A stretch of DNA of 64,000 bases from Candidatus Omnitrophota bacterium (GTDB lineage Bacteria; Omnitrophota; Omnitrophia; Omnitrophales; Aquincolibacteriaceae). The stretch lies in assembly GCA_043821445.1 (NCBI GenBank), contig JBDRCT010000031.1, positions 116,871 through 180,870 on the forward strand, written 5' to 3'. The notes beneath the pieces are model-generated. The model was given only the letters and a program-made list of their open reading frames with translations, did no database searches and had not been told where the DNA came from. Shown here in pieces: positions 1 through 64,000 of the stretch. Position 1 is the first letter of the stretch. Each line of letters opens with the position of its first letter. Made by a program: the position numbers and the translations under genes.

Positions 1-2
1 TG

Positions 3-59
3 GACCAGGTCCGGAACGAGAAGGTCATTAAATTTTTAAAGCAGCACGCCAAAAAATAG
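3..59 (+). CDS. 3' end of an upstream CDS (partial), possibly trigger factor
   Basis: Frame 3 reads ...DQVRNEKVIKFLKQHAKK* into a stop at 57-59. tig-clpP is a common gene order. The fragment is too short for a confident call. Confidence 0.25.
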   Translation, partial: DQVRNEKVIKFLKQHAKK

Positions 60-138
60 CGTAGAGCGTAGAGCGAATAGTATAAGCTTTTCTATTTTCT
101 CTGCACTGTACGCTCCACGCCGATAACGGAGGTTGGAT

Positions 139-741
139 ATGAGCTATTTGGTCCCGATGGTAATTGAGACAACCGGAAAAGGGGAGCGGGCGTACGATAT
201 TTACTCCCGTCTTCTTAAAGACCGCATTGTTTTTATTGGAACGCCGATCGATGACGTCATCGCCAATCTTATTATCGCCCAGATCCTCTTCCTTAATATG
301 GAAGAGCCGGGCAAGGATATCAACATCTACATCAATTCTCCCGGAGGGTCTGTGACCGCGGGCCTTGCGATCTACGACACCATGCGCTTCGTGAAATGCG
401 ACGTCGCGACCTACTGCCTTGGACAAGCGGCCAGCATGGGTTCCCTGCTTCTTGCGGCCGGCACCAAGGGAAAACGATACTCTTTGCCGAATGCCCGCGT
501 GATGATCCATCAACCCTGGGGCGGCACGCAAGGGACGGCTTCTGACATCCACATCCAGGCCAAGGAGATCCTGCAACTCAAAGAACAACTAAATCAGATC
601 CTTGTCCGTCACACCGGACAATCGCTCGAACGGATCGAGAAGGACACGGATCGGGATTATTTCATGTCCGCCGAAGAAGCCAAGAACTATGGTATTGTCG
701 ACGCAGTGATCACAACCCGCACGGAGGTTCAAAAATCATGA
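139..741 (+). CDS. clpP: ATP-dependent Clp protease proteolytic subunit ClpP
   Basis: Classic ClpP sequence ([23 protein letters not shown]..., [14 protein letters not shown]..., MIHQPWGG). GGAGG RBS lies 7 nt before the ATG at 139. The ORF track starts at an in-frame TTG at 133. Confidence 0.92.
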
Positions 742-1856
742 CGAAGCCCACGATCCTTTTAACTCCCGGTCCCACTCCCGTTCCCGAAGTCACACGCCAG
801 CTGATGGCAGAGCCGATCTTTCACCACCGCACGCCGCGGTACCGCAAGATCTTCGGGGATGTTTCCGAACGCCTGAAAAAAGTGTTCCTGACGGAAAACC
901 CTGTTTACACCTTTGCCGGCTCAGGGAGCCTGGCGATGGAAGCGGCTCTGGTTAATTCCCACTCTGCGGGGGACAAAGTTCTCGTGGTGGAGAACGGGAA
1001 ATTCGCCGAGCGCTTTACACTCATCGCGAAGGCGTTCGGGCTTAATCCGATCAGCCTTAAAGTCCCGTACGGAGAGGCCCCCGACCCGAAGAAGATCGAG
1101 GAGGCGCTTCAAAAGGACCCGGATATCAAGGCCGTTTGTGTCCAACTTTGTGAAACTTCGACCGCGGTCTTAAGCAATGTCAAAGCGATCGGTGAGATCG
1201 TGGCGAAAACAAACGCACTCCTGATCGTGGACGCCATTTCAGGCCTTGGAGCCGATCGCCTTGAGACGGACCAGTGGCACGTGGATCTTGTGGTCGCCGG
1301 TTCGCAGAAGGCGCTGATGCTCCCTCCGGGGCTTGCGTTCCTGAGTGTGAGTGAAAAGGCAAAAGCGCGTATGGCGACCGCCAAGTTGCCGCGCTTTTAT
1401 TACGATCTCAAACATTATGAAAAATCCCTAAAGGACAGCGATACGCCTTGGACACCGGCACTGACCCTGGTGATCGGGCTTCAGAAGTCGCTCGACCTGA
1501 TCGAACAGGAAGGGATCGAAAATGTTTTCAAGCGTTGTGCCGCGAACGCCGTTTTTACGCGCGAATCGCTCCAAAAAATGGGTTTGAAGCTTTTTTCCAA
1601 GGCACCCTCATCGACCGTGACGGCTGCCTGGTTACCCGAAGGGGTCGATGGCGAAAAGCTCTGTCAGGTGATGCGCGACGAAAAAGGGGTCGCGATGGCA
1701 GGCGGGCAGGGCGACCAGATGAAAGGGAAGGTCGTCCGCATTTGTCACATGGGCGCGATCACGAAGCAAGACATTGAAACCGGGCTCAAAGTCCTCGGCG
1801 AGACTCTTAAAGAGATGAAGACCGTCTCGAGTTCTTCCTGTTGCTGTTGTCAGTAA
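738..1856 (+). CDS. Class V pyridoxal-phosphate aminotransferase, likely phosphoserine or serine-glyoxylate aminotransferase
   Basis: Fold-type I class V pattern with a [13 protein letters not shown] lysine region. Immediately upstream of serA, which suggests a serine-pathway role. Overlaps the clpP stop by ATGA. Has an unusual C-terminal SSSSCCCCQ tail. Confidence 0.8.
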
Positions 1857-1907
1857 CAGAAGGATACGAACCATTCGAGCGCTCATTTCAAAAGAGGAGA
1901 TTTCAAA

Positions 1908-3494
1908 ATGAAGATACTTGTTTCAGATTCGTTGGGCCAAGGCGGGATGGACATCCTCCGCAAAGAGAAGAACATCCAGGTGGACGAGAAGGTCGGGCTC
2001 AAACCCGAGGAACTCAAGAAGATCATCGGGGAATATGACGCGATCCTCATTCGCAGTGCCACGAAATTGACGGCGGATATCATCGAAGCGGGCAAGAAAC
2101 TCCGCGTGATCGGCCGCGCGGGTGTGGGCGTGGATAATGTGGACCTTGATGCTGCCACCAAGCGCGGCATCATCGTCATGAACACCCCCGAAGGGAACAC
2201 TATCTCGACGGCGGAGCTCAGTTTTTCGATGCTCATGGCCCTGGCGCGTAACATTCCGCAAGCCGACGCGCACGTGAAAAAAGGCGAATGGAAGCGCAAC
2301 AAGTTCAAGGGTTCAGAGTTAAACGGTAAGACGCTCGGGATCGTGGGATTCGGCCGCATCGGCCGCGAAGTGGCCAAACGCGCCAGCGCCTTCAACATGA
2401 AGGTCATGGTGTTTGACCCCTTTATTTCCAAAGAAAGCGTGAAGCAATATCCGGTGGAATTCGTGGACGTGCCAACGCTCCTCAAGAACGCGGATTTTAT
2501 CACGTTCCATACGCCTCTTACCAAAGAGACCCAGAATCTTCTCAACAGCGAGACCTTCAAGCTTTGCAAGAAGGGCGTCAGGATCGTCAATTGCGCCCGC
2601 GGAGGCATTGTCGATGAAATGGCGCTTGCCGAAGCCATTCAGAGCGGACAAGTGGCCGGCGCCGCATTTGACGTGTTCGTCACGGAGCCGCCCGCGGCGG
2701 ACCATCCGCTTTTGAAGCTTCCCCAATTCATCTGCACGCCGCACCTGGGGGCTGTCACGGAGGAAGCGCAGGAGAATGTGGCGCTTGACGTGGCAAAACA
2801 AGCGATCGATGCCTTGAATGATCGCGCGATCCGCAACGCCGTGAATCTTCCCAATCTCGATCCGGACACGCTCAAAGGTCTCAAGCCCTGGCTTGTGCTC
2901 GCGGAAAAGATCGGCATGCTTTATGCTCAGCTTTTTAGCGGCAGTTTCAAAAAGGTGGAGATCCGTTACGGAGGGGACCCGACGCGTTTCAACGTGGCGC
3001 CGCTCACCATGGCGGTGGTGAAGGGATTGCTCAAACCGATCTGCGGGGATTCCGTGAATTTCATCAATGCGCTAGCGGTTGCCAAAGAGCGGGGGATCGC
3101 GATCGCGGAGAACCGCAGCGACGAAAATGAAGGCTTCGCAAGCTTTATCGACGTTGAAGTGGTCCAGGGCCAGGAAACGCACCGGATCATGGGGACGCTT
3201 TTCAGCAACCAGCCCCGCATCGTCCGTCTCAACGAGTTCATGATCGACGTGGTGCCGGAAGGCTGGGTCCTTTTCGTAAAGAACGACGATCTTCCCGGTG
3301 TGGTCGGGATGATCGGGACCGTGCTCGGCAAGAACGGGGTCAACATCGCGGAGATGTCGCTCGGGCGCGTCGGTAAAGGCAAAAAGGCTTATGCCATGAC
3401 CGCGATCAATACCGACAGTGAAGTGCCCGCCAAAGTCGTGGCATTGATCAAAAAGAACAAGCTCGTGTTAGACGTCAAAGTCGTTAAATTGTAG
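1908..3494 (+). CDS. serA: D-3-phosphoglycerate dehydrogenase with C-terminal ACT domain
   Basis: 2-hydroxyacid dehydrogenase Rossmann motif GIVGFGRIGREVA. The 528 aa length fits the long ACT-containing SerA type. Confidence 0.9.
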   Translation: MKILVSDSLGQGGMDILRKEKNIQVDEKVGLKPEELKKIIGEYDAILIRSATKLTADIIEAGKKLRVIGRAGVGVDNVDLDAATKRGIIVMNTPEGNTISTAELSFSMLMALARNIPQADAHVKKGEWKRNKFKGSELNGKTLGIVGFGRIGREVAKRASAFNMKVMVFDPFISKESVKQYPVEFVDVPTLLKNADFITFHTPLTKETQNLLNSETFKLCKKGVRIVNCARGGIVDEMALAEAIQSGQVAGAAFDVFVTEPPAADHPLLKLPQFICTPHLGAVTEEAQENVALDVAKQAIDALNDRAIRNAVNLPNLDPDTLKGLKPWLVLAEKIGMLYAQLFSGSFKKVEIRYGGDPTRFNVAPLTMAVVKGLLKPICGDSVNFINALAVAKERGIAIAENRSDENEGFASFIDVEVVQGQETHRIMGTLFSNQPRIVRLNEFMIDVVPEGWVLFVKNDDLPGVVGMIGTVLGKNGVNIAEMSLGRVGKGKKAYAMTAINTDSEVPAKVVALIKKNKLVLDVKVVKL

Positions 3495-3593
3495 AAGAGA
3501 AGAAGCACATGAACCCCGTTAGAGCCCTTTGGGGAATCGGTGTTCGGAAAAGTCAAAGTGTTAAAATGAATCCAACAATTACCAGATTTTTAA

Positions 3594-4883
<1,290 letters not shown>

Positions 4884-4978
4884 GATCTTTCATGCCCAAT
4901 CCTCCGTTACCAGAAAATTCAAAGGTTGATTGGACTAGTCCTGGCAGCCTTTTTTTAAAAAACTATTGAGGCCAGGAC

Positions 4979-5722
4979 ATGCCTAACGTGATTCCTCAGC
5001 ATGTTGCAATCATCATGGATGGCAACGGACGCTGGGCCAAGAAGCAAGGCCTTCTGCGCGTTCAGGGACATGAAGTCGGCGTTCAACGCGTCGAAGAGAT
5101 CATCAAAGTCGCGCAGGAAAAAGGGATCCGTTTTTTGACCCTCTATGCTTTTTCCAAAGAAAATTGGCGGCGCCCCAAAGAAGAAATAGAGTTCCTGATG
5201 GGGCTTTTGTCCTCTTATCTGGACAAAAAGATCGAAGTGCTGATCAAGAACAACTGTGTCTTCAATGTGATCGGTGAAACAGGGGACCTTGCCCCAACGT
5301 TGCAAAAAAAACTCAAGCAGGCCGTGGAAGCTTCCAAGCATAATACCGGCCTGGTCGTGACTTTCGCTTTGAGCTATTCCAGCCGCCGCGAGATCTTGCA
5401 GGCCTGTCAAAAGATCGCGGAGCAGGCGGTACGGGGGGCGATTCAGCCTTCCGAGATCACCGAAGAGACCCTTTCCCGCAATCTTTATACGGCGGACATG
5501 CCGGACCCGGAACTTCTGATCCGCACGAGCGGGGAGATGAGGATCAGTAATTTTCTTTTGTGGCAGATCTCTTATGCCGAGCTTTATATCACACAAAAGT
5601 TCTGGCCCGAATTCACCCGTGATGAATTCGAGAAAGCACTTGAGGATTATAAGGGCCGGGAAAGACGCTTCGGCGATACATGCCCCGTTAGAGGCTCGAA
5701 CAACGCGGGTGGCAACCATTAG
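4979..5722 (+). CDS. uppS: Isoprenyl transferase (undecaprenyl diphosphate synthase)
   Basis: HVAIIMDGNGRWA and LTLYAFSKENWRRP motifs of cis-prenyltransferases. Confidence 0.93.
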   Translation: MPNVIPQHVAIIMDGNGRWAKKQGLLRVQGHEVGVQRVEEIIKVAQEKGIRFLTLYAFSKENWRRPKEEIEFLMGLLSSYLDKKIEVLIKNNCVFNVIGETGDLAPTLQKKLKQAVEASKHNTGLVVTFALSYSSRREILQACQKIAEQAVRGAIQPSEITEETLSRNLYTADMPDPELLIRTSGEMRISNFLLWQISYAELYITQKFWPEFTRDEFEKALEDYKGRERRFGDTCPVRGSNNAGGNH

Positions 5723-5810
5723 TAGCCTTTGGGCCATGACGGGTTTTTCGATTTACTTTTGAATGTATTTAAGCCTCTAACGGGGCGGGTGCTCCAAAGG
5801 GAGATGTACC

Positions 5811-6608
5811 ATGAACCAGCTCGTAAAGAGAGCTTCGACTTCGGCGGCCTTTATTTTGATGGCGGTCGCCGTGATCTTTTATCTGCCGCATTGGTGCTTT
5901 TTTCTGGCGGTGGAGGCGTTCATCCTCGTGGGGCTCTGGGAATTCTTTTCCCTCGCAGAGCAAAAGGGACTGCTCGTTCACCGGGGATTCGGCCTTGTGT
6001 TCGGAGCACTTTTGCCGGCGTCCGCTTATTTCTCATTGCAGCCCACGAATCTTCTCATGGTTTGCGTCGCGCTTTTTATTTTTCTTTTCAACCGCCGCTC
6101 TCCGGACAAGACCATCACCAGCGTTTCGGTCAGCGTCTTCGGGATCATCTATGTGGCATGGTTCTTTTCTTATCTCATCAAGATCAAGCTTTTACCCGAC
6201 GGAGCGGCCTGGGTGGCTTATACGATCCTGACCGTGAAGGGCGGGGACATGGCCGCGTATTTTATCGGGAAAAAATTCGGGAGAACCAAACTTCTCGAAC
6301 ACGTCAGTCCCAAGAAGTCCATCGAAGGCGCCCTCGGCCAGATGTTCGCGACGATCGCCCTTTCGGTCGGTTCCGTTTTCTACCTTCATGTCTCGCCGAT
6401 TCATCTTCTCATTTTGGGGACTGCGGTCGGGGCGTTGGCGCTCCTGGGTGATCTCGCGGAAAGTCTGATCAAGCGCGACGCGGGTGTTAAAGATTCCGGG
6501 TCGATCCCGGGGCTCGGCGGCATGTTGGATGTGATGGACAGCCTTCTTTTTACCATCCCTGTTATTTATTTTTATCTGACCATGATCCTGGGTCTTGAAA
6601 GATTATGA
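5811..6608 (+). CDS. cdsA: Phosphatidate cytidylyltransferase
   Basis: Multi-TM protein with a CdsA C-terminal signature (YFIGKKFGRTKL...SPKKSIEG). Sits in the conserved uppS-cdsA-dxr-rseP order. Confidence 0.9.
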   Translation: MNQLVKRASTSAAFILMAVAVIFYLPHWCFFLAVEAFILVGLWEFFSLAEQKGLLVHRGFGLVFGALLPASAYFSLQPTNLLMVCVALFIFLFNRRSPDKTITSVSVSVFGIIYVAWFFSYLIKIKLLPDGAAWVAYTILTVKGGDMAAYFIGKKFGRTKLLEHVSPKKSIEGALGQMFATIALSVGSVFYLHVSPIHLLILGTAVGALALLGDLAESLIKRDAGVKDSGSIPGLGGMLDVMDSLLFTIPVIYFYLTMILGLERL

Positions 6609-7807
6609 AACGTCTTTCGATCCTCGGTTCCACGGGTTCAGTGGGCGAGAATACCCTCCGCGTGGTCCGCATCCATCCCGAGCGATTTTCCATCAAAGCC
6701 CTCGCGGTCAAGAAAAACACCGAAAAACTTTACGAGCAAGCTGTAGAATTCCGCCCCGCAGTGGTTTGTATTTATGACCCGCAAGCAGCTCGAAAGGCCG
6801 CTTCCAAGTTTAAACGTCTCGGGATCCGGGTTGTGGCGGGGGATGAAGGGCTCGAGGAGGTCGCGACGCTTGCCGGGGTCCAGGAAGTGATCTGCGCCAT
6901 GGTGGGTGCTGCGGGGCTCAGACCTATTTTTGAGGCCGTACGCGCGAAAAAGACCGTGGCGATCGCGAACAAGGAACCGCTTGTGATGGCGGGACAACTC
7001 CTTCTGGCGTCGGCGGAGAAAGCCGGGGTTCAAGTCCTTCCGATCGACAGCGAGCACTCCGCGCTTTGGCAATGCCTTGAAAAACAGGATCCGGCTTTTG
7101 TCAAAAAACTCATCATCACTTCTTCCGGCGGACCTTTCCGGACGAGGAAGAGATCGCTTGCGAAGATCACGCCGGCGCAGGCGCTCGATCATCCCAAATG
7201 GAAAATGGGTCCCAAGATCACGATCGATTCTGCGACCCTGATGAACAAAGGGCTTGAAGTGATCGAGGCCGCAAACCTTTTTCGTGTGCCGGCCACCAAG
7301 GTCGAAGTCCTGGTTCATCCCGAGGCGATCGTGCACGCGCTTGTGGAGTTCGTGGACGGTTCGCATTTTGCGCATCTTGGGGTAACCGATATGAGGCTTC
7401 CGATCCAATATGCTCTGAGCTATCCCGAGCGGCTGGAGGACCATCTGCCGCATCTTGATCTGGAGCATCTTACGGCGCTTCATTTTGAGAAACCGGACCG
7501 GAAACGTTTCCCGTGCCTGGACCTTGGCTACACCGCAAGCAAGATCGGCGGGACAATGCCGGCCGTTCTGAATGCGGCCAATGAAGTAGCCGTGGAAGCA
7601 TTCCTTACCGGCCGCATCGGATTCCTCGGGATCCCGAAGACGATCGAAAAGACCATGCGCTCGCACCGTCTTGTCCATAAACCGGTTCTGGCCGATATTT
7701 TCGCGGCGGATGCCTGGGCCCGCCTGCAAGCCACTTCTTTGATAAGGAAGACGAGGCTCGCCTGTCCTCGCAAGGCGGCCCGGGAAACCGCTGAGGAACT
7801 TTTATGA
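6605..7807 (+). CDS. dxr: 1-deoxy-D-xylulose 5-phosphate reductoisomerase
   Basis: N-terminal ILGSTGSVG NADPH-binding motif, plus the DSEHSA and LMNKGLEVIEA motifs. Confidence 0.93.
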   Translation: MKRLSILGSTGSVGENTLRVVRIHPERFSIKALAVKKNTEKLYEQAVEFRPAVVCIYDPQAARKAASKFKRLGIRVVAGDEGLEEVATLAGVQEVICAMVGAAGLRPIFEAVRAKKTVAIANKEPLVMAGQLLLASAEKAGVQVLPIDSEHSALWQCLEKQDPAFVKKLIITSSGGPFRTRKRSLAKITPAQALDHPKWKMGPKITIDSATLMNKGLEVIEAANLFRVPATKVEVLVHPEAIVHALVEFVDGSHFAHLGVTDMRLPIQYALSYPERLEDHLPHLDLEHLTALHFEKPDRKRFPCLDLGYTASKIGGTMPAVLNAANEVAVEAFLTGRIGFLGIPKTIEKTMRSHRLVHKPVLADIFAADAWARLQATSLIRKTRLACPRKAARETAEELL

Positions 7808-8925
7808 ATTCTCTGATCTCGATTTTGCCGGCCCTGATCGTTTTCGGCGTGCTCATTATCGTTCACGAGTTCGGGCATTTTATCGCGTGTCGTTTTTCCA
7901 AGGTCCGTGTTGAGAAATTCTCGATCGGATTCGGGCCGGAGCTTATTCATTGGCAGTCCCAAGAGACGCGGTTTTCCATATCGCTTTTTCCGCTGGGAGG
8001 TTTTGTAAGTCCTGCCGGAGAGGAAGCGTCTAAGGTCGGACCGGAAGGGCCGAAATCAGGGGATTTTCTCGCGGCGTCCGTTCTTTCAAGGATCTTCATA
8101 GTCATTTCCGGCGTGATCATGAATTATGCGTTGGCGTTCGTGGTGTTCTGGGCCGTTTTTATGATGGGGCGTCCCGTGCCGGGGACCGTGGTCGGCGGTT
8201 TTGTGAAGGGATACCCTGCCGAGGCCAGTCTTCTCAAAGTGAATGACAAGATCGTAAAAGTAGATGATAAGGCCGTCCTGAACTGGCAAGACGTTCTGGC
8301 CCGGCTCGATGAAACACCGGGTACGATGATTACATTGAGCGTTGAACGGCCGCATGCGGGTGCGCAGCCGGAGTTTTTAACGGTCCCGATCCGTCCTAAG
8401 ATCGAAGACGCACGGGATCTTTTCGGTAAGACCGTGCGGATGAAGCGCGTGGGGATCATCTCGGATCCCGCAGCATTCGTGTCGGAGCGATACGCCGCCT
8501 TGCCGGCGCTTGCGAAGGCATGGGAGTTCGAGACTTTTTACACGGTGCAGACGCATCGGGCCCTTTTTTATTTGATCACGGGCCAGATCTCTCCGAAAAA
8601 TCTCATGGGGCCGCTTGGGATCATCCAATTAAGCGGACAGGCCGCCAAAGCGGGGATCATGACCCTCTTACAGCTTTTGGCGATCCTGAGCGTATCGCTT
8701 GCGGTGATCAATTTTCTTCCGCTCCCGGCGCTCGATGGAGGGCATCTGGTATTTCTCCTGATCGAACTTGTGACGCGCAGGCGCATCAGCCCGGTGTGGC
8801 AGGAACGGATCACGACGGGCGGGTTCTACCTGCTTATGGCGCTTATGGTGTTCGTGCTCTATAATGACGTTGTCAATCTTTCGATCCTCGAGAAATTAGA
8901 GCACCTTTTTCACTTAACAAAATAA
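7804..8925 (+). CDS. rseP: RIP zinc metalloprotease RseP (site-2 protease) with PDZ domain
   Basis: HEFGH zinc motif in TM1. Central PDZ-like region. NFLPLPALDGG motif in the C-terminal TM region. Confidence 0.9.
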   Translation: MNSLISILPALIVFGVLIIVHEFGHFIACRFSKVRVEKFSIGFGPELIHWQSQETRFSISLFPLGGFVSPAGEEASKVGPEGPKSGDFLAASVLSRIFIVISGVIMNYALAFVVFWAVFMMGRPVPGTVVGGFVKGYPAEASLLKVNDKIVKVDDKAVLNWQDVLARLDETPGTMITLSVERPHAGAQPEFLTVPIRPKIEDARDLFGKTVRMKRVGIISDPAAFVSERYAALPALAKAWEFETFYTVQTHRALFYLITGQISPKNLMGPLGIIQLSGQAAKAGIMTLLQLLAILSVSLAVINFLPLPALDGGHLVFLLIELVTRRRISPVWQERITTGGFYLLMALMVFVLYNDVVNLSILEKLEHLFHLTK

Positions 8926-8985
8926 ACAGCGCAACGCTCAACGCGCAACGGTCAACAAAAAACGTTGCGCTTTGCGCGTTGTGCG
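8926..8985 (+). promoter_or_regulatory. Nested palindrome (CGCAACG direct and inverted copies) between rseP and proS, possibly a terminator or operator-like hairpin
   Basis: The sequence acagcgcaacgctcaacgcgcaacggtcaacaaaaaacgttgcgctttgcgcgttgtgcg contains GCGCAACG twice and its reverse complement CGTTGCGC/TTGCGCGTTG twice. It can form an extended stem-loop. There is no T-tract. Confidence 0.35.
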
Positions 8986-8997
8986 TAGGACGATAAA

Positions 8998-10686
8998 ATG
9001 CGTTGGACCCAAACCCTGATCCCCAGTCTCAGAAATATTCCCAAGGATGCCGAAGCCGTCAGCCATCAGCTTGCGCTCCGGGCCGGCCTCATCCGCCAAC
9101 TTTCCTCGGGGGTTTACAGTTACTTGCCGCTGGGTTTCCGTGTCCTTTCCAAGATCATCAAGATCATTCGCGAGGAGATGAACCGGGCCGGGGCTTCGGA
9201 AGTGCTGATGCCCGCTCTTCACCCGGCCGAGATCTGGAAAAAATCCGGCCGCTATGAAACGCTGGGGGACGACAAATTCGCTTTCAAGAACCGTGCGGGA
9301 CATGAGTTCGTGCTGGGACCGACGCATGAGGAGGTCATCACCGATCTTGTGGGCACCAATATCAAATCCTTCCGCGATCTCCCGCTCAATCTCTTTCAGA
9401 TCCAGAATAAATTCCGCGATGAGGCCCGTCCGCGTTTTGGCGTGATCCGCACCAAGGAATTCATCATGAAGGACGCTTACAGCTTTGATGCCGATGAAAA
9501 AGGCCTGGATGCGAACTATCAGAAAATGTTCGGGGCCTATCAGCGGATCTTCACGCGTTGCGGTCTCAAATTCCAGGTCGTGAATGCGGATACGGGCATG
9601 ATGGGCGGCAAGATGAGTCAGGAATTCATGGTGATCTGCCCGTACGGGGAAGACCGTGTCGCGAGCTCCGAGGGCGGCTATCTTGCAAGTCAAGACATTG
9701 CTTCCCGAGGCAATCCCCACTTAAAAACCCCCGTCCCCAAGATCCCAAGACCCGAGCTTTTCGACACGCCGAATCTTCGCACCATCGAAGAGATCTCGCA
9801 CCGTTACAAAGTACCGCCTTCAAACATGATCAAGACGCTTATTTTTATAGCGGATGAAAAGCCAGTCGCGGCACTCGTTACGGGGGACAGCGAAGTCAAT
9901 GAAGGCAAGCTCCGGAAATTGACCGGGGCCAAAGAGCTTCGCCAGGCGGACGGGCACGAGATCTTAGGGGCCACGGGCGCGCCGGTTGGATTTGCGGGTC
10001 CTGTGGGTCTTAAGATCCCGGTTTATGCAGACTGGGATGTTCTCGGACTGGCGGATGCGGTGACGGGCGGGAACCAGAAAGACAAGCATATGAAGGGAGT
10101 GACGATCGGCCGCGATTTTACGGCCACGGTCGCGGGCGACATCCGTTTCGTAAAGGACGGTGATCTCGCTCCGGACGGCAAAAGCAAACTGGCTCTTACG
10201 ACCAGCATGGAGGTCGGCCATGTTTTCAAGCTCGGGACCCGGTATTCGGAATCGATCGGCGCCCATTTCCTGGATGAAAAAGGCGAGCGTAAGCCCGCGA
10301 TCATGGGCTGTTACGGGATCGGTGTGAATCGCATTCTCGCGGCCACGATCGAACAGCATCACGATCTGAAAGGTATCCAGTGGCCCGAGGCCATCGCGCC
10401 GTTCGCGGTGGAGATCATCACGGTCAATCACTCTGATGATAAAGTCCGCGTTGCCGCCGAAAAGATCTATGAGGAGCTCACCCAGGCCGGTCAGGATGTC
10501 CTTTTTGACGACCGGGACGAACGCGCCGGCGTGAAATTCAATGACGCGGACCTGGTCGGTATTCCTACGCAGGTCGTGATCGGCGAACGAAGCCTGAAAG
10601 AGGGCAAGGTCGAGGTCAAGGACCGGCGGACCGGCCAAACCGAACTTGTGCCCATCGATACCATTGTTTCTCGCCTCGATCGGTAA
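8998..10686 (+). CDS. proS: Proline--tRNA ligase (bacterial type with editing domain)
   Basis: Class II aaRS motifs (FRDE..RPRFG, GCYGIG) and a C-terminal anticodon-binding domain. 562 aa. Confidence 0.92.
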   Translation: MRWTQTLIPSLRNIPKDAEAVSHQLALRAGLIRQLSSGVYSYLPLGFRVLSKIIKIIREEMNRAGASEVLMPALHPAEIWKKSGRYETLGDDKFAFKNRAGHEFVLGPTHEEVITDLVGTNIKSFRDLPLNLFQIQNKFRDEARPRFGVIRTKEFIMKDAYSFDADEKGLDANYQKMFGAYQRIFTRCGLKFQVVNADTGMMGGKMSQEFMVICPYGEDRVASSEGGYLASQDIASRGNPHLKTPVPKIPRPELFDTPNLRTIEEISHRYKVPPSNMIKTLIFIADEKPVAALVTGDSEVNEGKLRKLTGAKELRQADGHEILGATGAPVGFAGPVGLKIPVYADWDVLGLADAVTGGNQKDKHMKGVTIGRDFTATVAGDIRFVKDGDLAPDGKSKLALTTSMEVGHVFKLGTRYSESIGAHFLDEKGERKPAIMGCYGIGVNRILAATIEQHHDLKGIQWPEAIAPFAVEIITVNHSDDKVRVAAEKIYEELTQAGQDVLFDDRDERAGVKFNDADLVGIPTQVVIGERSLKEGKVEVKDRRTGQTELVPIDTIVSRLDR

Positions 10687-10693
10687 GTATTAA

Positions 10694-10729
10694 AGTGTCA
10701 ACGTATCAAAGTATCAAGGGTTTGACACT
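10694..10729 (+). promoter_or_regulatory. Palindrome AGTGTCAA-N20-TTGACACT upstream of dinB, a candidate operator (possible SOS/LexA-type box)
   Basis: Exact 8-bp inverted arms lie 27 nt upstream of the dinB ATG. Tandem GTATCAA repeats sit in the spacer. dinB is classically LexA-regulated. Confidence 0.25.
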
Positions 10730-10755
10730 CTGATACCCTGATGCTCTGACACTTT

Positions 10756-11835
10756 ATGTGCTGGTCTAAGCAATTCATCCACATCGACATGGACGCGTTT
10801 TTTGCGGCGGTGGAGCAGCGTGACCGCCCGGAACTCAAAGGCCAGCCCGTGATCGTGGGCGGGAACCCGCAAAGCCGGAGCGTCGTGAGCACCTGTTCTT
10901 ATGAGGCCAGAAAATTCGGCATTCACTCCGCCATGCCGACCGCTCAAGCAAAACGTCTTTGCCCCCACGGCGTTTTCCTCTATCCCGATTTTGAAAAATA
11001 CAGCGCTGCTTCCAGATCCATTATGTCGATCTTTCACACCTACACGTCTCGGGTGGAACAGGTATCGCTGGATGAAGCCTACCTCGATGTCACCGAGAAC
11101 AAACTCAAGCTCGAAGATCCCGTGAAGCTTGCAACGCTGATCAAACAGCACATTTTTGCCGTGACGAAGCTCACCGCATCCGCCGGCGTAGCGCCCGCCA
11201 TGTTCCTGGCGAAGATCGCCTCTGATATGAAAAAACCGGACGGCCTGACGGTGGTCGTTCCGGACAAGGTCCTGGAATTCCTGAAAGATCTTCCGGTCCG
11301 GAAGATCCCGGGGGTCGGCCCTCGCACCGAAGAGATCCTTCACGGCATGACACTCCGGACGTGCGGGGATATCTGGGGCGTGCAGCCGCAAGATCTCACG
11401 GTGAAATTGGGGAAATGGGGACTGGAACTTTTCCATAAGGCGCGGGGAGAGGAGAACCGGGAAGTGAATCCTCATTGGGAGCGGACACAGTTGAGCGCCG
11501 AGGAAACGTTCCCGAAGGACATAACGGACCTGCCACGGCTTAAACAAAAGCTTGCGCAGCTCGCGGAGCATGTTTTTTATGATCTGAAGCAGGAAGGGCG
11601 CTTTGGAAGGACCGTCGTGTTCAAGGTGAAATACCATGATTTTGAGCAGATCACGCGATCCAAAACGCTTACCGCACCGCCCCAGGATTGGCATGTTCTT
11701 CACGAGATCGCCTGCGATCTTTTGAAGAAAAAAACCCTTGCCGGAAGAAAGTCCATCCGTTTGCTAGGGCTCGGCATGAGCGGGCTAGGCGTCAAAAACG
11801 AGTTCCCGGTTTCGACACAGGGAGAACTGTTTTGA
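10756..11835 (+). CDS. dinB: DNA polymerase IV (Y-family)
   Basis: HIDMDAFFAAVEQRD catalytic motif, SIDEAYLDVT, and a KIPGVGP helix-hairpin-helix. Confidence 0.92.
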   Translation: MCWSKQFIHIDMDAFFAAVEQRDRPELKGQPVIVGGNPQSRSVVSTCSYEARKFGIHSAMPTAQAKRLCPHGVFLYPDFEKYSAASRSIMSIFHTYTSRVEQVSLDEAYLDVTENKLKLEDPVKLATLIKQHIFAVTKLTASAGVAPAMFLAKIASDMKKPDGLTVVVPDKVLEFLKDLPVRKIPGVGPRTEEILHGMTLRTCGDIWGVQPQDLTVKLGKWGLELFHKARGEENREVNPHWERTQLSAEETFPKDITDLPRLKQKLAQLAEHVFYDLKQEGRFGRTVVFKVKYHDFEQITRSKTLTAPPQDWHVLHEIACDLLKKKTLAGRKSIRLLGLGMSGLGVKNEFPVSTQGELF

Positions 11836-12008
11836 AAAATTTCGGGCAATTCCTCGTTCGCCTTCCAGAAGACAACAGGAAGGAATGCCGGAAGGGTTTC
11901 GAAGAGGACTCGAAATTTTTGGAATTTAATTTCGACCTTCAATGGAAAAAAAGTATAGTAAACTATACGCATGGTTCAACCGTTCCCAATCTTTAAGCGA
12001 GAGATCAC

Positions 12009-13085
12009 ATGAATCTTCCCGTCCTCATACCTGCTTATAATCCGACAAAGATCTTGTCGGAATTGGTGCAGGCCCTTATCCGGCAGGGCTTTCAAAATAT
12101 CGTGGTCGTCGATGATGGAAGCGAGTCCGAATGTGCTTTTGTGTTCAGGGAAATAGAACAATGTCCGGAATGCACCGTATTGCGGCATGCCGTCAATCTT
12201 GGGAAAGGGGCGGCCTTAAAGACCGGTTTGAATCATATCTATTGTTCGTTCCCGGATCGGGCCGGGGCCATTACCCTTGATGCGGACGGCCAGCATTTGA
12301 TCGGTGACGTTCTCCGAGTGGAAGGTGCTTTAATGCTGCATCCTGAGAAATTGATCGTGGGAGCGAGGAAGTTCGATCAAGGCGTGCCTCTCCGAAGCAG
12401 GGTCGGGAATTTCATCACCAAAAATCTATTTTGCCTCTTGCTCGGGAAACGGCTGATGGACACACAAAGCGGATTGCGCGGGATCCCGATGGACTTCATC
12501 CCGCAACTTTTAAAGATCGGTTCGAATAGCTACGAGTTCGAGCTCGACATGCTTTTGGCATGCAAATATGCCGGCCGTCCCATCTTCGAGGAAGTCATAC
12601 AAACGGTGTATCTGGAGGGGAACAAGTCCTCTCACTTTAATCCCCTGATCGACTCGATGAAGATCTACTTCGCGCTCTTCCGGTTCGCATTGGCATCGCT
12701 CCTTGCGGCTTTGATCGACAACGTGATATTTTTTTTGGCATACGGCTCGAGTTTGAACATTGCCACAAGCCAGATCACGGGACGCGTGTTAAGCGCGACC
12801 TGCAATTATTTATTGGTCAAGAAGGCCGTTTTTTATTCTAAAAAACCTGTCGCGAAGACGCTCCCTGAATATTTTTTGCTCGTTTGTATTTCGGGGGCCG
12901 TCTCCTATTTCATGATCAAGACCATCACGGCTTATTTTCCGGTCCCGGTGATCGCGGCAAAGATCTTTTCCGAGACGGTCATTTTTTTGGCGAATTTCAC
13001 GATCCAGCGTGATTTTATATTTACCCAGGCCGCTCAAAGCAAAAGTGACCGGTTCAAATCTGAGGTCGACACTCAGCATGCATGA
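12009..13085 (+). CDS. GT2 family glycosyltransferase (polyprenyl-phosphate sugar synthase-like) fused to a C-terminal GtrA-like 4-TM domain
   Basis: N-terminal GT-A fold (VLIPAYNPTK...VVVDDGS...DADGQH, with the DxD motif). The C-terminal ~120 aa is hydrophobic with GtrA-like topology. Confidence 0.8.
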   Translation: MNLPVLIPAYNPTKILSELVQALIRQGFQNIVVVDDGSESECAFVFREIEQCPECTVLRHAVNLGKGAALKTGLNHIYCSFPDRAGAITLDADGQHLIGDVLRVEGALMLHPEKLIVGARKFDQGVPLRSRVGNFITKNLFCLLLGKRLMDTQSGLRGIPMDFIPQLLKIGSNSYEFELDMLLACKYAGRPIFEEVIQTVYLEGNKSSHFNPLIDSMKIYFALFRFALASLLAALIDNVIFFLAYGSSLNIATSQITGRVLSATCNYLLVKKAVFYSKKPVAKTLPEYFLLVCISGAVSYFMIKTITAYFPVPVIAAKIFSETVIFLANFTIQRDFIFTQAAQSKSDRFKSEVDTQHA

Positions 13086-14550
13086 GGAGACAAAGGAAAC
13101 GCTCAAAAAAACGGGCCTAAAGGCCTTTTTGCCTGGCAGTGAAATATTCCTGATCAATCCCTACATTACGAGTGCTGAGCGTTACGGGAAGGATATCGGC
13201 GATATGGGGGGGCATCAGATGCCTCTCGGAATCTACTATTTGGCGGCCCGTCTTTTACGGGATGGCAAGAAGGTAGAAGTGATCGACGCCGAGTCGCTCA
13301 GGATGCCCCATGATGAAGTGATTTTTTTTCTTAAAAAAGCTTCTCCCAAGATCATCGGCATCACTTCCACGAGCGTGGCATTTCGCAATGCCCGCTCTCT
13401 GGCGCAAATGATCCGCAAGGAGCTTCCCGGCATCGTCATCATTATCGGGGGACCCCATATGACTGCAATGCCCGATGCCACGATGCAATGCGGGGCTTTT
13501 GATTATGGGGTGGTCAGGGAAGGTGAGGCGGCTTTTTCCAAGCTTGTCAGATTTATTTTGGATCACGAGGGTTCTCTCGAAGGCATCCCCAATCTGTACT
13601 ATTTTGAGCATGCAACACTCCGGAGCAATTCCGAAGCTCCACCCATCCAAGACCTCGATGTCATCCCTTTTCCGGCAAGACAACTTTGCCGGGATCTCTC
13701 TTTATACAAACCCCCCGTGGGTGCTTTCCGTCTTCTGCCCGTGGTCAGCATGATCACCAGCCGGGGATGCCCCTATGAATGTATCTTTTGTGACAATAAT
13801 ACATTCGGACGCAGGACGCGCTTTCACTCCGCGGAGTATGTGGCGGCCGAGATCAAGGAATTGGTTCAAAAATATCATGCCAGGGAAATCGCCTTTTTGG
13901 ACGACACTTTCGTCTTGGATAAAAATAGATTGCGCCGGATCTTTAAAATATTGGACAAAGACAACTTTCATTTGAAGTGGACTTGTATGACGAGGGTCAA
14001 CAATCTGGATTTCGAACTTCTCAAGTTCATGAGGGATCATGGCTGTTGGCAGATCCGGATCGGGATCGAAAGCGGCAATCAGGGAGTGCTTGATTTTATC
14101 AAAAAGGGGATCACCCTGGGGCAAGTGAGGGATGTGGCGGGCTGGTGTAAGGAACTTAAAGTATGCGTCTCGGGATTTTTTATGATCGGGCACCACATCG
14201 ATACGCCCAAGACCATTCAAGAAACCATCGAATTGGCGGTGAAGCTGCCCTTGACCGATGTGATCGCGACCCTCCATACGCCGATTCCGGGGACTGAGTC
14301 CTACAAGCGGGCCAAAGAGTACGGGACTTATGAGGAGGGGGACTGGACCGCGCTCAATTATTGGACGCCCTGCTTTGTCCCTAAGGGCTTGACCCAAGCC
14401 TACATGCTCGCCAAACAGTCCGAACTTTATCGAAGATTTTATCTTCGCCCGGGTGTTTTGTTGCGCCAAGTAGGGAAGATCCGGTCGCTCGCGATCCTGC
14501 GGAGTTTTTTAAGAAGCGCATTTCTGGGTCTGATGTTCACCAAAAAATAA
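13078..14550 (+). CDS. B12-binding domain radical SAM protein (paralog 1)
   Basis: N-terminal cobalamin-binding-like Rossmann region, then ITSRGCPYECIFCDN (CxxxCxxC). The ATG at 13078 overlaps the upstream stop. The ORF track begins at 13009. Confidence 0.85.
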   Translation: MHEETKETLKKTGLKAFLPGSEIFLINPYITSAERYGKDIGDMGGHQMPLGIYYLAARLLRDGKKVEVIDAESLRMPHDEVIFFLKKASPKIIGITSTSVAFRNARSLAQMIRKELPGIVIIIGGPHMTAMPDATMQCGAFDYGVVREGEAAFSKLVRFILDHEGSLEGIPNLYYFEHATLRSNSEAPPIQDLDVIPFPARQLCRDLSLYKPPVGAFRLLPVVSMITSRGCPYECIFCDNNTFGRRTRFHSAEYVAAEIKELVQKYHAREIAFLDDTFVLDKNRLRRIFKILDKDNFHLKWTCMTRVNNLDFELLKFMRDHGCWQIRIGIESGNQGVLDFIKKGITLGQVRDVAGWCKELKVCVSGFFMIGHHIDTPKTIQETIELAVKLPLTDVIATLHTPIPGTESYKRAKEYGTYEEGDWTALNYWTPCFVPKGLTQAYMLAKQSELYRRFYLRPGVLLRQVGKIRSLAILRSFLRSAFLGLMFTKK

Positions 14551-14576
14551 TTCTACCGGTATGTTTTTTCACCCAG

Positions 14577-14905
14577 GATTGGCACGTTCTTCACGAGCTC
14601 GCCTGCGATCTTTTAAAGAAAAAACCCCTCGCCGGAAGAAAGCCCATCCGTTTGTTGGGGCTCGGCATGAGCGGGCTAGGCGCCAAAAACGAGCTCTCGG
14701 TTTCGACGCAAGGGGAACTGTTCTAACAAATTTTATTCAAAATGTTGGAATTTAATTTCAGCCTTCAACAGAAAAAAAGTATAGTAAACTATGCGCATGG
14801 CTCAGCCATTTCCATTCTTTAAGCGAAAGATCCTATGAATCCTTCTGTCCTCATACGTGCTTATAATCCGACAAAGATCCCGGCAGAGTTGGTGCGATCC
14901 TCTAT
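14577..14905 (+). repeat. Degenerate direct duplicate of the dinB 3' end, the downstream spacer and the GT2 5' end (copy of ~11688-12075)
   Basis: 14577-14726 matches 11688-11835 (ggcatgttcttcacgag..tcgcctgcgatctttt...gggctcggcatgagcgggctaggcg...ggagaactgtt) with scattered mismatches. 14764-14905 matches 11940-12075, including the GT2 start ATGAATC. The fragment then diverges and is non-coding. Confidence 0.85.
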
Positions 14906-15010
14906 CCGACGGAAGACCGTCGAATTATTTGTCAGCCATTTTAAATTCTTTGGGTTTCAAAACGAAAAGTTGTCGCAGCCAAGACCGGCTATGAAAAAGG
15001 ATGGGAGCTA

Positions 15011-16465
15011 ATGCGAATCGCTTTTATCAACCCGCCCTATCTGCATATCTACGGAAAAATTGCAACCGGCAAGCACTGTTCTTTTCCGCTAGGCTTAGGA
15101 TATATGGCCTCTTATGTTCGTGAGCATGGACATACTCCTGCGATTTTTGATATCGAAGCGATGCCCTATCCTTTTGCTGAAACATGGCAGCAAATACTCC
15201 GTTTTAAACCTGATCTTCTCGCGATCACCTCCGTTACCGCAAATTTTACCCAGGCAAAGTTCTTAGCCGAAAAGGCTAAAACTGAGATAGGCTGCCTTGT
15301 CATTATGGGGGGACCTCATGTTGCGGCGCTGCCGGAGGCCACTCTTCAGGCGGTGACCGGACTGGATGCAGTCATTACCGGGGAGGGAGAAGAACCATTG
15401 CGAATTCTGGCGGATCAATTCGATGCGACCGGTAAGGTCGACTTCGCTTCTGTCCCAAGCACGTGTTTCATCGCTCATGGCAAATTTCAACGGTCAGCCC
15501 GGCTGAGTTTGATAGAGAATCTCGATTGCATTCCCTATCCGGCCAGAGATCTTGTGGACATGTCATGGTATAGTTTGCCGCCTCATTTTCAACGCGGGAA
15601 AAAATCCGCCACTATTCTTTCTAGTCGCGGCTGTCCCTCTAAGTGCACTTTTTGCGGCAATCTTATTCATGGAAGAAATTTCCGTTTCAACAGTCCCGAT
15701 TATTTCGTATCTGAGCTTCAAATGCTTCGAGATAAATATGGCATACGGCACTTCCATGTTGTCGATGACTGCTTTTCAGCGGATCCGGAGCGGGTCCAGG
15801 CCATTTGCCGATTGATTCTTGATAGAAAGCTGACCGATATCACCTGGTTCATTTTTGGCCGGGCGGACACGCTTCAAGATGAAAAATTGATAACTAGCAT
15901 GCGTCGCGCCGGATGTGTTTATATTCTATTGGGAGTGGAAAGCGGTTCCGAGCACGTATTGGAAAAAATGCGCAAAGAGACGTCTCTTGATACCGTGAGA
16001 ACATGTTGCAAGCTTCTGCGCAAACATCGAATAGCCTACTTCAACTCTTTTATGATCGGGAATGTCGGGGAAACGGAAGAGGATGTCATGAAGAGCATCG
16101 CCTTTGCAAAGGAATTGAAATCTGTTATGGCTGGGTTCAGCATTATGACGCCGTTCCCGGGAACCCACATATTTAATAAGTTCTACAGCGATCTTGCGAA
16201 TAAGGATACCCATTGGGACAACTTCACTTCTGTTGCATCGAAAATCGCTTTCACTGTAAAACATACTTCCTTGAACAATTCTGATATTGAACGTTTAACG
16301 GCACTGGCATACAAAAAATTTTATTGCGACCTGTCCCAAATATTGAGACTTCTAAGTTTTATCAATAGCCCCAGAACATTCATAAGATACATAGGGGGCG
16401 GATTAGGGGTCTTGCGGTATTATCTTCAGTTGAAACGTCAATCGAAAAGCGCAAATCCTGGTTAG
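15011..16465 (+). CDS. B12-binding domain radical SAM protein (paralog 2)
   Basis: ILSSRGCPSKCTFCGN cluster motif. The N-terminal B12-binding-like domain is colinear with paralogs 1 and 3. Confidence 0.85.
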   Translation: MRIAFINPPYLHIYGKIATGKHCSFPLGLGYMASYVREHGHTPAIFDIEAMPYPFAETWQQILRFKPDLLAITSVTANFTQAKFLAEKAKTEIGCLVIMGGPHVAALPEATLQAVTGLDAVITGEGEEPLRILADQFDATGKVDFASVPSTCFIAHGKFQRSARLSLIENLDCIPYPARDLVDMSWYSLPPHFQRGKKSATILSSRGCPSKCTFCGNLIHGRNFRFNSPDYFVSELQMLRDKYGIRHFHVVDDCFSADPERVQAICRLILDRKLTDITWFIFGRADTLQDEKLITSMRRAGCVYILLGVESGSEHVLEKMRKETSLDTVRTCCKLLRKHRIAYFNSFMIGNVGETEEDVMKSIAFAKELKSVMAGFSIMTPFPGTHIFNKFYSDLANKDTHWDNFTSVASKIAFTVKHTSLNNSDIERLTALAYKKFYCDLSQILRLLSFINSPRTFIRYIGGGLGVLRYYLQLKRQSKSANPG

Positions 16466-16493
16466 CCATTTATCCAATCGATAAAGACCCGTT

Positions 16494-17396
16494 ATGAAAT
16501 TTCAAAAACAACAGCAATTATGTCCGGTGTGCGGTTCTGAAGGCTTTGATGTGGTTCTTTCTCCTTGGGCGGAAGAGGCCGACCCCGCTCAGTTGTATGG
16601 CGCGGCATCAGGGATGCCCGGAACGCAACAACTTGTGAAATGCTTGGCGTGCGGCATGATCTATGAAAACCCGCGTTATGATGCGAACGTCATTATTCAG
16701 GGATATACAGCATCGCAAGAGGCGGAACATGATAGCCAGTACCCCATGCGTGTTCGCAGTTTTTTTAAAACACTTCAAAAGCACATGGGAAAAATTCCTT
16801 CAAAAGGATCCAAAGTGTTGGATATTGGAACTGCGGGCGGTGCTTTTCTCGATGCAGCCAAGCAATTCGGATATAACGCCTATGGTATGGAGCCCTCAGC
16901 GGACTTGGTGAAACGCGGCCGCGCGCGTGGATTACAAGTAGAACAGGGGACGATTGAAAAACATAATTTCCTTCCCGGCTCTTTTGACATGGTTTGCCTG
17001 TGGGATGTTATTGAGCATTTGCCCGATCCAAAATCGGCGCTCATCGAGATTAGAAAATTATTGAAACCCAATGGCATTTTACTAGTCAATTTTCCTGATA
17101 TAGGGACTTTGCAAGCCAGGCTAGCTGGGAAGCGGTTCTGGTGGCTTCTGTCCGTTCATCTGCATCATTTCACACGCAAGTCCATGGCCGATATTTTTAA
17201 GCGAACCGGGTTTGAAGCTTTTCATTTCCAGCGCTATTGGCAAATTCTAGAGTTTGGCTATCTGGAAAAAATGGCAGCCCGTTACAAAATACCGTTCGCG
17301 GAGTTGATAGCTAACTTGACCCCAGGATCCATCCAAAGGATCCCGATCCCGTATTACGCGAGTCAAACAACAGCCCTTGCACGGATTTCAAAATGA
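16494..17396 (+). CDS. Class I SAM-dependent methyltransferase with N-terminal Zn-ribbon (sugar C-methyltransferase-like architecture)
   Basis: N-terminal CPVCGS...CLACGM zinc ribbon. VLDIGTAGGAF motif I and DMVCLWDVIEHLPDP motif. The architecture resembles NDP-sugar C-methyltransferases. Confidence 0.75.
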   Translation: MKFQKQQQLCPVCGSEGFDVVLSPWAEEADPAQLYGAASGMPGTQQLVKCLACGMIYENPRYDANVIIQGYTASQEAEHDSQYPMRVRSFFKTLQKHMGKIPSKGSKVLDIGTAGGAFLDAAKQFGYNAYGMEPSADLVKRGRARGLQVEQGTIEKHNFLPGSFDMVCLWDVIEHLPDPKSALIEIRKLLKPNGILLVNFPDIGTLQARLAGKRFWWLLSVHLHHFTRKSMADIFKRTGFEAFHFQRYWQILEFGYLEKMAARYKIPFAELIANLTPGSIQRIPIPYYASQTTALARISK

Positions 17397-18802
17397 CCAC
17401 TTACATTCTTGGGGCGGGGCCGACTGGTTTGGCGGTTGCGGACGGCTTGATCGATGTTAGCGCGGGCGATTTCGTGGTTTTGGAACAAGGCGCTAAATTG
17501 GGGGGGCAGGCCCGAACTGTTCGATGGGAAGGGGTGGGTCATCACGATCTTGGACCGCACAAGATTTTTTCTCTTAATAAACATTTAACCCACCGGGTCG
17601 AGGCTCTTCTCCCTGGATCTGACTGGTTAACGAGAGACAAAGTTAGCAGTATTTTTATGAGGGGACATTATTTGCCGTATCCCCCATCTCCATTCTCCCT
17701 TGCCGGTGTTTTTGGACTAGCGGCATTTCTGAAGATGGTTGCCGGTTATGGATTTGCGCGCATGGGTAGTTTGTTCAGTTCGCGCAAGTCCGCAACATTT
17801 GCGGAAGATCTGGTCACCCGCTTGGGGAGGCCGCTTTATGAGATTTTGTTTAAACCCATTGCCGAAAAATTATGGGGCGAGCCTAAGAGCTTGGATGTAA
17901 AATTGTCCAGAGGAAGAGTCCAAACCCCATCGCTTTTGGAGCTGCTTGGCCGGCTATTGAAGATCAAAAAAAACAGCGAATTTGAAGCATTGACGTTCCG
18001 CTATCCCAAGGGAGGATTGGGACGATTGTGGGAGGCTATTCAGACAAAGGCGCAAGGTCGCGGAAGGTTTCTTCTGGAACACACTGTCACAGGGCTTGGT
18101 GTGGAGGCTAACCGTGTCCGGCAGATCAGATTCTCTTCGAAAGAGATCAATGGAGTGATCGATTTAGCTCCGGAGGATCAGGTGGTTTCGACTTTGCCGC
18201 TGGCGCAAACGGCGCAGTTTTTATCTCAGGTATTGCCGCCCCATTTTCCGAAGTTGGTAGAAAATGTTATTGTCTTGAACGATCTGCTGCTAGTGTTCCT
18301 GCACATCGATAAGCCCAGTTTATTGCGTGAGTCTTGGCTGTTTATCCCGGATCCAGAAATCGCGTTCCATCGCTTGAGCGAACAAGAATCTTTTGATCCG
18401 GCGATGACCCCCAACGGTAGTATTGTGTGTTGCGAAATGATGAGCAGCGCTTGCCGCCCACTGGCTGGAAAAACTGATGAAGAGTTGTCTGCGCTTGCTC
18501 TTGAGGGGCTCGCGGCCATGGGTTACGGTGATTTTAAAGTGTTGGGCAAGAGAGTTCTTAGGTTGCCAAAGAGTTACCCGGTATTTCGCACCGGTTTTGA
18601 GGTCGGTTTGTCCGAACTTATCAACGCTCTAGATCAGTTCAAAAATTTTCATTCCATTGGAAGGCAAGGTGCATTTAATTACATAGGGACCCTTGATGCT
18701 ATGGACATTGGATACGGATTTGCTGACTGGCTCGCGAATGGTAGAAGTCGTCCTTGGCAGGACGAGCGCAAGAGAACCAATCACTATCCAGTGCTGGATT
18801 GA
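17393..18802 (+). CDS. FAD/NAD(P)-binding oxidoreductase (amine-oxidase/PPOX-like fold)
   Basis: N-terminal ILGAGPTGLAVA dinucleotide-binding motif. 469 aa. Start overlaps the methyltransferase stop. Confidence 0.75.
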   Translation: MTTYILGAGPTGLAVADGLIDVSAGDFVVLEQGAKLGGQARTVRWEGVGHHDLGPHKIFSLNKHLTHRVEALLPGSDWLTRDKVSSIFMRGHYLPYPPSPFSLAGVFGLAAFLKMVAGYGFARMGSLFSSRKSATFAEDLVTRLGRPLYEILFKPIAEKLWGEPKSLDVKLSRGRVQTPSLLELLGRLLKIKKNSEFEALTFRYPKGGLGRLWEAIQTKAQGRGRFLLEHTVTGLGVEANRVRQIRFSSKEINGVIDLAPEDQVVSTLPLAQTAQFLSQVLPPHFPKLVENVIVLNDLLLVFLHIDKPSLLRESWLFIPDPEIAFHRLSEQESFDPAMTPNGSIVCCEMMSSACRPLAGKTDEELSALALEGLAAMGYGDFKVLGKRVLRLPKSYPVFRTGFEVGLSELINALDQFKNFHSIGRQGAFNYIGTLDAMDIGYGFADWLANGRSRPWQDERKRTNHYPVLD

Positions 18803-18805
18803 ACC

Positions 18806-20317
18806 ATGCGATTAACGATGATCTCGCCGAGACTGGCTTTTCAAAAAGGAGATTTCCTGGGTTCCGGGGTCCCTTACTGGCCTTTGGAGTTGGCCACGCT
18901 TGCTGCCTACGCACTTCAGACGGGAGATACCGTTGCTTTTGTCGATCAGTTTGGTGCCAATCCGTCTCGACTCGCCGACGCAGGTGATCATTATCTCCAA
19001 GGGGAGCCCATTGATACCCCGGCGTGGCGTGAACGATTGGAGCAGGCGGAGGCATTTGTCTTGTACGCTATCTCCTATATGTCACACGGAGACTTACTTG
19101 TGACAATCCGATGGCTTAAAGATTCATTTCCTGAAAGACCAGTAGCCGTTCTGGAGAATTCTCAAGCAGTCACCGCTTACTCACTGGAGTGCATGGCACC
19201 CTCCTTTTTTGATGCGGGGGCGGATCTGCTGATCTGCGGGGAGCCCTACTTCAACTGGGCCGCGATCAAAAGACAATTAACGGAAAAGGGCCACGATCCA
19301 TCGATAGTTCCTAACGTCATCACGCGAGAATCTCGCGTCTCACCCCGCCGGTTCAATGAAAAACTAGACCGCTATCCAATTCCGGCATGGGATCTCATGA
19401 ATTTAGATGGATATTGGCGATTGCCCTATGCTCATGGTCCCAAAACGCGCAAATTCCTGCCGATCCTCACATCCCGGGGTTGTCCCTATCCTTGCGATTT
19501 TTGTGTTGTGCCTGAGACGAACGACAAACAGTGGCGGGGAAATGATCCCGAACAGGTTGTCGACGAGATGATCGCTCTGCGAGACCAATATGGTGTTCAT
19601 GACTTTCAGGTTGAGGATCTTAATCCTACCGTTCAACCCCATCGTTGGGAAAAAATTTGTGAACTTTTGATCAAGCGCAAAGCCGATATTCGGTTTTATT
19701 TTGTAAGCGGAACAAAAGCTGAAACTGTCCCTGTGGATAAAACAGCTCTGTTCGCAAAAGCCGGTTGCAGGTATCTATCCATCAGCCCGGAATCTGGCAG
19801 CAGCGATCTGATGCAAGTCATGGGGAAGAGATTTGACTATTCCCGGGGTGTCGAATTAATTGCGGCGTGTAAAGCCTGTGGCATTCGGACGCAAGCCTGT
19901 TTTTTGGTAGGGCATCCTAATGAAACGGAAAAAGATCTCGAACTTTCAAACAGCTACCTTTCACGCCTGGTCAAGGCGGGGTTAGATGAGGTCGCCGTTT
20001 TTGTTCTCGCACCCTTTGCAGGAAGTGAGCTCCATAGAAGAAAGAGCATCATTTTGAAAGATCAAAACACTCTCATCAGCTTTTCGCCGAAAGGACGGGC
20101 TGATTACGAAATGTTATCGCGTAGCAGGAGGATGCTTGTGCGAACTTTTCTCATCCAAAAATTAAAATATAACGGGATCGAATTGTGCTTGCAGGGATTG
20201 CGAGCGATTTTGGGTGTCCCAGAAACCAAGGTCGAAAATTTGCCCCGGCGGATGGTCTTTATTTACTGGCAGGTGCTGAAGCTAGCCGTGGCCAAAAAGT
20301 CAGGTCCTCGATCATGA
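18806..20317 (+). CDS. B12-binding domain radical SAM protein (paralog 3)
   Basis: ILTSRGCPYPCDFCVVPE cluster motif. Same domain order as the other two paralogs. Confidence 0.85.
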   Translation: MRLTMISPRLAFQKGDFLGSGVPYWPLELATLAAYALQTGDTVAFVDQFGANPSRLADAGDHYLQGEPIDTPAWRERLEQAEAFVLYAISYMSHGDLLVTIRWLKDSFPERPVAVLENSQAVTAYSLECMAPSFFDAGADLLICGEPYFNWAAIKRQLTEKGHDPSIVPNVITRESRVSPRRFNEKLDRYPIPAWDLMNLDGYWRLPYAHGPKTRKFLPILTSRGCPYPCDFCVVPETNDKQWRGNDPEQVVDEMIALRDQYGVHDFQVEDLNPTVQPHRWEKICELLIKRKADIRFYFVSGTKAETVPVDKTALFAKAGCRYLSISPESGSSDLMQVMGKRFDYSRGVELIAACKACGIRTQACFLVGHPNETEKDLELSNSYLSRLVKAGLDEVAVFVLAPFAGSELHRRKSIILKDQNTLISFSPKGRADYEMLSRSRRMLVRTFLIQKLKYNGIELCLQGLRAILGVPETKVENLPRRMVFIYWQVLKLAVAKKSGPRS

Positions 20318-21024
20318 ACTCACGGCGTGTGTTGATCATCATTCCTTGTTATAACGAGCAAGTGTCGGTTGCGTTGCTTTTGAAGGAAATTGCAGATTGC
20401 CGGCAAGGCTATGAAACGATCGTTATCGATGACGGTTCGCAAGATGCGACCTATCAAACAGCCCGTCAATTTTCACCTGCCGTGAAATTGCCGAGAAATC
20501 TTGGGATCGGGGGCGCAGTGCAAACGGGGATCAAATATGCTCGCAACCAAGGTTTTGATTTTTGCATTCAGCTGGATGGCGACGCCCAACACGATCCTCA
20601 TGAGATCCCGAAGCTTCTGCAGGCTTATCAGGAAATGCCTCACCCGATCATTATAGGCAGCCGCTATTTACAAAAGGATACATTTCGTTCGACTTGGGTG
20701 CGTAGATTCGGCGGAAAGATCATTGCAAAGGTAATGAGCTTATTATTTCCTGGAGGCACTATTACTGACCCCACAAGCGGTATGCGGTTAATGGATCGAA
20801 ATGCGATCGAATTTTTTTCAAAGCGCTATCCCCATGATTTTCCGGAGCCGATCTCTTTAGCATGGGCGCTCCGGGTGGGGTTTACGGTGGGTGAAGTCCA
20901 AGTCAAAATGCGTATGCGTACGCATGGAAAAAGTTCGATCGTGGGTCTGAAGCCCATAAGCTATATGTTCCGGGTCCTGGGGTATGTTATTCTAGCCCGG
21001 TTTTTGCGCATTTCAGCATTTTAA
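20314..21024 (+). CDS. GT2 family glycosyltransferase (polyprenyl-phosphate sugar synthase-like, ArnC/DPM1-like)
   Basis: VLIIIPCYNEQ...IVIDDGSQD...LDGDAQH motifs. The ATG at 20314 overlaps the rSAM3 stop. The ORF track starts further upstream at 20185. Confidence 0.82.
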   Translation: MNSRRVLIIIPCYNEQVSVALLLKEIADCRQGYETIVIDDGSQDATYQTARQFSPAVKLPRNLGIGGAVQTGIKYARNQGFDFCIQLDGDAQHDPHEIPKLLQAYQEMPHPIIIGSRYLQKDTFRSTWVRRFGGKIIAKVMSLLFPGGTITDPTSGMRLMDRNAIEFFSKRYPHDFPEPISLAWALRVGFTVGEVQVKMRMRTHGKSSIVGLKPISYMFRVLGYVILARFLRISAF

Positions 21025-21039
21025 CAGGAGGTTGTTCCT

Positions 21040-21423
21040 ATGTATGACGTTTCTATCAAAACCATTATTGCTATCACCCTTTTTGCCTGCGGGTATATGT
21101 TTTTTATTATTCGCAAGACAGCCCGAGGCCAACTGGACCTCTATGACCTGATCATGTTGTCCGCAGTGGCCATTATTCCGAGCGCGTTCGCATTGTTCCC
21201 CAAGGTCGGGGTTTTTTTAGCGACCAGTACGGGGGTGCTGTTTCCTTTTGTTGTGTTATTCGGGATCTTGCTTGTGATTCTCTTTATTTTTATACATCGC
21301 CTGACTGTCAAGATCCACCGATTGGAATCGGATAGCCGGTTGCTATTGCAGGAATTAAGTTTGCTCAAGCAAACCGTAGACAACAAACAAAGCCGCATTG
21401 CTCCGGCAGTTTCAGCTCAATAA
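21040..21423 (+). CDS. Small 3-4 TM membrane protein (DUF2304-like partner of GT2)
   Basis: 127 aa, very hydrophobic, with a C-terminal amphipathic tail. Lies immediately downstream of the GT2 gene, a pairing common for polyprenyl-P-sugar synthases. Confidence 0.6.
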   Translation: MYDVSIKTIIAITLFACGYMFFIIRKTARGQLDLYDLIMLSAVAIIPSAFALFPKVGVFLATSTGVLFPFVVLFGILLVILFIFIHRLTVKIHRLESDSRLLLQELSLLKQTVDNKQSRIAPAVSAQ

Positions 21424-21524
21424 ATCCTTTTTTGCGACCAGAGTTCTCAAGATCTCCGTTGCGGAGCATTGACGTGACGAGGGTCGATAGGTGCCGAGGA
21501 GCATCCTTCGGCGTCTCGAACTCT

Positions 21525-23327
21525 TTAATTTCCCCATAAAGGAGCATGTTCCTTTTTCAATTTCAAATACTCAACCAACACCGCCAAAGCTTTTTCTTTA
21601 TCCCCTTTTTCTTTGTACAGCAGCGCTAAAGCATCGTAGCCCTCTTTTGAAGAAGGAGAGACGGCGATCGCCTTCCGAAAACAAGAAATAGCCTCATCCT
21701 CACGCCCTGTTTCGCGGTAAAGTTCCCCAAGCTGGATATAGTAGAAGGGGTATTGAGGATTATCGTGCGTGGCTTTTTCTAATGATTGAATAGCCCTTGA
21801 GATTTTCCCTTCCTTAATAAAAGAGATGGCTTCATTATAAAAAAACAAACCTTGGGATGATTCCTTCGTTGGTTGTTGTAAGAATAAAACTTCCTGTAGA
21901 TACCGTTTGCTCATTTCAGAATTTCCTAAGGCTGAATACGCATTGCTCATGTTCGCCAGGAGCCGCGGGGTTTGCCGACCTGTTTCCAGCGCTTTTTGAT
22001 AATAAAGGAGAGCGGTTTTTTCATCTTTTCGCTCTTTGGAGTAGGCTTCGCCCAGCAGCATGTAAGAACGGTACTTGAAGGGGGATTTTCTGATATTGTC
22101 ACGCCAGAAGACGAACGGATCTTTCCATAATTCATTCCTGGCATAAGTCATTCCGGATAAAACGACTGCGAGGATCAGAATCGCAGCCAGAAAACCCCTT
22201 GAGGATTTCGTAAGCAACCACAAAAAAGATGCAACGAAAAGAGAGAAGCCGAACATCGGGAGGTATAAGCGATGTTCGAAGATGACATCGGGATAGGGGA
22301 TCAGAGAGGACTCAACGCTTAAGGTCAGGAAGAACCATAAGATCCCGAAGGAGAGAAGACGGTATTTTTTAAAAAAGAGGAAACTTAGGACAAGAAGACT
22401 CACAAGTAACGAAAATGCTGCCCACGCGTCAGGATCTCCCCAAGCTGCCGACATACGGTAATCATAATCAAGGCATTGACCTGCTGGAAAAAAAAGAAGC
22501 CGCAAATAGGTCCTCATGACGCGGAATTCGGTCAGGAGGAAATCCCAGCGGGAAATGTGGGTGTTCCATGTGGGCAATAGATTCATGGCGCCGCCGATGC
22601 GAACAAGATTGTCCTTGTAAATGATCCAGGTTAACGGGACGACCAAAAGGAAGGCGGCGAAAGGGAGCCATCGGAGGACCTTTTTTGCGAACGTTTCTTT
22701 TTCGGAAAGCGGGAAAAAAAACCATTCCACAAGCAGGATTGCAAAAGGAAGAGTAAAACCGATCTCTTTAGTGAACATGGCTGCCAGCATGGAAAGAAAG
22801 ACGGCCGGGTAATACCGGGCGTTTTCAATTCGTGCCTTTAAATACATCCAGAGCGTTGCCAGGTAAAAAAGAGTGGCTAATGAGGTCATTCGCTGGACGA
22901 CGTATGTGACGGCCTGGGTCTGGATCGGATGCGTTACGAATAAAAGAGCGGTCCCGAGTGCGAACAGATCCCGGTGCGAGGCGGACAGAGTATCCTTGAG
23001 TGCAGGGGTGCTCAGCAGCAGTCGAGTGGTCCCGAAAACGGTGAGCGATACCAGAAGGTGGATCAGCAAATTGATGAGATGAAAACCCCAAGGCGCTAGG
23101 CCCGTCAAAACATATTGCAGGGCAAAGCTTAGGTTCGCGACAAAACGGGTAGGAAAACTTTCCCAGATCCTTCCCAGGTTGATAGGAGGGCGCAAGGAGA
23201 GATTTTCAACGATACGCATCTGATCGTCAAAATAAAATGGGACATCAAAAGTGTTAGAATAGGCCAGGACCCCGAAAAGCAGGATCAGGAGCAAACAGGT
23301 TCGCGAGGATAACGGTTTTGAATTCAT
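21525..23327 (-). CDS. PMT/TMTC-like (GT-C fold) polytopic membrane glycosyltransferase-like protein with C-terminal TPR repeats, paralog 1 (type A)
   Basis: 600 aa. Its ~11-TM N-terminal domain carries a YFDD motif after TM1. The C-terminal ~200 aa consists of TPR repeats (AYSALGN..., YYQKALE...). Confidence 0.7.
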   Translation of the reverse strand: MNSKPLSSRTCLLLILLFGVLAYSNTFDVPFYFDDQMRIVENLSLRPPINLGRIWESFPTRFVANLSFALQYVLTGLAPWGFHLINLLIHLLVSLTVFGTTRLLLSTPALKDTLSASHRDLFALGTALLFVTHPIQTQAVTYVVQRMTSLATLFYLATLWMYLKARIENARYYPAVFLSMLAAMFTKEIGFTLPFAILLVEWFFFPLSEKETFAKKVLRWLPFAAFLLVVPLTWIIYKDNLVRIGGAMNLLPTWNTHISRWDFLLTEFRVMRTYLRLLFFPAGQCLDYDYRMSAAWGDPDAWAAFSLLVSLLVLSFLFFKKYRLLSFGILWFFLTLSVESSLIPYPDVIFEHRLYLPMFGFSLFVASFLWLLTKSSRGFLAAILILAVVLSGMTYARNELWKDPFVFWRDNIRKSPFKYRSYMLLGEAYSKERKDEKTALLYYQKALETGRQTPRLLANMSNAYSALGNSEMSKRYLQEVLFLQQPTKESSQGLFFYNEAISFIKEGKISRAIQSLEKATHDNPQYPFYYIQLGELYRETGREDEAISCFRKAIAVSPSSKEGYDALALLYKEKGDKEKALAVLVEYLKLKKEHAPLWGN

Positions 23328-23333
23328 AGGGCT

Positions 23334-25124
23334 TTAATTTCCGAACAAGGGTTTGTGCTTCTTCTTGAATTTCAGGTATTCCACCAAGACATCCACAGCT
23401 TTCTGCGGGTCCCCCTTTTCCTTATAAAAAAAAGCCAAAGCGTTATAGCCCTCCTGGGATAAAGGGGCCAGCTCGATGGCTTTCCGGAAAGAAGACACAG
23501 CCTCGTCCTCCTGCTGCATTTTGCGATAGGCCTCGCCGAGTTGGATGTACGTCCAAGGATTCTGAGGGCTTATTTGTATGTCTTTCTTCAGCATCGTTAC
23601 AGCTTCCGCATATTCACCCTTGTTTATCAGAGTGAGCGCCTGGTTATCATAAAAAGAAAGTGTTTTTCTTAACACTGAAAATGATAAAGCTATATTTTTA
23701 AAGTAAACGCTTTTCTCACGATCACCAAGTTGAAAATAAATTTCAGACAGGTTTAAAAAAACCAGGGGAGTGGTAAATCCCAAGTCCAACGCTTTTTGAA
23801 AACAAAATGCCGCGGCTTTGTAATCCTTCACTTCTCTTCTGTAGGCATCACCCAGGCCGGCATAACAAATCCCCTTGTGAGGTGTTTTTTTTACGACGTC
23901 TTGGGCTAGTGAAAGCTTGCTTTTCCACACCTCGTTCCGGGCGTAAGTCATACCTGAAAAAACAACAGTGATAACCAACGAAACAGCGGTGAACCATTTG
24001 ACGGACCTTACTAGTGTCCAAAGAAGCGATGTCAAGAAGAGGACAAATCCGAACGTGGGGAGATAAAGTCGGTGTTCGAATATCAGATCAGGAACAGGGA
24101 TGAAGGAAGATTCGACGCTGAGAGTCAGGAAGAACCATAAAACGCCGAAAGTTAAGAGCCGGTTCTTTTTAAAGCATGCGAGTGACAGAAGCAAAACACT
24201 GAAAAGCAGTGAAAAAGCCACCCACGTATCCGGATCTCCCCAGCCTTTTGAAAGACGATAATCATAGATAAGGCATTGATCGACCGGAAAAAAAAGAAGC
24301 CGCAAGTAGGTCCTTTCGACGCGGAACTGAGTTAAGAAATAATCCCACCGGGAGATATTCTTGGCCATAGATGGAAGGATGTTCATGGATCCACTATCGC
24401 GCGTGAAGATATGAATATTGGTCAGATAAAGTAATGGGATGATCAAAAGAAATGCCGCAAAAGGGAGCCAGCGGATCAATTTTTTGCCGAGAGGATCTTC
24501 GGCCGAGGGCGGAAAGAAGAACAATTCCGAGAGCAGGATCGCGAAGGGGAGGGTGAAGCTGATCTCTTTGGTCAACATGGCTGCCAACATGAGGAGAAAA
24601 ACAACCCGGTAGTAACGGGCGTCCTCCAGCCGTGCCTTAAGGTACATCCAGAGCGTAGCCAAATAAAAAAGGGCCGCCATCGAAGTCAAACGCTGCACAA
24701 TATAAGTGACCGCCTGGGTTTGCACAGGATGCGTTAAAAAAAGAAGTGCGGCGACCACGGCAAACAGATTCTGTTGTGCGGGAGGCACCCAATTTTTCAT
24801 GGCAGGGGTGTTGAGGATCGATAGAGTAAGATTGAACACGACGCACGAAGCAAGGATATGTATTAGCAGATTGACAACGTGAAAGCCCCATGTTGCAAAG
24901 CCCGTCAGGTAAATGTTGAAAGCGAAGCTGAGATTTACAATAAAGCGAAGCGGATGGTAGATCCAGAGTTTTCCGAGATCCAGGGGCTGAAGGGAACGGT
25001 TTTCCAGGATGTTGGGGATATCATCAAATTGAAAAGCTCCGGTCAAACTATTAGAGTAGGCCGCGATCCCGAAGAGCAGGATGAGGAGCAGACAGGTTCG
25101 TGTGGATAACGGTTTTAGATCCAT
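23334..25124 (-). CDS. PMT/TMTC-like GT-C membrane protein with TPR domain, paralog 2 (type B)
   Basis: 596 aa with a QFDD motif. The N-terminal ~230 aa is nearly identical to paralog 4. The C-terminus is a TPR domain. Confidence 0.7.
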   Translation of the reverse strand: MDLKPLSTRTCLLLILLFGIAAYSNSLTGAFQFDDIPNILENRSLQPLDLGKLWIYHPLRFIVNLSFAFNIYLTGFATWGFHVVNLLIHILASCVVFNLTLSILNTPAMKNWVPPAQQNLFAVVAALLFLTHPVQTQAVTYIVQRLTSMAALFYLATLWMYLKARLEDARYYRVVFLLMLAAMLTKEISFTLPFAILLSELFFFPPSAEDPLGKKLIRWLPFAAFLLIIPLLYLTNIHIFTRDSGSMNILPSMAKNISRWDYFLTQFRVERTYLRLLFFPVDQCLIYDYRLSKGWGDPDTWVAFSLLFSVLLLSLACFKKNRLLTFGVLWFFLTLSVESSFIPVPDLIFEHRLYLPTFGFVLFLTSLLWTLVRSVKWFTAVSLVITVVFSGMTYARNEVWKSKLSLAQDVVKKTPHKGICYAGLGDAYRREVKDYKAAAFCFQKALDLGFTTPLVFLNLSEIYFQLGDREKSVYFKNIALSFSVLRKTLSFYDNQALTLINKGEYAEAVTMLKKDIQISPQNPWTYIQLGEAYRKMQQEDEAVSSFRKAIELAPLSQEGYNALAFFYKEKGDPQKAVDVLVEYLKFKKKHKPLFGN

Positions 25125-26872
25125 TACAAGTCCTCAGCGTTTCCGATGAGATCAGACGGATTTGCCTGATTTTTTTGAAGCTCCTGAAGAGTCGCGAGAA
25201 GCTCATGCGCAGGACGTAAAAAAGGATCAAGCGTGATGGCCCTTTCGAGCAGCGAGATCGCCTGCGGATACTCTTTTTTTAGCACATAAATACGAGCCAA
25301 CTCATAATGCGCGATCGAACTTTCGGGCTCCGAGGCGATCGCTGTTTTTAACAAGGAGGCCGCGCTCTCCAGATCTCCCTCTCTCATTTTCAAGACGGCC
25401 AGGTTCGTATAAAGGGTGCCCGACCTTGGATAGGCTTCGAGCCCTTTATGATACCAATACTTCGCTTTAGAAATTTGTCCCGCATTTGCATAGGCCGATC
25501 CCACATTATTGAAATGAATATCATTCCTCTGGCCGGGTGATTTCAAGGATAACGCTTTCAAAAAACTATCAGCTGCCAACAGATATTGATGGTTTTTGTT
25601 GTACGTTTCACCCAGGTGAAAATAGCCGCGGCTTTGCAAAGGAGCTGCCCGGGTTTGATCTTGCCAGAAAAGGAGCTCGTTTGCCCATACGGCGTTGCGC
25701 CGATAAGTGAGCGTCCCCAAAATGAGCGCCAGCGCGATTAAGACAAATCTAAAAAGTCCGGAGGTTTTGATGAATTTCGTGAGGACTGAAGCCGCAAAAA
25801 AACAAAATCCGACCATTGGGAGATAAAGGCGATGTTCAAAGATCACGTCTTTAGCGGGGAAAAAAGAAGACTCGGGGATCAGGGTCAGAAAGAAAAATAA
25901 AATACCAAAAGATAAAAGGCGGTATTTTTTAAAGAGTGCGATAGCGAGCGAGAAAATGCCAAGAAGGAGGAAAAAAGCCGACCATGTATTAAGATCGCCC
26001 CAACCCGTTGAAAGAGGATATTCATAATCGAGGCACTGATCGATCGGAAAGAAAAGAAGCCTCAGATAAGTCCTTATAACGCGGAATTGAGTTAAAAGGT
26101 AATCCCATCGATAAATCTTGTCGTCTAGGGGAGGCAGATTGCCAATAAGATGCTCCGGAAATGTTATAAAAATCAAAGGAATGATCAAAAGACAGGCCGC
26201 AAAAGGGATCCAACGGCGGAGTTTTTTTGAAACGGTTTCAATCGGAGAGAACGGGAAAAAACACACATCGATCAGAAGGATCGTAAAAGGAAGCGTGATG
26301 CTGATCTCCTTCGTGAGCATGGCGAGCAGCATAAAAAGAGAAACAGACCAAAAATAGCGGGTATTTTCAAGGCGTGCTTTAAGATAAAACCAGAGAGTGG
26401 CCAGGTAAAAAAGGGCGGCTAACGAGGTCATGCGTTGAACGACGTATGTGACGGCCTGAGTCTGAATGGGATGTGCTACAAATAAAAAAGCGGTTCCGAG
26501 AGCGAACAGATCTTGGTGCGAAGCGGGGAGAGTGTTCTTGAGTGCGGGCGTCCTTAACAGTGATCGAGCGATCCCGAAAACGGCGAGTGCCGCCAGAAGA
26601 TGGATCAGGAGATTGGTAAGATGAAAACCCCAGGGAGACAGACCCGTTAAAGAATATTGCAGGGCAAAGCTTATGTTTGCGACAAAACGGGTAGGGAAAC
26701 TTTCCCAGATTCTTTCCAAGCTGATAGAGGGGCGCAGGGAGAGATTTCTAATGATTCGATGCTGATCATCAAAATAGAAGGGGGCGTTGAGGGTATTGGA
26801 GTAGATGAGGCACCCCAACAAAAGAAGCAGTGCGACGGACACAGAGAGCGACAAAGATTTTTCTTTTTCCAT
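25124..26872 (-). CDS. PMT/TMTC-like GT-C membrane protein with TPR domain, paralog 3 (type A')
   Basis: 582 aa with a YFDD motif. Closest to paralog 1 (shared ...RIWESFPTRFVAN.SFALQY.LTGL.PWGFHL.NLLIHLL). Confidence 0.7.
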   Translation of the reverse strand: MEKEKSLSLSVSVALLLLLGCLIYSNTLNAPFYFDDQHRIIRNLSLRPSISLERIWESFPTRFVANISFALQYSLTGLSPWGFHLTNLLIHLLAALAVFGIARSLLRTPALKNTLPASHQDLFALGTAFLFVAHPIQTQAVTYVVQRMTSLAALFYLATLWFYLKARLENTRYFWSVSLFMLLAMLTKEISITLPFTILLIDVCFFPFSPIETVSKKLRRWIPFAACLLIIPLIFITFPEHLIGNLPPLDDKIYRWDYLLTQFRVIRTYLRLLFFPIDQCLDYEYPLSTGWGDLNTWSAFFLLLGIFSLAIALFKKYRLLSFGILFFFLTLIPESSFFPAKDVIFEHRLYLPMVGFCFFAASVLTKFIKTSGLFRFVLIALALILGTLTYRRNAVWANELLFWQDQTRAAPLQSRGYFHLGETYNKNHQYLLAADSFLKALSLKSPGQRNDIHFNNVGSAYANAGQISKAKYWYHKGLEAYPRSGTLYTNLAVLKMREGDLESAASLLKTAIASEPESSIAHYELARIYVLKKEYPQAISLLERAITLDPFLRPAHELLATLQELQKNQANPSDLIGNAEDL

Positions 26873-26990
26873 AAAAATTTGATTTCAAACTCAATAATTA
26901 ATATAGAAGGATTATTTCTGATCAGTGTACGGTATTTTTTAATGTCCGCTCGAAGTTTTCCGCCATCTGTTTGCACGATTTTAGAATATC

Positions 26991-28781
26991 TTAATCTCCG
27001 AACAGGGGTTTGTGTTTCTTTTTGTATTTCAGATATTCCACCATGACGGCCACGGCCCTCGGCTCGTCCCCCTTTTTTTTATAAAGAAAAGCCAGGGCGT
27101 TATAGCCCTCCGGGGATAAAGGCGCCAGCTCAATGGCTTTCCGGAAAGAAGACACGGCCTCATCCTCTCGTTGCATTTTAAGATAAGCTTCTCCGAGATG
27201 GAGATAGAACAAAGGATTCTCAGGACTCATCTTTATGTCTTCCTTCAACATCTTGACGGCTCCTGCATAATCGCCCTTTTTGATCAGAGCAAGCGCATGA
27301 TTGTCATAAAAAGAAATATTGTCTTTCAAGGCCGAGGAAGATGAAATTATTTTTTGAAAATAAGCGCTTTTTTCGTATTCACCCAGACGGCCATAGGCGG
27401 CGGCCAAGTTATAAAAAACCCAGGGAGTGACAAAGCCCAAGTCCAATGCTTTTTGATAACAGACCGCCGCGGCCTTATCATCCCTTGCTTCCCTGCTGTA
27501 AGCATCGCCCAGGCCGGCATAAGAGAGCCCCTTGTGAGGATTTTTTCTTACGGCATCTTGGGCCAGCGAAGTGATGGTTTTCCATACTTCATTACGGGCA
27601 TAAGCCATGCTTGAAAAGACAACAGCGATGGCCAGTGAAATAGCGGTAAACCACTTCACGGACCTTAAAAGTATCCAAAGAAGCGATGTCAGGAAGAGGA
27701 CAAATCCGAACATGGGAAGGTAAAGGCGGTGTTCGAATATCAGATCAGGAACAGGGATCAGGGAGGACTCGACACTGAGGGTCAGGAAGAACCATAAAAC
27801 GCCGAACGTTATAAGGCGATTTTTTTTAAAAAAAGCGAGGGATAAAATAAAAACGCTCAAAAGCAATGAAAAAGCCGCCCACGTATCCGGATCTCCCCAA
27901 CCCGTTGAGAGACGATGATCATAAACAAGGCATTGATTGACCGGAAAAAAAAGAAGCCGCAAGTAGGTCCTCTCGACGCGGAACTGAGTCAGGAGATAAT
28001 CCCACCGGGGGGTGCTCTTAGCCATGGATGGGAGAATGTTGATGGATCCATCGATACGCGCGAGAAGATGAGGATATGTCAGATAAAGTAATGGGATGAT
28101 CAAAAGAAATGCCGCAAAAGGGAGCCAGCGGATCAATTTTTTGCCGAGAGGATCTTCGGCCGAGGGCGGAAAGAAGAACAATTCCGAAAGCAGGATCGCG
28201 AAGGGGAGGGTGAAGCTGATCTCTTTGGTCAACATGGCTGCCAACATGAGGAGAAAAACAACCCGGTAGTGACGAGCGTCCTCCAGTCGTGCTTTAAGGT
28301 ACATCCAGAGCGTCGCCAAATAAAAGAGGGCCGCCATCGAAGTCAAACGCTGCACAATATAAGTGACGGCTTGGGTTTGTACGGGATGTGTCGTGAATAG
28401 AAGTGCGGCGACCAAAGCAAACAGATTTTGTTGTGCGGGAGGTACCCAATCTTTCATGGAGGGAGTGCTGAGGACCGATCGGGTAAGATCGAAGACGACG
28501 AGCGAAGTAAGGATATGTATCAGCAGATTGACAACGTGAAAGCCCCATGTTGCAAAGCCCGTCAGGTAAATGTTGAAAGCGAAACTGAGATTTGCAACAA
28601 AGCGAAGAGGATGGTAGAGCCAGAGCTTTCCGAGATTCAGGGGCTGAAGGGAATGGTTTTCCAGGATGTTGGGGATATCATCGAACTGAAAAGCTCCGGT
28701 CAAACTATTAGAGTAGGCCGCGATCCCGAAGAGCAGGATGAGGAGCAGACAGGTTCGTGTGGATAACGGTTTTGAATTCAT
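26991..28781 (-). CDS. PMT/TMTC-like GT-C membrane protein with TPR domain, paralog 4 (type B)
   Basis: 596 aa. DNA identity to paralog 2 is roughly 95% over long stretches by eye (e.g. 28215-28350 vs 24560-24700). Preceded by a conserved sigma70-like promoter element. Confidence 0.7.
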   Translation of the reverse strand: MNSKPLSTRTCLLLILLFGIAAYSNSLTGAFQFDDIPNILENHSLQPLNLGKLWLYHPLRFVANLSFAFNIYLTGFATWGFHVVNLLIHILTSLVVFDLTRSVLSTPSMKDWVPPAQQNLFALVAALLFTTHPVQTQAVTYIVQRLTSMAALFYLATLWMYLKARLEDARHYRVVFLLMLAAMLTKEISFTLPFAILLSELFFFPPSAEDPLGKKLIRWLPFAAFLLIIPLLYLTYPHLLARIDGSINILPSMAKSTPRWDYLLTQFRVERTYLRLLFFPVNQCLVYDHRLSTGWGDPDTWAAFSLLLSVFILSLAFFKKNRLITFGVLWFFLTLSVESSLIPVPDLIFEHRLYLPMFGFVLFLTSLLWILLRSVKWFTAISLAIAVVFSSMAYARNEVWKTITSLAQDAVRKNPHKGLSYAGLGDAYSREARDDKAAAVCYQKALDLGFVTPWVFYNLAAAYGRLGEYEKSAYFQKIISSSSALKDNISFYDNHALALIKKGDYAGAVKMLKEDIKMSPENPLFYLHLGEAYLKMQREDEAVSSFRKAIELAPLSPEGYNALAFLYKKKGDEPRAVAVMVEYLKYKKKHKPLFGD

Positions 28782-28810
28782 AGAGCCTCAAAATTGAGCG
28801 ATCGCGGCGC

Positions 28811-28839
28811 ATTATGTTCGATTTGAAGACAGCGTACAA
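28811..28839 (-). promoter_or_regulatory. Conserved sigma70-like promoter (TTGTAC-N17-CATAAT on the minus strand) upstream of TMTC-like paralog 4
   Basis: The minus-strand sequence reads cggcaaaagacTTGTACgctgtcttcaaatcgaaCATAATgc. The element spans 28809-28850 and starts 27 nt upstream of the start codon. A near-identical element lies upstream of paralog 5. Confidence 0.45.
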
Positions 28840-28946
28840 GTCTTTTGCCGGGGGGATTTTTTAAAAATCGGATGGAGCATTCCGGAAGGTGAAAAGCCGG
28901 GTCGTCATCCACCCTCCGCTATCCGTTCTCCCGGTTTTGAAATACT

Positions 28947-30746
28947 TCAATTTCCAAACAAGGGTTTGTGCTTCTTTTTGAATTTCAGATATTCCACCAT
29001 GACATCCACGGCTTTTTGCCGTTCCCCCTTTTTTTTGTAAAAACGGGCCAGAGCATCGTAGCCTTCTCTGGATAAAGGTGCCAGGTCGATCGCTTTCCGG
29101 AAAGAAGCGATGGCGGCATCTTCTTGCCCCGTTTCGATATAGAGTTCCCCAAGCTGAATGTGAAAAAAATGATCCGGGGGGTTGGCTTTGATAGCTTTCT
29201 TTAAGGAGTCAATGGCCTCCGGTATTTTCTTTTCCTGTTTCAAATAGACCACTTGATTGTAATCAAGGATACCTCGCGCGGAGTAGCCTTCTGACTCCGC
29301 GGAAGCAAGCGCTTGTTTTTGGTAGTAAGCGCTTGCTTTAGAGTTTCCAAGTTGGGAATAAGCCGATGCCATATTGGTGAGAAGTACCGAGGTATAAGAT
29401 CCCGCTCTGAGCGCCTTGTTGAAAAACAGAATGGCGGTTTTAAAGTCTTTCAATTCTCCGGCATAAGCTAAACCCAGGGAACAATAAGGACGCCATTTGC
29501 GGGGGGATTTTTTTGACGCGTCTTCCCACAATGTGAAAGAATTTTGCCATACTTCGTTGCGGACATAGGTCATGCCGGAAAAAACCACAACCACGGACAG
29601 TGAAATGGCAGTAAACCATTGGGTGGACCTTAAAAGTATCCATAGAAGCGATGTCAGGAAGAGAACAAACCCGAACATCGGGAGGTAAAGGCGGTGTTCA
29701 TAGATGACGTCAGCAATAGGGATGATAGAAGATTCGATGCTGAGGGTCAGGAAGAACCATAAAACACCAAAGGTTAAGAGGCGATTTTTTTTAAAAAAGG
29801 CAAGGCTCAGGATGAAGATGCTGAAGAGTAATAAAAACGCGGCCCAAGTATCAGGATCTCCCAAACCCGACGAAATGCGGTAGTCGTAGTCGATGCATTG
29901 GTTCACCGGAAAAAAAAGAAGCCGCAGGTAGGTCCTCCCGACGCGGAACTGAGTCAGAAAATAATCCCATCGGGAGATATTGCCAGCCACGGACGGGAGA
30001 ACGTTCATGGATCCTCCGACGCGCGTGAGAAGAAAACTATTCATAAGAAAAAGCAAGGGGATGATCAAAAGAGATGCCGCGAAAGGGATCCAGCGGATAA
30101 GTTTTTTGCCAAGAGGGTCTTCGGCACAGGGTGGAAAGAAGAACAATTCTGAAAGCAGGATCGCAAAGGGAAGAGTGAAGCTGATCTCTTTGGTCAACAT
30201 GGCAGCAGCGGTGAAGCAGAGAGCAAGACGATAGTGACGGGGATCCCCAAGGCGTGTCTTGAGATACATCCAGAGCGCGGTTAAATAGAAAAGGGTTGCC
30301 ATCGAAGTCGCGCGTTGCACGATATAAGTCACAGCTTCGGTTTGCACGGGATGTGTCGTGAAAAGAAGTGCGGCGACCAGGGCAAACAGATTTTGCTGCG
30401 CGGGAGGCACCCAATTTTTCATGGAAGGGGTGTTGAGGATCGATCGAGTAAGATTGAAGACGATGAACGAAGTAAGGATATGTATCAGTAAATTTAAAAC
30501 ATGAAAGCTCCATGTTGCAAAACCCGCCAGATAAATGTTGAAAGAGAAGCTGAGATTTGTGATGAAGCGGGAGGGATATTCCCGCCAGAGAGTTCCGAGA
30601 TTGAGAGGCCAAAGGGAACGGCCTTCCAAAATGTGCATGCCATCATCAAACTGAAAAGATCCGGTAAAAGTGTTGGCATAGGCCCCGATCCCGAAGAGCA
30701 GGATCAGGAGAAAACAGGTTCGTGTGGATAACGGGTTTGAATTCAT
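28947..30746 (-). CDS. PMT/TMTC-like GT-C membrane protein with TPR domain, paralog 5 (type B')
   Basis: 599 aa with a QFDD motif. The N-terminal half is closely related to paralogs 2 and 4. Confidence 0.7.
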   Translation of the reverse strand: MNSNPLSTRTCFLLILLFGIGAYANTFTGSFQFDDGMHILEGRSLWPLNLGTLWREYPSRFITNLSFSFNIYLAGFATWSFHVLNLLIHILTSFIVFNLTRSILNTPSMKNWVPPAQQNLFALVAALLFTTHPVQTEAVTYIVQRATSMATLFYLTALWMYLKTRLGDPRHYRLALCFTAAAMLTKEISFTLPFAILLSELFFFPPCAEDPLGKKLIRWIPFAASLLIIPLLFLMNSFLLTRVGGSMNVLPSVAGNISRWDYFLTQFRVGRTYLRLLFFPVNQCIDYDYRISSGLGDPDTWAAFLLLFSIFILSLAFFKKNRLLTFGVLWFFLTLSIESSIIPIADVIYEHRLYLPMFGFVLFLTSLLWILLRSTQWFTAISLSVVVVFSGMTYVRNEVWQNSFTLWEDASKKSPRKWRPYCSLGLAYAGELKDFKTAILFFNKALRAGSYTSVLLTNMASAYSQLGNSKASAYYQKQALASAESEGYSARGILDYNQVVYLKQEKKIPEAIDSLKKAIKANPPDHFFHIQLGELYIETGQEDAAIASFRKAIDLAPLSREGYDALARFYKKKGERQKAVDVMVEYLKFKKKHKPLFGN

Positions 30747-30778
30747 TGCAGGCTCTCAGTGTTAAATAATGGTGGTGC

Positions 30779-30807
30779 ATTATGTTCGATTTAAAGACGG
30801 CGCACAA
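30779..30807 (-). promoter_or_regulatory. Second copy of the conserved sigma70-like promoter (TTGTGC-N17-CATAAT) upstream of TMTC-like paralog 5
   Basis: The 42-nt element 30777-30818 is about 38/42 identical to 28809-28850. It sits at the same distance from the start codon. Confidence 0.45.
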
Positions 30808-30931
30808 GTCTTTTGCCGCAAAAATCTTTCAAAAACAAGAAGACACCGGGCAACGAGGAATTTGGAGTTATACTTTAATGATCATGGCGACGAACAGGGC
30901 GCGATATATATTGCCGGCCCGGGATCCGGGA

Positions 30932-32857
30932 TCACATGACCCGGAGCGCCCCTTGCGGGCGGGGAAGTTCTTTTTTTTCTTGATCACCACTCTCGGATCG
31001 ATCCAAAAGCATTTGCGCTGCGGCAAGATTGTTCTTGACGGATTCGTTTTCCGGTTCGAGTTCGAGAGCCTCTTGAAAAGCCTGTGCGGCATTCTTATAA
31101 TCCCCCGAATTCATAAAAGCAGCTCCTAAACCCGCGTAACTATCCACTTCTTTCGGATTCAGTATGATAGCTTGCCGAAATAATCGGATGGCTTTTTGAT
31201 TTTCTCCCCGCACAGTATAAATAACCCCGAGACTGCGACGGGCGGAAGCCTCTCTCAAGGGAGCCTCAGGCTGGGTCTTTCGTTCCCGCTGATATTCCGG
31301 ATCCGTTTCAAGCGCGATAGATTTTTCAAGGTAGGGCAGTGCTTCGGCGCGTTGCCTTTGTAAAAGATGTATATCTGCCATTTCAAGATAACAAAGAGCT
31401 TGGGTAAATGGCTTTGCGAGCGTGATCGCATGCCGGTAAGTGTCCAGGGCCTCTTGGTAGCGGCCGTTCCTTCCATAGATCTTGCCAAGATCCACGTAGG
31501 GGTAAAGATAGTCCGGCTTCAAGAGGATGGCTTTTCGAAATAAAAAAATAGTTTGGTCTTGAGTGCAAATTTTTGGACTATCACGGCATAGAATTCCCAG
31601 GTGAGCGTAGGCGAACGATGAGTGAGGGTTTTGGCGCAGAAGCTGCCACCAAAGCGTGAACCCGTCTTTATAGTTCAGGGTCAGGCGGAAGCTCAGGATA
31701 GAAAGATAAACGATCACTGCCGCAACGATGCTTTTTTTAAAAAAAGGAGAAGGAGCCCAGGAAGCGGTCCGGATCTTTGAAAGTAAGAGGGAAATGCCCG
31801 AGCAGAACAACAGCAGAATGGATGGAACGGAGAGGTAGGTGTAGTGGTCCGCTACATAAGAAAACCGGTGCCAACAAAAATCAAGGAGCCCCAGTACAGG
31901 GAAAAGGGAAACGCCGTAGAAACAAAGAAGCGCGAAAGCCCCGCGGCCAAGGCGGTGACGTTTCCAAAACAATATTGCATAAAGGGTCAGGACCCCCGCA
32001 GGATAAAGCCATGCGGTCACAGGGTTCCCGCCGATTGTCCACTTGGGGTAAAAGGTCATGAAATCCCGGGGAAGTATCATTTGCTGGATGTAAAAGAAGA
32101 AGATCCGTCCTGCGAGGAGCACCCTTTCAATAAGGCTTAACGGAAGATCGGGGATCTGCGGGGAGATGCTATAAGCATTTACAAGGTCAAGATGGAGGAT
32201 CGAGATCATGCCCCCTATCAGGAAAAGGGGCATGGCGAGAAGGAAATCGCGCTTGCAGAGGGAGCCTCGCTTCCACCACCCATAGAGGAGAGGAACGAAC
32301 GCAAAGCAAGCCGCTATGGGTTTACTCAAAAGTGCGGCGATAAAAAAAAGAAGTGATTTCGCGTAGGCCCTTTTTTTTCTGCTTACCTCGAAATCAAGAA
32401 ATGCGTGAACAGCCAACAGGAAGAAAAAAAAGCAAAATAGATTCTTTTGCTCCGAGATCCAGGCAACTGTTTCGACATGGATAGGATGGATCACGAACAG
32501 TAAAGCAATGATGCCGGCCAGACGGGGGGCCCATTTCCGCAAAAGTCCGAAAAGAAGCAGGGCGTTCAAAATATGGAACACTAAACTGATAACATGATAT
32601 CCCCAAGCGCTGACTCCCCAGAGTTTGTACTCGAGTCCGATACAAGAAAGAGTAACGGGATAATATTCTTCAATAATGTTATTGTGGAACCAAATGTTCT
32701 TGAGCCCCGCCCAGGAGCTGACAAATGGATTTTCAAAAACATAAAAACTATCATCCCAAACAAAACCATGGGTCAAAGAACGCGCGTAGATGAGTATCCC
32801 AAGAGTGACCGTCAATAAGACCCAAAACAGTTCTTTGGCCGAAAGCTTTCCGTTCAA
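30932..32857 (-). CDS. PMT/TMTC-like GT-C membrane protein with TPR domain, paralog 6 (divergent type C)
   Basis: 641 aa. Same architecture (polytopic N-terminus with a VWDD motif after TM1, C-terminal TPR repeats) but divergent in sequence. TTG start preceded by a GGGAGG RBS. Confidence 0.65.
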
Positions 32858-32926
32858 GACGCCTCCCGACAGGAAAAAGAATTTTTAGTTGCGAAATCGA
32901 AGACGAATCTTATACTAACACAACTT

Positions 32927-34342
32927 ATGACCCAAACATTATTTGAAAAAATATGGAATTCACACGCGGTGAAAACGTTTCCTGACGAAACGACGCTTCT
33001 CTATATCGACCGCCAGCTGGTCCACGAGGTGACGAGTCCGCAGGCTTTTGAAGGTCTTCGTCTTTCCGGGCGGAAGGTCCGCCATCCGGAGCTTACATTT
33101 GCGACGATGGATCACAATGTGCCGACCGATGCCGACCGCTTCGACATCAAAGATCCTATTGCCCGGGCGTCGCTCGAAGTGCTTGACCGGAATTGCAAGG
33201 AATTTGATGTCACGCTTTATGATCTCCATAGCGAAAAACAGGGCGTGGTGCATATTGTCGGCCCGGAGCTCGGGATCACTTTACCCGGGACGACCATTGT
33301 CTGCGGAGACTCCCACACTGCGACGCATGGTGCTTTCGGCGCGCTTGCATTTGGGATCGGGACTTCCGAAGTGGAGCACGTGCTTGCGACCCAGTGTTTG
33401 TTGCAGAAAAAACCCAAGACCTTCAGGGTCGAATTCACAGGGCGGCTTAAAGAACCGGTCTCTGCGAAAGATATGATCCTGAAGCTGATCGGGATCATCG
33501 GGACCGCGGGGGCCACGGGCTGCGTGATCGAGTATTGCGGAGAGGCGATCCGCGCTCTTTCCATGGAAGCGCGCATGACCGTTTGCAACATGACGATCGA
33601 GGCGGGCGCGCGCGCGGGCATGATCGCGCCGGATGAAGTGACATTCCGGTATGTTGCCGAAGGAAACCGTCCGTACGCGCCCAAAGGGAAGGATCTCGAA
33701 AAGGCCGAGGCTTATTGGCGGACGCTTTTTTCCGATCCGGGAGCAAAATTTGATAAAGAGATCACGATTGATGCGTCCAAGATCGCACCGCAAGTGACCT
33801 GGGGGACAAGCCCCGGCATGGTCGCAGATGTGGACGGGCGCGTTCCCGAGCCGGATCAAGTTCAAGGCTACGGGAAGGCGGATGTCGAGCAGTCTTTAAA
33901 ATATATGGGGCTGAGGTCTGGAATGCCGATCACAGATATTAAGATCGACACCGTGTTCGTCGGGAGCTGCACGAACGGTCGCATCGAAGACCTGCGTGCC
34001 GCGGCAAAGTATTTTAAGGGTCATAAAGTTGCCCGGGGTGTTCGCGTGCTTGTGGTGCCGGGTTCTCAGCGTGTAAAGAAACAAGCTGAGGCTGAAGGAC
34101 TCGACCAGATCTTTTTGTCATCGGGGTGCGAATGGCGCGATGCGGGATGCAGTATGTGTCTTGCCATGAATCCGGACCAGCTCAAACCGCAGGAACGCTG
34201 CGCAGCGACTTCCAACCGTAATTTCGAGGGCCGTCAGGGTAAGGACGGTCGCACGCATCTTGTGAGTGCGGAGATGGCGGCTGCGGCTGCCGTGGCAGGG
34301 CATTTGGTGGACGTCAGAAAATGGCCAGAGGTCTTGTCATGA
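32927..34342 (+). CDS. leuC: 3-isopropylmalate dehydratase large subunit
   Basis: Aconitase-family motifs ([20 protein letters not shown]). 471 aa, followed by leuD. Confidence 0.92.
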
Positions 34343-34980
34343 AAGCATTTGAGAACTTTCGAGGGGTGATCCTGCCGCTGGACCGCGCGAATGTCGATAC
34401 CGACGCGATCATTCCCAAACAGTTCCTGAAATCCGTCGCACGCACGGGATTCGGACAGGCGCTTTTTTACGATTGGCGATATCTTTCGGGCGGAAAAAAC
34501 GATCCCGGATTCATTCTGAACCGGGAAGAGTATCAGAACGCGACGATCTTGGTCGCACGTAACAATTTTGGATGTGGCTCCAGCCGCGAACATGCCGTGT
34601 GGGCGATCTGCCAGTATGGTTTCCGGGTCGTCATCACTCCATGGTCCGGAGAGGGGAAGGACCGTATTCCGGGATTTGCGGATATTTTCAGGAATAACAG
34701 CGTGAAAAACGGTCTTTTGACCCTGGAACTTTCGGAAGCAGAAGTTGAGAAGATCTTTCAAGAGGCTCACAAAAATCCTGGCTTAGAAGCGACCCTCCAC
34801 TTGGCCGATCAGACGGTGACCTTGCATGCTCCCCAAGAGATATCCTTCCATTTCGAAATCGATCCATCGGTCAAAGAGAGGTTCTTCTTAGGACTCGATG
34901 ATATTGGCATCACCCTCCAGGAGGGAAAAGCCATCCGCGAATTCGAAGCGAGACATGACACACAATTCCTTCGCACGTAA
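34339..34980 (+). CDS. leuD: 3-isopropylmalate dehydratase small subunit
   Basis: LeuD/aconitase swivel domain ([21 protein letters not shown]). ATGA overlap with the leuC stop. The ORF track starts at 34321. Confidence 0.9.
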
Positions 34981-35118
34981 TGCTGTCTTTCCGAATTTCT
35001 TCTATCTTTCGCTGAGTCCAGGACTTTCTATATTTTTATTAAGAAAAACCTTTGGCAGGCCGAAGATAAAAGGTAGTATATTGGCTAGAGTCCTAGCGGA
35101 GCTTTGTCTTGAGCATAC

Positions 35119-36894
35119 GTGGCTTTCCATCGCAAGGGGGTTGGGCACATGCAAAAACTCAGTGATACCAGCGATAAAAAAATCAGAATCATCCATCAAA
35201 ATGGTAAAAGCGTCTCTGAACCGCTGGCTCCCAAGAAAGGGATAGTCTTCAGCCTTTTTAACTTCTCGAGGGCCCAGACCCCCGGAGAAAATACTACAAC
35301 TGTTTTAAGTAAACTCGTTCCAGAAATACTTCGCCCTGGTACCCCGCGGGCCGATCTCAAAGCCGTTAAGAGCTGGATCGCTCTGGAAGAAAAGGTTGTC
35401 CACGATTACACGGAGCAAAAAAAAGCTCAACCCAAGAGCGCCGTTCCTTTGTCGACCACTCCTCGCCTTGATATCCTGCGAGCCGATCTCGCAGCCATCA
35501 AGAACCGTGTTGCTCTGGAAAAAAAGGTTGTCCGTGATTATCAGGAGCAAAAAACGGCTCAGTCCAAGAGCGTTGTTCCTTTGCCAAAAACTCCTCGCCC
35601 TGATCTCCTGCGAAACGGTCTCACCGCCGTCAGGAATTGGATTTCTTCATGGGAAAAGGCCGTTCGCAATGGCAAAGAGCAGCAAAAAGCTCAACCTAAG
35701 AGCGCCGTTCCTTCGCTAACCACTCCTCGTCTTGACGTCCTCCGAGCCGATCTTGCAGCCGTCAAGAACTGGGTTGCTTTGGAAGAAAAGATCGTTCACA
35801 ATGATAAGAAACAACAAACGCCTCACTCCGAGAACGCTGTTCCTTTGCCAATCCCCCCTCGCCCGGATACCTCTCGGGCCGATCTTACAACCATTAAAAA
35901 TCGTATTGCTTTGGAAGAAAAGGTTGTCCTTGATCATAAAGAGCAAAAAAAGGAGCAAAAAACAGCTCAGCCCAAGAGTGTTGTTTCTTTGCCAAAAACT
36001 CCTCGTCCCGATCTCCTGCAAACCGGTTTCGCCGTCGTAAGGAATTGGGTTTCTCTTGGGGAAAAATTTGTCCGTGATTATAAGGCTCAAAAAACAACTC
36101 AGCCCAAGAGCGTCGTTTCTCTGCCGAAAACCCCTGAGAAACAGTCCTTGCCCGTTTTTGAGACTTTCAGCATGCAAGCGGCCGTTTCCTCTGCTCCTCA
36201 CATTCCAAAACTCAAGGATCCCCTTCGCGGGTCGGAAAGGATCTCCTTAAAGCTGCGAAAATTTTTACTGGTATTAGGGTGGCTTACAGCAGGGGTCCTT
36301 GTGTTTTTGTATATTCAAGAGGCCTTTTTGAATCGTGAGGTATTGCAGAAACTTTCGCAGCTAAAAAACGAGAAAAATCTTCTCGAACAGTCTTACGTTG
36401 CGCTTCAGAATGTTTGGGAGAATCAGCGCGCGGAAATAAAATCGTTGAATAGCGAACTTCAGGATACGATCTTAGAACTAAAAACGGCCAAATCAGAGAT
36501 CGATACTTTACAAAACACGGTTCAGACTCAAAATGCCATCATCAGGGCCCTTAAGGCTCAGAGCCAAGCCTTTGAAAAGATCATCGATCAGGGAGGTCTG
36601 TCGGCCCTTTCCGGTGCTGCTGCTGGATTTTCGAGCGGACAATTTTTAACTGGGAGAACCCCCATATCGCAAGGAGAAATTACCTCGGTCAATGACCGGA
36701 GAGGTTTTGTTGTGATCAACATGGGTGCTAATCAGGGGGCCTATCCGGGGCGCTGGATCACGATCTCCCGGAACGACAGAGAGCTTGCGGTCGGGCGCAT
36801 CGATCGGGTTTATCCCACCATGTCCGTCGCTGTGCTTCGCAGTTCGGGCATGTTGCAGGTGGTTCAAGAGGGCGATCGCGTTTTCTTTTCTTAA
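35119..36894 (+). CDS. Tandem-repeat protein: six ~44-aa proline/lysine-rich repeats, one TM helix, a coiled coil and a conserved C-terminal domain; likely a pilus/secretion-associated accessory protein
   Basis: The repeats PR(P/L)D.L(R)ADLAA(I/V)KN(R/W)(I/V)ALEEK(V)V.DY.EQK.AQPKS(V/A)VPLPKT span about 35330-36130 with a ~132 nt period. TM helix is LLVLGWLTAGVLVFLYI. An alternative start at the ATG at 35149 has a better AAGGGGG RBS. Confidence 0.75.
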   Translation: MAFHRKGVGHMQKLSDTSDKKIRIIHQNGKSVSEPLAPKKGIVFSLFNFSRAQTPGENTTTVLSKLVPEILRPGTPRADLKAVKSWIALEEKVVHDYTEQKKAQPKSAVPLSTTPRLDILRADLAAIKNRVALEKKVVRDYQEQKTAQSKSVVPLPKTPRPDLLRNGLTAVRNWISSWEKAVRNGKEQQKAQPKSAVPSLTTPRLDVLRADLAAVKNWVALEEKIVHNDKKQQTPHSENAVPLPIPPRPDTSRADLTTIKNRIALEEKVVLDHKEQKKEQKTAQPKSVVSLPKTPRPDLLQTGFAVVRNWVSLGEKFVRDYKAQKTTQPKSVVSLPKTPEKQSLPVFETFSMQAAVSSAPHIPKLKDPLRGSERISLKLRKFLLVLGWLTAGVLVFLYIQEAFLNREVLQKLSQLKNEKNLLEQSYVALQNVWENQRAEIKSLNSELQDTILELKTAKSEIDTLQNTVQTQNAIIRALKAQSQAFEKIIDQGGLSALSGAAAGFSSGQFLTGRTPISQGEITSVNDRRGFVVINMGANQGAYPGRWITISRNDRELAVGRIDRVYPTMSVAVLRSSGMLQVVQEGDRVFFS

Positions 36895-36925
36895 CGTCCA
36901 AGTCATTTTTTGAATTTTTTCATGG

Positions 36926-38524
36926 GTGGCTTGGACAGCACTGACTTCCGATAGAAAATTAATGAAAGTCAGGCAAAATCTTGATCTCAGGGGTATCATG
37001 TTAAAAGGGGTTGGCGTTTATGTCGGTCGCAATGAAGTGATCGCAGTTTCCGCAACCCGCACGGGGACTGGGCCCCAGATCACGTCCTTCGCGATCGAAT
37101 CCATCGGCCCCGAAGATCCTCAACCCGGCGTCGACAGAGAAATCCACAGGATCAAAAAAATGACTCCTGAGGCGCAGGCCGTTCTCAGAGCTCTTACAAA
37201 GATCAAAGAGCAGGGGGCTTTTGTGAATGTTGCTGTCAGCCCTTTGCTGGTCGTGACGCGGAACTTCATCATGCCGATGGTTCCCAAAAAAGACGAGATG
37301 GGCGCAGTCCGTAATGAAGCTAGCCGCTACGTCCCCTTCAAGATCACCGATTCGGTGCTGGATTATCACGCATACCCGACCCACAAGAATGTCCTCTCGG
37401 TCACGGTCACAGCGATCCGGAGCGAAATTCTCGATGAATGTTTACAAAATATGCGTTCGGCATCCGCAAAGGTGCTTGTGGTGGAGCCGGTCTATAACGC
37501 CGCCAGCCGTGTTTTCTTGGCTTTAAGTAAAGTTGGAAAGGCCCAAATCCATGGGTTTGTGATCCTCCAGTCTGACGGGAACGTGAACGTAACGCTTGCT
37601 TCCAAAGGGATCGTCTACCTGTCTCGTGATTTTCTTTTAAGTGGAAGACTGGAAGAAGATAAAACACGGTTCTATAACGAACTTAAAGCCTCAATGGAAT
37701 ATTTTTATAAATTGACCGGGGGTGAATCGATCGAGCAGATCTTTTTATCTGGGGTGGGAGATCTCAAGATCTGGGTCGAACATTTGGAGCATGCGTTCAA
37801 TTATAAAGTCCGTTTTGATGTTGCCAATCTACCCAGGGCAAAGGGCCTGCCGCCGGAGGCGCTTCACGAGTTGTTAGTGGCCTTTGGATTGGCGATTCGT
37901 TCCCTTGGGTATCGTTCTTCTCTCGGGAGTATTCAACTGCTGCCCAAGGAAGAACGCAGATCCGATCCCCCTCAATTCCTGAAATTTCTAGTGATCGAAT
38001 TTTTTTTGATCCTCATTTTTTTTGCCATAGTTCGCCTTGTTGCTTTCCAGCCGTACCTGATGGGCTTGAAGCATCAGAAGGAAGCGATGATGGGTCCCGC
38101 GGAGCAGGAGTTTCCCAAGTTCGCTTCTAGCTCTCTCGAGGACCTGCAGGTCGAAGGAGGAGAGTTGAACCAGAGAATGGAACGGCTGAACAAATTTTTT
38201 GGCGACAAGCTTTCGGTGGCAGCTTTCTTGGCAGCTTTGGGGCAGGGCCTGCCGAAATCGATTTCGTTGGATTATGTTTCGATTGAGGATGCGACCGGAG
38301 CGCTAGCCCAGCAAAGCGGAACCACTCAAAAACGTCTGAATATCAGGGGGATCTGTTATCTCGGAAGCGCCGAAAAAGAAACAGAGACCGTCACCTCTTG
38401 GTTAAAAGCACTTAGTGCGAAAAAGATCATGGCAGAACATTTCTCGGAGATCAGGGTCGAAGAGATCAAAAGGGAAAAGTTTCGCAATCGGGATGTCACG
38501 CGTTTTCGGTGCCTGGGAGAATGA
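36926..38524 (+). CDS. PilM-PilN fusion / GspL-like type IV filament assembly protein (cytoplasmic actin-like domain + TM + periplasmic domain)
   Basis: N-terminal PilM/GspL-like actin-fold region (GVGVYVGRNEVIAVSA...). A single TM helix (FLVIEFFLILIFFAIV) at about residue 345. The periplasmic C-terminus is about 170 aa. Confidence 0.6.
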   Translation: MAWTALTSDRKLMKVRQNLDLRGIMLKGVGVYVGRNEVIAVSATRTGTGPQITSFAIESIGPEDPQPGVDREIHRIKKMTPEAQAVLRALTKIKEQGAFVNVAVSPLLVVTRNFIMPMVPKKDEMGAVRNEASRYVPFKITDSVLDYHAYPTHKNVLSVTVTAIRSEILDECLQNMRSASAKVLVVEPVYNAASRVFLALSKVGKAQIHGFVILQSDGNVNVTLASKGIVYLSRDFLLSGRLEEDKTRFYNELKASMEYFYKLTGGESIEQIFLSGVGDLKIWVEHLEHAFNYKVRFDVANLPRAKGLPPEALHELLVAFGLAIRSLGYRSSLGSIQLLPKEERRSDPPQFLKFLVIEFFLILIFFAIVRLVAFQPYLMGLKHQKEAMMGPAEQEFPKFASSSLEDLQVEGGELNQRMERLNKFFGDKLSVAAFLAALGQGLPKSISLDYVSIEDATGALAQQSGTTQKRLNIRGICYLGSAEKETETVTSWLKALSAKKIMAEHFSEIRVEEIKREKFRNRDVTRFRCLGE

Positions 38525-38537
38525 GGAGCGTTAGAAC

Positions 38538-39095
38538 ATGTTGAACATCATGTTGAATATGAAGATCCGTGAGGGGGAAAAGGAGTTGGCCCTCAAAGCC
38601 GCGGCGGGAGTCGCGATGAGCATATTGTTGTATACACTCGTGGTCCAGCCTGTTTTCCAAGAAATTTTGACCGCACGGCAAGAGCTCAAAAATTCAGAAA
38701 AGCGGCTTGAACTTCACAGAGAGATCCTGGGGCTGAAAAAAGATCTGGAAAAGAAAGAGAGTTCCTTGGCGACGCTTACGGAGCGGTCCCAACTTCTTGG
38801 AAGGATCTCAGATGTTGCGGGTCAGACCCAGATCCGTTTTGGGACGCTGACCCCCCGGACCGAACCGGATGGGGGATTTTTAAAGCTGAAAGTGGAAATG
38901 GACGGACGAGGTTCCTTCTTTTCATTGTTAAAATTTCTTCTGGCGATCGAAAAAACACAGTCTGTGGTTAAAGTCAAGGATATGTCCCTGTTATGGAATT
39001 CTTTCTCTAAACAGCCGGAAGGCAGGGAGTCTTTACAGATTCAACTTGTGTTTGAAACTCTTTTGAAACCGAAGGTCAAAAAAACCGATGGCTAG
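38538..39095 (+). CDS. PilO/GspM-like bitopic inner membrane protein
   Basis: 185 aa with an N-terminal TM helix and a coiled coil (ELKNSEKRLELHREILGLKKDLEKKESSLATL). Its position between the PilM/N-like and secretin genes supports the call. Confidence 0.5.
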   Translation: MLNIMLNMKIREGEKELALKAAAGVAMSILLYTLVVQPVFQEILTARQELKNSEKRLELHREILGLKKDLEKKESSLATLTERSQLLGRISDVAGQTQIRFGTLTPRTEPDGGFLKLKVEMDGRGSFFSLLKFLLAIEKTQSVVKVKDMSLLWNSFSKQPEGRESLQIQLVFETLLKPKVKKTDG

Positions 39096-39627
39096 ACTCA
39101 ACCGGTTCTTTTTTAAATTTTTCCTGGTGGTGGTGTGGCCCCCAGTTTTAGCGTGGGGTGCAGTGGGACCTTCGCAATCCGCTACGAGAGATGCGTCTTC
39201 GGAGATGACTTCCGGGATCGACGGTGCGCTCCAGTTGGCCCAAGGAGAAATTCGGGATCCTTTTGCGATAGCTCCCGAAACTGAGGCTGCCGTGATCGCC
39301 GGTCCTGTTGCGTCGGCGGCGCGCCCCGAGGTTGCCGTGGTGCTGGAAGGGATCGGCTTTGGAAGCAAGGACGCTTATGCGGTCATCGGGGGTGATATTT
39401 ATTACATAGGTGATGAGTTGAATGGAATAAAACTTCTTGAAGTTCGCAGACGAGAGGTCGATATTCTAGTGAACGGGGGAAGGATCACAGTGCCTCTGTT
39501 TCAAGGCGAGGAAGTTGAAAAGGCCAGGAAACGGGCACAGAAAAAAGGGGCCATGAAGAATGCTCCTGCGGATCCGTCGGCAAAAAAGCCGTCACCTTCA
39601 TCAGAAAGGGAGCAACTGACATTATGA
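39088..39627 (+). CDS. Secreted or periplasmic protein, possible PilP/GspC-like secretin-interacting component
   Basis: N-terminal signal/anchor (FFFKFFLVVVWPPVLAWG). 179 aa. Lies immediately upstream of the secretin, overlapping its start. Confidence 0.4.
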   Translation: MARLNRFFFKFFLVVVWPPVLAWGAVGPSQSATRDASSEMTSGIDGALQLAQGEIRDPFAIAPETEAAVIAGPVASAARPEVAVVLEGIGFGSKDAYAVIGGDIYYIGDELNGIKLLEVRRREVDILVNGGRITVPLFQGEEVEKARKRAQKKGAMKNAPADPSAKKPSPSSEREQLTL

Positions 39628-41465
39628 AAAAAACCGACCGATTTTTCGAAAAAAGTGGTCTCGCGATATTTTTATTATCTCTGTGTTTTTCTCGTCCTCT
39701 CATGGCTGCAGATGAAAAACAAGTAGCTCCGGCCCCTCCGGCCAGGGGACAGCCGGTTTCGGCTGAGGAACAACCCTTTCCGGATGACGGACAGCCGATA
39801 CCGATCGTGGCACGGCCGATTGCGCGAGAAGAAGCACCTAAGGTAGAAAGAACGAAAGAGGGGAAATATTACCTGGATTTTAAAGCCGCATCGCTCATCA
39901 ATGTGCTGAACGTGCTTTCTAATCTGAGCGGGATCAATTTTATCGCGGGGATCGAAGTGGCGGATCGGAAGGTCAGCATGACCCTCGACAATGTCAGTCT
40001 TGAGGATGTTCTGCAGTCGCTCGCGTACGGATGCAACGTCAGCTATGATTTTATTCCCGGAAGGAACATCTATCTTTTTCGGGCTAAGTCCGACGCTCCT
40101 AATAAACCAACTTTGCTAACTCGTGTTTTTAAGCTCTATTACATAAGGGTGACCTCCGTTTTAGAAATCGAAGATTCTGGTGGCGGTGGCGGCGGTGGCG
40201 GCGGTGGCGGTGGCGGTGGCGACAGTGGCGGACTTACGACACTTACTGCGCCGAAAGCCGCGGATCTTGGGGGCACGGCGATCGTTGCAGCAGTTGAAAA
40301 GATCCTTTCCGACCGGGGTAAAGTTTCAGTCGATGACCGTTCCAATAGTTTGATCGTGACTGATTCAGATGACCGGCTCAAGATGATTGAATCTGCGATC
40401 GCCGAACTTGACCGTCCTCTGGACCAGGTGCTTATCAATGTGCTCCTGGTCGAGACGTTCGATGATCTTGACCGTACCCTTGGGATCACATGGGGGGACG
40501 ACAATGGCCTTTTAGGGACACTCACAGGTGCTGTTCAAGACACAAATTGGCCGTTCTTTAACGGGCCCGTGGCCGATGGCTCCACCTCATTTTGGAAAAC
40601 AACCCATGACATGTTCAAAAATACAGGAAAGCAGTTCAATCCCGCTCACGATAGCGCTGCCGGAGTTTATAGTACGACCGGCACGAGAGATTTTTCGAGC
40701 TTTCAAGTCGCGATCCATGCTTTGGAGGATGCGAGCAAGCTTAAGATCCTGGCTAAACCCAAGATCCTGGCTTTGGACAATCAGCCTGCTTTGATCAAGA
40801 TTGCGACCAATCAGGCCATTGGCCAGTCGACGTTTACAGAAGCAGGAGGAGCTGGGACCAGTTCCACCGATACCGAGCGTTACGAAGTCGGAACTATCTT
40901 GCGTGTTACACCGCTTATTAATACCGGGGGGCGCATCACGTTAACACTGGAGCCTTCGTTCGCGACGGTGGAACCTTCGGCGATCCGGGTGAGCGGAATC
41001 GGAGGAGGAGCAACGGGAGATCCCACGACGCGCACCGCCAGGACCACCCTGATGGTCAATGACGGACAGACGATCGCTTTGGGAGGCATGCTTTTCAGTA
41101 ATCAATCCCATGACGACAGGAAGGTGCCGTTCTTTGGGAATATTCCCGTGATCGGCAAGGCTTTTTTTACAAGCAGCACTAAATCGATCAAGGACCGGGA
41201 GTTGATCCTTTTTGTGACACCTTACATCATCGCGGATCCTTCCATGCTTCACGATCCGACCCCGCCCGACCGACGATTGGATTTTGAAGATGAAAAGGCG
41301 CCCTTCTGGAAGGTGAAGGGGAAACAATGGTATGAGGAGTTGAAGGACGGTCGAAGGAGGGAGACGGAGTTTGACGATTTTTTTAATCTCCGGAAGAGAT
41401 TGATCGATTCCACGATGGAAAATCTTGATCAGGGCGCAAGGGTACCCGCATCGAGCCAATCTTAA
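39624..41465 (+). CDS. Secretin (PilQ/GspD family) with a poly-Gly linker
   Basis: Signal peptide, N-terminal secretin_N-like domains, a G14-DSGG tract, and a C-terminal secretin domain (LILFVTPYII). Confidence 0.85.
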   Translation: MKKTDRFFEKSGLAIFLLSLCFSRPLMAADEKQVAPAPPARGQPVSAEEQPFPDDGQPIPIVARPIAREEAPKVERTKEGKYYLDFKAASLINVLNVLSNLSGINFIAGIEVADRKVSMTLDNVSLEDVLQSLAYGCNVSYDFIPGRNIYLFRAKSDAPNKPTLLTRVFKLYYIRVTSVLEIEDSGGGGGGGGGGGGGGDSGGLTTLTAPKAADLGGTAIVAAVEKILSDRGKVSVDDRSNSLIVTDSDDRLKMIESAIAELDRPLDQVLINVLLVETFDDLDRTLGITWGDDNGLLGTLTGAVQDTNWPFFNGPVADGSTSFWKTTHDMFKNTGKQFNPAHDSAAGVYSTTGTRDFSSFQVAIHALEDASKLKILAKPKILALDNQPALIKIATNQAIGQSTFTEAGGAGTSSTDTERYEVGTILRVTPLINTGGRITLTLEPSFATVEPSAIRVSGIGGGATGDPTTRTARTTLMVNDGQTIALGGMLFSNQSHDDRKVPFFGNIPVIGKAFFTSSTKSIKDRELILFVTPYIIADPSMLHDPTPPDRRLDFEDEKAPFWKVKGKQWYEELKDGRRRETEFDDFFNLRKRLIDSTMENLDQGARVPASSQS

Positions 41466-41489
41466 GACAGGGGAGTCAAACGAAATCGC

Positions 41490-43184
41490 ATGGGTATTAA
41501 CGCCTTATTGGGTGATATTCTTATCGAGCGTCGGCTCATCAATCTGGAGCAGCTGAGCCATGCCCTTGCCAAACAAAAAGAAACCAAAGAAGCGCTGGGT
41601 CAGATCATGATCCAGTTGGGTTACCTCGATGAGTCCCAGCTCCGGATGGTGCTTTCCGAGCAACTCGGCGTTTCCTTCCTTTCACCCGACCAATTAAAGC
41701 CCCGCATGGATCAGCGTCTCAAGGAGACGATTCCGACCGATTTTGCGCTTGCCAATCTTGTTCTTCCCCTGGATCGTAGCGGGCAGGTGCTTAAAGTGGC
41801 GGTGTCGAAAGTTCACGATCTTATTTTTTTAGATAATCTTCGCAAGATCACAGGCTACGATATCTTAACGGTTCTTGCGACCGAAAGCGAACTTAAGCGG
41901 GCCATCGTAGCGTATTACGGCAGCACGGATTTCCAAGAGGTTATTTCTTCTTCGGAGGTCGATAGCGTTGCGCAAGATTATATCCAGGAACCTGAAGATC
42001 ATAGGGTCGATCTCGAAGCGACCAAAACGGAGGCCGAGAAGGCCCCTGTGGTCAAGCTTGTGGACATCATGATCCGTAAAGCCCTCGAGGACCGTGCGAG
42101 CGATATCCACATCGAACCTGCCCAAGACAAGATCAATATTCGCTACCGCGTGGACGGTGTTCTTTACGAGCTTCCTCCACCTCCCCGGGAATTGCATAAC
42201 GCTATGGTCTCGCGTATCAAGATCCTTTCCAAGATGGATATTGCCGAAAAGCGGATCCCGCAGGACGGTTCGTTCGCTCTTCAGTACCAGGGGCACAAAG
42301 TCGACATACGCGTGTCGACCATGCCCATTATTTTCGGAGAAAAGGTTGTGATGCGTATTCTGGACAAACGCCTGGATCTTTTGGATATGACGGCGCTCGG
42401 TTTTGAGCCGGACCAGCTCGAATATTTCGAAAAGGCGCTGATGCGGCCTTACGGACTTATTTTTATGACCGGGCCGACAGGATGCGGCAAGAGCACGACG
42501 CTTTACGCGGCTCTGAACAAACGTCTTTCTCCGACGATCAATATTTGTACCGTTGAAGATCCGATCGAATACCAGATCGCGGGTATTAACCAGGTCCAAG
42601 TCAAGCCGGAGATCGGCCTGACATTTTCCACGGCTCTTCGCGCCTTTTTGCGTCAGGACCCGGATGTGATCCTGGTGGGGGAGGTACGCGACCTTGATAC
42701 GGCCGAGATCGCCATCCGCGCTTCGCTCACCGGCCATTTGGTGCTCTCTTCGTTGCATACGAACGATGCCGTATCGGCCGTGCTTCGTCTTATCGATATC
42801 GGGATCCAGGCCTACCTTGTTGCCGGAAGCCTGGGACTTGTGGCGGCCCAGCGCTTGATCCGCGTGCTTTGTCCCCACTGCAAAGAACCGTACAAAGTCG
42901 ATTCCAAGATCCAGGATGAGTATAAGATCCGTGCCGAGACCCTCTATAAGGCCACGGGGTGTCCCAAGTGTCGGAAGATCGGTTATTGGGGACGTATGGC
43001 CATTTATGAGGTGATTCCGATCGATCAAGATATCCGGCGTCTTATCACAAAAGAAACGAATCTTTCCCAATTAAGAGAGCTCCAAAAGGAAAAGAAATAC
43101 GAGATTCTTCTCCAGAACGGGGTCAAGAAAGTGGAGCGCGGGCTGACCACTTTGGAAGAGGTCTTAAGCGTGGCTTATGAATGA
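41490..43184 (+). CDS. pilB: Type IV pilus/T2SS assembly ATPase (PilB/GspE family)
   Basis: N-terminal GSPII_E_N domain. Walker A GPTGCGKSTT, Asp box, Walker B DPDVILVGEVRD, His box, and a tetracysteine motif CPHC...CPKC. Confidence 0.88.
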   Translation: MGINALLGDILIERRLINLEQLSHALAKQKETKEALGQIMIQLGYLDESQLRMVLSEQLGVSFLSPDQLKPRMDQRLKETIPTDFALANLVLPLDRSGQVLKVAVSKVHDLIFLDNLRKITGYDILTVLATESELKRAIVAYYGSTDFQEVISSSEVDSVAQDYIQEPEDHRVDLEATKTEAEKAPVVKLVDIMIRKALEDRASDIHIEPAQDKINIRYRVDGVLYELPPPPRELHNAMVSRIKILSKMDIAEKRIPQDGSFALQYQGHKVDIRVSTMPIIFGEKVVMRILDKRLDLLDMTALGFEPDQLEYFEKALMRPYGLIFMTGPTGCGKSTTLYAALNKRLSPTINICTVEDPIEYQIAGINQVQVKPEIGLTFSTALRAFLRQDPDVILVGEVRDLDTAEIAIRASLTGHLVLSSLHTNDAVSAVLRLIDIGIQAYLVAGSLGLVAAQRLIRVLCPHCKEPYKVDSKIQDEYKIRAETLYKATGCPKCRKIGYWGRMAIYEVIPIDQDIRRLITKETNLSQLRELQKEKKYEILLQNGVKKVERGLTTLEEVLSVAYE

Positions 43185-44502
43185 ACCTGTCGCGGGATTC
43201 CCAAAAAAGGATGCGCCTAAAGATCCGGAAGTTCTCTTCGATTGCCAAGTTCGTTCGCGAGATCTTCCGGGTCAAGCCAAGATTTTGACTTTGGAAGCTC
43301 CGTCGAAGGAAATTGCCGTTCAAAGACTTATCGCCCAGGGGTACGTGGTGATCAGCGTCCATGCACAGGGCGAGAAGAAAAGTGGTTTCTGGAACATTTT
43401 TTCAAGGCAATCTTCATCTTCCGGCAAGGCATCCAAAAGAGTTTCAGCCCCCATCTTTAATAGAGTTTCGACGCGCGAAACCATTTTTTTCGGCGTCCAA
43501 CTTGCGACACTTCTTAAAGCCGGTATCCCTCTTCTTCGATCGCTGGAGATCGTTCAAAGGGGGGTCGCGAATCCTTACTTCCGGAAGGTGCTCGGACATA
43601 TGCGCAAGAGGATCACAGAAGGCGGCACGTTCAGTATCGCGCTCCGTACCTATCCCGATGTTTTCCCGTGGGTCTGGATGAATCTTGTGGAGGTTGGGGA
43701 GGCAACGGGAAAGTTGCCGGATTGTCTCGAAGAGATCGTGCATTACCAGGAATCTGCAGCGCGGATCAAAGGCAAGATCATTACCGCATTTTTTTATCCC
43801 GCGATCCTGACCGTTGCGGTGATCGGTGCTCTCACATTCCTTTTGCTTTTTATCGTTCCAAAATTTGCGGCGATCTTTGAGGCACAAAAAATGCCGCTTC
43901 CGGTTTTAACCCAGATCGTCGTGGCCACAAGCAATGTTCTGAGATTTAACTTCCTATGGGTGGCCGGTGCTGTGGTTGCAGTAGGGATCACTTTGGCTTA
44001 CACGAGTAAGGCGGCTTCGATCAAACTGGTGTATGACAGGCTGTCGTTGAACGCGCCTCTTTTCGGGCCGATCCTGTTACAAGTGTCTGTAGTCCGTTTC
44101 ACAAGGTCCTTGGGGACTTTGTTGCGTTCCGGGGTGCAGATCCTTCAAGCGCTTGAGATCTCAGGACGGCTTGTGGAAAATAAGCATCTTGAGGCAAGCA
44201 TCAAGCGTGTGGCCCAGCGGGTCCGGGGCGGGCAGGGACTTGGCCTTCAGCTCGAAGTCCAGAGGATATACCCTGTTTTCGTGACACAACTTATTGCCAT
44301 CGGTGAAGAAAGCGGCCAACTCGACCGTTTTCTGGATTTGTTGTCTAACTACTATGAAGAACAGGTCGATGCGTTTCTTGCGCGCTTGACAACGCTTTTG
44401 GAACCATTCCTTCTGGTATTCATGGGCGGCGTGATCGGGACGATCGTAATCTCGATGTTTCTCCCCATCGTCGAACTGTCGACCCAAGCAGGGATGCACT
44501 AA
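43177..44502 (+). CDS. pilC: Type IV pilus/T2SS platform protein (PilC/GspF family)
   Basis: Two GspF-type repeats with 3 TM helices. About 400 aa; the true start may lie downstream of 43177. Confidence 0.85.
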   Translation: MNEPVAGFPKKDAPKDPEVLFDCQVRSRDLPGQAKILTLEAPSKEIAVQRLIAQGYVVISVHAQGEKKSGFWNIFSRQSSSSGKASKRVSAPIFNRVSTRETIFFGVQLATLLKAGIPLLRSLEIVQRGVANPYFRKVLGHMRKRITEGGTFSIALRTYPDVFPWVWMNLVEVGEATGKLPDCLEEIVHYQESAARIKGKIITAFFYPAILTVAVIGALTFLLLFIVPKFAAIFEAQKMPLPVLTQIVVATSNVLRFNFLWVAGAVVAVGITLAYTSKAASIKLVYDRLSLNAPLFGPILLQVSVVRFTRSLGTLLRSGVQILQALEISGRLVENKHLEASIKRVAQRVRGGQGLGLQLEVQRIYPVFVTQLIAIGEESGQLDRFLDLLSNYYEEQVDAFLARLTTLLEPFLLVFMGGVIGTIVISMFLPIVELSTQAGMH

Positions 44503-45118
44503 AAGGGTGAAGAGGTTATCCACAAAACAAAAAGACCCGTCTTTGTTAAAAGGCTGATATTGGAAGGATTATGGACTTGACAGTAGTTGATAGAAGATGT
44601 AGGGTTTTATTAGTAGGCAAGTGCTTAAAGAATTTAATAAAAATGCCGATGGGCGGGTGAGTGGCAGAAGTTGCCTATGGAAGTTTATTTTCGCCATTTT
44701 TGATCGCGTGCTTGTGCCTGGGGTCGTACTGAAAGATTTGAAATGAAAAAAGGGTGAGAATATCGCAGCGAGAAAAGTTCTTATCCTGGTTGTCGCTATA
44801 GGGTGGGTGCTAATTTTCTTAGCAACCAGGGGTGAATCTATTTCTCTTGGGAAGATGGAGCGCGTGCGGGGTTCTATCCGTTCGGCGCAGATCGTTTCCT
44901 GTGATGTGAAAAAATGCGATGCTCACGAAGTTGCTGTTATGTGCTTGAGTCTTGAGGCCATGATGTTCGGGGATTTCCCGGGGTTCCTCCTTTCCCTTCG
45001 GGCAGTTCCCAAAAATTTTGGCCCAAAGTTAGGCACCGAAAGTGTGTTACTTATCTAACTTTTTTGTCGTGCCAGGTAACATTTTTAACACAAGTTAATT
45101 TTTGAATAGGAGGGGTGG

Positions 45119-45544
45119 ATGAAAAAACAAAAAGGTTTCACACTGATAGAAGTTCTGATCGTGGTGGTGATCATAGGTGTTTTGGCAGCTTTGATCATTC
45201 CGCGGTTTTTAACGGCTCCGGAAAAGGCTATTGTTGCCGAGGCCAACCAGATGCTTGGCAGTATCATCCGTGCACAACAGGCGAACATCGATACGGGCGG
45301 CCCCTTTGTGAGCATTACCGATAATATTACAGTTGCAACCTGGGGCAAATTGCAAATGAATATACCCGGAGCTGCCGTAGTATCCGGTGCTGGCGCGAAG
45401 TTCAACTATACGTGCACCACGCCGAATTGTACGGCCGTACGTACTGGAACTGCTGCTAAATCCGTAGGCCGGAACCTTGCCGGAGTTTGGACCTGCGGCT
45501 CAGATTATACGACGATGACTTATGGAGGATGCACACTTGGTTAG
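45119..45544 (+). CDS. Type IV prepilin / pseudopilin (paralog 1)
   Basis: Class III leader MKKQKG|FTLIEVLIVVVIIGVLAALIIP. C-terminal 4-Cys D-region. Strong AGGAGGGG RBS. Confidence 0.9.
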   Translation: MKKQKGFTLIEVLIVVVIIGVLAALIIPRFLTAPEKAIVAEANQMLGSIIRAQQANIDTGGPFVSITDNITVATWGKLQMNIPGAAVVSGAGAKFNYTCTTPNCTAVRTGTAAKSVGRNLAGVWTCGSDYTTMTYGGCTLG

Positions 45545-45589
45545 TGAGGGCAGTGAATGAGTTTTTAATGCAATAACAAAGGAGGAAGT

Positions 45590-46024
45590 ATGAAAATGAA
45601 GAGAGGGAGCAGAGGTTTTACGCTGATAGAGGTTTTGATCGTGGTAGTGATCATAGGCGTTTTGGCAGCTTTGATCATTCCGCGGTTTTTAACGGCTCCG
45701 GAAAAGGCTATTGTTGCCGAGGCCAACCAGATGCTTGGCAGTATCATCCGTGCACAACAGGCGAACATCGATACGGGCGGCACGTTTATAACCCTTACCG
45801 ATAATGCGACAACTGCGACGTGGAACAAATTGGGCATGCAGCAACCCAATGCTGCTGTAGTATCCGGTGCCGGTGCAAAGTTCAACTATACGTGCACCAC
45901 GCCGAATTGTACGGCCGCACGTACTGGAACTGCCGCCAAATCCGTCGGTGTAAATCTTGGCGGAACTTGGACTTGCGGTTCGGATTATACGCTGTTGGCT
46001 TATGGAGGATGCACATTAGGGTAA
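45590..46024 (+). CDS. Type IV prepilin / pseudopilin (paralog 2, mosaic copy of paralog 1)
   Basis: G|FTLIEVLIVVVIIGVLAALIIPRF. About 120 nt at the N-terminus and about 100 nt at the C-terminus are identical in DNA to paralog 1. The central region is divergent. Confidence 0.9.
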   Translation: MKMKRGSRGFTLIEVLIVVVIIGVLAALIIPRFLTAPEKAIVAEANQMLGSIIRAQQANIDTGGTFITLTDNATTATWNKLGMQQPNAAVVSGAGAKFNYTCTTPNCTAARTGTAAKSVGVNLGGTWTCGSDYTLLAYGGCTLG

Positions 46025-46235
46025 AGTAGTATCCTGGAACGCCTTTTTAAATGAGTATTAGACACCCTGGGGCGGGTCGGTTTTTTGACCAGCCCGCTTC
46101 CGGGGGGTTCTTCAAAAAAAATAGGGCGATCCGGAGAAAAAGAGACGGTTTTAATCTATAGGATTGGTTGCTGGCCTTAGGTTGTAGGGTTTTCCACTTT
46201 TTAAAATGCTCAGTAGTGGGAGAGGACACGCTCTG

Positions 46236-46610
46236 ATGAAAGTCGAAAAAGGTTATACGATGACTGAGATTTTGATCGTGGTGGTCGTCCTTGGGATGTT
46301 GGCGGTCATGATCATCCCGCGTTACACCGGTCAAAGTGAGCGTGGGCTCGTTGCCGAGGCGGTCGCGATGCTTGGCAACATCCGTCAGGCCGAAGTGGCT
46401 TACCAGCTCGAGAATGCAGCGTTCACCACTAATTTGGCCAGCCTTGATATTGACACCTCGACTTCGACGAAGTTCACTTTCACAGTGAGTACGGCCGGAG
46501 CTGCGACCGCCGTGCGTACACCCGGCGGCGGCACGACCTTTAACAGCAAAACGATCATTTTAGATATTGCCGGAACTTGGTCTGGGGACCATCCGTTTAG
46601 GCCCATTTAA
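46236..46610 (+). CDS. Type IV prepilin-like protein (paralog 3, divergent)
   Basis: MKVEKG|YTMTEILIVVVVLGMLAVMIIPRY leader and hydrophobic helix. No Cys pair. The ORF track starts at 46206. Confidence 0.8.
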   Translation: MKVEKGYTMTEILIVVVVLGMLAVMIIPRYTGQSERGLVAEAVAMLGNIRQAEVAYQLENAAFTTNLASLDIDTSTSTKFTFTVSTAGAATAVRTPGGGTTFNSKTIILDIAGTWSGDHPFRPI

Positions 46611-46688
46611 TGCCCCTTTCGAAGGATCCCAAAAGAGCAGGCGGTTGATGTCCTCGCGGTCTGTCCTTGTCTTTCATTCATTTCCTAA

Positions 46689-47504
46689 ATGGTTGACAAG
46701 GACTGCCCCAATTTCGCGAGGCCGAAATTGATAAAAATTAGGACTGTCCTGATTCTCGAAAGACACGGAGGCCCGTGGGCGCCTTTGTTGACGGATTATC
46801 TAAGTGACATGCCGGCGGCCGTTTCAGTGATCGAAGAACCCGCGCAAGCCGCGCTCCATTTCGACAAGATCCTTCCCAGCGTTCTTTTCTCCGAGCCCTG
46901 TTTCTTAAGCAAGGCTTTTCTCCAAAAGATCAAAGTCCGTAAGAATACGGACCCGATGTTCCGGTTTTGCCTGCTCGGCGAACCTCCGGCGGGCGAAAAA
47001 ACAATTCTTTTTGATGCGGTTTTTCCGGCCCTTCCGTCCCAGATCGATCTCAATAGACGTTTTGTCGAAATGCTTCCGACACCTGAGTCCCTGCGGCTTC
47101 TGGTCGTCGATGATGAGGAAGAGATCGGGACAGTGGTCCGGGATTATTTTCATGGGCGAAAAGATCCCGCCTTCGTGATCACATGCACCGCGAACGGCAA
47201 GGAAGCGCTCGAAAGGGTTGCGCGCGAGCGCCCGGATGTGATCATCCTCGACATCAAAATGCCCGTGATGGACGGCCGCGAATTCTACGCAAAACTTAAG
47301 GCAACGAAACTCGAGATCCCTGTGATCGTTTTCTTCGATTCTATTTCCGGTGAGGAACTTTCCGAGATGCGCCGGTTTGGTAATCCGGCGGTGATCGAAA
47401 AAGGCGATAAGGGAAGCTCCCTCGGAGCGATGCTGCTCTTGGTGAAAAAGCTGGCATATTTCAGCAGACAAGAGACCGGGACCCCGGGGCATGAGAGATT
47501 TTAG
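46689..47504 (+). CDS. Response regulator, receiver domain only, with an N-terminal pseudo-receiver-like extension
   Basis: C-terminal REC (LLVVDDEEEIG...DVIILDIKMPVMDG...) with no output domain. The N-terminal ~130 aa is REC-like but lacks acidic pocket residues. Confidence 0.75.
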   Translation: MVDKDCPNFARPKLIKIRTVLILERHGGPWAPLLTDYLSDMPAAVSVIEEPAQAALHFDKILPSVLFSEPCFLSKAFLQKIKVRKNTDPMFRFCLLGEPPAGEKTILFDAVFPALPSQIDLNRRFVEMLPTPESLRLLVVDDEEEIGTVVRDYFHGRKDPAFVITCTANGKEALERVARERPDVIILDIKMPVMDGREFYAKLKATKLEIPVIVFFDSISGEELSEMRRFGNPAVIEKGDKGSSLGAMLLLVKKLAYFSRQETGTPGHERF

Positions 47505-47599
47505 GGAAACAAAAGCGTTTCAATCTGCAGGCGGTTTGGTCTCGGAGGTTCACAAGATCACCCGGAGATTTCCCAAATCCCAAAGAGGAGATTCAGTCA

Positions 47600-49648
47600 T
47601 TGTTTTCCAGGTCTCTAGTCCGCCTGTTTACTAAGTTCTCTATGCTGGGCATCCTTATCTTTTCCTCTCCGGTTACCGCCCAGGAGCCCTTTGCGGGCCC
47701 TGAGGCGCTCTTGGAGGAAGTCCAGAAGAGCGCGTTCCGTTTTTTTGAGGAGCATCATCATCCGCATACAGGCCTCGTGCGGGATAGCGCGCCCAACAGG
47801 CCTGGCACCGTGAGTAATGCTCCGGCGAGCATTGCGGGGGTCGGATTTGCGCTTACGATCTATCCGGTGGCCGTGGAGCGGGGATGGATGAGCCGCACTT
47901 CGGCCCACGCGCTTACTGTGCGGACTTTGGAATTTTTCCTTGATCATGCCGCGCAGTACAAAGGTTTTTTCTATCATTTCCTGGATTTCGAGACCGGAGA
48001 AAGGATGAACGGCTCCGAGCTTTCGCCGATCGACACGGCGCTTTTTCTGGCGGGGGCCCTTTTTGCAGCCGAATATTACGATGACCCGGAAGTCCGGGAC
48101 CTTGTCCAAAAGATCTACGAACGCGTCGATTTCCCCTGGATGCTTAACAAAGGGAAGACCTTTGCGCTTGCCTGGAGTCCCGAGACGGGTTTTAGTAAAG
48201 CTCGCTGGGACCACTTCGATGAATGCCTGCTTCTTTATGTTCTGGCGATAGGTTCCCCGACCCATCCGGTCTCCGAGGAAACCTGGCGCGGAATCCTCCG
48301 AACGGCCGGGAGCTACCGGGATTATCGTCTGATCCAGATGCCGCCGCTTTTTGTGCATCAATACCCGCATGTGTGGCTTGATCTTCGAGGGCAAAACGAT
48401 GGATTTGCGGATTATTTTGAGAATTCCGTGAATGCCTCGCGCGCCAACCGTGCTTTTTGCATCGACCAGGCTTCGAAATTTTCGGGCTACGGTCCGGATC
48501 TCTGGGGGCTTTCAGCCTCCGAGGGTCCAACAGGGTATCGCGCATACGGTGCGCCTCCGGGTTGGACGGTTTTCCATGACGGGACGGTCGCGCCCGCGGC
48601 CTGCGGAAGTTCGATCGTGTTCACGCCCGAGGAATCTATCGCCTGCCTAGAGAACATCCGGACTTCTTACAGCGATGCGATGTGGGGACCTTACGGTTTC
48701 TCTGACGCCATGAACGTGGGCAAGGGATGGTTCAGCGACAAGGTCCTGGCAATCGACCAGGGACCGCTTCTTCTGATGATCGAAAATTACAGGACCGGGT
48801 TGATATGGAAATTCATGTCCCAAAGCGTTCCCGTCCGGGCAGCACTTGAAAAAACAGGGTTCCGGAAAGGGGCTTTGCCGCTTCCGTGGCCGGAGCCCCC
48901 TGTGTATCAAGCGCCCTATGTTTCACCGGGTATTCAAGTGGATGGATTTCTCAGGGATTGGCCTCCCGGCGAGACTCTTGTGATGAACCCGGAAGGGCAT
49001 AAAGATTTCGGGGATTTTGACGGTCCCAATGCCAATCAATCGAAACGAAGTGGAGATTGGGGCCGTCCAAACTACCATGACGGAAAAGAAATAAAAAGTG
49101 TGGACGGGCCTGGGGATTTTGGGGCCAAGATTCGTTTCGCGTGGGATAACGAATATCTTTATTTTGTCGCAAAAGTGGACGATGACGATGTGGTGGCGAG
49201 CAGGACGGGGCAGCATATCTGGCGAGATGATCTTTTGGAGATCTATATCGATCCGGAGGGAGATGGGCTTTTTTGGAATGATCCCCGGGATTTCCAACTG
49301 GGCTTCAGGCCTGGGCGTGACGACCGGGAGCTTGCGGCTTGGTCGTGGTTCCAGGGCGGGGAGGATCCCCGGGAGGGGAAAAAAGTCTACGCGAAAAGCT
49401 ATACCGACGCGAAAGGTTATATCATCGAAGGGGCCATCCGATGGGATTTCCTGGAAGTGACGCCGGAACCCGGCAAGGAGATCCGGCTCAGTCCGGCCGT
49501 GCATGAGGTCGATCGAAAAGGCGGCGATGGAAAACTTGTTTGGTTCTTTCGCAATGAAGAAAAATATCAGCGTTTTGTTCTGGGAAGGATTGTCTTAGTC
49601 CAAGGAAAGGAGATCCGGAATGCCGACGCCCCGAAAAGAAAAATCTGA
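47600..49648 (+). CDS. Secreted (alpha/alpha)6-barrel glycoside-hydrolase-like protein (GH144/DUF3131-like) with C-terminal CBM9-like carbohydrate-binding domain
   Basis: TTG start with an AGAGGAG RBS. Signal peptide. N-terminal glucoamylase-like region. C-terminal WDNEYLYFVAKVDDDDVV...LEIYIDPEG, typical of CBM9/DOMON-like modules. Confidence 0.6.
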   Translation: MFSRSLVRLFTKFSMLGILIFSSPVTAQEPFAGPEALLEEVQKSAFRFFEEHHHPHTGLVRDSAPNRPGTVSNAPASIAGVGFALTIYPVAVERGWMSRTSAHALTVRTLEFFLDHAAQYKGFFYHFLDFETGERMNGSELSPIDTALFLAGALFAAEYYDDPEVRDLVQKIYERVDFPWMLNKGKTFALAWSPETGFSKARWDHFDECLLLYVLAIGSPTHPVSEETWRGILRTAGSYRDYRLIQMPPLFVHQYPHVWLDLRGQNDGFADYFENSVNASRANRAFCIDQASKFSGYGPDLWGLSASEGPTGYRAYGAPPGWTVFHDGTVAPAACGSSIVFTPEESIACLENIRTSYSDAMWGPYGFSDAMNVGKGWFSDKVLAIDQGPLLLMIENYRTGLIWKFMSQSVPVRAALEKTGFRKGALPLPWPEPPVYQAPYVSPGIQVDGFLRDWPPGETLVMNPEGHKDFGDFDGPNANQSKRSGDWGRPNYHDGKEIKSVDGPGDFGAKIRFAWDNEYLYFVAKVDDDDVVASRTGQHIWRDDLLEIYIDPEGDGLFWNDPRDFQLGFRPGRDDRELAAWSWFQGGEDPREGKKVYAKSYTDAKGYIIEGAIRWDFLEVTPEPGKEIRLSPAVHEVDRKGGDGKLVWFFRNEEKYQRFVLGRIVLVQGKEIRNADAPKRKI

Positions 49649-49652
49649 AAAA

Positions 49653-50264
49653 ATGAAAACATGTGTACGTCCCCTTGAGATAGGTCCTGTCGTGAGGGGT
49701 TTGCGCAAAGAAAGAGGCCTGAGCGGTGTAGAGCTTTGCCGTCGCGGCAAGGGGATCGACCCCAAGACGCTTACGGCGCTTGAAAAGGGAAGGATCCGGA
49801 ACCCTTCGATGGTGACCTTGGAGGCGCTCGCGAAAGGGTTTGGTATGAGCGTAAGCGACCTTTTCCGAAAGGTCGAATTCGACCAACGGGACTATTTCTC
49901 CCTGGGTTCTCCAAAAGGGCTCTACAAGGTCGATCTTCTGTCCCAGGGCATTCAGCTGGTCTCTTTTACGCCGCTCATCGAGGAGCTTTTTTGCGGGAAA
50001 ATGATCCTTGAAGGTCAAAAGCAATTTGATCAAAAACTGTTCGGCAGGGACGGCGCCGGAGCTTTTTTTATTATGACCCTGATCGGCCAGTTCGAGGGAG
50101 AGATCGAAGGGCGCAAGGTGGTCCTGAAAGAGGGCGATAATCTTTATTTTTACGGAGGGATGAAATTTCATTTGACGAATACCCTCCAGCGCAACTCCAC
50201 GTTGCTTTTGGTTGCGGTACCGTCTTGCCTGAAAATGCCGAGGGTCTTTAGGAGGCAGGAGTAA
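49653..50264 (+). CDS. XRE-family HTH transcriptional regulator with C-terminal cupin domain
   Basis: HTH_3 region (LRKERGLSGVELCRRG...) followed by a cupin-like C-terminus. The ORF track starts at 49620. Confidence 0.75.
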   Translation: MKTCVRPLEIGPVVRGLRKERGLSGVELCRRGKGIDPKTLTALEKGRIRNPSMVTLEALAKGFGMSVSDLFRKVEFDQRDYFSLGSPKGLYKVDLLSQGIQLVSFTPLIEELFCGKMILEGQKQFDQKLFGRDGAGAFFIMTLIGQFEGEIEGRKVVLKEGDNLYFYGGMKFHLTNTLQRNSTLLLVAVPSCLKMPRVFRRQE

Positions 50265-50581
50265 CTTCATTCGTACTTTAAGGGATCATTTTTTCGGGCG
50301 AGTGCCCATCCTCATCCGTGAATACCTTTCAAGGAGGAAGGTGGGGTTCCCAAGACGAATTTATGACATTAACTTAGATATTTCTTTGCCGATAAAAGAA
50401 GGGCTGTCCCAATATTGATCGAATAGTTCGAATACCAGCGATGGGAGCGGAACAATTCCCATGTCGATCCATGAGCGCAAGGCGGTGATGGGAGCCGTCC
50501 TTGGCGGTTTTTGAAAGAAATAAAATACTAGACAAGTACTATGGATTTTTGACTTAACCGTGGTAAAATGCCGCCAACACA

Positions 50582-52570
50582 ATGTTTATGAAAAAAATCT
50601 CTTTTTATCTCTTAGTGTTCTTTAGCGCCGCAGGTTTTTGCTTGTCCTCCTCCCAAGGACAAGCCTCGGAGAGCACGGTGCCGACGGCCGGTATTTCCAC
50701 AGCTTCCAAAGATGGATCCATTCCCGGCATAGATTCTCAGAAGAAGTCATGGTGGCGCCGATCTTTACCGGCGGTCACGGGTCAGGATTCACAGTCCCCA
50801 CCTGCTTCGGCGGCTCCCGTGGTTTCAAAAAAGTCTTCCCAGACGCCTAAACGCGCCCAAGAGCCTGTCGCTGTTCGCAAAAATGCGCCTCCTGCAAAGA
50901 TCGAGATCGTGAATGGAAAAGAAAAGAAAAGACAGAGCCAACGCAGAAGGGCCAAAGAGGAGGCTCGCGCGGAGGCCCTGGAAAAGGCCGTTGAGCAGCA
51001 GGTAGAAGCATTGCGGGCGGCGCGCGCGCGGGAAATGCCTTATTTGGACAAAGTCTATATCCGGACCAGCATTACACCGTTCAAGATCCAGCAGAAAGAG
51101 GCATTCCTAAGCGGCGGGAAGAAGGATCTCCAAGACCTCATTCTCCGCGCTCAATCCGTACACACCCAGGCCAAGGCCGCCCATGAGAATATCACGCTCT
51201 ATAACCGGCGTGTGCTTCTGGCCTTGCGGAAACTTTTCCCGGAGGTCTCGTTTAACTTCAATGATCGCGAAGGCCTGATCAACACCAATAATTTCACGGG
51301 AGACGATTGGCATGTCACGCTTCGCCAGCCCATCTTTAACGGAGGGGTCCTTTGGAATACGCTCCTGCAGGAAAAGGCGAGCCTGGAGGCTTCGAAAAAG
51401 CAATACGATAAGACCGTCGCCGATCTCGTGTTCGATCTTTCCCGTGCTTATTTTGAATACCAACGGACCTTGCAGACCGCCGAAGAACATCGTATTGCAG
51501 TGGAGAAGATGAAGCGCTTCGCGGAAATGTCGGAAGAGAAGTTCAACGAAAAGATCATTTCCGAGATCGAACATCTGAACGTACAGTCGCTTTACAGCCA
51601 GATGCAGTTCGATCTTGAGTCTGCGAATCAGGAACTGGAGATCGCGAAGCTCGATCTTCAGAAATATCTCGATCTTTCGGTGGACGATCAGTTCACGCTA
51701 GCCAAGATCTATGATCTTGGCGATGTAGTCGAAGGACAGGCGATCCCTGCGGGAAGTACGCCTGGAGACAAGAACCTACCCGATGTTTTTAAAGGTCAAG
51801 ATAAAGCGCCGGAACTTTCAAAATTGATCGACCTCTCGTATGAACATCGTCCGGAACTCCAGGTGGAGGCCGCGAAACTCCAGGTGATGCGACTCGGTGA
51901 GCGTATCCGGTGGGGCGAATTTTTGCCCAAGGCCAATCTGACCTATCAGTTCGGGGCGCTGGGTGAGGCTTATCTCAATAATGGCGCGGTTTATGGCGGT
52001 AGTGGTTATAACGCTAAAAACGAACCCATCCTGAAAAAAGAGTGGCAGCTCATGCTCGAAATGAACTGGAATGTCGGCGGCAATAAGATGAGTTATACTT
52101 TTTCCCGGGATAAAAAAGCACCATCCATTACACAGTTTGATCAGGCTTCAGGTACCATGCTTCGAAAGAACGGTCTCACTTTCGGGGTTCTGGATGGTCT
52201 GGATGCTTTTGTGAACGTGAAACAGGCCGAGGTCGACAAACTCAATCAGGTTGTGGAGTTGGAAAAGGCCGAAAAACAGGTGCTTCAGGACGTGAAACAG
52301 GCCTTTTACGACTATCAAAAATCCGTGATCCAGGTGAATTCCACGGTCAAGCGTTTGGAATATCGCAAACGCTTGCGCGAATTCGCCGAACACCGGCTGA
52401 GCAAAAAAGAGATCGAGCTTTCCGAATATCTTCAGGCCGAATCCGATCTTGTGCGCGAAAAGGCGGAACTTCACAAGGCTCTCAAGGAATATTTTTCGGC
52501 CAGGGCGGCGCTTAATCATGCGGTGGGTATCCAGAATTTCTTTAACATGGATAGCCCTCAGAAAAAGTAG
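50582..52570 (+). CDS. TolC-family outer membrane efflux protein with an extended N-terminal low-complexity region
   Basis: Signal peptide. About 150 aa of S/P/A/K/E-rich sequence, then two OEP-type repeats (coiled alpha-helical + beta) typical of TolC/OprM. Confidence 0.75.
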   Translation: MFMKKISFYLLVFFSAAGFCLSSSQGQASESTVPTAGISTASKDGSIPGIDSQKKSWWRRSLPAVTGQDSQSPPASAAPVVSKKSSQTPKRAQEPVAVRKNAPPAKIEIVNGKEKKRQSQRRRAKEEARAEALEKAVEQQVEALRAARAREMPYLDKVYIRTSITPFKIQQKEAFLSGGKKDLQDLILRAQSVHTQAKAAHENITLYNRRVLLALRKLFPEVSFNFNDREGLINTNNFTGDDWHVTLRQPIFNGGVLWNTLLQEKASLEASKKQYDKTVADLVFDLSRAYFEYQRTLQTAEEHRIAVEKMKRFAEMSEEKFNEKIISEIEHLNVQSLYSQMQFDLESANQELEIAKLDLQKYLDLSVDDQFTLAKIYDLGDVVEGQAIPAGSTPGDKNLPDVFKGQDKAPELSKLIDLSYEHRPELQVEAAKLQVMRLGERIRWGEFLPKANLTYQFGALGEAYLNNGAVYGGSGYNAKNEPILKKEWQLMLEMNWNVGGNKMSYTFSRDKKAPSITQFDQASGTMLRKNGLTFGVLDGLDAFVNVKQAEVDKLNQVVELEKAEKQVLQDVKQAFYDYQKSVIQVNSTVKRLEYRKRLREFAEHRLSKKEIELSEYLQAESDLVREKAELHKALKEYFSARAALNHAVGIQNFFNMDSPQKK

Positions 52571-52600
52571 GAACGGTTCCGAGGGCGGCAAAAGATTTTT

Positions 52601-54079
52601 TTGAAGGCACCATTTCAGACGGAGTTTAAAATGAACATGCAAAACGAAGATTATCCCGGGGACAAGAGTTCTCCGTTCAAGATCAGATCCCCCTCATCGG
52701 AAGGGCCGGCCAAAATGCCGTTTCAGATCCCAAAAAAAAATAAAAATACATGGTTTGATCGGAATAAAGTGCGTCTTGTTATTATCGCGGTCGCCGTAGC
52801 GGGGTTGTTTTTTGGGGGCAAGACGGTGATGGAGCGGTTCTTTAAGACTTCAAAGCCTTCTTTGAGTGAAACGATGAAACAGCAGCAACAGGTGGCCAAG
52901 GATGCGCCGGTGGCGGTCAAAGGTTTTAAGGTCGGCCGGTTCAATTATGAAGATTCCATGAACGTGCTTGGGACGATCAAGGGGTCTATGGAGCTGAAAC
53001 TCAGCTTCGAGATCCCGGGCGTGATCAGTTCGATCAATTACAAGGAAGGGGAGCGCTACGAAGAAGGCGCCCTGCTCGTCTCCTTGAAACAGGATGATAT
53101 TCTCTTGCGATTGAAAAGGGCCCAAGCGGCTTTCAATAAAGCGGAGTCCCAAGCCAAAGTGGCGGAGAACGAGGTCGCGGAGAATGAGAAACTTCTGAAG
53201 ATGGGGGCGATACCGCCGTCGACGGTAGAAAAAAAGAAATTAGAAATGGATGCCGCAAAATACGAAGCCGAGGCCCAGCGTCTTGAGATGAAGGCGAACG
53301 AGGCCATGCTCGAGAAGTCCAACCTTTACGCTCCTTCCTCCGGGATGCTGGGAGATCTGAACGTCGAGGAAGGGGAAAATATCAGCCAAAGCACGCTGAT
53401 CGGGACCCACATCAATATCGAATATGTTTATGCCGAGTTTGGGATCGTGGAGCGTGACGTCCAGAAGATCACGCTGGGACAGAAGGCCAAGGTCTTCGTG
53501 GACGCTTATCCGGATAAGACCTTTGAAGGCGTGATTGAAAATATTGCGCCGCAGATCTCGGGAACAAGCCGTACTTCTACGGCCAAGGTGCGTATTGAAA
53601 ATCCCGAAAGATTGCTGATGCCGGGTATGTTCGCCCGTGTTCGCATCATGCTTTACAGTAAGAAGGACGCTTTAGTGGTGCCGACGGATGCCATCCAGGG
53701 CGGTGAAGGCGAGAAGTTCGTTTATGTGATTAAAATGTCCGGAGGTTTCGCTTCCAATGCCATAGAATCCAAGGTCGCAGGAGTCATGGGGGGAGGGCTT
53801 GGCGCTGTGGCTGCGTTGAGCGCCGGGGCCAAGGGTCAGGAAAAGATCGAGAAGAAGAGCGGAAAAGAAGCCGGTAAGGCGACAAGAGAAAAAGATTCCT
53901 CCAGGATCGAGGAAGGCACCGCTGAGAAACGTCCTGTGACCGTGGGTTACACCCGCACCGACTACTCTCAGATCGATGCGGGCCTTACGGAAGGAGAGAT
54001 TGTCGTTATGACCGGGTTCGAGAGATTGGAGGATGGAAAGAAGATCCGCTTGATCGAAACCCAAGAAGCCGAGCTTTAG
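52601..54079 (+). CDS. Efflux RND periplasmic adaptor subunit (HlyD/MFP family)
   Basis: TM anchor, coiled-coil hairpin, lipoyl-like and beta-barrel domains. An alternative start at 52631 is possible. Confidence 0.82.
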   Translation: MKAPFQTEFKMNMQNEDYPGDKSSPFKIRSPSSEGPAKMPFQIPKKNKNTWFDRNKVRLVIIAVAVAGLFFGGKTVMERFFKTSKPSLSETMKQQQQVAKDAPVAVKGFKVGRFNYEDSMNVLGTIKGSMELKLSFEIPGVISSINYKEGERYEEGALLVSLKQDDILLRLKRAQAAFNKAESQAKVAENEVAENEKLLKMGAIPPSTVEKKKLEMDAAKYEAEAQRLEMKANEAMLEKSNLYAPSSGMLGDLNVEEGENISQSTLIGTHINIEYVYAEFGIVERDVQKITLGQKAKVFVDAYPDKTFEGVIENIAPQISGTSRTSTAKVRIENPERLLMPGMFARVRIMLYSKKDALVVPTDAIQGGEGEKFVYVIKMSGGFASNAIESKVAGVMGGGLGAVAALSAGAKGQEKIEKKSGKEAGKATREKDSSRIEEGTAEKRPVTVGYTRTDYSQIDAGLTEGEIVVMTGFERLEDGKKIRLIETQEAEL

Positions 54080-54123
54080 CGTTATGCGGACGAGCAAAGA
54101 TCTCCGCAGAATGATCCCCCCCT

Positions 54124-57100
54124 ATGAGCCTTCCTGAATTCGCGATCAAGAAAAAGGTCACCGTTTACATGTTCACGCTCGGACTGGTTCTCCTGGGCGT
54201 TCTTTCTTTCAAACGTCTGCCGCAAGACCTTTTCCCTCCGATTACGTTCCCTCAGGTCACGATTGTTACCGATTATTCGAACGCAGCGCCCGAAGAGATC
54301 GAGACGCTCATCACGCGCGTGGTGGAGGAAGCGATCGGGTCCGTTTCCGGATTGAAACGCATTGAATCCATTTCGCGCGAAGGACGCAGCACCATCATGG
54401 CGTCCTTCAATTGGGGTCAGGATATTGATTTCGCAGCACTGGCTGTTCGCGAAAAGGTCGATCTGATCAAGGAAAGGCTTCCCAAGGAGGCCGAAGATCC
54501 CGTGGTTTTGAAGTTCGATCCTCTTGCCCGTCCGATTCTCCTGCTTTCCGTCACAGCTCCGGATCTTCCTCCTGTGCGCATGAAACTCTTGACCGAGAAA
54601 ATGGTCAAAGATCGCCTGGAAAAGGTGGAGGGGGTCGCCTCGGTAAATCTTTCGGGCGGTGTGAATCGCGAGATCTTGGTGGAGATTGACCAGCCGCGCC
54701 TTCAAGCCAACCATCTTTCGCTTCTTGAGGTCGTCAATTCGCTTGATGAAGCCAATGTGTCCTATCCCGCGGGCAGCATCAAAAAGGGTCTTTATGAATA
54801 TCTGATCCGGACGGTCGGAGATTTCCGTTCGCCGGCCGAGATCGGATATGCCGTGGTCGGGGTTGACAACGTGGAAAAACTCCGCAGGGAAGATATAAGC
54901 TTTGTCGAGCGCGACACGAGCGAGGGTCCCCGCCGGACGATCGAGAGATTGCGGGGAGAGGTTGAAAAGCAGATGCTCGAGAAGCGCCTTGTGACCGTCA
55001 AGGATATCGGGAATGTGGTGGACGGGCTGGCGGGCAAGACCAGTATTTCCCGTTATAATGGGGCCGAAAATATTTCCGTGGCCATTCAAAAACAGTCGAA
55101 TGCGAACACCATTCAGGTCGTGGACAAACTTCGTAAGGAGCTGAAATTCCTCGAAGAGGATCTCAATTCCCGCGGGCTTCAGGTCAAGATCATTTACGAC
55201 CACTCCATTTTTATCCGCAATACGATCGAAAACCTGGCTCATGAGGCCATACAGGGCGGTGTTTTGGCTCTGATCACGCTCTACATCTATCTTCGCGCTA
55301 TCGCGATGTCGGTCCTGGTGGTCGTGTCGCTGCCACTGACCATTTTGGGCGTGTTTTTCCTGATGGCTATGGCGGGGGTCACGGTCAACATCATGTCCCT
55401 CGGAGGGCTCGCGATCGCCATCGGGATGATCTTAGACACCAGCATTGTGGTGCTGGAGAATGTTTTTCGCAAACGCCAGGAGGGCGCCAATGCGGAACAG
55501 GGTGCTATCGACGGCGCTACGGAAGTGGTATGGCCTGTGGTGTCCTCCAATCTGACCACAATCGCCGTATTTTTTCCTTTGATCGTATTTGTGCCGGGCG
55601 TCGCGGGCCAGATCTTCAAGGATCTCGCCTGGGCGATCATTTTTTCGCAGATCATCTCGACTTTCATCCCGTTGACTCTGATAACGTTGCTTTCTACTTA
55701 TGTGGCAGTGAATCAGCAGGAGTACAAGCCGCTTAGCCTCACGGGTGACCTGGATCAAAGGATCATGGCGATGCCCACAAAAACGGGGCAAAATCGTTTT
55801 ATGACCGGGATCCTAATTACCGCGTTCGTGGTGCTTGCATCGACTTTTCTGATAGTTCCGACCATTGACCGCGAGGTTTTGCCAAAAGTAGACCAAGGGC
55901 AGTTCTACGTGAAGGTCGATATGCCGCTCGGGACGCGACTCAATGTTACCGACGGAATTTGTAGGCGACTGGAAGAAATATTGCGTTCGGAGGATGCTGT
56001 CCAGGATATTTCTATCGCGATCGGCAGCGAAAAAACGAGTCGCGGAGAGATCAAGATCGAAACCCTCCGGCCTTCTCAAGCGCTTATCCTTGTGACACTC
56101 GACAGGAAAAGGAAGCAGTCATCCTCCAAGATCGTGGCTTTGCTCAAGAAAGAAATCGAGGCGACGAACTTCGAGAAAGATGAAGCTAGGGTTGAATTCG
56201 TGCTTCAGGAAAGCGAATTCTCGGTCGGGGCCGGCAGTATCAAGCCGATCCTGATCGAGGCCAAAGGATACGATTTTACGGCTATGGAAGGTCTTGTGAA
56301 CCGGCTCAAGGAGCGCCTTGGCGCGATCTCGGGGATCATCAATATCCAGGATGACATCGGGGAGAAAACGCCCGAAACGAAACTCGAGATCAATAAAAAG
56401 CGCGCGGCTCTTTATGGGATTTCCGCGATGGATGTTTCGCTCACAGCGAAAGCGGCCATTGAAGGCGTGGTCGCGACGCAGTACCGTGAGGCGGGCCGCG
56501 AGATCGATGTGCGGGTCAGGTTGAGCGATAAAGACAAGGAGAACATCTCGAATCTTGGCACTTTGTTGCTTTACTCAAAGGTCTTGGACATTCACGTTCC
56601 TCTGAAGGAGATCGCCCAGATCAATCGAGGACAGGGGCCGAGCGAGATACGGCGCATGGACCAGGAGCGCACGGTGACCATTTCGGCCGAGATCGATAAG
56701 ACCCGTCAGGACAAAGATGTTCTCGCCGATGTCCAAAAGTTCCTCGCGGGGTTGAAGGTTCCCGACGACATCCCGCAGGATTTCCAGGTCAGACTTTCCG
56801 GTAAAGCCAAGGAGATCAAAGAGAATTTCGGAGGCGTTATTTTCGCGTTCGTGCTCGCCATCATGCTCGTTTATATGATCATGGCCGCCCAGTTCGAGTC
56901 TTTTCTGCAGCCCCTGATCATTATGGTCACTGTGCCACTTTCGTTCGGGGGTGCGCTCATCGCTTTAAAAGTGACCGGGAGCTCCTTTAACGTGATCTCG
57001 CTTTTGGGTCTCGTGCTTTTGGGCGGCGTGGTCGTGGGCAACGGGATCGTGCTGATGGAATATATCAACCAGCTCCGTTCGGAAGGTAAGGAGATGGTCG

Positions 57101-57381
57101 CCGCCGTATGGGAGGCGGTGCGCACGAGAACGCGCCCCGTGCTCATGTCGTCCACCACGACTATTATGGGCATGTTCCCGATCGCTCTCGGGCTTGGAGA
57201 GGGCGGTGGGCTTCTGTCGCCTCTGGCCATTACGGCCATGGGCGGTCTTTTCTCTTCCACGGTGCTGACGCTGATCGTGCTTCCGTGTCTTTACATTATC
57301 GTGAACCGGTTCATGGAAAAGTATCTTGGTTACGAGGAAGAGACCGTTGAAGAAAGCTCCGCAACGCCTCCTTCGGCCTGA
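54124..57381 (+). CDS. RND efflux permease (AcrB/CzcA superfamily), subunit 1
   Basis: 1085 aa, 12 TM helices with two large periplasmic loops, and conserved TM4/TM10 regions. Confidence 0.9.
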   Translation: MSLPEFAIKKKVTVYMFTLGLVLLGVLSFKRLPQDLFPPITFPQVTIVTDYSNAAPEEIETLITRVVEEAIGSVSGLKRIESISREGRSTIMASFNWGQDIDFAALAVREKVDLIKERLPKEAEDPVVLKFDPLARPILLLSVTAPDLPPVRMKLLTEKMVKDRLEKVEGVASVNLSGGVNREILVEIDQPRLQANHLSLLEVVNSLDEANVSYPAGSIKKGLYEYLIRTVGDFRSPAEIGYAVVGVDNVEKLRREDISFVERDTSEGPRRTIERLRGEVEKQMLEKRLVTVKDIGNVVDGLAGKTSISRYNGAENISVAIQKQSNANTIQVVDKLRKELKFLEEDLNSRGLQVKIIYDHSIFIRNTIENLAHEAIQGGVLALITLYIYLRAIAMSVLVVVSLPLTILGVFFLMAMAGVTVNIMSLGGLAIAIGMILDTSIVVLENVFRKRQEGANAEQGAIDGATEVVWPVVSSNLTTIAVFFPLIVFVPGVAGQIFKDLAWAIIFSQIISTFIPLTLITLLSTYVAVNQQEYKPLSLTGDLDQRIMAMPTKTGQNRFMTGILITAFVVLASTFLIVPTIDREVLPKVDQGQFYVKVDMPLGTRLNVTDGICRRLEEILRSEDAVQDISIAIGSEKTSRGEIKIETLRPSQALILVTLDRKRKQSSSKIVALLKKEIEATNFEKDEARVEFVLQESEFSVGAGSIKPILIEAKGYDFTAMEGLVNRLKERLGAISGIINIQDDIGEKTPETKLEINKKRAALYGISAMDVSLTAKAAIEGVVATQYREAGREIDVRVRLSDKDKENISNLGTLLLYSKVLDIHVPLKEIAQINRGQGPSEIRRMDQERTVTISAEIDKTRQDKDVLADVQKFLAGLKVPDDIPQDFQVRLSGKAKEIKENFGGVIFAFVLAIMLVYMIMAAQFESFLQPLIIMVTVPLSFGGALIALKVTGSSFNVISLLGLVLLGGVVVGNGIVLMEYINQLRSEGKEMVAAVWEAVRTRTRPVLMSSTTTIMGMFPIALGLGEGGGLLSPLAITAMGGLFSSTVLTLIVLPCLYIIVNRFMEKYLGYEEETVEESSATPPSA

Positions 57382-57383
57382 TC

Positions 57384-60300
57384 ATGGGAATCCCAAGTTT
57401 CGCGCTTAAGCGTCCGGTTTTTACAGCCATCCTTTTTGTCGGGGTAATCGTTATCGGTATGATCTCCCTCATGCGCCTGAAAGTGGAACTCTATCAGGGC
57501 CAAAGCCAGGGAATCATATCGATCGTAGTGCGTGCCCGCGGCGGGTTACCCTCCCAGGACGTTGAAAAGATGATCACCAAACCCATTGAAGAAGCCATTG
57601 GGACCGTGAGCCACATGAAGGGCCTCTATTCCAGTTCGCGCGAAGCAGAGTCACGCGTAACCATGGAGTTCGATGCCGGCACGGATATGAAGTTCGCTGC
57701 GCTTGAGGTCCGGGAAAAATTTGCGCGTGTCAAACCCCTTCTTCCCAAGGAAATTGAAAAGCCCGTGATCGCCAATTACGATGACGCACAGGCCGCTATC
57801 ATGGTGTTCGCGGCGACTTCTGAGAACATGGCCCCGGAAGAGATCCGCGAAATGGTGGACATTAAACTCAAGCCGGTCCTGAGTCGCGTGGATGGAGTCG
57901 CGAGCGTGGAGGTCTATGGAGGAAGGGAACGCAAGATCCTGGTAGAGCTCGATCGCGACAAGATGGTGGCCTATAACATCTCGATCGAGCGTGTCATGGA
58001 TGTGCTGGGTCAGAGCAATATCAATCTCCTGGCCGGGAATGTTGAAACCGGAAAGTTCGAATATGCGGTCCGGAGCATGGGCTCTTTTCTCACGGTGGAC
58101 GAAGTCGGGGACATCGGCGTGAAGGCCACCCGGCAGGGGTCCATCATTCCGCTCAGGGAGATAGGGACCATTAAGGACTCCTATCTCGAGGCTACGGACC
58201 AAGCGCGTCTGAATCTGGAGCAGAACGTCACGGTCTACGTTAAAAAAGCGAGTATGGCCAATACCCTGGATGTCGCGAGGGATCTCAATCGAGTCCTGGA
58301 TCTATTTGAACAGGAGAATAAAGCACATATCAAGATCGTGGTCGTCAATGACCGGGCAGAAACGATCTCGCGTGCGATCGACGACGTCAAAGGGGCGCTC
58401 TATTTGGGGCTGGTTCTGATCATGGGCGTCATTTATGTTTTTATCCGTAACTGGGTGCTGGCGGCCATCATCCTGGTCGTGATCCCGTGTTCTTTGATCG
58501 CAACGTTCATTTTCATGGCGGCCTTTGGTATCAGCATCAATGTCATGACCCTAAGCGGGCTGGCGCTCGCGATCGGCATTTTGATCGACACCGCGGTCGT
58601 GATCCTGGAAAACATTTTTTCAAAAAAAGAGCGGGGCTTCGGGGACACGCAGGCCATCCGGGAAGGGAGCGAAGAAGTGTGGCTTCCGCTTCTGGCGTCG
58701 CTCTTGACGATGCTCGTGGTGTTCCTGCCGATCATTTTTATCGATAAGACCGTCCAGCTGACGTATGGCGGGTTCGCGTTTACCATCAGTATTTCTCTTA
58801 TCGCATCATTTTTTTCGGCGCTCATGCTTATTCCCATGCTCATTCGCCAGTTCGGGATCGCGGCGCTTAATGCTCACCGCAAGGACACCTCGAGCGCTTT
58901 CATCGATAAGGCGCGGGAAAAATATGTGAAGGCTATTCGCTGGTGTATTGCCTGGCGATGGAAGGTCGTGCCTGCGGTTTTCGGGCTCTGTTTTTTGGCC
59001 ATTTTTTTGCTGGTCCGCACACCGATTGACTGGCCCTCGTCCTTTGAGGAGAACGAATTTGCGATCGTCACGTTCCCGTTGGCCGGCGCGCGTTTGGAAT
59101 CGAATGACGAGGCCATGAAAAAGCTCGAAGAGATCCTCTCGAAGATCCCGGACGTCACTCTCTTCTCAACGACCGTTTCAAAGGACGATCTGCGGCTTTT
59201 TGTCCGCTTGAAACCCGCCCGCAAGCGCCAGTATTCCAAGGACGAGATCATGAAGATCATTGATGAGCAGGGGAACGCCGCGGTCAAGGAGATCCACAGC
59301 GATTACAGCTTGATCGTGGACGAAGGCGCCGGCTCCTCCGAACAGAAAAAACTCGTGGTGAATATCTACGGTCAGAACGGGGATGAGCTTGAGAAACTCG
59401 CCAAGGAGTTTGCCAACAAGATGTCCAAAGTGGACGGTTTGACCAATCTGGTCATGACGGACCTTCGCAAGCGTCCGGAGTATTCGCTTGTGGTGGACAA
59501 GGGAAAATCCGCGATGTACGGGCTTAGCGTGAAAACAGTTGCCGACAGCATGCATGCCCAAGTCCGCGGTATGCGGCCCACGAAATTCCATGAGCTTTCT
59601 AAAGGCGAGGAGATTGAAACCATCACACGGCTCCAGGCCATTTACCGCCAGAAGCTTGACGATCTGGGACAGATCTATGTCCAGACCAAGGAAGCCAGGC
59701 AAGTTCCTTTAAGTGAGATCGCCAACTTCTATCCGTCGACCGGTCCGCAAACCATTGATCGCAAAGACAAGCACCGGTATGTATTCGTCAAAGGGGATGT
59801 GAAGCGGCCGATCGAAAAGATCGCGGTCGATGTCAAAAAAGCCGTGAAAGATATAAAGCTTCCCGATGATTATTACTGGCGTTTCGGCGGCGGATACGAA
59901 GAACTGATGGAGAGTAAATCCCAGTTGGCGGTCGCTCTTCTGATCACGGTCTTTCTGGTCTATATGGTCATGGCCTGTCTTTTTGAGAATTATTTATATC
60001 CCTTCCTGATCATGATCAAGATTCTGCTTAATTTTATCGGGATCTGGGCGGCATTGGCCATCACGCGCAAGCCTCTCAGCACCCAGGTTTTTATCGGGAT
60101 GATCATGCTTGCCGGATACTCGGTGAATGCGGCGATCCTTCTGGTGGACCACGCCCTTCATTTAACCGATGAGAAGAGCAAAAAAGAGCGTTTTATCCAA
60201 GCCGGCGTGGACCGGCTACGACCCATTTTGATGACGGCCATTGCGGCGATTCTTGGATTTTTGCCCATGGCGATGAGTTTTGGCCAGGCGAGCGATCTCT

Positions 60301-60482
60301 GGTCGCCCCTGGCGGTGACCATTATCGGAGGGCTTATCAGTTCGACCATTCTGATCCTTTTCGTTTTGCCGGCGCTTGTAATGATCACGGATGATATCCG
60401 GGAAATTTTTAAAGCTTTTTTTTCGGGCGTATCTGAGAAGATACAGGCCCTTTCAGCGAACAAAGCGATCCAGAGTCCTTAA
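57384..60482 (+). CDS. RND efflux permease (AcrB/CzcA superfamily), subunit 2
   Basis: 1032 aa. Tandem to the first permease, which suggests a heteromeric MdtBC-like arrangement. Confidence 0.9.
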   Translation: MGIPSFALKRPVFTAILFVGVIVIGMISLMRLKVELYQGQSQGIISIVVRARGGLPSQDVEKMITKPIEEAIGTVSHMKGLYSSSREAESRVTMEFDAGTDMKFAALEVREKFARVKPLLPKEIEKPVIANYDDAQAAIMVFAATSENMAPEEIREMVDIKLKPVLSRVDGVASVEVYGGRERKILVELDRDKMVAYNISIERVMDVLGQSNINLLAGNVETGKFEYAVRSMGSFLTVDEVGDIGVKATRQGSIIPLREIGTIKDSYLEATDQARLNLEQNVTVYVKKASMANTLDVARDLNRVLDLFEQENKAHIKIVVVNDRAETISRAIDDVKGALYLGLVLIMGVIYVFIRNWVLAAIILVVIPCSLIATFIFMAAFGISINVMTLSGLALAIGILIDTAVVILENIFSKKERGFGDTQAIREGSEEVWLPLLASLLTMLVVFLPIIFIDKTVQLTYGGFAFTISISLIASFFSALMLIPMLIRQFGIAALNAHRKDTSSAFIDKAREKYVKAIRWCIAWRWKVVPAVFGLCFLAIFLLVRTPIDWPSSFEENEFAIVTFPLAGARLESNDEAMKKLEEILSKIPDVTLFSTTVSKDDLRLFVRLKPARKRQYSKDEIMKIIDEQGNAAVKEIHSDYSLIVDEGAGSSEQKKLVVNIYGQNGDELEKLAKEFANKMSKVDGLTNLVMTDLRKRPEYSLVVDKGKSAMYGLSVKTVADSMHAQVRGMRPTKFHELSKGEEIETITRLQAIYRQKLDDLGQIYVQTKEARQVPLSEIANFYPSTGPQTIDRKDKHRYVFVKGDVKRPIEKIAVDVKKAVKDIKLPDDYYWRFGGGYEELMESKSQLAVALLITVFLVYMVMACLFENYLYPFLIMIKILLNFIGIWAALAITRKPLSTQVFIGMIMLAGYSVNAAILLVDHALHLTDEKSKKERFIQAGVDRLRPILMTAIAAILGFLPMAMSFGQASDLWSPLAVTIIGGLISSTILILFVLPALVMITDDIREIFKAFFSGVSEKIQALSANKAIQSP

Positions 60483-60538
60483 AATTTAACTGAGAAACAT
60501 CACTTCCGTTCCTCAAGGGACGGATAAAGGAGACATCT

Positions 60539-61135
60539 ATGGAAACGAAAGCGGACGGGCAGGCTAAGATCACGACTCATCGTACCAACAAACGCCAGGC
60601 GAAGAATCTCATCATCCATCGCCCCATGCAGCGGGAATTTTCGTTTATGTTGATCGCTCTTTTCATGGTGGCTTCGGCGGCGGTTGCTTGGGTCATTCAT
60701 CAAACCATCCGTGATGCGGCCTTCGGAGGGGCTTTTACTTTCGGGAAGGTCAATCCCTCCGAGATCCTCTATGACGTGAGTTACTCGATCATCATTCGCG
60801 TGACCCTGGTGTTGATCCTTACGCTGATCATTATTGGTGCTTATGGCGTGGTCTTTCTCCATCGCGTGGCCGGTCCGGTTTACCGGTTCCGCCAAACCTT
60901 ACTGAGAGTGAATCGCGGAGAAATGCCCCAGGACATCAAGCTTCGTGAGGGGGATTTTTTCCACGATATGGCCCATGATATTAACATCGTTCTGAAACGC
61001 CTTCGCTCGGAACAAAGTAAGATCTCGGAACTTAAGACAAAAATGAACGATCTTGAGAAAAGCGCATTGTCGGAGGACGTTCGTCAGAAGACCGAAGACA
61101 TGAAGACGGTCCTGGATTCCTTCTCAAAGCTTTAG
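60539..61135 (+). CDS. Hypothetical membrane protein (2 TM helices plus a cytoplasmic helical domain)
   Basis: 198 aa. TM helices around residues 40-60 and 95-118, with an amphipathic HAMP-like C-terminal helix. No recognisable catalytic motif. Confidence 0.5.
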   Translation: METKADGQAKITTHRTNKRQAKNLIIHRPMQREFSFMLIALFMVASAAVAWVIHQTIRDAAFGGAFTFGKVNPSEILYDVSYSIIIRVTLVLILTLIIIGAYGVVFLHRVAGPVYRFRQTLLRVNRGEMPQDIKLREGDFFHDMAHDINIVLKRLRSEQSKISELKTKMNDLEKSALSEDVRQKTEDMKTVLDSFSKL

Positions 61136-61345
61136 GTTAGAGTTTCTGCAACTCATTTCGTAGCAACGGGATGCGATTTTTTTGAGAGATATCTAAAGAT
61201 CCATGGGGGTGGACAGGTCGTTCCGGAGAAATCTCGCAAGCTTTAAACTTTTTTTGTCGGACCCCTTGTCTTTATCTTTTTAAAAGAGTATACTTCTTTC
61301 GACCCTCGCCATGCAGTATCATTTCACGAAAGGAGTAACAAAAAA

Positions 61346-61951
61346 ATGAAGAAGGTTAATAGCAGTTTGACATTAGCGCTCGTTGCGTTGATGGTCGTCG
61401 GTTTTGGAGTTGCCGCATACGCAGCTCCCGCGGCGAACGAGCTTGTGATCGCGGATTTTGACACCGGGGACAAGCCGAATAATATCGGCGGTGATTTCGG
61501 TGGATGGGACAAGGACCCGAACGATGAGTCCCAGGGAACCCAGATGTCTTTCGATACGGACGATAGCCAAGGGGATGCTGCCGGCTATGCGATTCGCCTC
61601 GATTACGATGTGGATTCTCCGAATCCGGCTTACAACGGTTTCTGGATGAAGCTGAACGGCGAGGATGCAACGGCTTACAACACCCTCAATTTCTACGTCA
61701 AGGGGGATGCCAAGGCCGGTTACACCAAGCGTTTCAAGATCGAGCTCAAGGACATGACGAACAAGCCTTCTGCGTATATCGTGAGCGGCATCACGGACCA
61801 GTGGCAAAAGATCTCGATCCCGTTCGAAAAGTTCCGTCGTATTGAAAACTGGAACTCTTTGAACGAGCTTGTCTTCGTTTTCGACGATATCAACTCCAGT
61901 CCGAAGACCGGGAGCATTTTGATCGACCAGATCACGTTCTCGAAGCAATAA
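61346..61951 (+). CDS. Secreted hypothetical protein with a jelly-roll/CBM-like composition
   Basis: Signal peptide MKKVNSSLTLALVALMVVGFGVAAYA. Gly/Asp/Asn-rich beta-sandwich-like sequence. RBS AGGAG. Followed by a rho-independent terminator. Confidence 0.6.
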   Translation: MKKVNSSLTLALVALMVVGFGVAAYAAPAANELVIADFDTGDKPNNIGGDFGGWDKDPNDESQGTQMSFDTDDSQGDAAGYAIRLDYDVDSPNPAYNGFWMKLNGEDATAYNTLNFYVKGDAKAGYTKRFKIELKDMTNKPSAYIVSGITDQWQKISIPFEKFRRIENWNSLNELVFVFDDINSSPKTGSILIDQITFSKQ

Positions 61952-61983
61952 TCGAGGCGTTTTTTGGGAGAAGTTGTTTCCAA

Positions 61984-62019
61984 GCAGCCCCGCTTTAAAA
62001 AGCGGGGCTGCTTTTTTTT
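61984..62019 (+). terminator. Rho-independent terminator
   Basis: GCAGCCCCGCTTT-aaa-AAGCGGGGCTGC perfect 13-bp stem followed by T8. Confidence 0.85.
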
Positions 62020-62238
62020 GTCCCCGCCCCCATTTCTCAAAACACACTTTCTGTCGAGGCGGTATTCAACTATCCGGCAGAGAATTCTTTCCTTGGAAGA
62101 TCCGGTCTCAGGGGTTAAAAGCCCACGGTTTCGGCCGATAATGTGAGAGTGTCCTGGCATAGGATAACTCCGGGGTCTCGAGGCCATGGATGTCAGGGGA
62201 GGCGGCCCAGTACCCGGAGTTCATAGAGGGTACCCTTG

Positions 62239-63810
62239 ATGGAAAAAAACGACGGCGTTTTTGTCATAAGCGCAAGCCGTATACTGCCCGCCAAGCGGTG
62301 GCAGGTTCTGCGTCTGCTCACGCGCGTTCAGGATTTCCCGCGTTTTTTACCCAATATCCTGGAATGTAAGGTCCTTTCCCGGGAGCGGAATCGCGTGGTC
62401 AGTTCCTGGCTCGTGGAAATGGAAAAGGTCCCGATCTCCTGGACGGAAGAAGAGGTCCTGGACCTTCGCCAATTCACGATCCGTTTCACGGCCCTGAAGG
62501 GCGACTTGGAGAAGTTCGAAGGCTTCTGGAAACTTGCGGAGCATCCTTCCGGAGGCACCGAACTTTTTGTCGAAGCCACCATCAAACTCGGCATTCCGGT
62601 ATTCGAGGTGGTAGCCGGAGGGATCATTGCGGCCAAAGTTCATCGCTATTTTGAATCGCTCCTAAGGGCTTTTGAAGAAGAGCTATCCAAGCGCCGCTAC
62701 GGTGGGTTGAAGGACCGCTCACCGAAGAAGGTCTCCGGCTTCGGTGTGATCGGCCATCCCTACAACATTCAGCATCTCATGAACTTTTTTCAGGCCCATC
62801 AACAAAGCCGGGCGATCCCCTCACCGGAATTTCTTGCGAAGATCTTTGAAATGACGCCCTCGTTCGAAGCGGATGCGATCCAGGAGTTCCGTTCTGCGAC
62901 TGGAAAGACCGTGAACGGCTCTCTGATCATCTGCAACATCATTCCGGACATGCTGGACCTGGACATCGGACAAGCGGTCCGCAAGGTGGTGGACGCCTGT
63001 AAGCTCGCGGAGCGCTGCGGATTCGGCATTGTGGCACTCGGCGGCTTCACGTCGATCGCAAGCGAACGTTTTGGCGATGAATTCCTTAAAATGGTGCACA
63101 TCCCCGTGACGACCGGCAACACGCTGACGGCCGCACTCGCGGTCGAACAAGTGAAAAAGGCGGCGGAACTCATGGAGCTGGATCTTTCAAAGGCGAGCGT
63201 GACGATCCTGGGTGGGGCAGGCGATATCGGGAGCGGCTGTGCGCGCGGGTTGGCCGACAAAGTCCGCGAGATCACGGTTACGAGCCGCACGGGCAAGAGT
63301 TTCGGTTGGATCAAGCGTGAGATCGCGAAGGCGGGAAAGGCGAAGGTCCGGACGAGTCTCAGCAACCGGGATGCCGTCAAAAACGCCGACATCGTGATCG
63401 CGGCCACAAGCGCGCATAAGTCCATCGTAGACGTCTCGAACCTCAAGCCCGGCGCGATCGTCTGCGACATCGGCTTTCCGAAGAACATCTCTTATTCCAG
63501 GAGTGATCGCCAGGACATCCTGGTCTTTTCAGGAGGCATCTGCGAGATCCCGTGCGACTTCCGCAATTCGTTCGATCACGGTCTTCCGAACACGAAGATC
63601 CTCTACGGGTGTTTTTCCGAGGCGATCGTGCTCGCGCTCGAGGAGCGTTTTGAACGTTTCTCATGGGGAAAAGGGAACATCACTAAGGAAAAAATGGCGG
63701 AGATCCTCGGATTAGCGGCCAAACACGGGTTTTATCCCGCGCCCTTTTTCTGGGGAGAACGGCTCTTGTCGGACAACGAGATCCGCTCGATCCGCGCCGT
63801 GTCCTTGTAG
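62239..63810 (+). CDS. Fusion protein: N-terminal SRPBCC (polyketide-cyclase/START-like) domain + C-terminal acyl-ACP reductase (cyanobacterial AAR)-like NAD(P)-binding domain
   Basis: The C-terminal ~360 aa matches cyanobacterial AAR motifs as I recall them (GVIGH, ALGGFTSI, TTGNTLTA, GGAGDIGSG, FSWGKGNITKEKM...HGF). The N-terminal ~150 aa is SRPBCC-like. Confidence 0.6.
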   Translation: MEKNDGVFVISASRILPAKRWQVLRLLTRVQDFPRFLPNILECKVLSRERNRVVSSWLVEMEKVPISWTEEEVLDLRQFTIRFTALKGDLEKFEGFWKLAEHPSGGTELFVEATIKLGIPVFEVVAGGIIAAKVHRYFESLLRAFEEELSKRRYGGLKDRSPKKVSGFGVIGHPYNIQHLMNFFQAHQQSRAIPSPEFLAKIFEMTPSFEADAIQEFRSATGKTVNGSLIICNIIPDMLDLDIGQAVRKVVDACKLAERCGFGIVALGGFTSIASERFGDEFLKMVHIPVTTGNTLTAALAVEQVKKAAELMELDLSKASVTILGGAGDIGSGCARGLADKVREITVTSRTGKSFGWIKREIAKAGKAKVRTSLSNRDAVKNADIVIAATSAHKSIVDVSNLKPGAIVCDIGFPKNISYSRSDRQDILVFSGGICEIPCDFRNSFDHGLPNTKILYGCFSEAIVLALEERFERFSWGKGNITKEKMAEILGLAAKHGFYPAPFFWGERLLSDNEIRSIRAVSL

Positions 63811-64000
63811 AACGTAATACGAGTAACGCGCCGGGCCGCGGTTCCAGGCGCTCAACGGGGAGGACGGTCCTTGCTCGAATCTTTTTCATTCAACTGGTAC
63901 GCGCTTCCCGTGGGAGGGATCGGCATCCTGATGTTCCTCACGGGATTTTTCATCTATCTCCAGAACCGCCGCTCTCCCGTCAATCTCTCTTTTTTTCTGA

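Follow-up and report, generated by a model that had tools for sequence, protein, structure and literature searches.

The metazoan proteins TMTC1-4 and TMEM260 are disease-linked, client-specific animal protein O-mannosyltransferases, and the TMTCs carry roughly 8-12 TPRs. TMTC1-4 (CAZy GT105) comprise an N-terminal GT-C domain of 11 transmembrane helices, whose first extracytoplasmic loop bears a DD motif, followed by C-terminal TPRs on the non-cytoplasmic side, and occur as several paralogues with differing TPR domains per genome. Fungal and actinobacterial PMTs (GT39) possess a luminal beta-trefoil in this place. In Streptococcus pyogenes, GlcNAc-P-Und for the GT-C enzyme GacL is made by GacI/GacJ, and both GacJ and its mycobacterial counterpart Rv3632 activate a GT2 synthase, namely GacI and PpgS, respectively (bioRxiv 10.1101/180810). 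Our literature search yielded no paper that treats TPR-bearing GT-Cs of the kind described here in Omnitrophota, nor one that characterises a bacterial TMTC-like enzyme.

The window analysed here, 64 kb of DNA from a Candidatus Omnitrophota bacterium, comprises six tandem minus-strand ORFs (G1-G6) at 21525-32857. An earlier note had described them as an array of paralogous GT-C+TPR membrane proteins, and ORFs, homology and coordinates all confirm this, the coordinates exactly. All six are homologous, with mutual aa identities of 44-82% among G1-G5, while G6 shares about 26% with the rest. G1 (21525..23327, 600 aa), a GT-C membrane domain with TPRs, is the final gene of a putative G3-G2-G1 operon and starts 6 nt past the stop of G2 (23334..25124, 596 aa), whose own start is overlapped by the stop of G3 (25124..26872, 582 aa). 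G4 (26991..28781, 596 aa) and G5 (28947..30746, 599 aa) are orthologues of F2 (85% aa) and F1 (84% aa) in a sister genome. G6 (30932..32857, 641 aa, TTG start) is a divergent paralogue, in which the DD motif and 'LLFVIHPIH' are kept and DHY replaces the EHR of the other paralogues before TM10. The subtypes noted before (YFDD versus QFDD) were found as claimed; in the first periplasmic loop, G1 and G3 carry an A-type 'FYFDD...RIWESFPTRFVAN' and G2, G4 and G5 a B-type 'FQFDD'. A promoter-like element TTGTAC-17-CATAAT (28811..28839, minus strand, family D8) lies 58 nt upstream of G4 and is also conserved upstream of G5, as TTGTGC-17-CATAAT (30779..30807, minus strand, 61 nt upstream), and of B-type genes of three other genomes. 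Scans of the 64-kb window for extra array copies or fragments found none beyond the six, and Rfam and tRNA scans across it gave no matches.

The AlphaFold model of G4 (pLDDT 87.2, pTM 0.88) contains 11 transmembrane helices; its DD (residues 34-35) lies in periplasmic loop 1, and residues 403-589 form about five TPRs with a capping helix. The topology derived from the model follows the positive-inside rule (loops FFKKN and RS) and places the TPRs, which come after TM11, in the periplasm. The predicted structure hence shows a multi-pass GT-C fold with acidic residues in the first extracytoplasmic loop, as in enzymes of the GT-C_A type, and, as in TMTCs, 11 helices with the TPR domain at the C-terminus and on the non-cytoplasmic side. 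The TPR assignment is also reflected by Pfam matches in the array proteins with E values of 1e-11 to 1e-23; labels of the 'MamA', 'PilW' and 'TadD' type from Pfam and NCBIfam were rejected as generic TPR similarity far below the cut-offs. The DD is present in 6/6 window paralogues, and among 50 homologues D34, H132-P133, K186, E350 and R352 are invariant and D35 is kept in at least 90%. These residues fall at the positions of the TMTC motifs DD, HPIHT, EL3-Lys and ER (PMC7801869); at the level of these described motifs, the 'LLFxxHPxxT' of the array resembles 'LLFAVHPIHT' of human TMTC3, and the lysine in EL3 and the E-x-R before TM10 are likewise shared.

Contrary to TMTCs, the array proteins comprise only about five TPRs, and DUF1736 (PF08409), the Pfam signature of the TMTC TM7-TM8 loop, gave no match in the six proteins at E<=0.01 or in 17 membrane domains at E<=1. 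Further differences are that the array is bacterial and periplasmic, that its donor would by analogy be a polyprenyl instead of a dolichyl lipid, and that its paralogues stand in tandem and exchange sequence. Structurally, the G4 model came closest to Pmt4 and Pmt2, both protein O-mannosyltransferases, and no TMTC was listed among the structural matches to the PDB. Compared to PMTs, the array proteins show 8-13% identity and carry TPRs in place of the luminal beta-trefoil, and neither PF02366 (PMT) nor the MIR domain was detected by Pfam. PMT_2 (PF13231) remained sub-threshold with 20.8 bits for G5 and 25.4 bits for G6 (cut-off 26.1) and matched 6/17 relatives at E<=1. A profile of the 17 membrane domains searched against PDB sequences found no solved structure, the sole match, NdhC (E 0.02), being spurious. 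More than 5000 homologues were obtained at E<=1e-10, many from Omnitrophota and Latescibacterota, and some of them are named 'protein O-mannosyl-transferase' by JGI.

The genes next to the array point to a possible source of the donor. A GT2 glycosyltransferase (20185..21024, plus strand) showed its best NCBIfam similarities to polyprenyl-phosphate glycosyl synthases of the PpgS, PgfS and ArnC type, all far below the equivalog cut-offs (for PpgS 76 vs 370 bits), and is a candidate synthase of a lipid-linked sugar donor. As the GTG start listed for this ORF overlaps the previous one, the true start may lie further downstream. It is followed by a small DUF2304 membrane protein of the GacJ and Rv3632 family (21040..21423, plus strand), which is convergent with G1. 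In the window both genes run convergently to the array and are not co-transcribed with it; in locus L004 the order GT2-DUF2304-GT-C/TPR is collinear. A second GT2 (12009..13085, plus strand), which carries a GtrA-like transmembrane domain at its C-terminus and is the first gene of the block 12009-21423, is another candidate polyprenyl-phosphate sugar synthase. Here as in L004, the array adjoins GT2s, three radical-SAM enzymes (a B12-binding domain was detected in two), a methyltransferase and an FAD oxidase. The arrangement of a GT2 synthase and a DUF2304 protein beside GT-C genes resembles GacI/GacJ/GacL and PpgS/Rv3632, and by analogy the polyprenyl-phosphate sugar would be made inside and transferred outside. 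In contrast to the six TPR-bearing GT-Cs of the array, GacL and the GT-C partner in mycobacteria lack a TPR domain and decorate polysaccharides.

The flanks of the locus are syntenic with relatives, comprising uppS-cdsA-dxr-rseP-proS-dinB on one side and leuCD-pilM on the other. We considered whether the array might be functionally tied to the type IV pilus genes nearby, but discarded this, as leuCD intervenes and different genes occupy that flank in the L004 lineage. Copy number at this leuC-adjacent locus is 1, 2, 4 or 6 in related genomes. Arrays of four and of two copies were each found unchanged in independent assemblies, the four-copy one in 4/4 sister-species assemblies (99.9-100% identical). 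The sister genome contains an internally deleted remnant of G6, while an orthologue of G1 was not found in it and a block of about 9.4 kb (12009-21423) is missing at this site. Copy number thus differs across related genomes, but the predicted variation between strains was not seen in the four sister-species assemblies. The repeats are recombinogenic, and whole genes are gained and lost at the locus. A scan of genome contigs found one close relative only, fen_1321; since just one copy is present at each of the distant loci L007-L025, these are of no help in dating the duplications.

G2 and G4 are the closest pair of the array, as described before, with a direct-repeat offset of 3657 bp and an nt identity of 84.9% that is confined exactly to the ORF (flanks 29%). 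Their divergence is not uniform: the membrane domain showed identities of 89.1% (nt) and 87.5% (aa), compared to 76.7% and 70% for the TPR part. The roughly 95% DNA identity estimated earlier for the membrane domain was too high, since at least 95% is reached only in patches (ORF nt 1-150 and 451-600). Likewise, the TPR part is indeed less alike, but the drop is moderate instead of sharp and begins at about aa 240-280, within the membrane domain, whose boundary lies near aa 395. A putative recent gene-conversion tract at 24421..24613 (minus strand; G4 copy 28078-28270) comprises 193 nt with one mismatch and perfect runs of 110 and 82 nt, and another perfect run of 87 nt (25030-25116) matches 28687-28773. 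These runs exceed chance (permutation p<0.001), while the longest perfect run in the orthologue control G4-F2 was 40 nt (p=0.52). The trees of membrane and TPR domains (NJ, numpy bootstrap) are incongruent, with weak nodes for G2+G4 in the membrane tree (60%) and for the placement of G1 (46%). K1 and K2 of another genome grouped at 100% in the membrane tree, while in the TPR tree K2 joins F2/G4 at 93% and G2 falls outside (K2,(F2,G4)). Accordingly, the TPR domain of G2 is older than two speciation events; it is of the 'position-2' type, yet split from that of G4 before speciation. The TPR domain of G5 is of the 'position-1' type. Among the paralogues, the TPR domains are generally far more differentiated than the membrane domains. 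The motif subtypes fit the proposed A-B-A' pattern, which is nevertheless too simple: the likeness of G1 and G3 is limited to about aa 20-240 (72-86% nt), and in the TPR domains they share 26% aa identity, that of G1 being nearer to those of G2, G4 and G5 (45-52%). G3 is a clear chimera with segments swapped between types: in codons of about 1-20 and >360 (TPR) it is the orthologue of the sister-genome gene F3 (80-87% nt), in those of about 20-240 it is G1-like, and in those of about 260-350 B-type-like.

The identity contrast within G2/G4, the closest pair, together with the strong differentiation of paralogue TPR domains, could be read as a very recent duplication followed by positive diversifying selection on the TPR modules with a constant catalytic core, as proposed in the earlier note. 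The selection test argues against this. For G2-G4, pairwise NG86 gave a dN/dS of 0.20 for the membrane and 0.21 for the TPR domain, so that both are under purifying selection with an omega of about 0.2; among 40-codon windows none exceeded an omega of 1, and the maximum of 0.76 occurred in a window with a dS of 0.07, pairwise NG86 being weak for individual sites. Diversifying selection on the TPR module should appear as elevated dN/dS at similar dS, and neither was found for this pair. Instead, the dS amounted to 0.31 (CI 0.23-0.39) for the membrane domain vs 0.85 (CI 0.61-1.43) for the TPR domain, with bootstrap intervals that do not overlap. This gap of about threefold cannot be generated by one duplication date. 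Nor is the pair very recent, as the membrane dS is comparable to the sister-species divergence of 0.41-0.44. The orthologue controls showed equal values in membrane and TPR domains (G4-F2: dS 0.44/0.41, dN 0.08/0.08; G5-F1: dS 0.60/0.59), so that fast evolution is not an intrinsic property of the TPR domain. With the G2 TPR domain outside K2+F2+G4 and a drop that starts inside the membrane domain, recent duplication under diversifying selection is very unlikely. Along the gene, the dS of G2-G4 was 0.04-0.2 at aa 1-100 and 141-240 and 0.4-1.95 elsewhere, compared to an orthologue level of about 0.4, where NG86 values above about 1 are saturated; the same limit applies to the dS of 2.38 for the membrane domains of G3-F3 (TPR 0.63) and to the 1.11 for G4-K2, while K1-K2 showed a membrane dS of 0.34 and G5-K1 of 0.82. 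Within-genome paralogues thus lie below orthologues over part of the gene with uniform controls, and segment-wise tree incongruence coincides with over-long identical tracts. The incongruent trees, the long perfect runs and the chimeric G3 point to a family that is old and evolves through gene conversion and through gene gain and loss. This is concerted evolution, in which the 5' part of old paralogues is gene-converted, a process only partly separable from reciprocal recombination or TPR-cassette replacement; K1/K2 is an independent case of homogenisation and G2/G4 the latest one. The pattern resembles tuf genes, rRNA operons and opa/pil families with respect to part-gene paralogue similarity above orthologue level, incongruent segments, over-long tracts and unstable copy number. 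Different from these, conversion in the array is segmental (promoter and 5' membrane domain) and leaves the 3' TPRs distinct; no evidence of programmed or high-frequency switching was found in the array. It might also be objected that the six copies or the G2/G4 mosaic stem from mis-assembly or strain-chimeric metagenome joins, as the six-copy array is known from one assembly only, with each protein recorded on a single contig, and repeats are a classic source of mis-assembly in MAGs. Since the paralogues differ by at least 11-15% nt and the longest perfect repeat is 110 nt, neither the length nor the similarity of the repeats would suffice for collapse or misjoining at the usual k-mers. Furthermore, 6/6 ORFs are intact with family-invariant residues kept, both flanks agree with relatives, the smaller arrays are identical across independent assemblies, and mosaic signals occur in other genomes as well (e.g. 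K1/K2), all of which makes an artefact highly improbable.

Altogether, the locus probably represents an old tandem family of TMTC/PMT-like GT-C glycosyltransferases that is fed with lipid-linked sugar, chooses acceptors by its TPRs and undergoes recurrent gene conversion. From the known systems we infer a periplasmic glycosyltransferase function with a GacI/GacJ-like donor synthase next door. A cytoplasmic GT2 synthase would, with the adjacent GacJ-like DUF2304 helper, load a monosaccharide onto polyprenyl phosphate, and the lipid-linked sugar would then be flipped to the periplasmic face. There, each paralogue, as an 11-helix inner-membrane enzyme with a catalytic DD in periplasmic loop 1 and a periplasmic domain of about five repeats after the last helix, would transfer the sugar to an acceptor picked by its own TPR domain. 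The TPR types are ancient and inherited by position, while promoter and 5' membrane-domain part are repeatedly homogenised within a genome by gene conversion. By analogy to PMT and TMTC, a protein of the periplasm or the cell surface is the most likely acceptor. The same enzymes and dynamics could also serve glycans or lipids, i.e. surface polysaccharide side chains, LPS core or a lipid from the radical-SAM/methyltransferase cluster; such enzymes would resemble GacL, GtrC-type enzymes, ArnT or mycobacterial Rv3779. This reading accords with the characterised GT2+DUF2304 partners, which are polysaccharide-decorating GT-Cs, and with the GT2/radical-SAM/methyltransferase/FAD oxidase cluster beside the array here and in L004, but the top structural matches are protein O-mannosyltransferases, and in the sister genome four copies are kept although this cluster is missing beside them. 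In addition, TPR domains at the C-terminus bind proteins or peptides and define the protein-specific TMTC and TMEM260 enzymes (PMC11292533), and several paralogues with distinct TPRs suit many protein clients better than one glycan. Glycan or lipid acceptors are therefore rather unlikely.

For the preferred reading of a lipid-sugar-fed, gene-converting family, a further step can be put forward only tentatively: the array may be a bacterial counterpart of metazoan TMTC1-4, i.e. a set of client-specific protein O-glycosyltransferases whose TPRs recruit different classes of periplasmic or surface proteins, with conversion keeping the shared catalytic chassis uniform and selection preserving the TPR specificities. 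The clients could then include neighbouring type IV pilus/secretin components or Omnitrophota adhesins, and the differences between A- and B-type loop 1 might correspond to the two lipid-sugar synthases nearby and thus to two sugars. Independently of the clients, the array is a clean case of segmental concerted evolution, in which the identity contrast between domains mimics 'diversifying selection', while actually reflecting a difference in coalescence time. It is therefore a caution for scans which infer selection from identity plots. TPR-bearing GT-Cs are very abundant in uncultured phyla, and the six paralogues, together with a candidate donor synthase and variants of 1, 2, 4 and 6 copies, provide a tractable start on the targets of bacterial TMTC-like enzymes and offer a way into how TPR domains encode client specificity.

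The array consists of six ORFs on the minus strand, namely G1 (21525-23327), G2 (23334-25124), G3 (25124-26872), G4 (26991-28781), G5 (28947-30746) and G6 (30932-32857, TTG start), which show full-length homology and lie exactly at the coordinates 21525-32857 reported in the earlier note. No extra copies or fragments beyond these six were found by tblastn of the window. The pairwise amino acid identity among G1-G5 amounts to 44-82%, and G6 shares about 26% with the other five paralogues. The previously described subtypes were confirmed, with FYFDD and RIWESFPTRFVAN as motifs of G1 and G3 (A-type) and FQFDD as the motif of G2, G4 and G5 (B-type), and the interpretation of the proteins as GT-C membrane domains followed by TPRs proved right. 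The likeness of G1 and G3 is confined to approximately aa 20-240, and their TPR domains are 26% identical. The family comprises more than 5000 homologues at E<=1e-10.

G2 and G4 had been described as a recent duplicate pair, nearly identical in the membrane domain (about 95%) and sharply diverged in a TPR domain under diversifying selection. The identities determined were 84.9% (nt) and 81.5% (aa) for the whole ORF, 89.1% and 87.5% for the membrane domain, and 76.7% and 70% for the TPR domain. The high similarity of the membrane domains and the drop in the TPR domain are therefore real, but the former was estimated too high, with values of at least 95% occurring in patches only, and the latter was overstated. 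The homology ends with the ORF, the flanks being 29% identical.

A comparison of the substitution rates (Nei-Gojobori on the codon alignment, dS confidence intervals by bootstrap) showed a dS of 0.31 (CI 0.23-0.39), a dN of 0.06 and a dN/dS of 0.20 for the G2-G4 membrane domain, and a dS of 0.85 (CI 0.61-1.43), a dN of 0.18 and a dN/dS of 0.21 for the TPR domain. Purifying selection is thus equally strong in both domains, and the contrast between them is one of synonymous divergence, i.e. of age. As controls, array genes were paired with their orthologues in the sister genome fen_1321 (PLLJ01000014; loci L001, L002, L006). For G4 and its orthologue F2, the two domains showed dS values of 0.44 and 0.41 and a dN of 0.08 each, while G5 and its orthologue F1 showed dS values of 0.60 and 0.59, which excludes that the mutation rate differs between the domains or that the TPR domain evolves fast. 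In sliding windows, the dS of G2-G4 was 0.04-0.2 at aa 1-100 and at aa 141-240, a divergence that postdates the speciation, and 0.4-1.95 from about aa 280 on, where it predates the speciation. The break falls within the membrane domain, away from the domain boundary, and no G2-G4 window showed an omega above 1. The nearly identical dN/dS values, the lack of such windows and the unequal dS argue against a recent duplication with diversifying selection on the TPR domain.

G2 and G4 have perfect runs of 110, 87 and 82 nt in common (permutation p<0.001), whereas the longest run in the equally diverged orthologues G4 and F2 comprises 40 nt (p=0.52). Neighbour-joining trees of 15 paralogues from four genomes were calculated separately for TPR and membrane domains. 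In the TPR tree, the grouping across genomes follows the array position, with a support of 100% for F2+G4 (93% with K2, a paralogue of another related genome, added) and 98% for F1+G5, and the G2 branch lies outside K2+F2+G4. The membrane-domain tree shows a tendency to group by genome, with 100% support for K2 and K1 of the same genome. In agreement with the domain trees, the dS of K1-K2 was 0.34 in the membrane and 1.36 in the TPR domain, compared to membrane values of 0.8-1.1 for the corresponding orthologues between genomes. G3 is an explicit chimera: F3 of fen_1321 is the orthologue of its first 20 or so codons and of its TPR domain (80-87% nt, dS 0.63), codons 20-240 approximately resemble G1 (72-86% nt), and codons 260-350 approximately resemble the B-type. 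This mosaic explains the membrane dS of 2.38 between G3 and F3. The dS values, trees, tracts and G3 are signatures of old paralogues in concerted evolution via gene conversion or recombination. The TPR domains escape this homogenisation, either because selection keeps distinct specificities or because they are too divergent to recombine. Altogether, the reading as a recent duplicate under diversifying selection is not supported, and its place is taken by concerted evolution of gene segments, accompanied by the gain and loss of genes.

The locus is syntenic in relatives, flanked by uppS-cdsA-dxr-rseP-proS-dinB on one side and by leuCD, then pilM/O and secretin genes on the other. It comprises one copy in the P0007 contig, two in L004/L005 and in L027, four in L001, L002, L003 and L026, and six in the window. 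In fen_1321, a G6 remnant is found between leuC and the first array gene (L001 7504-8042, also in L002, L003 and L026; in window coordinates, 32960-32814 joined to 31158-30700). In it, the ~44 nt at the start of the ORF run straight into the final ~227 nt, the ~1655 bp between them being gone. Therefore, G6 is ancestral and was deleted in fen_1321. Furthermore, the TPR splits of G2 from the G4/F2 lineage and of F4, another fen_1321 paralogue, from the F1/G5 lineage predate the speciation, which implies that the ancestral array had more genes, some of which were then lost differentially. Since the same 4-copy array occurs in four assemblies of the fen_1321 species, which are independent and 99.9-100% identical, the copy-number variation expected between strains was observed among species-level lineages instead. 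Homologues in distant phyla have no second copy within ±10 kb.

A promoter-like element (TTGTrC-17-CATAAT) is located about 58 nt upstream of G4 (28811-28839, minus strand) and G5 (30779-30807, minus strand), and is absent upstream of G6, G3, G2 and G1. At about the same distance, it (AAAGACTTGTrCG...TCGAACATAAT) also precedes the B-type genes of three other genomes (L001 ~7985 and ~9943, L004 ~8111, L027 ~2409 and ~4355); the proteins of the four genomes are only 55-85% identical. The neighbours G3, G2 and G1 overlap or sit 6 nt apart. Judged from the sequence, the transcription units are likely G6, G5, G4 and G3-G2-G1.

On the leuCD side, a type IV pilus/T2SS-like set (36926-44502, plus strand) encodes PilM, a PilO-like protein, a secretin, an MshE-type ATPase and PilC/GspF; its adjacency to leuCD is kept in fen_1321 and the L027 lineage, not in L004. 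Between leuD and pilM lies a conserved gene (35119-36894, plus strand) with no Pfam or NCBIfam matches. Its product has a 44-aa unit repeated 4.7 times in tandem (35331-35951; 132 nt, ~70% matches), after which come a TM segment and a region resembling a coiled coil. The counterparts of this gene in relatives (520-709 aa) also adjoin pilM.

In the Pfam search, the confident matches of the array proteins were TPRs only, with PMT_2 below threshold and DUF1736 absent. The AlphaFold model of G4 (pLDDT 87.2, pTM 0.88) has a membrane part of 11 TM helices with two long periplasmic loops, followed by about five TPRs and a capping helix, an architecture equal to that of TMTC. Across 50 homologues, D34 and D35 in loop 1, H132 and P133 in 'LLFxxHPxQT', K186 in loop 3, and E350 and R352 just ahead of TM10 are invariant or near-invariant, and they coincide in position with the catalytic and phosphate-binding motifs of TMTC (PMC7801869). 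In G6, DHY takes the place of the E-x-R motif. As the likeness to TMTC consists of architecture and motif positions and DUF1736 is missing, membership in GT105 is not established.

Convergent with G1, a GT2 gene (20185-21024) directly precedes a DUF2304 gene (21040-21423), and GT2, DUF2304 and GT-C/TPR are collinear, in this order, in L004. GacI and PpgS are GT2 enzymes that are activated by the DUF2304 proteins GacJ and Rv3632 and produce polyprenyl-P-HexNAc donors used by GT-C transferases (bioRxiv 10.1101/180810). The gene at 12009-13085 encodes another GT2, which is fused to a GtrA-like domain. The stretch between the two GT2 genes codes for three radical-SAM enzymes, in two of which a B12-binding domain was detected, as well as for a methyltransferase and an FAD oxidase. 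A lipid-linked monosaccharide would be made at the cytoplasmic face and then flipped to the periplasmic face, where each paralogue may transfer the sugar to the acceptor selected by its TPR domain. The PMT-like fold and the presence of a TPR domain speak for a protein as the acceptor, with a glycan as a live, if rather unlikely, alternative.

The ~9.4-kb block between dinB and the array (12009-21423, plus strand) has the order GT2-GtrA, two B12-binding radical-SAM enzymes (HpnJ/BchE-like, under cut-offs), methyltransferase, FAD amine-oxidase-like protein, radical-SAM enzyme, GT2 and DUF2304. It is missing at the syntenic site of fen_1321, and a similar cluster adjoins the 2-copy array of L004/L005. 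The GC content is 0.45-0.50 over 12-32 kb, compared to 0.52-0.55 in the left flank. From its listed GTG start, the GT2 ORF overlaps the preceding radical-SAM ORF by ~130 nt (20185-20317), and its Pfam domain starts at residue 51; the real start is probably further downstream.

The array encodes bacterial TMTC/PMT-like GT-C enzymes in a tandem family with gene conversion, both of which are known kinds. Its value is moderate and lies mainly in the access that it offers to a bacterial enzyme family that is abundant but uncharacterised.

Follow-up and report, generated by a model that had tools for sequence, protein, structure and literature searches.

Acyl-ACP reductase (AAR)-type enzymes have, to our knowledge, been characterised so far only in cyanobacterial alkane synthesis and in the aminotransferase fusions of pyrrole-alkaloid pathways. 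AAR, whose reference is orf1594 of S. elongatus (PDB 6JZQ/6JZY, TIGR04058, EC 1.2.1.80), works by an established ping-pong Cys mechanism, which has been proposed by homology for PigE. In related reductases, the aldehyde is channelled to a docked partner. This logic takes its most direct form in the PigE, TamH, and KecF fusions (prodigiosin MAP, tambjamine, and koreenceine pathways), in which the reductase is physically coupled to the aldehyde acceptor, which in PigE is a C-terminal PLP enzyme. An AAR-like fold is also found in the NRPS terminal amidation domain (TAD) of CarI (PDB 9E4S-9E56), which has an invariant Cys by the nicotinamide and a Thr-Thr-Gly motif that touches this catalytic Cys. 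TAD is embedded in NRPS modules and is NAD-specific through an Asp.

Other described systems share parts of the organisation reported below. Mammalian Them1/ACOT11 (StarD14) and ACOT12 (StarD15) are acyl-thioester-acting enzymes fused to a START/SRPBCC lipid-binding domain; these eukaryotic proteins hydrolyse their substrates using a hotdog thioesterase fold and carry the START domain at their C terminus. In the CqsA-CqsS, LqsA-LqsS, RpfF-RpfC, and PhcB-PhcS pairs, an enzyme that acts on fatty-acyl thioesters is encoded in one operon with a response regulator and a polytopic membrane histidine kinase. The locus described here comes from the Omnitrophota, a phylum of very small bacteria that may depend on hosts and of which most are uncultured.

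The stretch of Omnitrophota DNA that was analysed (the window) is 64,000 nt long. An uninterrupted ORF on the + strand extends from TTG 62236 or ATG 62239 to a stop codon ending at position 63810. ATG 62239 is the likely start because there is an AGAGGG sequence 7 nt upstream and a 100% identical NCBI protein (P0001) has 523 aa. From this ATG, the complete CDS (62239..63810, + strand, stop 63808-63810) encodes a 523-aa SRPBCC-AAR-like fusion protein, with TTG 62236 as an alternative start. A strong intrinsic terminator (61982..62013, + strand), consisting of a 14-bp stem followed by T8, closes the 3' end of an upstream RND/CBM11-like operon, and the fusion gene therefore opens a new transcription unit. 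It is preceded by a candidate sigma-70-like promoter, TTAAAA-16-GATAAT (62115..62142, + strand), which is only a weak match to the consensus. An Rfam scan of the leader and gene found the terminator hairpin alone. The upstream RND efflux genes are syntenic in the clade of the window, down to 59% identity, and were left out of the unit because the strong terminator intervenes and other clades do not have them.

The N-terminal part of the protein (aa 5-154, 62251..62700, + strand) is an SRPBCC/START-like helix-grip domain ending in a long helix (aa 120-154), as assessed by Pfam, Foldseek, DSSP, and comparison with a known structure. It matches Pfam Polyketide_cyc (PF03364) with 54.9 bits (cutoff 23.4, E = 1.3e-14) and PF10604 with 34.3 bits (cutoff 27.4, E = 3.5e-08). 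START-like TTHA0849 (PDB 2D4R) matches it in sequence (E = 1.5e-12, 28% identity) and, with a target-normalised TM of 0.89 by Foldseek, in the AF2 model of the fusion protein, in which DSSP finds the beta-alpha-alpha-beta6-long alpha order of the helix-grip fold. TTHA0849 and the RatA/Coq10-type SRPBCC proteins of PF03364, the best structural and sequence matches, are stand-alone proteins of ~145 aa, whereas the SRPBCC domain of the Omnitrophota protein is fused. The SRPBCC assignment made in the preliminary description is borne out by these matches, and the domain is predicted to form a lipid-binding pocket. It is followed by a short, low-confidence linker, GGLKDRSPKKVS (aa 155-166, 62701..62736, + strand), with a pLDDT below 50 at aa 159-161. 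The model as a whole has a pLDDT of 89.5 and a pTM of 0.88; the latter suggests that the SRPBCC and AAR-fold domains may be held in a fixed mutual arrangement.

The remainder of the protein (aa 167-523, 62737..63807, + strand) is an AAR-fold thioester-reductase domain, which begins with GFGVIGH where AAR begins with FGLIGH. All four AAR motifs that had been recognised in the preliminary description (ALGGFTSI, TTGNT.TA, GxxGDIGS, and FSWG...HGF) are found there, as IVALGGFTSI, VTTGNTLTA (aa 290-298), GGAGDIGS (aa 325-332), and FSWGKGNITKEKMAEILGLAAKHGF (aa 474-498). S. elongatus AAR (6jzq) aligns with aa 178-502 (phmmer, E = 6.9e-39), the TIGR04058 profile matches with E = 1.2e-49, and Foldseek matches the AF2 model to 6jzy (chain A) with E = 6.7e-27, a target-normalised TM of 0.85, and 30% identity. 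The resemblance to AAR is thus far above chance, and the C-terminal part has the three-subdomain AAR fold.

The catalytic and cofactor-binding residues of AAR are also found. Cys458 (63610..63612, + strand) aligns with AAR Cys294, a position marked by the C294S mutant chain 6jzz, and with PigE Cys296, and it is invariant in 64/64 homologues. The TTGN motif (aa 291-294, 63109..63120, + strand), equivalent to the Thr-Thr-Gly of TAD, lies where the N-terminal subdomain meets the Rossmann subdomain; Thr291, Gly293, and Asn294 are invariant, and Thr292 is kept in 63/64 homologues. The dinucleotide-binding loop GGAGDIGS (aa 325-332, 63211..63234, + strand) corresponds to AAR 162-GATGDIG-168, and its GGAGDIG is invariant among the 64 homologues compared. 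In AAR, the Arg189 pocket holds the NADPH 2'-phosphate and the CoA 3'-phosphate. Two of the three basic residues of this pocket are present in the fusion protein: Arg350 (63286..63288, + strand), aligned with Arg189 and kept in 63/64 homologues, and Lys478 of the FSWGK sequence (63670..63672, + strand), which corresponds to AAR Arg314 and is Lys in 56/64 and Arg in 8/64 homologues. At the position of the third, AAR R193, homologues have Ser or Asn, with a Lys beside it. The NADPH site is thus represented by the GxxGDIG loop, Arg350, and Lys478. Divergent as the 64 homologues are, they have kept all catalytic and cofactor residues, which argues for selection on catalysis. Glutamyl-tRNA reductase and shikimate dehydrogenase, which the preliminary description had named as competing explanations together with loss of the Cys, fared poorly: the AAR model scores 169.5 bits, whereas hemA reaches 35.8 bits (cutoff 209.55) and aroE 16.6 bits (cutoff 200.2), both matches being limited to the Rossmann part.

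The fusion protein is not a cyanobacterial AAR orthologue, as its TIGR04058 score falls far short of the cutoff of 449.7 bits. Non-cyanobacterial relatives are closer to it than AAR (200-326 bits), and the branch of AAR-like proteins to which they belong comprises 2,523 representatives (50% identity, E <= 1e-3). Judged by these scores, the reductase domain belongs to the AAR/PigE thioester-reductase superfamily, within this large branch outside the cyanobacteria. Substrate and chain length are not transferable from AAR, because the score is far under the AAR equivalog cutoff. The two proteins share the fold, the catalytic Cys, the GxxGDIG loop, TTGN, and the FSWG...HGF C-terminal motif, but the fusion protein has an extra 166-residue N-terminal SRPBCC extension and an extra C-terminal extension of ~20 residues, the latter common to PigE. 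Their genetic contexts also differ: the AAR gene belongs to the alkane operon of cyanobacteria, whereas the fusion gene is in a kinase operon in another phylum.

The absence of an ADO neighbour, part of the preliminary description, holds more widely: none of the annotated genes of the window belongs to an ADO family, and the annotated neighbours in about 100 related loci include no such family either. Taking the R73-H91 helix, R118, and Y23/Y26 as the ADO interface of AAR, alignment shows that this docking surface is partly missing in the fusion protein: the Fr-II loop is 6 residues shorter, and R118, R73, K75, and Y23 are replaced by His, Asp, Gly, and Ser, respectively. It is therefore hardly credible that the protein is a true cyanobacterial-type AAR for alkane biosynthesis whose ADO is encoded elsewhere in the genome. 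Some database records do name homologues 'long-chain acyl-ACP reductase', and the ADO survey of the source genome covers 64 kb only; the TIGR04058 score, the lack of ADO-like neighbours, the diverged docking elements, and the many closer non-cyanobacterial relatives all argue against it.

The PigE model (NF053554) scores 170.9 bits over profile positions 2-354, which is level with the score of the AAR model, and the PigE reductase structure 4ppm matches with E = 1.2e-27. Neither the fusion protein nor the window has an aminotransferase domain, and the NF053554 threshold for a PigE-type bifunctional enzyme is at least 850 bits. The partner of the reductase is the N-terminal lipid-binding domain, predicted to be non-catalytic, rather than a C-terminal PLP enzyme, but physical coupling to an aldehyde acceptor would be common to both. 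TabE, described as a 'novel acyl-ACP reductase', was rejected as a relative because it is of the unrelated ALDH type. Membership of the TAD family was likewise rejected, as the fusion protein lies outside any NRPS, is 17-19% identical to TAD, and has a T-S-R NADPH-type pocket. TAD does show that an AAR fold with a conserved Cys can perform other chemistry, which counts against a reductive role.

This bears on the proposal that the Cys acts non-reductively (in amidation, transthioesterification, or TAD-like off-loading), or that an SRPBCC polyketide cyclase is combined with AAR-like release from a type II PKS-like ACP. Besides TAD, with its same fold and Cys, the ARO/CYC cyclases ZhuI, TcmN, and WhiE-VI match the SRPBCC domain by Foldseek, and some loci have paired KAS genes plus an ACP gene. 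We nevertheless consider such chemistry very improbable, since identity to TAD is 17-19% versus 30% to AAR, and the T-S-R/FSWGK phosphate pocket is that of NADPH-dependent AAR and not the NAD-specifying Asp of TAD. In addition, the paired KAS genes occur in ~8/91 loci, where they follow the kinase genes, and the window has none. A type II PKS KS/CLF pair was rejected: both KAS keep their active-site Cys and are therefore FabF-like.

Downstream of the fusion gene, the window contains the 5' end of a HisKA_7TM-GAF histidine-kinase gene (63871..64000, + strand), with a TTG start and a GGAGG sequence 8 nt upstream. This kinase, the most informative element of the context, is cut by the window end and was beyond the view of the preliminary description. 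The last 190 nt of the window are 72-86% identical by blastx to the kinase N termini of three related loci (L002-L004), and the domain call is taken from the Pfam annotation of those kinases. The kinase gene starts 60 nt after the fusion-gene stop, and no terminator was detected in this 60-nt gap; the two genes are predicted to be co-transcribed. Among 67 loci with at least 3 kb of downstream sequence, a HisKA_7TM kinase is encoded within the next five ORFs in 64. All 66 first kinases that were found are encoded on the strand of the fusion gene. In 36 loci the two genes are directly adjacent, with a median gap of 1 nt, and stop and start codons often overlap. A response regulator usually accompanies the HisKA_7TM(-GAF) kinase. 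The link is kept in homologues of ~30% identity (L094 and L095) and in PilZ-fused versions (L096-L098). Because the homologues named by organism are all from one phylum, this conserved synteny may partly reflect shared ancestry.

A lipid-derived signalling unit is suggested by the position of the fusion gene just upstream of a membrane sensor kinase, which is seen in over 60 related genomes. The loci share with CqsA-CqsS, LqsA-LqsS, RpfF-RpfC, and PhcB-PhcS an operonic polytopic kinase and response regulator (64/67 loci), but the likeness is one of gene organisation only. Family models of CqsA, LqsA, RpfF, and PhcB gave no match to the fusion protein in profile searches, and the kinase sensor is HisKA_7TM plus GAF, unlike those of CqsS, LqsS, RpfC, and PhcS. 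We found no ligand reported for the HisKA_7TM (PF16927) sensor domain in the literature searched. Gene adjacency is compatible with a signal synthase and also with an enzyme that is regulated by, or an output of, the two-component system.

Omnitrophota frequently encode this architecture: at 90% identity it forms at least 120 clusters, and their metagenomes contain hundreds of copies. The preliminary description had called it distinct, which stands in that no SRPBCC-AAR-like fusion is described in the literature searched (non-cyanobacterial AAR, Omnitrophota, COG5322, HisKA_7TM), but does not stand in the sense of rare. Extended versions carry PilZ or an HTH (HTH_17), and some relatives carry a C-terminal GAF. 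One locus (L099) has the SRPBCC and reductase as two adjacent genes 3 nt apart, which are 30% (E = 1e-24) and 42% (E = 7e-100) identical, respectively, to the corresponding parts of the fusion. The occurrence of the same pair as neighbouring genes supports SRPBCC as the functional partner of the reductase. There is no kinase near the L099 genes; this, and the position of the RND genes beyond a strong terminator, count against a kinase-linked lipid cue. The PilZ and HTH_17 fusions, together with REC-HD and REC-cyclase regulators, fit an output of the two-component system at least as well as a signal synthase.

These extra regulatory domains, PilZ, HTH_17, and GAF, could also indicate that the SRPBCC domain acts as an allosteric sensor of lipids, like the START domain of Them1/ACOT11 and ACOT12, or that the whole protein is a ligand-binding co-sensor modulating the kinase, as PYR/PYL do with PP2C phosphatases, with catalysis secondary. 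PYL receptors are among the Foldseek matches, and the tight kinase link with its overlapping codons would fit. The invariant catalytic and cofactor residues in 64 divergent homologues, and the PigE-like aminotransferases encoded downstream in some relatives, which imply a real aldehyde, make this improbable. The thioesterases are themselves distant comparisons: their catalytic fold is unrelated, they hydrolyse where reduction is predicted here, and START is C-terminal whereas SRPBCC is N-terminal.

In several relatives, the genes next to the fusion could tailor its product. The next gene encodes a class III aminotransferase in L011, L012, L043, and L088, where it is PigE-like, and in L094, where it is Aminotran_3. 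For L043, the best NCBIfam match is the aminotransferase half of PigE (453 bits), and the arrangement of its reductase and aminotransferase genes is that of a split PigE. The PigE-like aminotransferases downstream imply that the product is a real aldehyde. In other lineages, the gene directly adjoining the fusion encodes an HpnA/OleD-like SDR, a GMC oxidoreductase, or an acyl-ACP-type acyltransferase, the last being PlsC/Aas-like in 26 loci. Tailoring sets thus vary by lineage: aminotransferase plus GNAT, GMC oxidoreductase, SDR, or none. Several loci have dedicated KAS, ACP, FabG, FabZ, and thioesterase genes, and some have methyltransferase (including ICMT/PEMT-type) or enoyl-CoA-hydratase genes. 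Genes for transport of hydrophobic compounds are found nearby, RND/MFP/OEP in the clade of the window, FadL/TodX elsewhere, and also MMPL. In the window, no tailoring or acyltransferase gene adjoins the fusion gene.

Many of these neighbours would equally suit an envelope-lipid enzyme, whose aldehyde would serve structural lipids (fatty alcohols, ether/wax lipids, or amino lipids) and be shuttled to the membrane by SRPBCC, the two-component system only regulating or monitoring the envelope and the product being no signal. The PlsC/Aas-like acyltransferases, the HpnA-like SDRs, the KAS/ACP/FabG/FabZ genes, the ICMT/PEMT-type methyltransferases, and the RND, MMPL, and FadL transporters are all consistent with this; an integral 7TM sensor could read the state of the bilayer, and DesK/DesR with the des desaturase gene provides an analogue for such regulation. 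On the other hand, the response regulators adjoining the fusion loci are mostly REC-only, REC-HD, or REC-cyclase proteins instead of DNA-binding types, a poor fit with simple transcriptional control of a lipid gene. Tailoring enzymes that change from lineage to lineage would be expected for diversified small molecules more than for a core membrane lipid, and the window has none beside the fusion. We regard a purely structural product as rather unlikely.

We see about an even chance that the protein is, in every part of the description, a cytoplasmic NADPH-dependent acyl-thioester reductase with an SRPBCC carrier, linked to the kinase and making a product that is a likely membrane-soluble cue. 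The sequence features point to formation of an aldehyde or alcohol. From the AAR-type site, we infer that acyl-ACP or acyl-CoA would enter the cleft that NADPH occupies afterwards, that the acyl group would be moved onto Cys458, and that reduction of this thioester by NADPH would release a free fatty aldehyde. Tethered 12 residues ahead of the N-terminal segment that in AAR lines the exit of the acyl tunnel and the face to which ADO docks, the SRPBCC pocket could then receive the insoluble and reactive product, or might keep the acyl chain. It would thereby take the role played in related reductases by ADO, the PigE aminotransferase domain, or GSAM. At the predicted tunnel exit, the fusion protein has PSxEFL (aa 194-199) as its Fr-I equivalent. 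The reductase would be a signal synthase, the aldehyde most likely being a membrane-soluble cue in the two-component pathway of the kinase; in lineages with extra tailoring genes, the cue may instead be an amine, alcohol, or ester derived from it.

A bolder proposal, which we put forward tentatively and think unlikely as it stands, is that the reductase and the HisKA_7TM-GAF kinase are a previously unrecognised synthase-receptor pair, with a fatty aldehyde, diversified by lineage into amines, N-acyl amines, alcohols, and esters, as the 7TM ligand. If true, Omnitrophota would use a bacterial lipid signal of a new chemical class, the orphan HisKA_7TM (PF16927) sensor domain would gain its first class of ligand, and some lineages would add a c-di-GMP (PilZ) input. 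More generally, the near-obligate operon link offers a testable candidate for what orphan HisKA_7TM-GAF sensors perceive, and a first entry point for studying how Omnitrophota signal with lipids or control their envelope. AAR-type reductases pass their aldehyde to a docked acceptor, a principle that the fusion would extend, since in this non-cyanobacterial branch a built-in lipid-binding domain apparently handles the aldehyde in place of a second enzyme. For engineering, the protein may also be of use as a compact and perhaps more soluble enzyme that makes aldehydes.

Even if the kinase link is merely regulatory, these findings offer a functional annotation for hundreds of proteins currently labelled 'SRPBCC family protein' or 'predicted amino acid dehydrogenase / RatA toxin'. 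In a Myxococcales AAR-GAF fusion (P0268), the GAF domain was compared with those of the partner kinases, and a specific relationship was rejected (best E = 0.02). In a neighbour-joining tree of the reductase domain, calculated without support values, the fused proteins fall into two groups, with stand-alone forms interspersed.

The window contains one long open reading frame (ORF), at 62236/62239-63810 on the plus strand. Its translation probably starts at the ATG at 62239, which is preceded by AGAGGG with a 7-nt spacing and yields the same 523 aa as P0001, the identical NCBI protein, named "SRPBCC family protein [Candidatus Omnitrophota bacterium]". Residues are numbered from this ATG. All four sequence motifs listed in the preliminary description were found in the ORF. 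The SRPBCC domain that it proposed is borne out by Pfam, which identifies Polyketide_cyc (PF03364) at aa 18-131 (1.3e-14) and Polyketide_cyc2 as a second match, and by a PDB-sequence match to TTHA0849, a stand-alone START-like protein (1.5e-12). For aa 311-431, Pfam returns generic Rossmann families only, with Shikimate_DH at the top. NCBIfam resolves the C-terminal 350 residues, which match TIGR04058 (long-chain acyl-ACP reductase) with 169.5 bits over profile positions 5-336 of 339, and the N-terminal 354 positions of the PigE model with 170.9 bits; the glutamyl-tRNA reductase (GluTR) and shikimate dehydrogenase models score 35.8 and 16.6 bits, respectively. The top PDB-sequence match is the Synechococcus elongatus acyl-ACP reductase (AAR) (6.9e-39), and PigE (1.2e-27) and an NRPS terminal amidation domain (2e-07) are also matched. 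An AlphaFold2 model, computed from an alignment of 64 homologues, has a mean pLDDT of 89.5 and a pTM of 0.88. Foldseek with this model ranks chains of the complex between AAR and its alkane-pathway partner ADO first (E = 6.7e-27, target-normalised TM 0.85, 30% identity), followed by the terminal amidation domain and then, for the N-terminal domain, by TTHA0849 (target-normalised TM 0.89) and other helix-grip proteins. Because the AAR and PigE models and the AAR fold match best, and Cys458 is present, the alternative of a GluTR or shikimate dehydrogenase lacking the catalytic Cys fails.

The suggestion of an AAR-like domain is thus supported, with the reservation that the protein resembles AAR without being AAR proper: the TIGR04058 score lies well below the curated cutoff of 449.7, and by this measure the fusion protein is no AAR orthologue. 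A search with the reductase domain, covering 1.84 billion representatives, retrieved 2,523 relatives at E ≤ 1e-3, of which 286 reach E ≤ 1e-30. Stand-alone proteins of about 350-380 aa that score 200-326 bits, well above cyanobacterial AAR at 137 bits, are numerous among them. Divergence from AAR is evident in the ADO-docking elements: the Fr-II loop lacks six residues, the ADO-interface residues R118, R73 and K75 align with His, Asp and Gly, and Tyr23 at the AAR tunnel exit is replaced by Ser. As the preliminary description had remarked for the neighbourhood, no ADO occurs among the annotated neighbour families of the window, nor among those of about 100 related loci.

The YGCFSEA motif of the fusion protein aligns by HMMER with FACFAEA of AAR, where the mutant chain 6jzz (C294S) has Ser in place of Cys, and with NGCMAET (Cys296) of PigE. 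Across 64 aligned fused homologues (46-86% identity), Cys458 and GGxGDIG (325-331) are invariant, as are Thr291, Gly293 and Asn294 of TTGN (291-294), with Thr292 conserved in 63/64. In AAR, the NADPH 2'-phosphate and the CoA 3'-phosphate are bound by R189, R193 and R314. Arg350, equivalent by alignment to Arg189, is kept in 63/64, and the position of Lys478, equivalent to Arg314, carries Lys or Arg in 64/64. Since the catalytic Cys and cofactor-site residues are conserved, the fusion enzyme very probably retains the ping-pong chemistry of AAR, in which the acyl group is transferred to Cys, NADPH donates hydride and the aldehyde leaves. The protein is accordingly likely, in our estimate, to be an aldehyde-forming thioester reductase. 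Two further cysteines are conserved: Cys43 (nt 62365-62367), inside the SRPBCC domain, in at least 90% of homologues, and Cys409-Asp410 (nt 63463-63468; VCDIGFPKN, AAR counterpart LIDGGYPKN) in 64/64. Speculatively, Cys43 and Cys409 might form a hemithioacetal with the aldehyde or act as a redox switch.

A word-indexed search with the fusion protein found 436 homologues. Among the best 120 clusters, with 46-100% identity, all are fused and about 520-540 aa long, except for a few shorter entries (480-502 aa) with a query coverage of only 90-94%, and every organism-named entry among them is Candidatus Omnitrophota. Database names are generic or contradictory, including "SRPBCC family protein", "long-chain acyl-ACP reductase" and [quoted passage not shown]. 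We retrieved 8 genome and 80 metagenome loci with 43-88% identity. At 29-36% identity in the reductase domain, more remote relatives include plain SRPBCC-reductase fusions, proteins whose N-terminal region (about 300-360 aa) is unrecognised, a reductase-GAF form from a Myxococcales MAG, and PilZ-extended forms. The last are represented by a 722-aa HTH_17-PilZ-SRPBCC-reductase (locus L096, 1083-3251) and a 781-aa PilZ-SRPBCC-reductase (L097, 715-3060), whose domains imply a c-di-GMP input in the same polypeptide as the putative enzyme and possibly DNA binding too. The 724-aa Myxococcales protein (L100, 7111-10175) has its GAF domain at the C terminus, lies downstream of ACP and FabA/ApeI-like dehydratase genes, and is flanked by Ser/Thr kinases and GAF-cyclases; a kinship between its GAF and those of the Omnitrophota kinases was rejected, there being no specific similarity. 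The closest stand-alone relative, P0280 (42% identity, E = 7e-100), is part of a split version, in which a 148-aa SRPBCC gene (30% identity to the window N-terminal domain, E = 1e-24) precedes the 363-aa AAR-like gene by 3 nt (L099, 7552-9092). The existence of both fused and adjacent split forms independently supports a joint function of the two domains. Beyond this pair lie genes for a TPP-dependent enzyme and a BcrAD/BadFG-type ATPase, with no histidine kinase nearby in L099.

ORF calling and BLASTP clustering in 94 sequences showed that the genes between and around reductase and kinase differ by lineage. They encode a directly adjacent 197-aa PlsC/Aas-like acyl-ACP acyltransferase (26 loci), a 74-aa HTH_17 protein (24), a methyltransferase (18), an HpnA/OleD-like SDR of 337 or about 886 aa (about 15), a stand-alone AAR-like paralogue in the order HTH_17, AAR-like, acyltransferase, fusion (13), KAS (about 8), a GMC oxidoreductase (6), a FadL/TodX outer-membrane channel (5), a class III aminotransferase plus GNAT (4), and, in a few loci each, ACP, FabG, FabZ, enoyl-CoA hydratase, 4HBT thioesterase and an ICMT/PEMT-type methyltransferase. 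No such tailoring genes adjoin the fusion gene in the window genome. The top NCBIfam match of the aminotransferase in locus L043 is the aminotransferase half of PigE (453 bits, profile positions 378-731), so that in aminotransferase-bearing genomes the reductase and the next gene would amount to a split PigE. This predicted pairing is the strongest, albeit indirect, evidence that the non-cyanobacterial branch makes aldehydes. One Omnitrophota clade has two reductases per operon, with a stand-alone AAR-like gene (about 335 aa) and the 197-aa acyltransferase gene immediately upstream; in L072, L075, L076, L051, L054, L060, L065, L069 and L082, the distance from the paralogue to the fusion gene is about 1.6 kb.

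Those reductases of the superfamily that have been characterised deliver their reactive, poorly soluble aldehyde straight to a bound partner: AAR transfers it to ADO via a tunnel opening at the N-terminal subdomain, the PigE reductase to its fused aminotransferase, and GluTR likewise passes its product directly to GSAM. The SRPBCC domain is joined 12 residues before the equivalent of AAR Fr-I, which lines the tunnel exit, and the high pTM suggests that the two modelled domains are packed in a fixed arrangement. In the simplest model, the SRPBCC pocket would accept the aldehyde or acyl chain in the place of ADO, and the domain would then hand the product to the membrane, a tailoring enzyme or the kinase encoded next to it.

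A histidine kinase with a HisKA_7TM sensor (PF16927) is the dominant neighbour in the 94 sequences, and the most conserved one across about 100 loci. Its usual layout is 7TM-GAF-HisKA-HATPase_c (about 730 aa), with shorter 7TM kinases (about 465 aa) found sometimes. Where at least 3 kb of downstream sequence was available, the kinase lies within five ORFs in 64/67 loci and a single-domain receiver is present in 45/67; the remaining three either end after an intervening SDR gene or contain an unannotated 1,615-aa ORF. The first kinase is on the fusion-gene strand in 66/66 loci, and is directly adjacent in 36 (median gap, 1 nt). In the window, the 5' end of the kinase gene (63871-64000, plus strand) starts with TTG preceded by GGAGG, 60 nt after the fusion-gene stop, and the 130 nt up to the window end encode an N terminus 72-86% identical to the kinases of loci L002-L004. 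No terminator was detected between the two genes, and no Rfam element in the fusion-gene leader. A strong intrinsic terminator (61982-62013, plus strand; 14-bp stem with 9 GC pairs, then T8) separates this unit from the upstream operon (50582-61951, plus strand), which encodes an outer-membrane efflux protein, an HlyD-type adaptor, two tandem RND pumps, a 198-aa two-TM protein without Pfam match (60539-61135) and, just 5' of the terminator, a secreted CBM_11-like 201-aa protein (61346-61951). About 20 loci keep this RND operon order 5' of the fusion gene, at identities as low as 59%.

That the fusion gene shares a near-obligate operon with a 7TM-GAF kinase points to the reductase product as a cue inside the kinase pathway. 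The gene organisation is similar to that of CqsA/CqsS, LqsA/LqsS, RpfF/RpfC and PhcB/PhcS, without homology. Causality could possibly run in reverse, such that the enzyme is the pathway output, which would fit REC-only, REC-HD and REC-cyclase regulators as well as the PilZ and HTH_17 fusions. The kinase pairing itself is kept in L094 and L095, whose fusions are about 30% identical and whose regulators are REC-HD and REC-guanylate cyclase, and in the PilZ-extended forms, L096 and L097 among them (start and stop codons overlap by 4 nt in L097). The main rival is a structural-lipid role under envelope-stress control. We give roughly even chances to the full model, in which the SRPBCC domain is a carrier and the protein forms a functional unit with the kinase; that the enzyme synthesises the ligand of the kinase appears rather unlikely.

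No paper linking SRPBCC to acyl-ACP reductase, or Omnitrophota to AAR, was found in full-text literature searches; COG5322 appeared in aminotransferase-fusion contexts only, and every mention of HisKA_7TM was of a sensor domain without a known ligand. The catalytic and binding folds are both known ones, here in an operon context and an architecture of which these searches turned up no description; the architecture had rightly been called distinct.

Elsewhere in the window, six tandem paralogous genes (21525-32857, minus strand) code for membrane proteins (about 580-640 aa) whose N termini are near-identical, an unusually large local expansion. Pfam scans of two of them detected C-terminal TPR repeats in both and an N-terminal PMT_2-like glycosyltransferase region in one (30932-32857). 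Of three radical-SAM genes clustered at 13009-20317 (plus strand), two have recognisable B12-binding domains; together with a SAM methyltransferase gene and a flavin amine-oxidase-like gene, the three may form a lipid or natural-product modification cassette, which has no evident link to the fusion gene. A type IV pilus/type II secretion-like block (35119-46610, plus strand) ends with three tandem pseudopilin-like paralogues (45119-46610) sharing a conserved GFTLIEVLIVVVIIGVLAA N terminus; next comes a receiver-domain protein of 271 aa (46689-47504).
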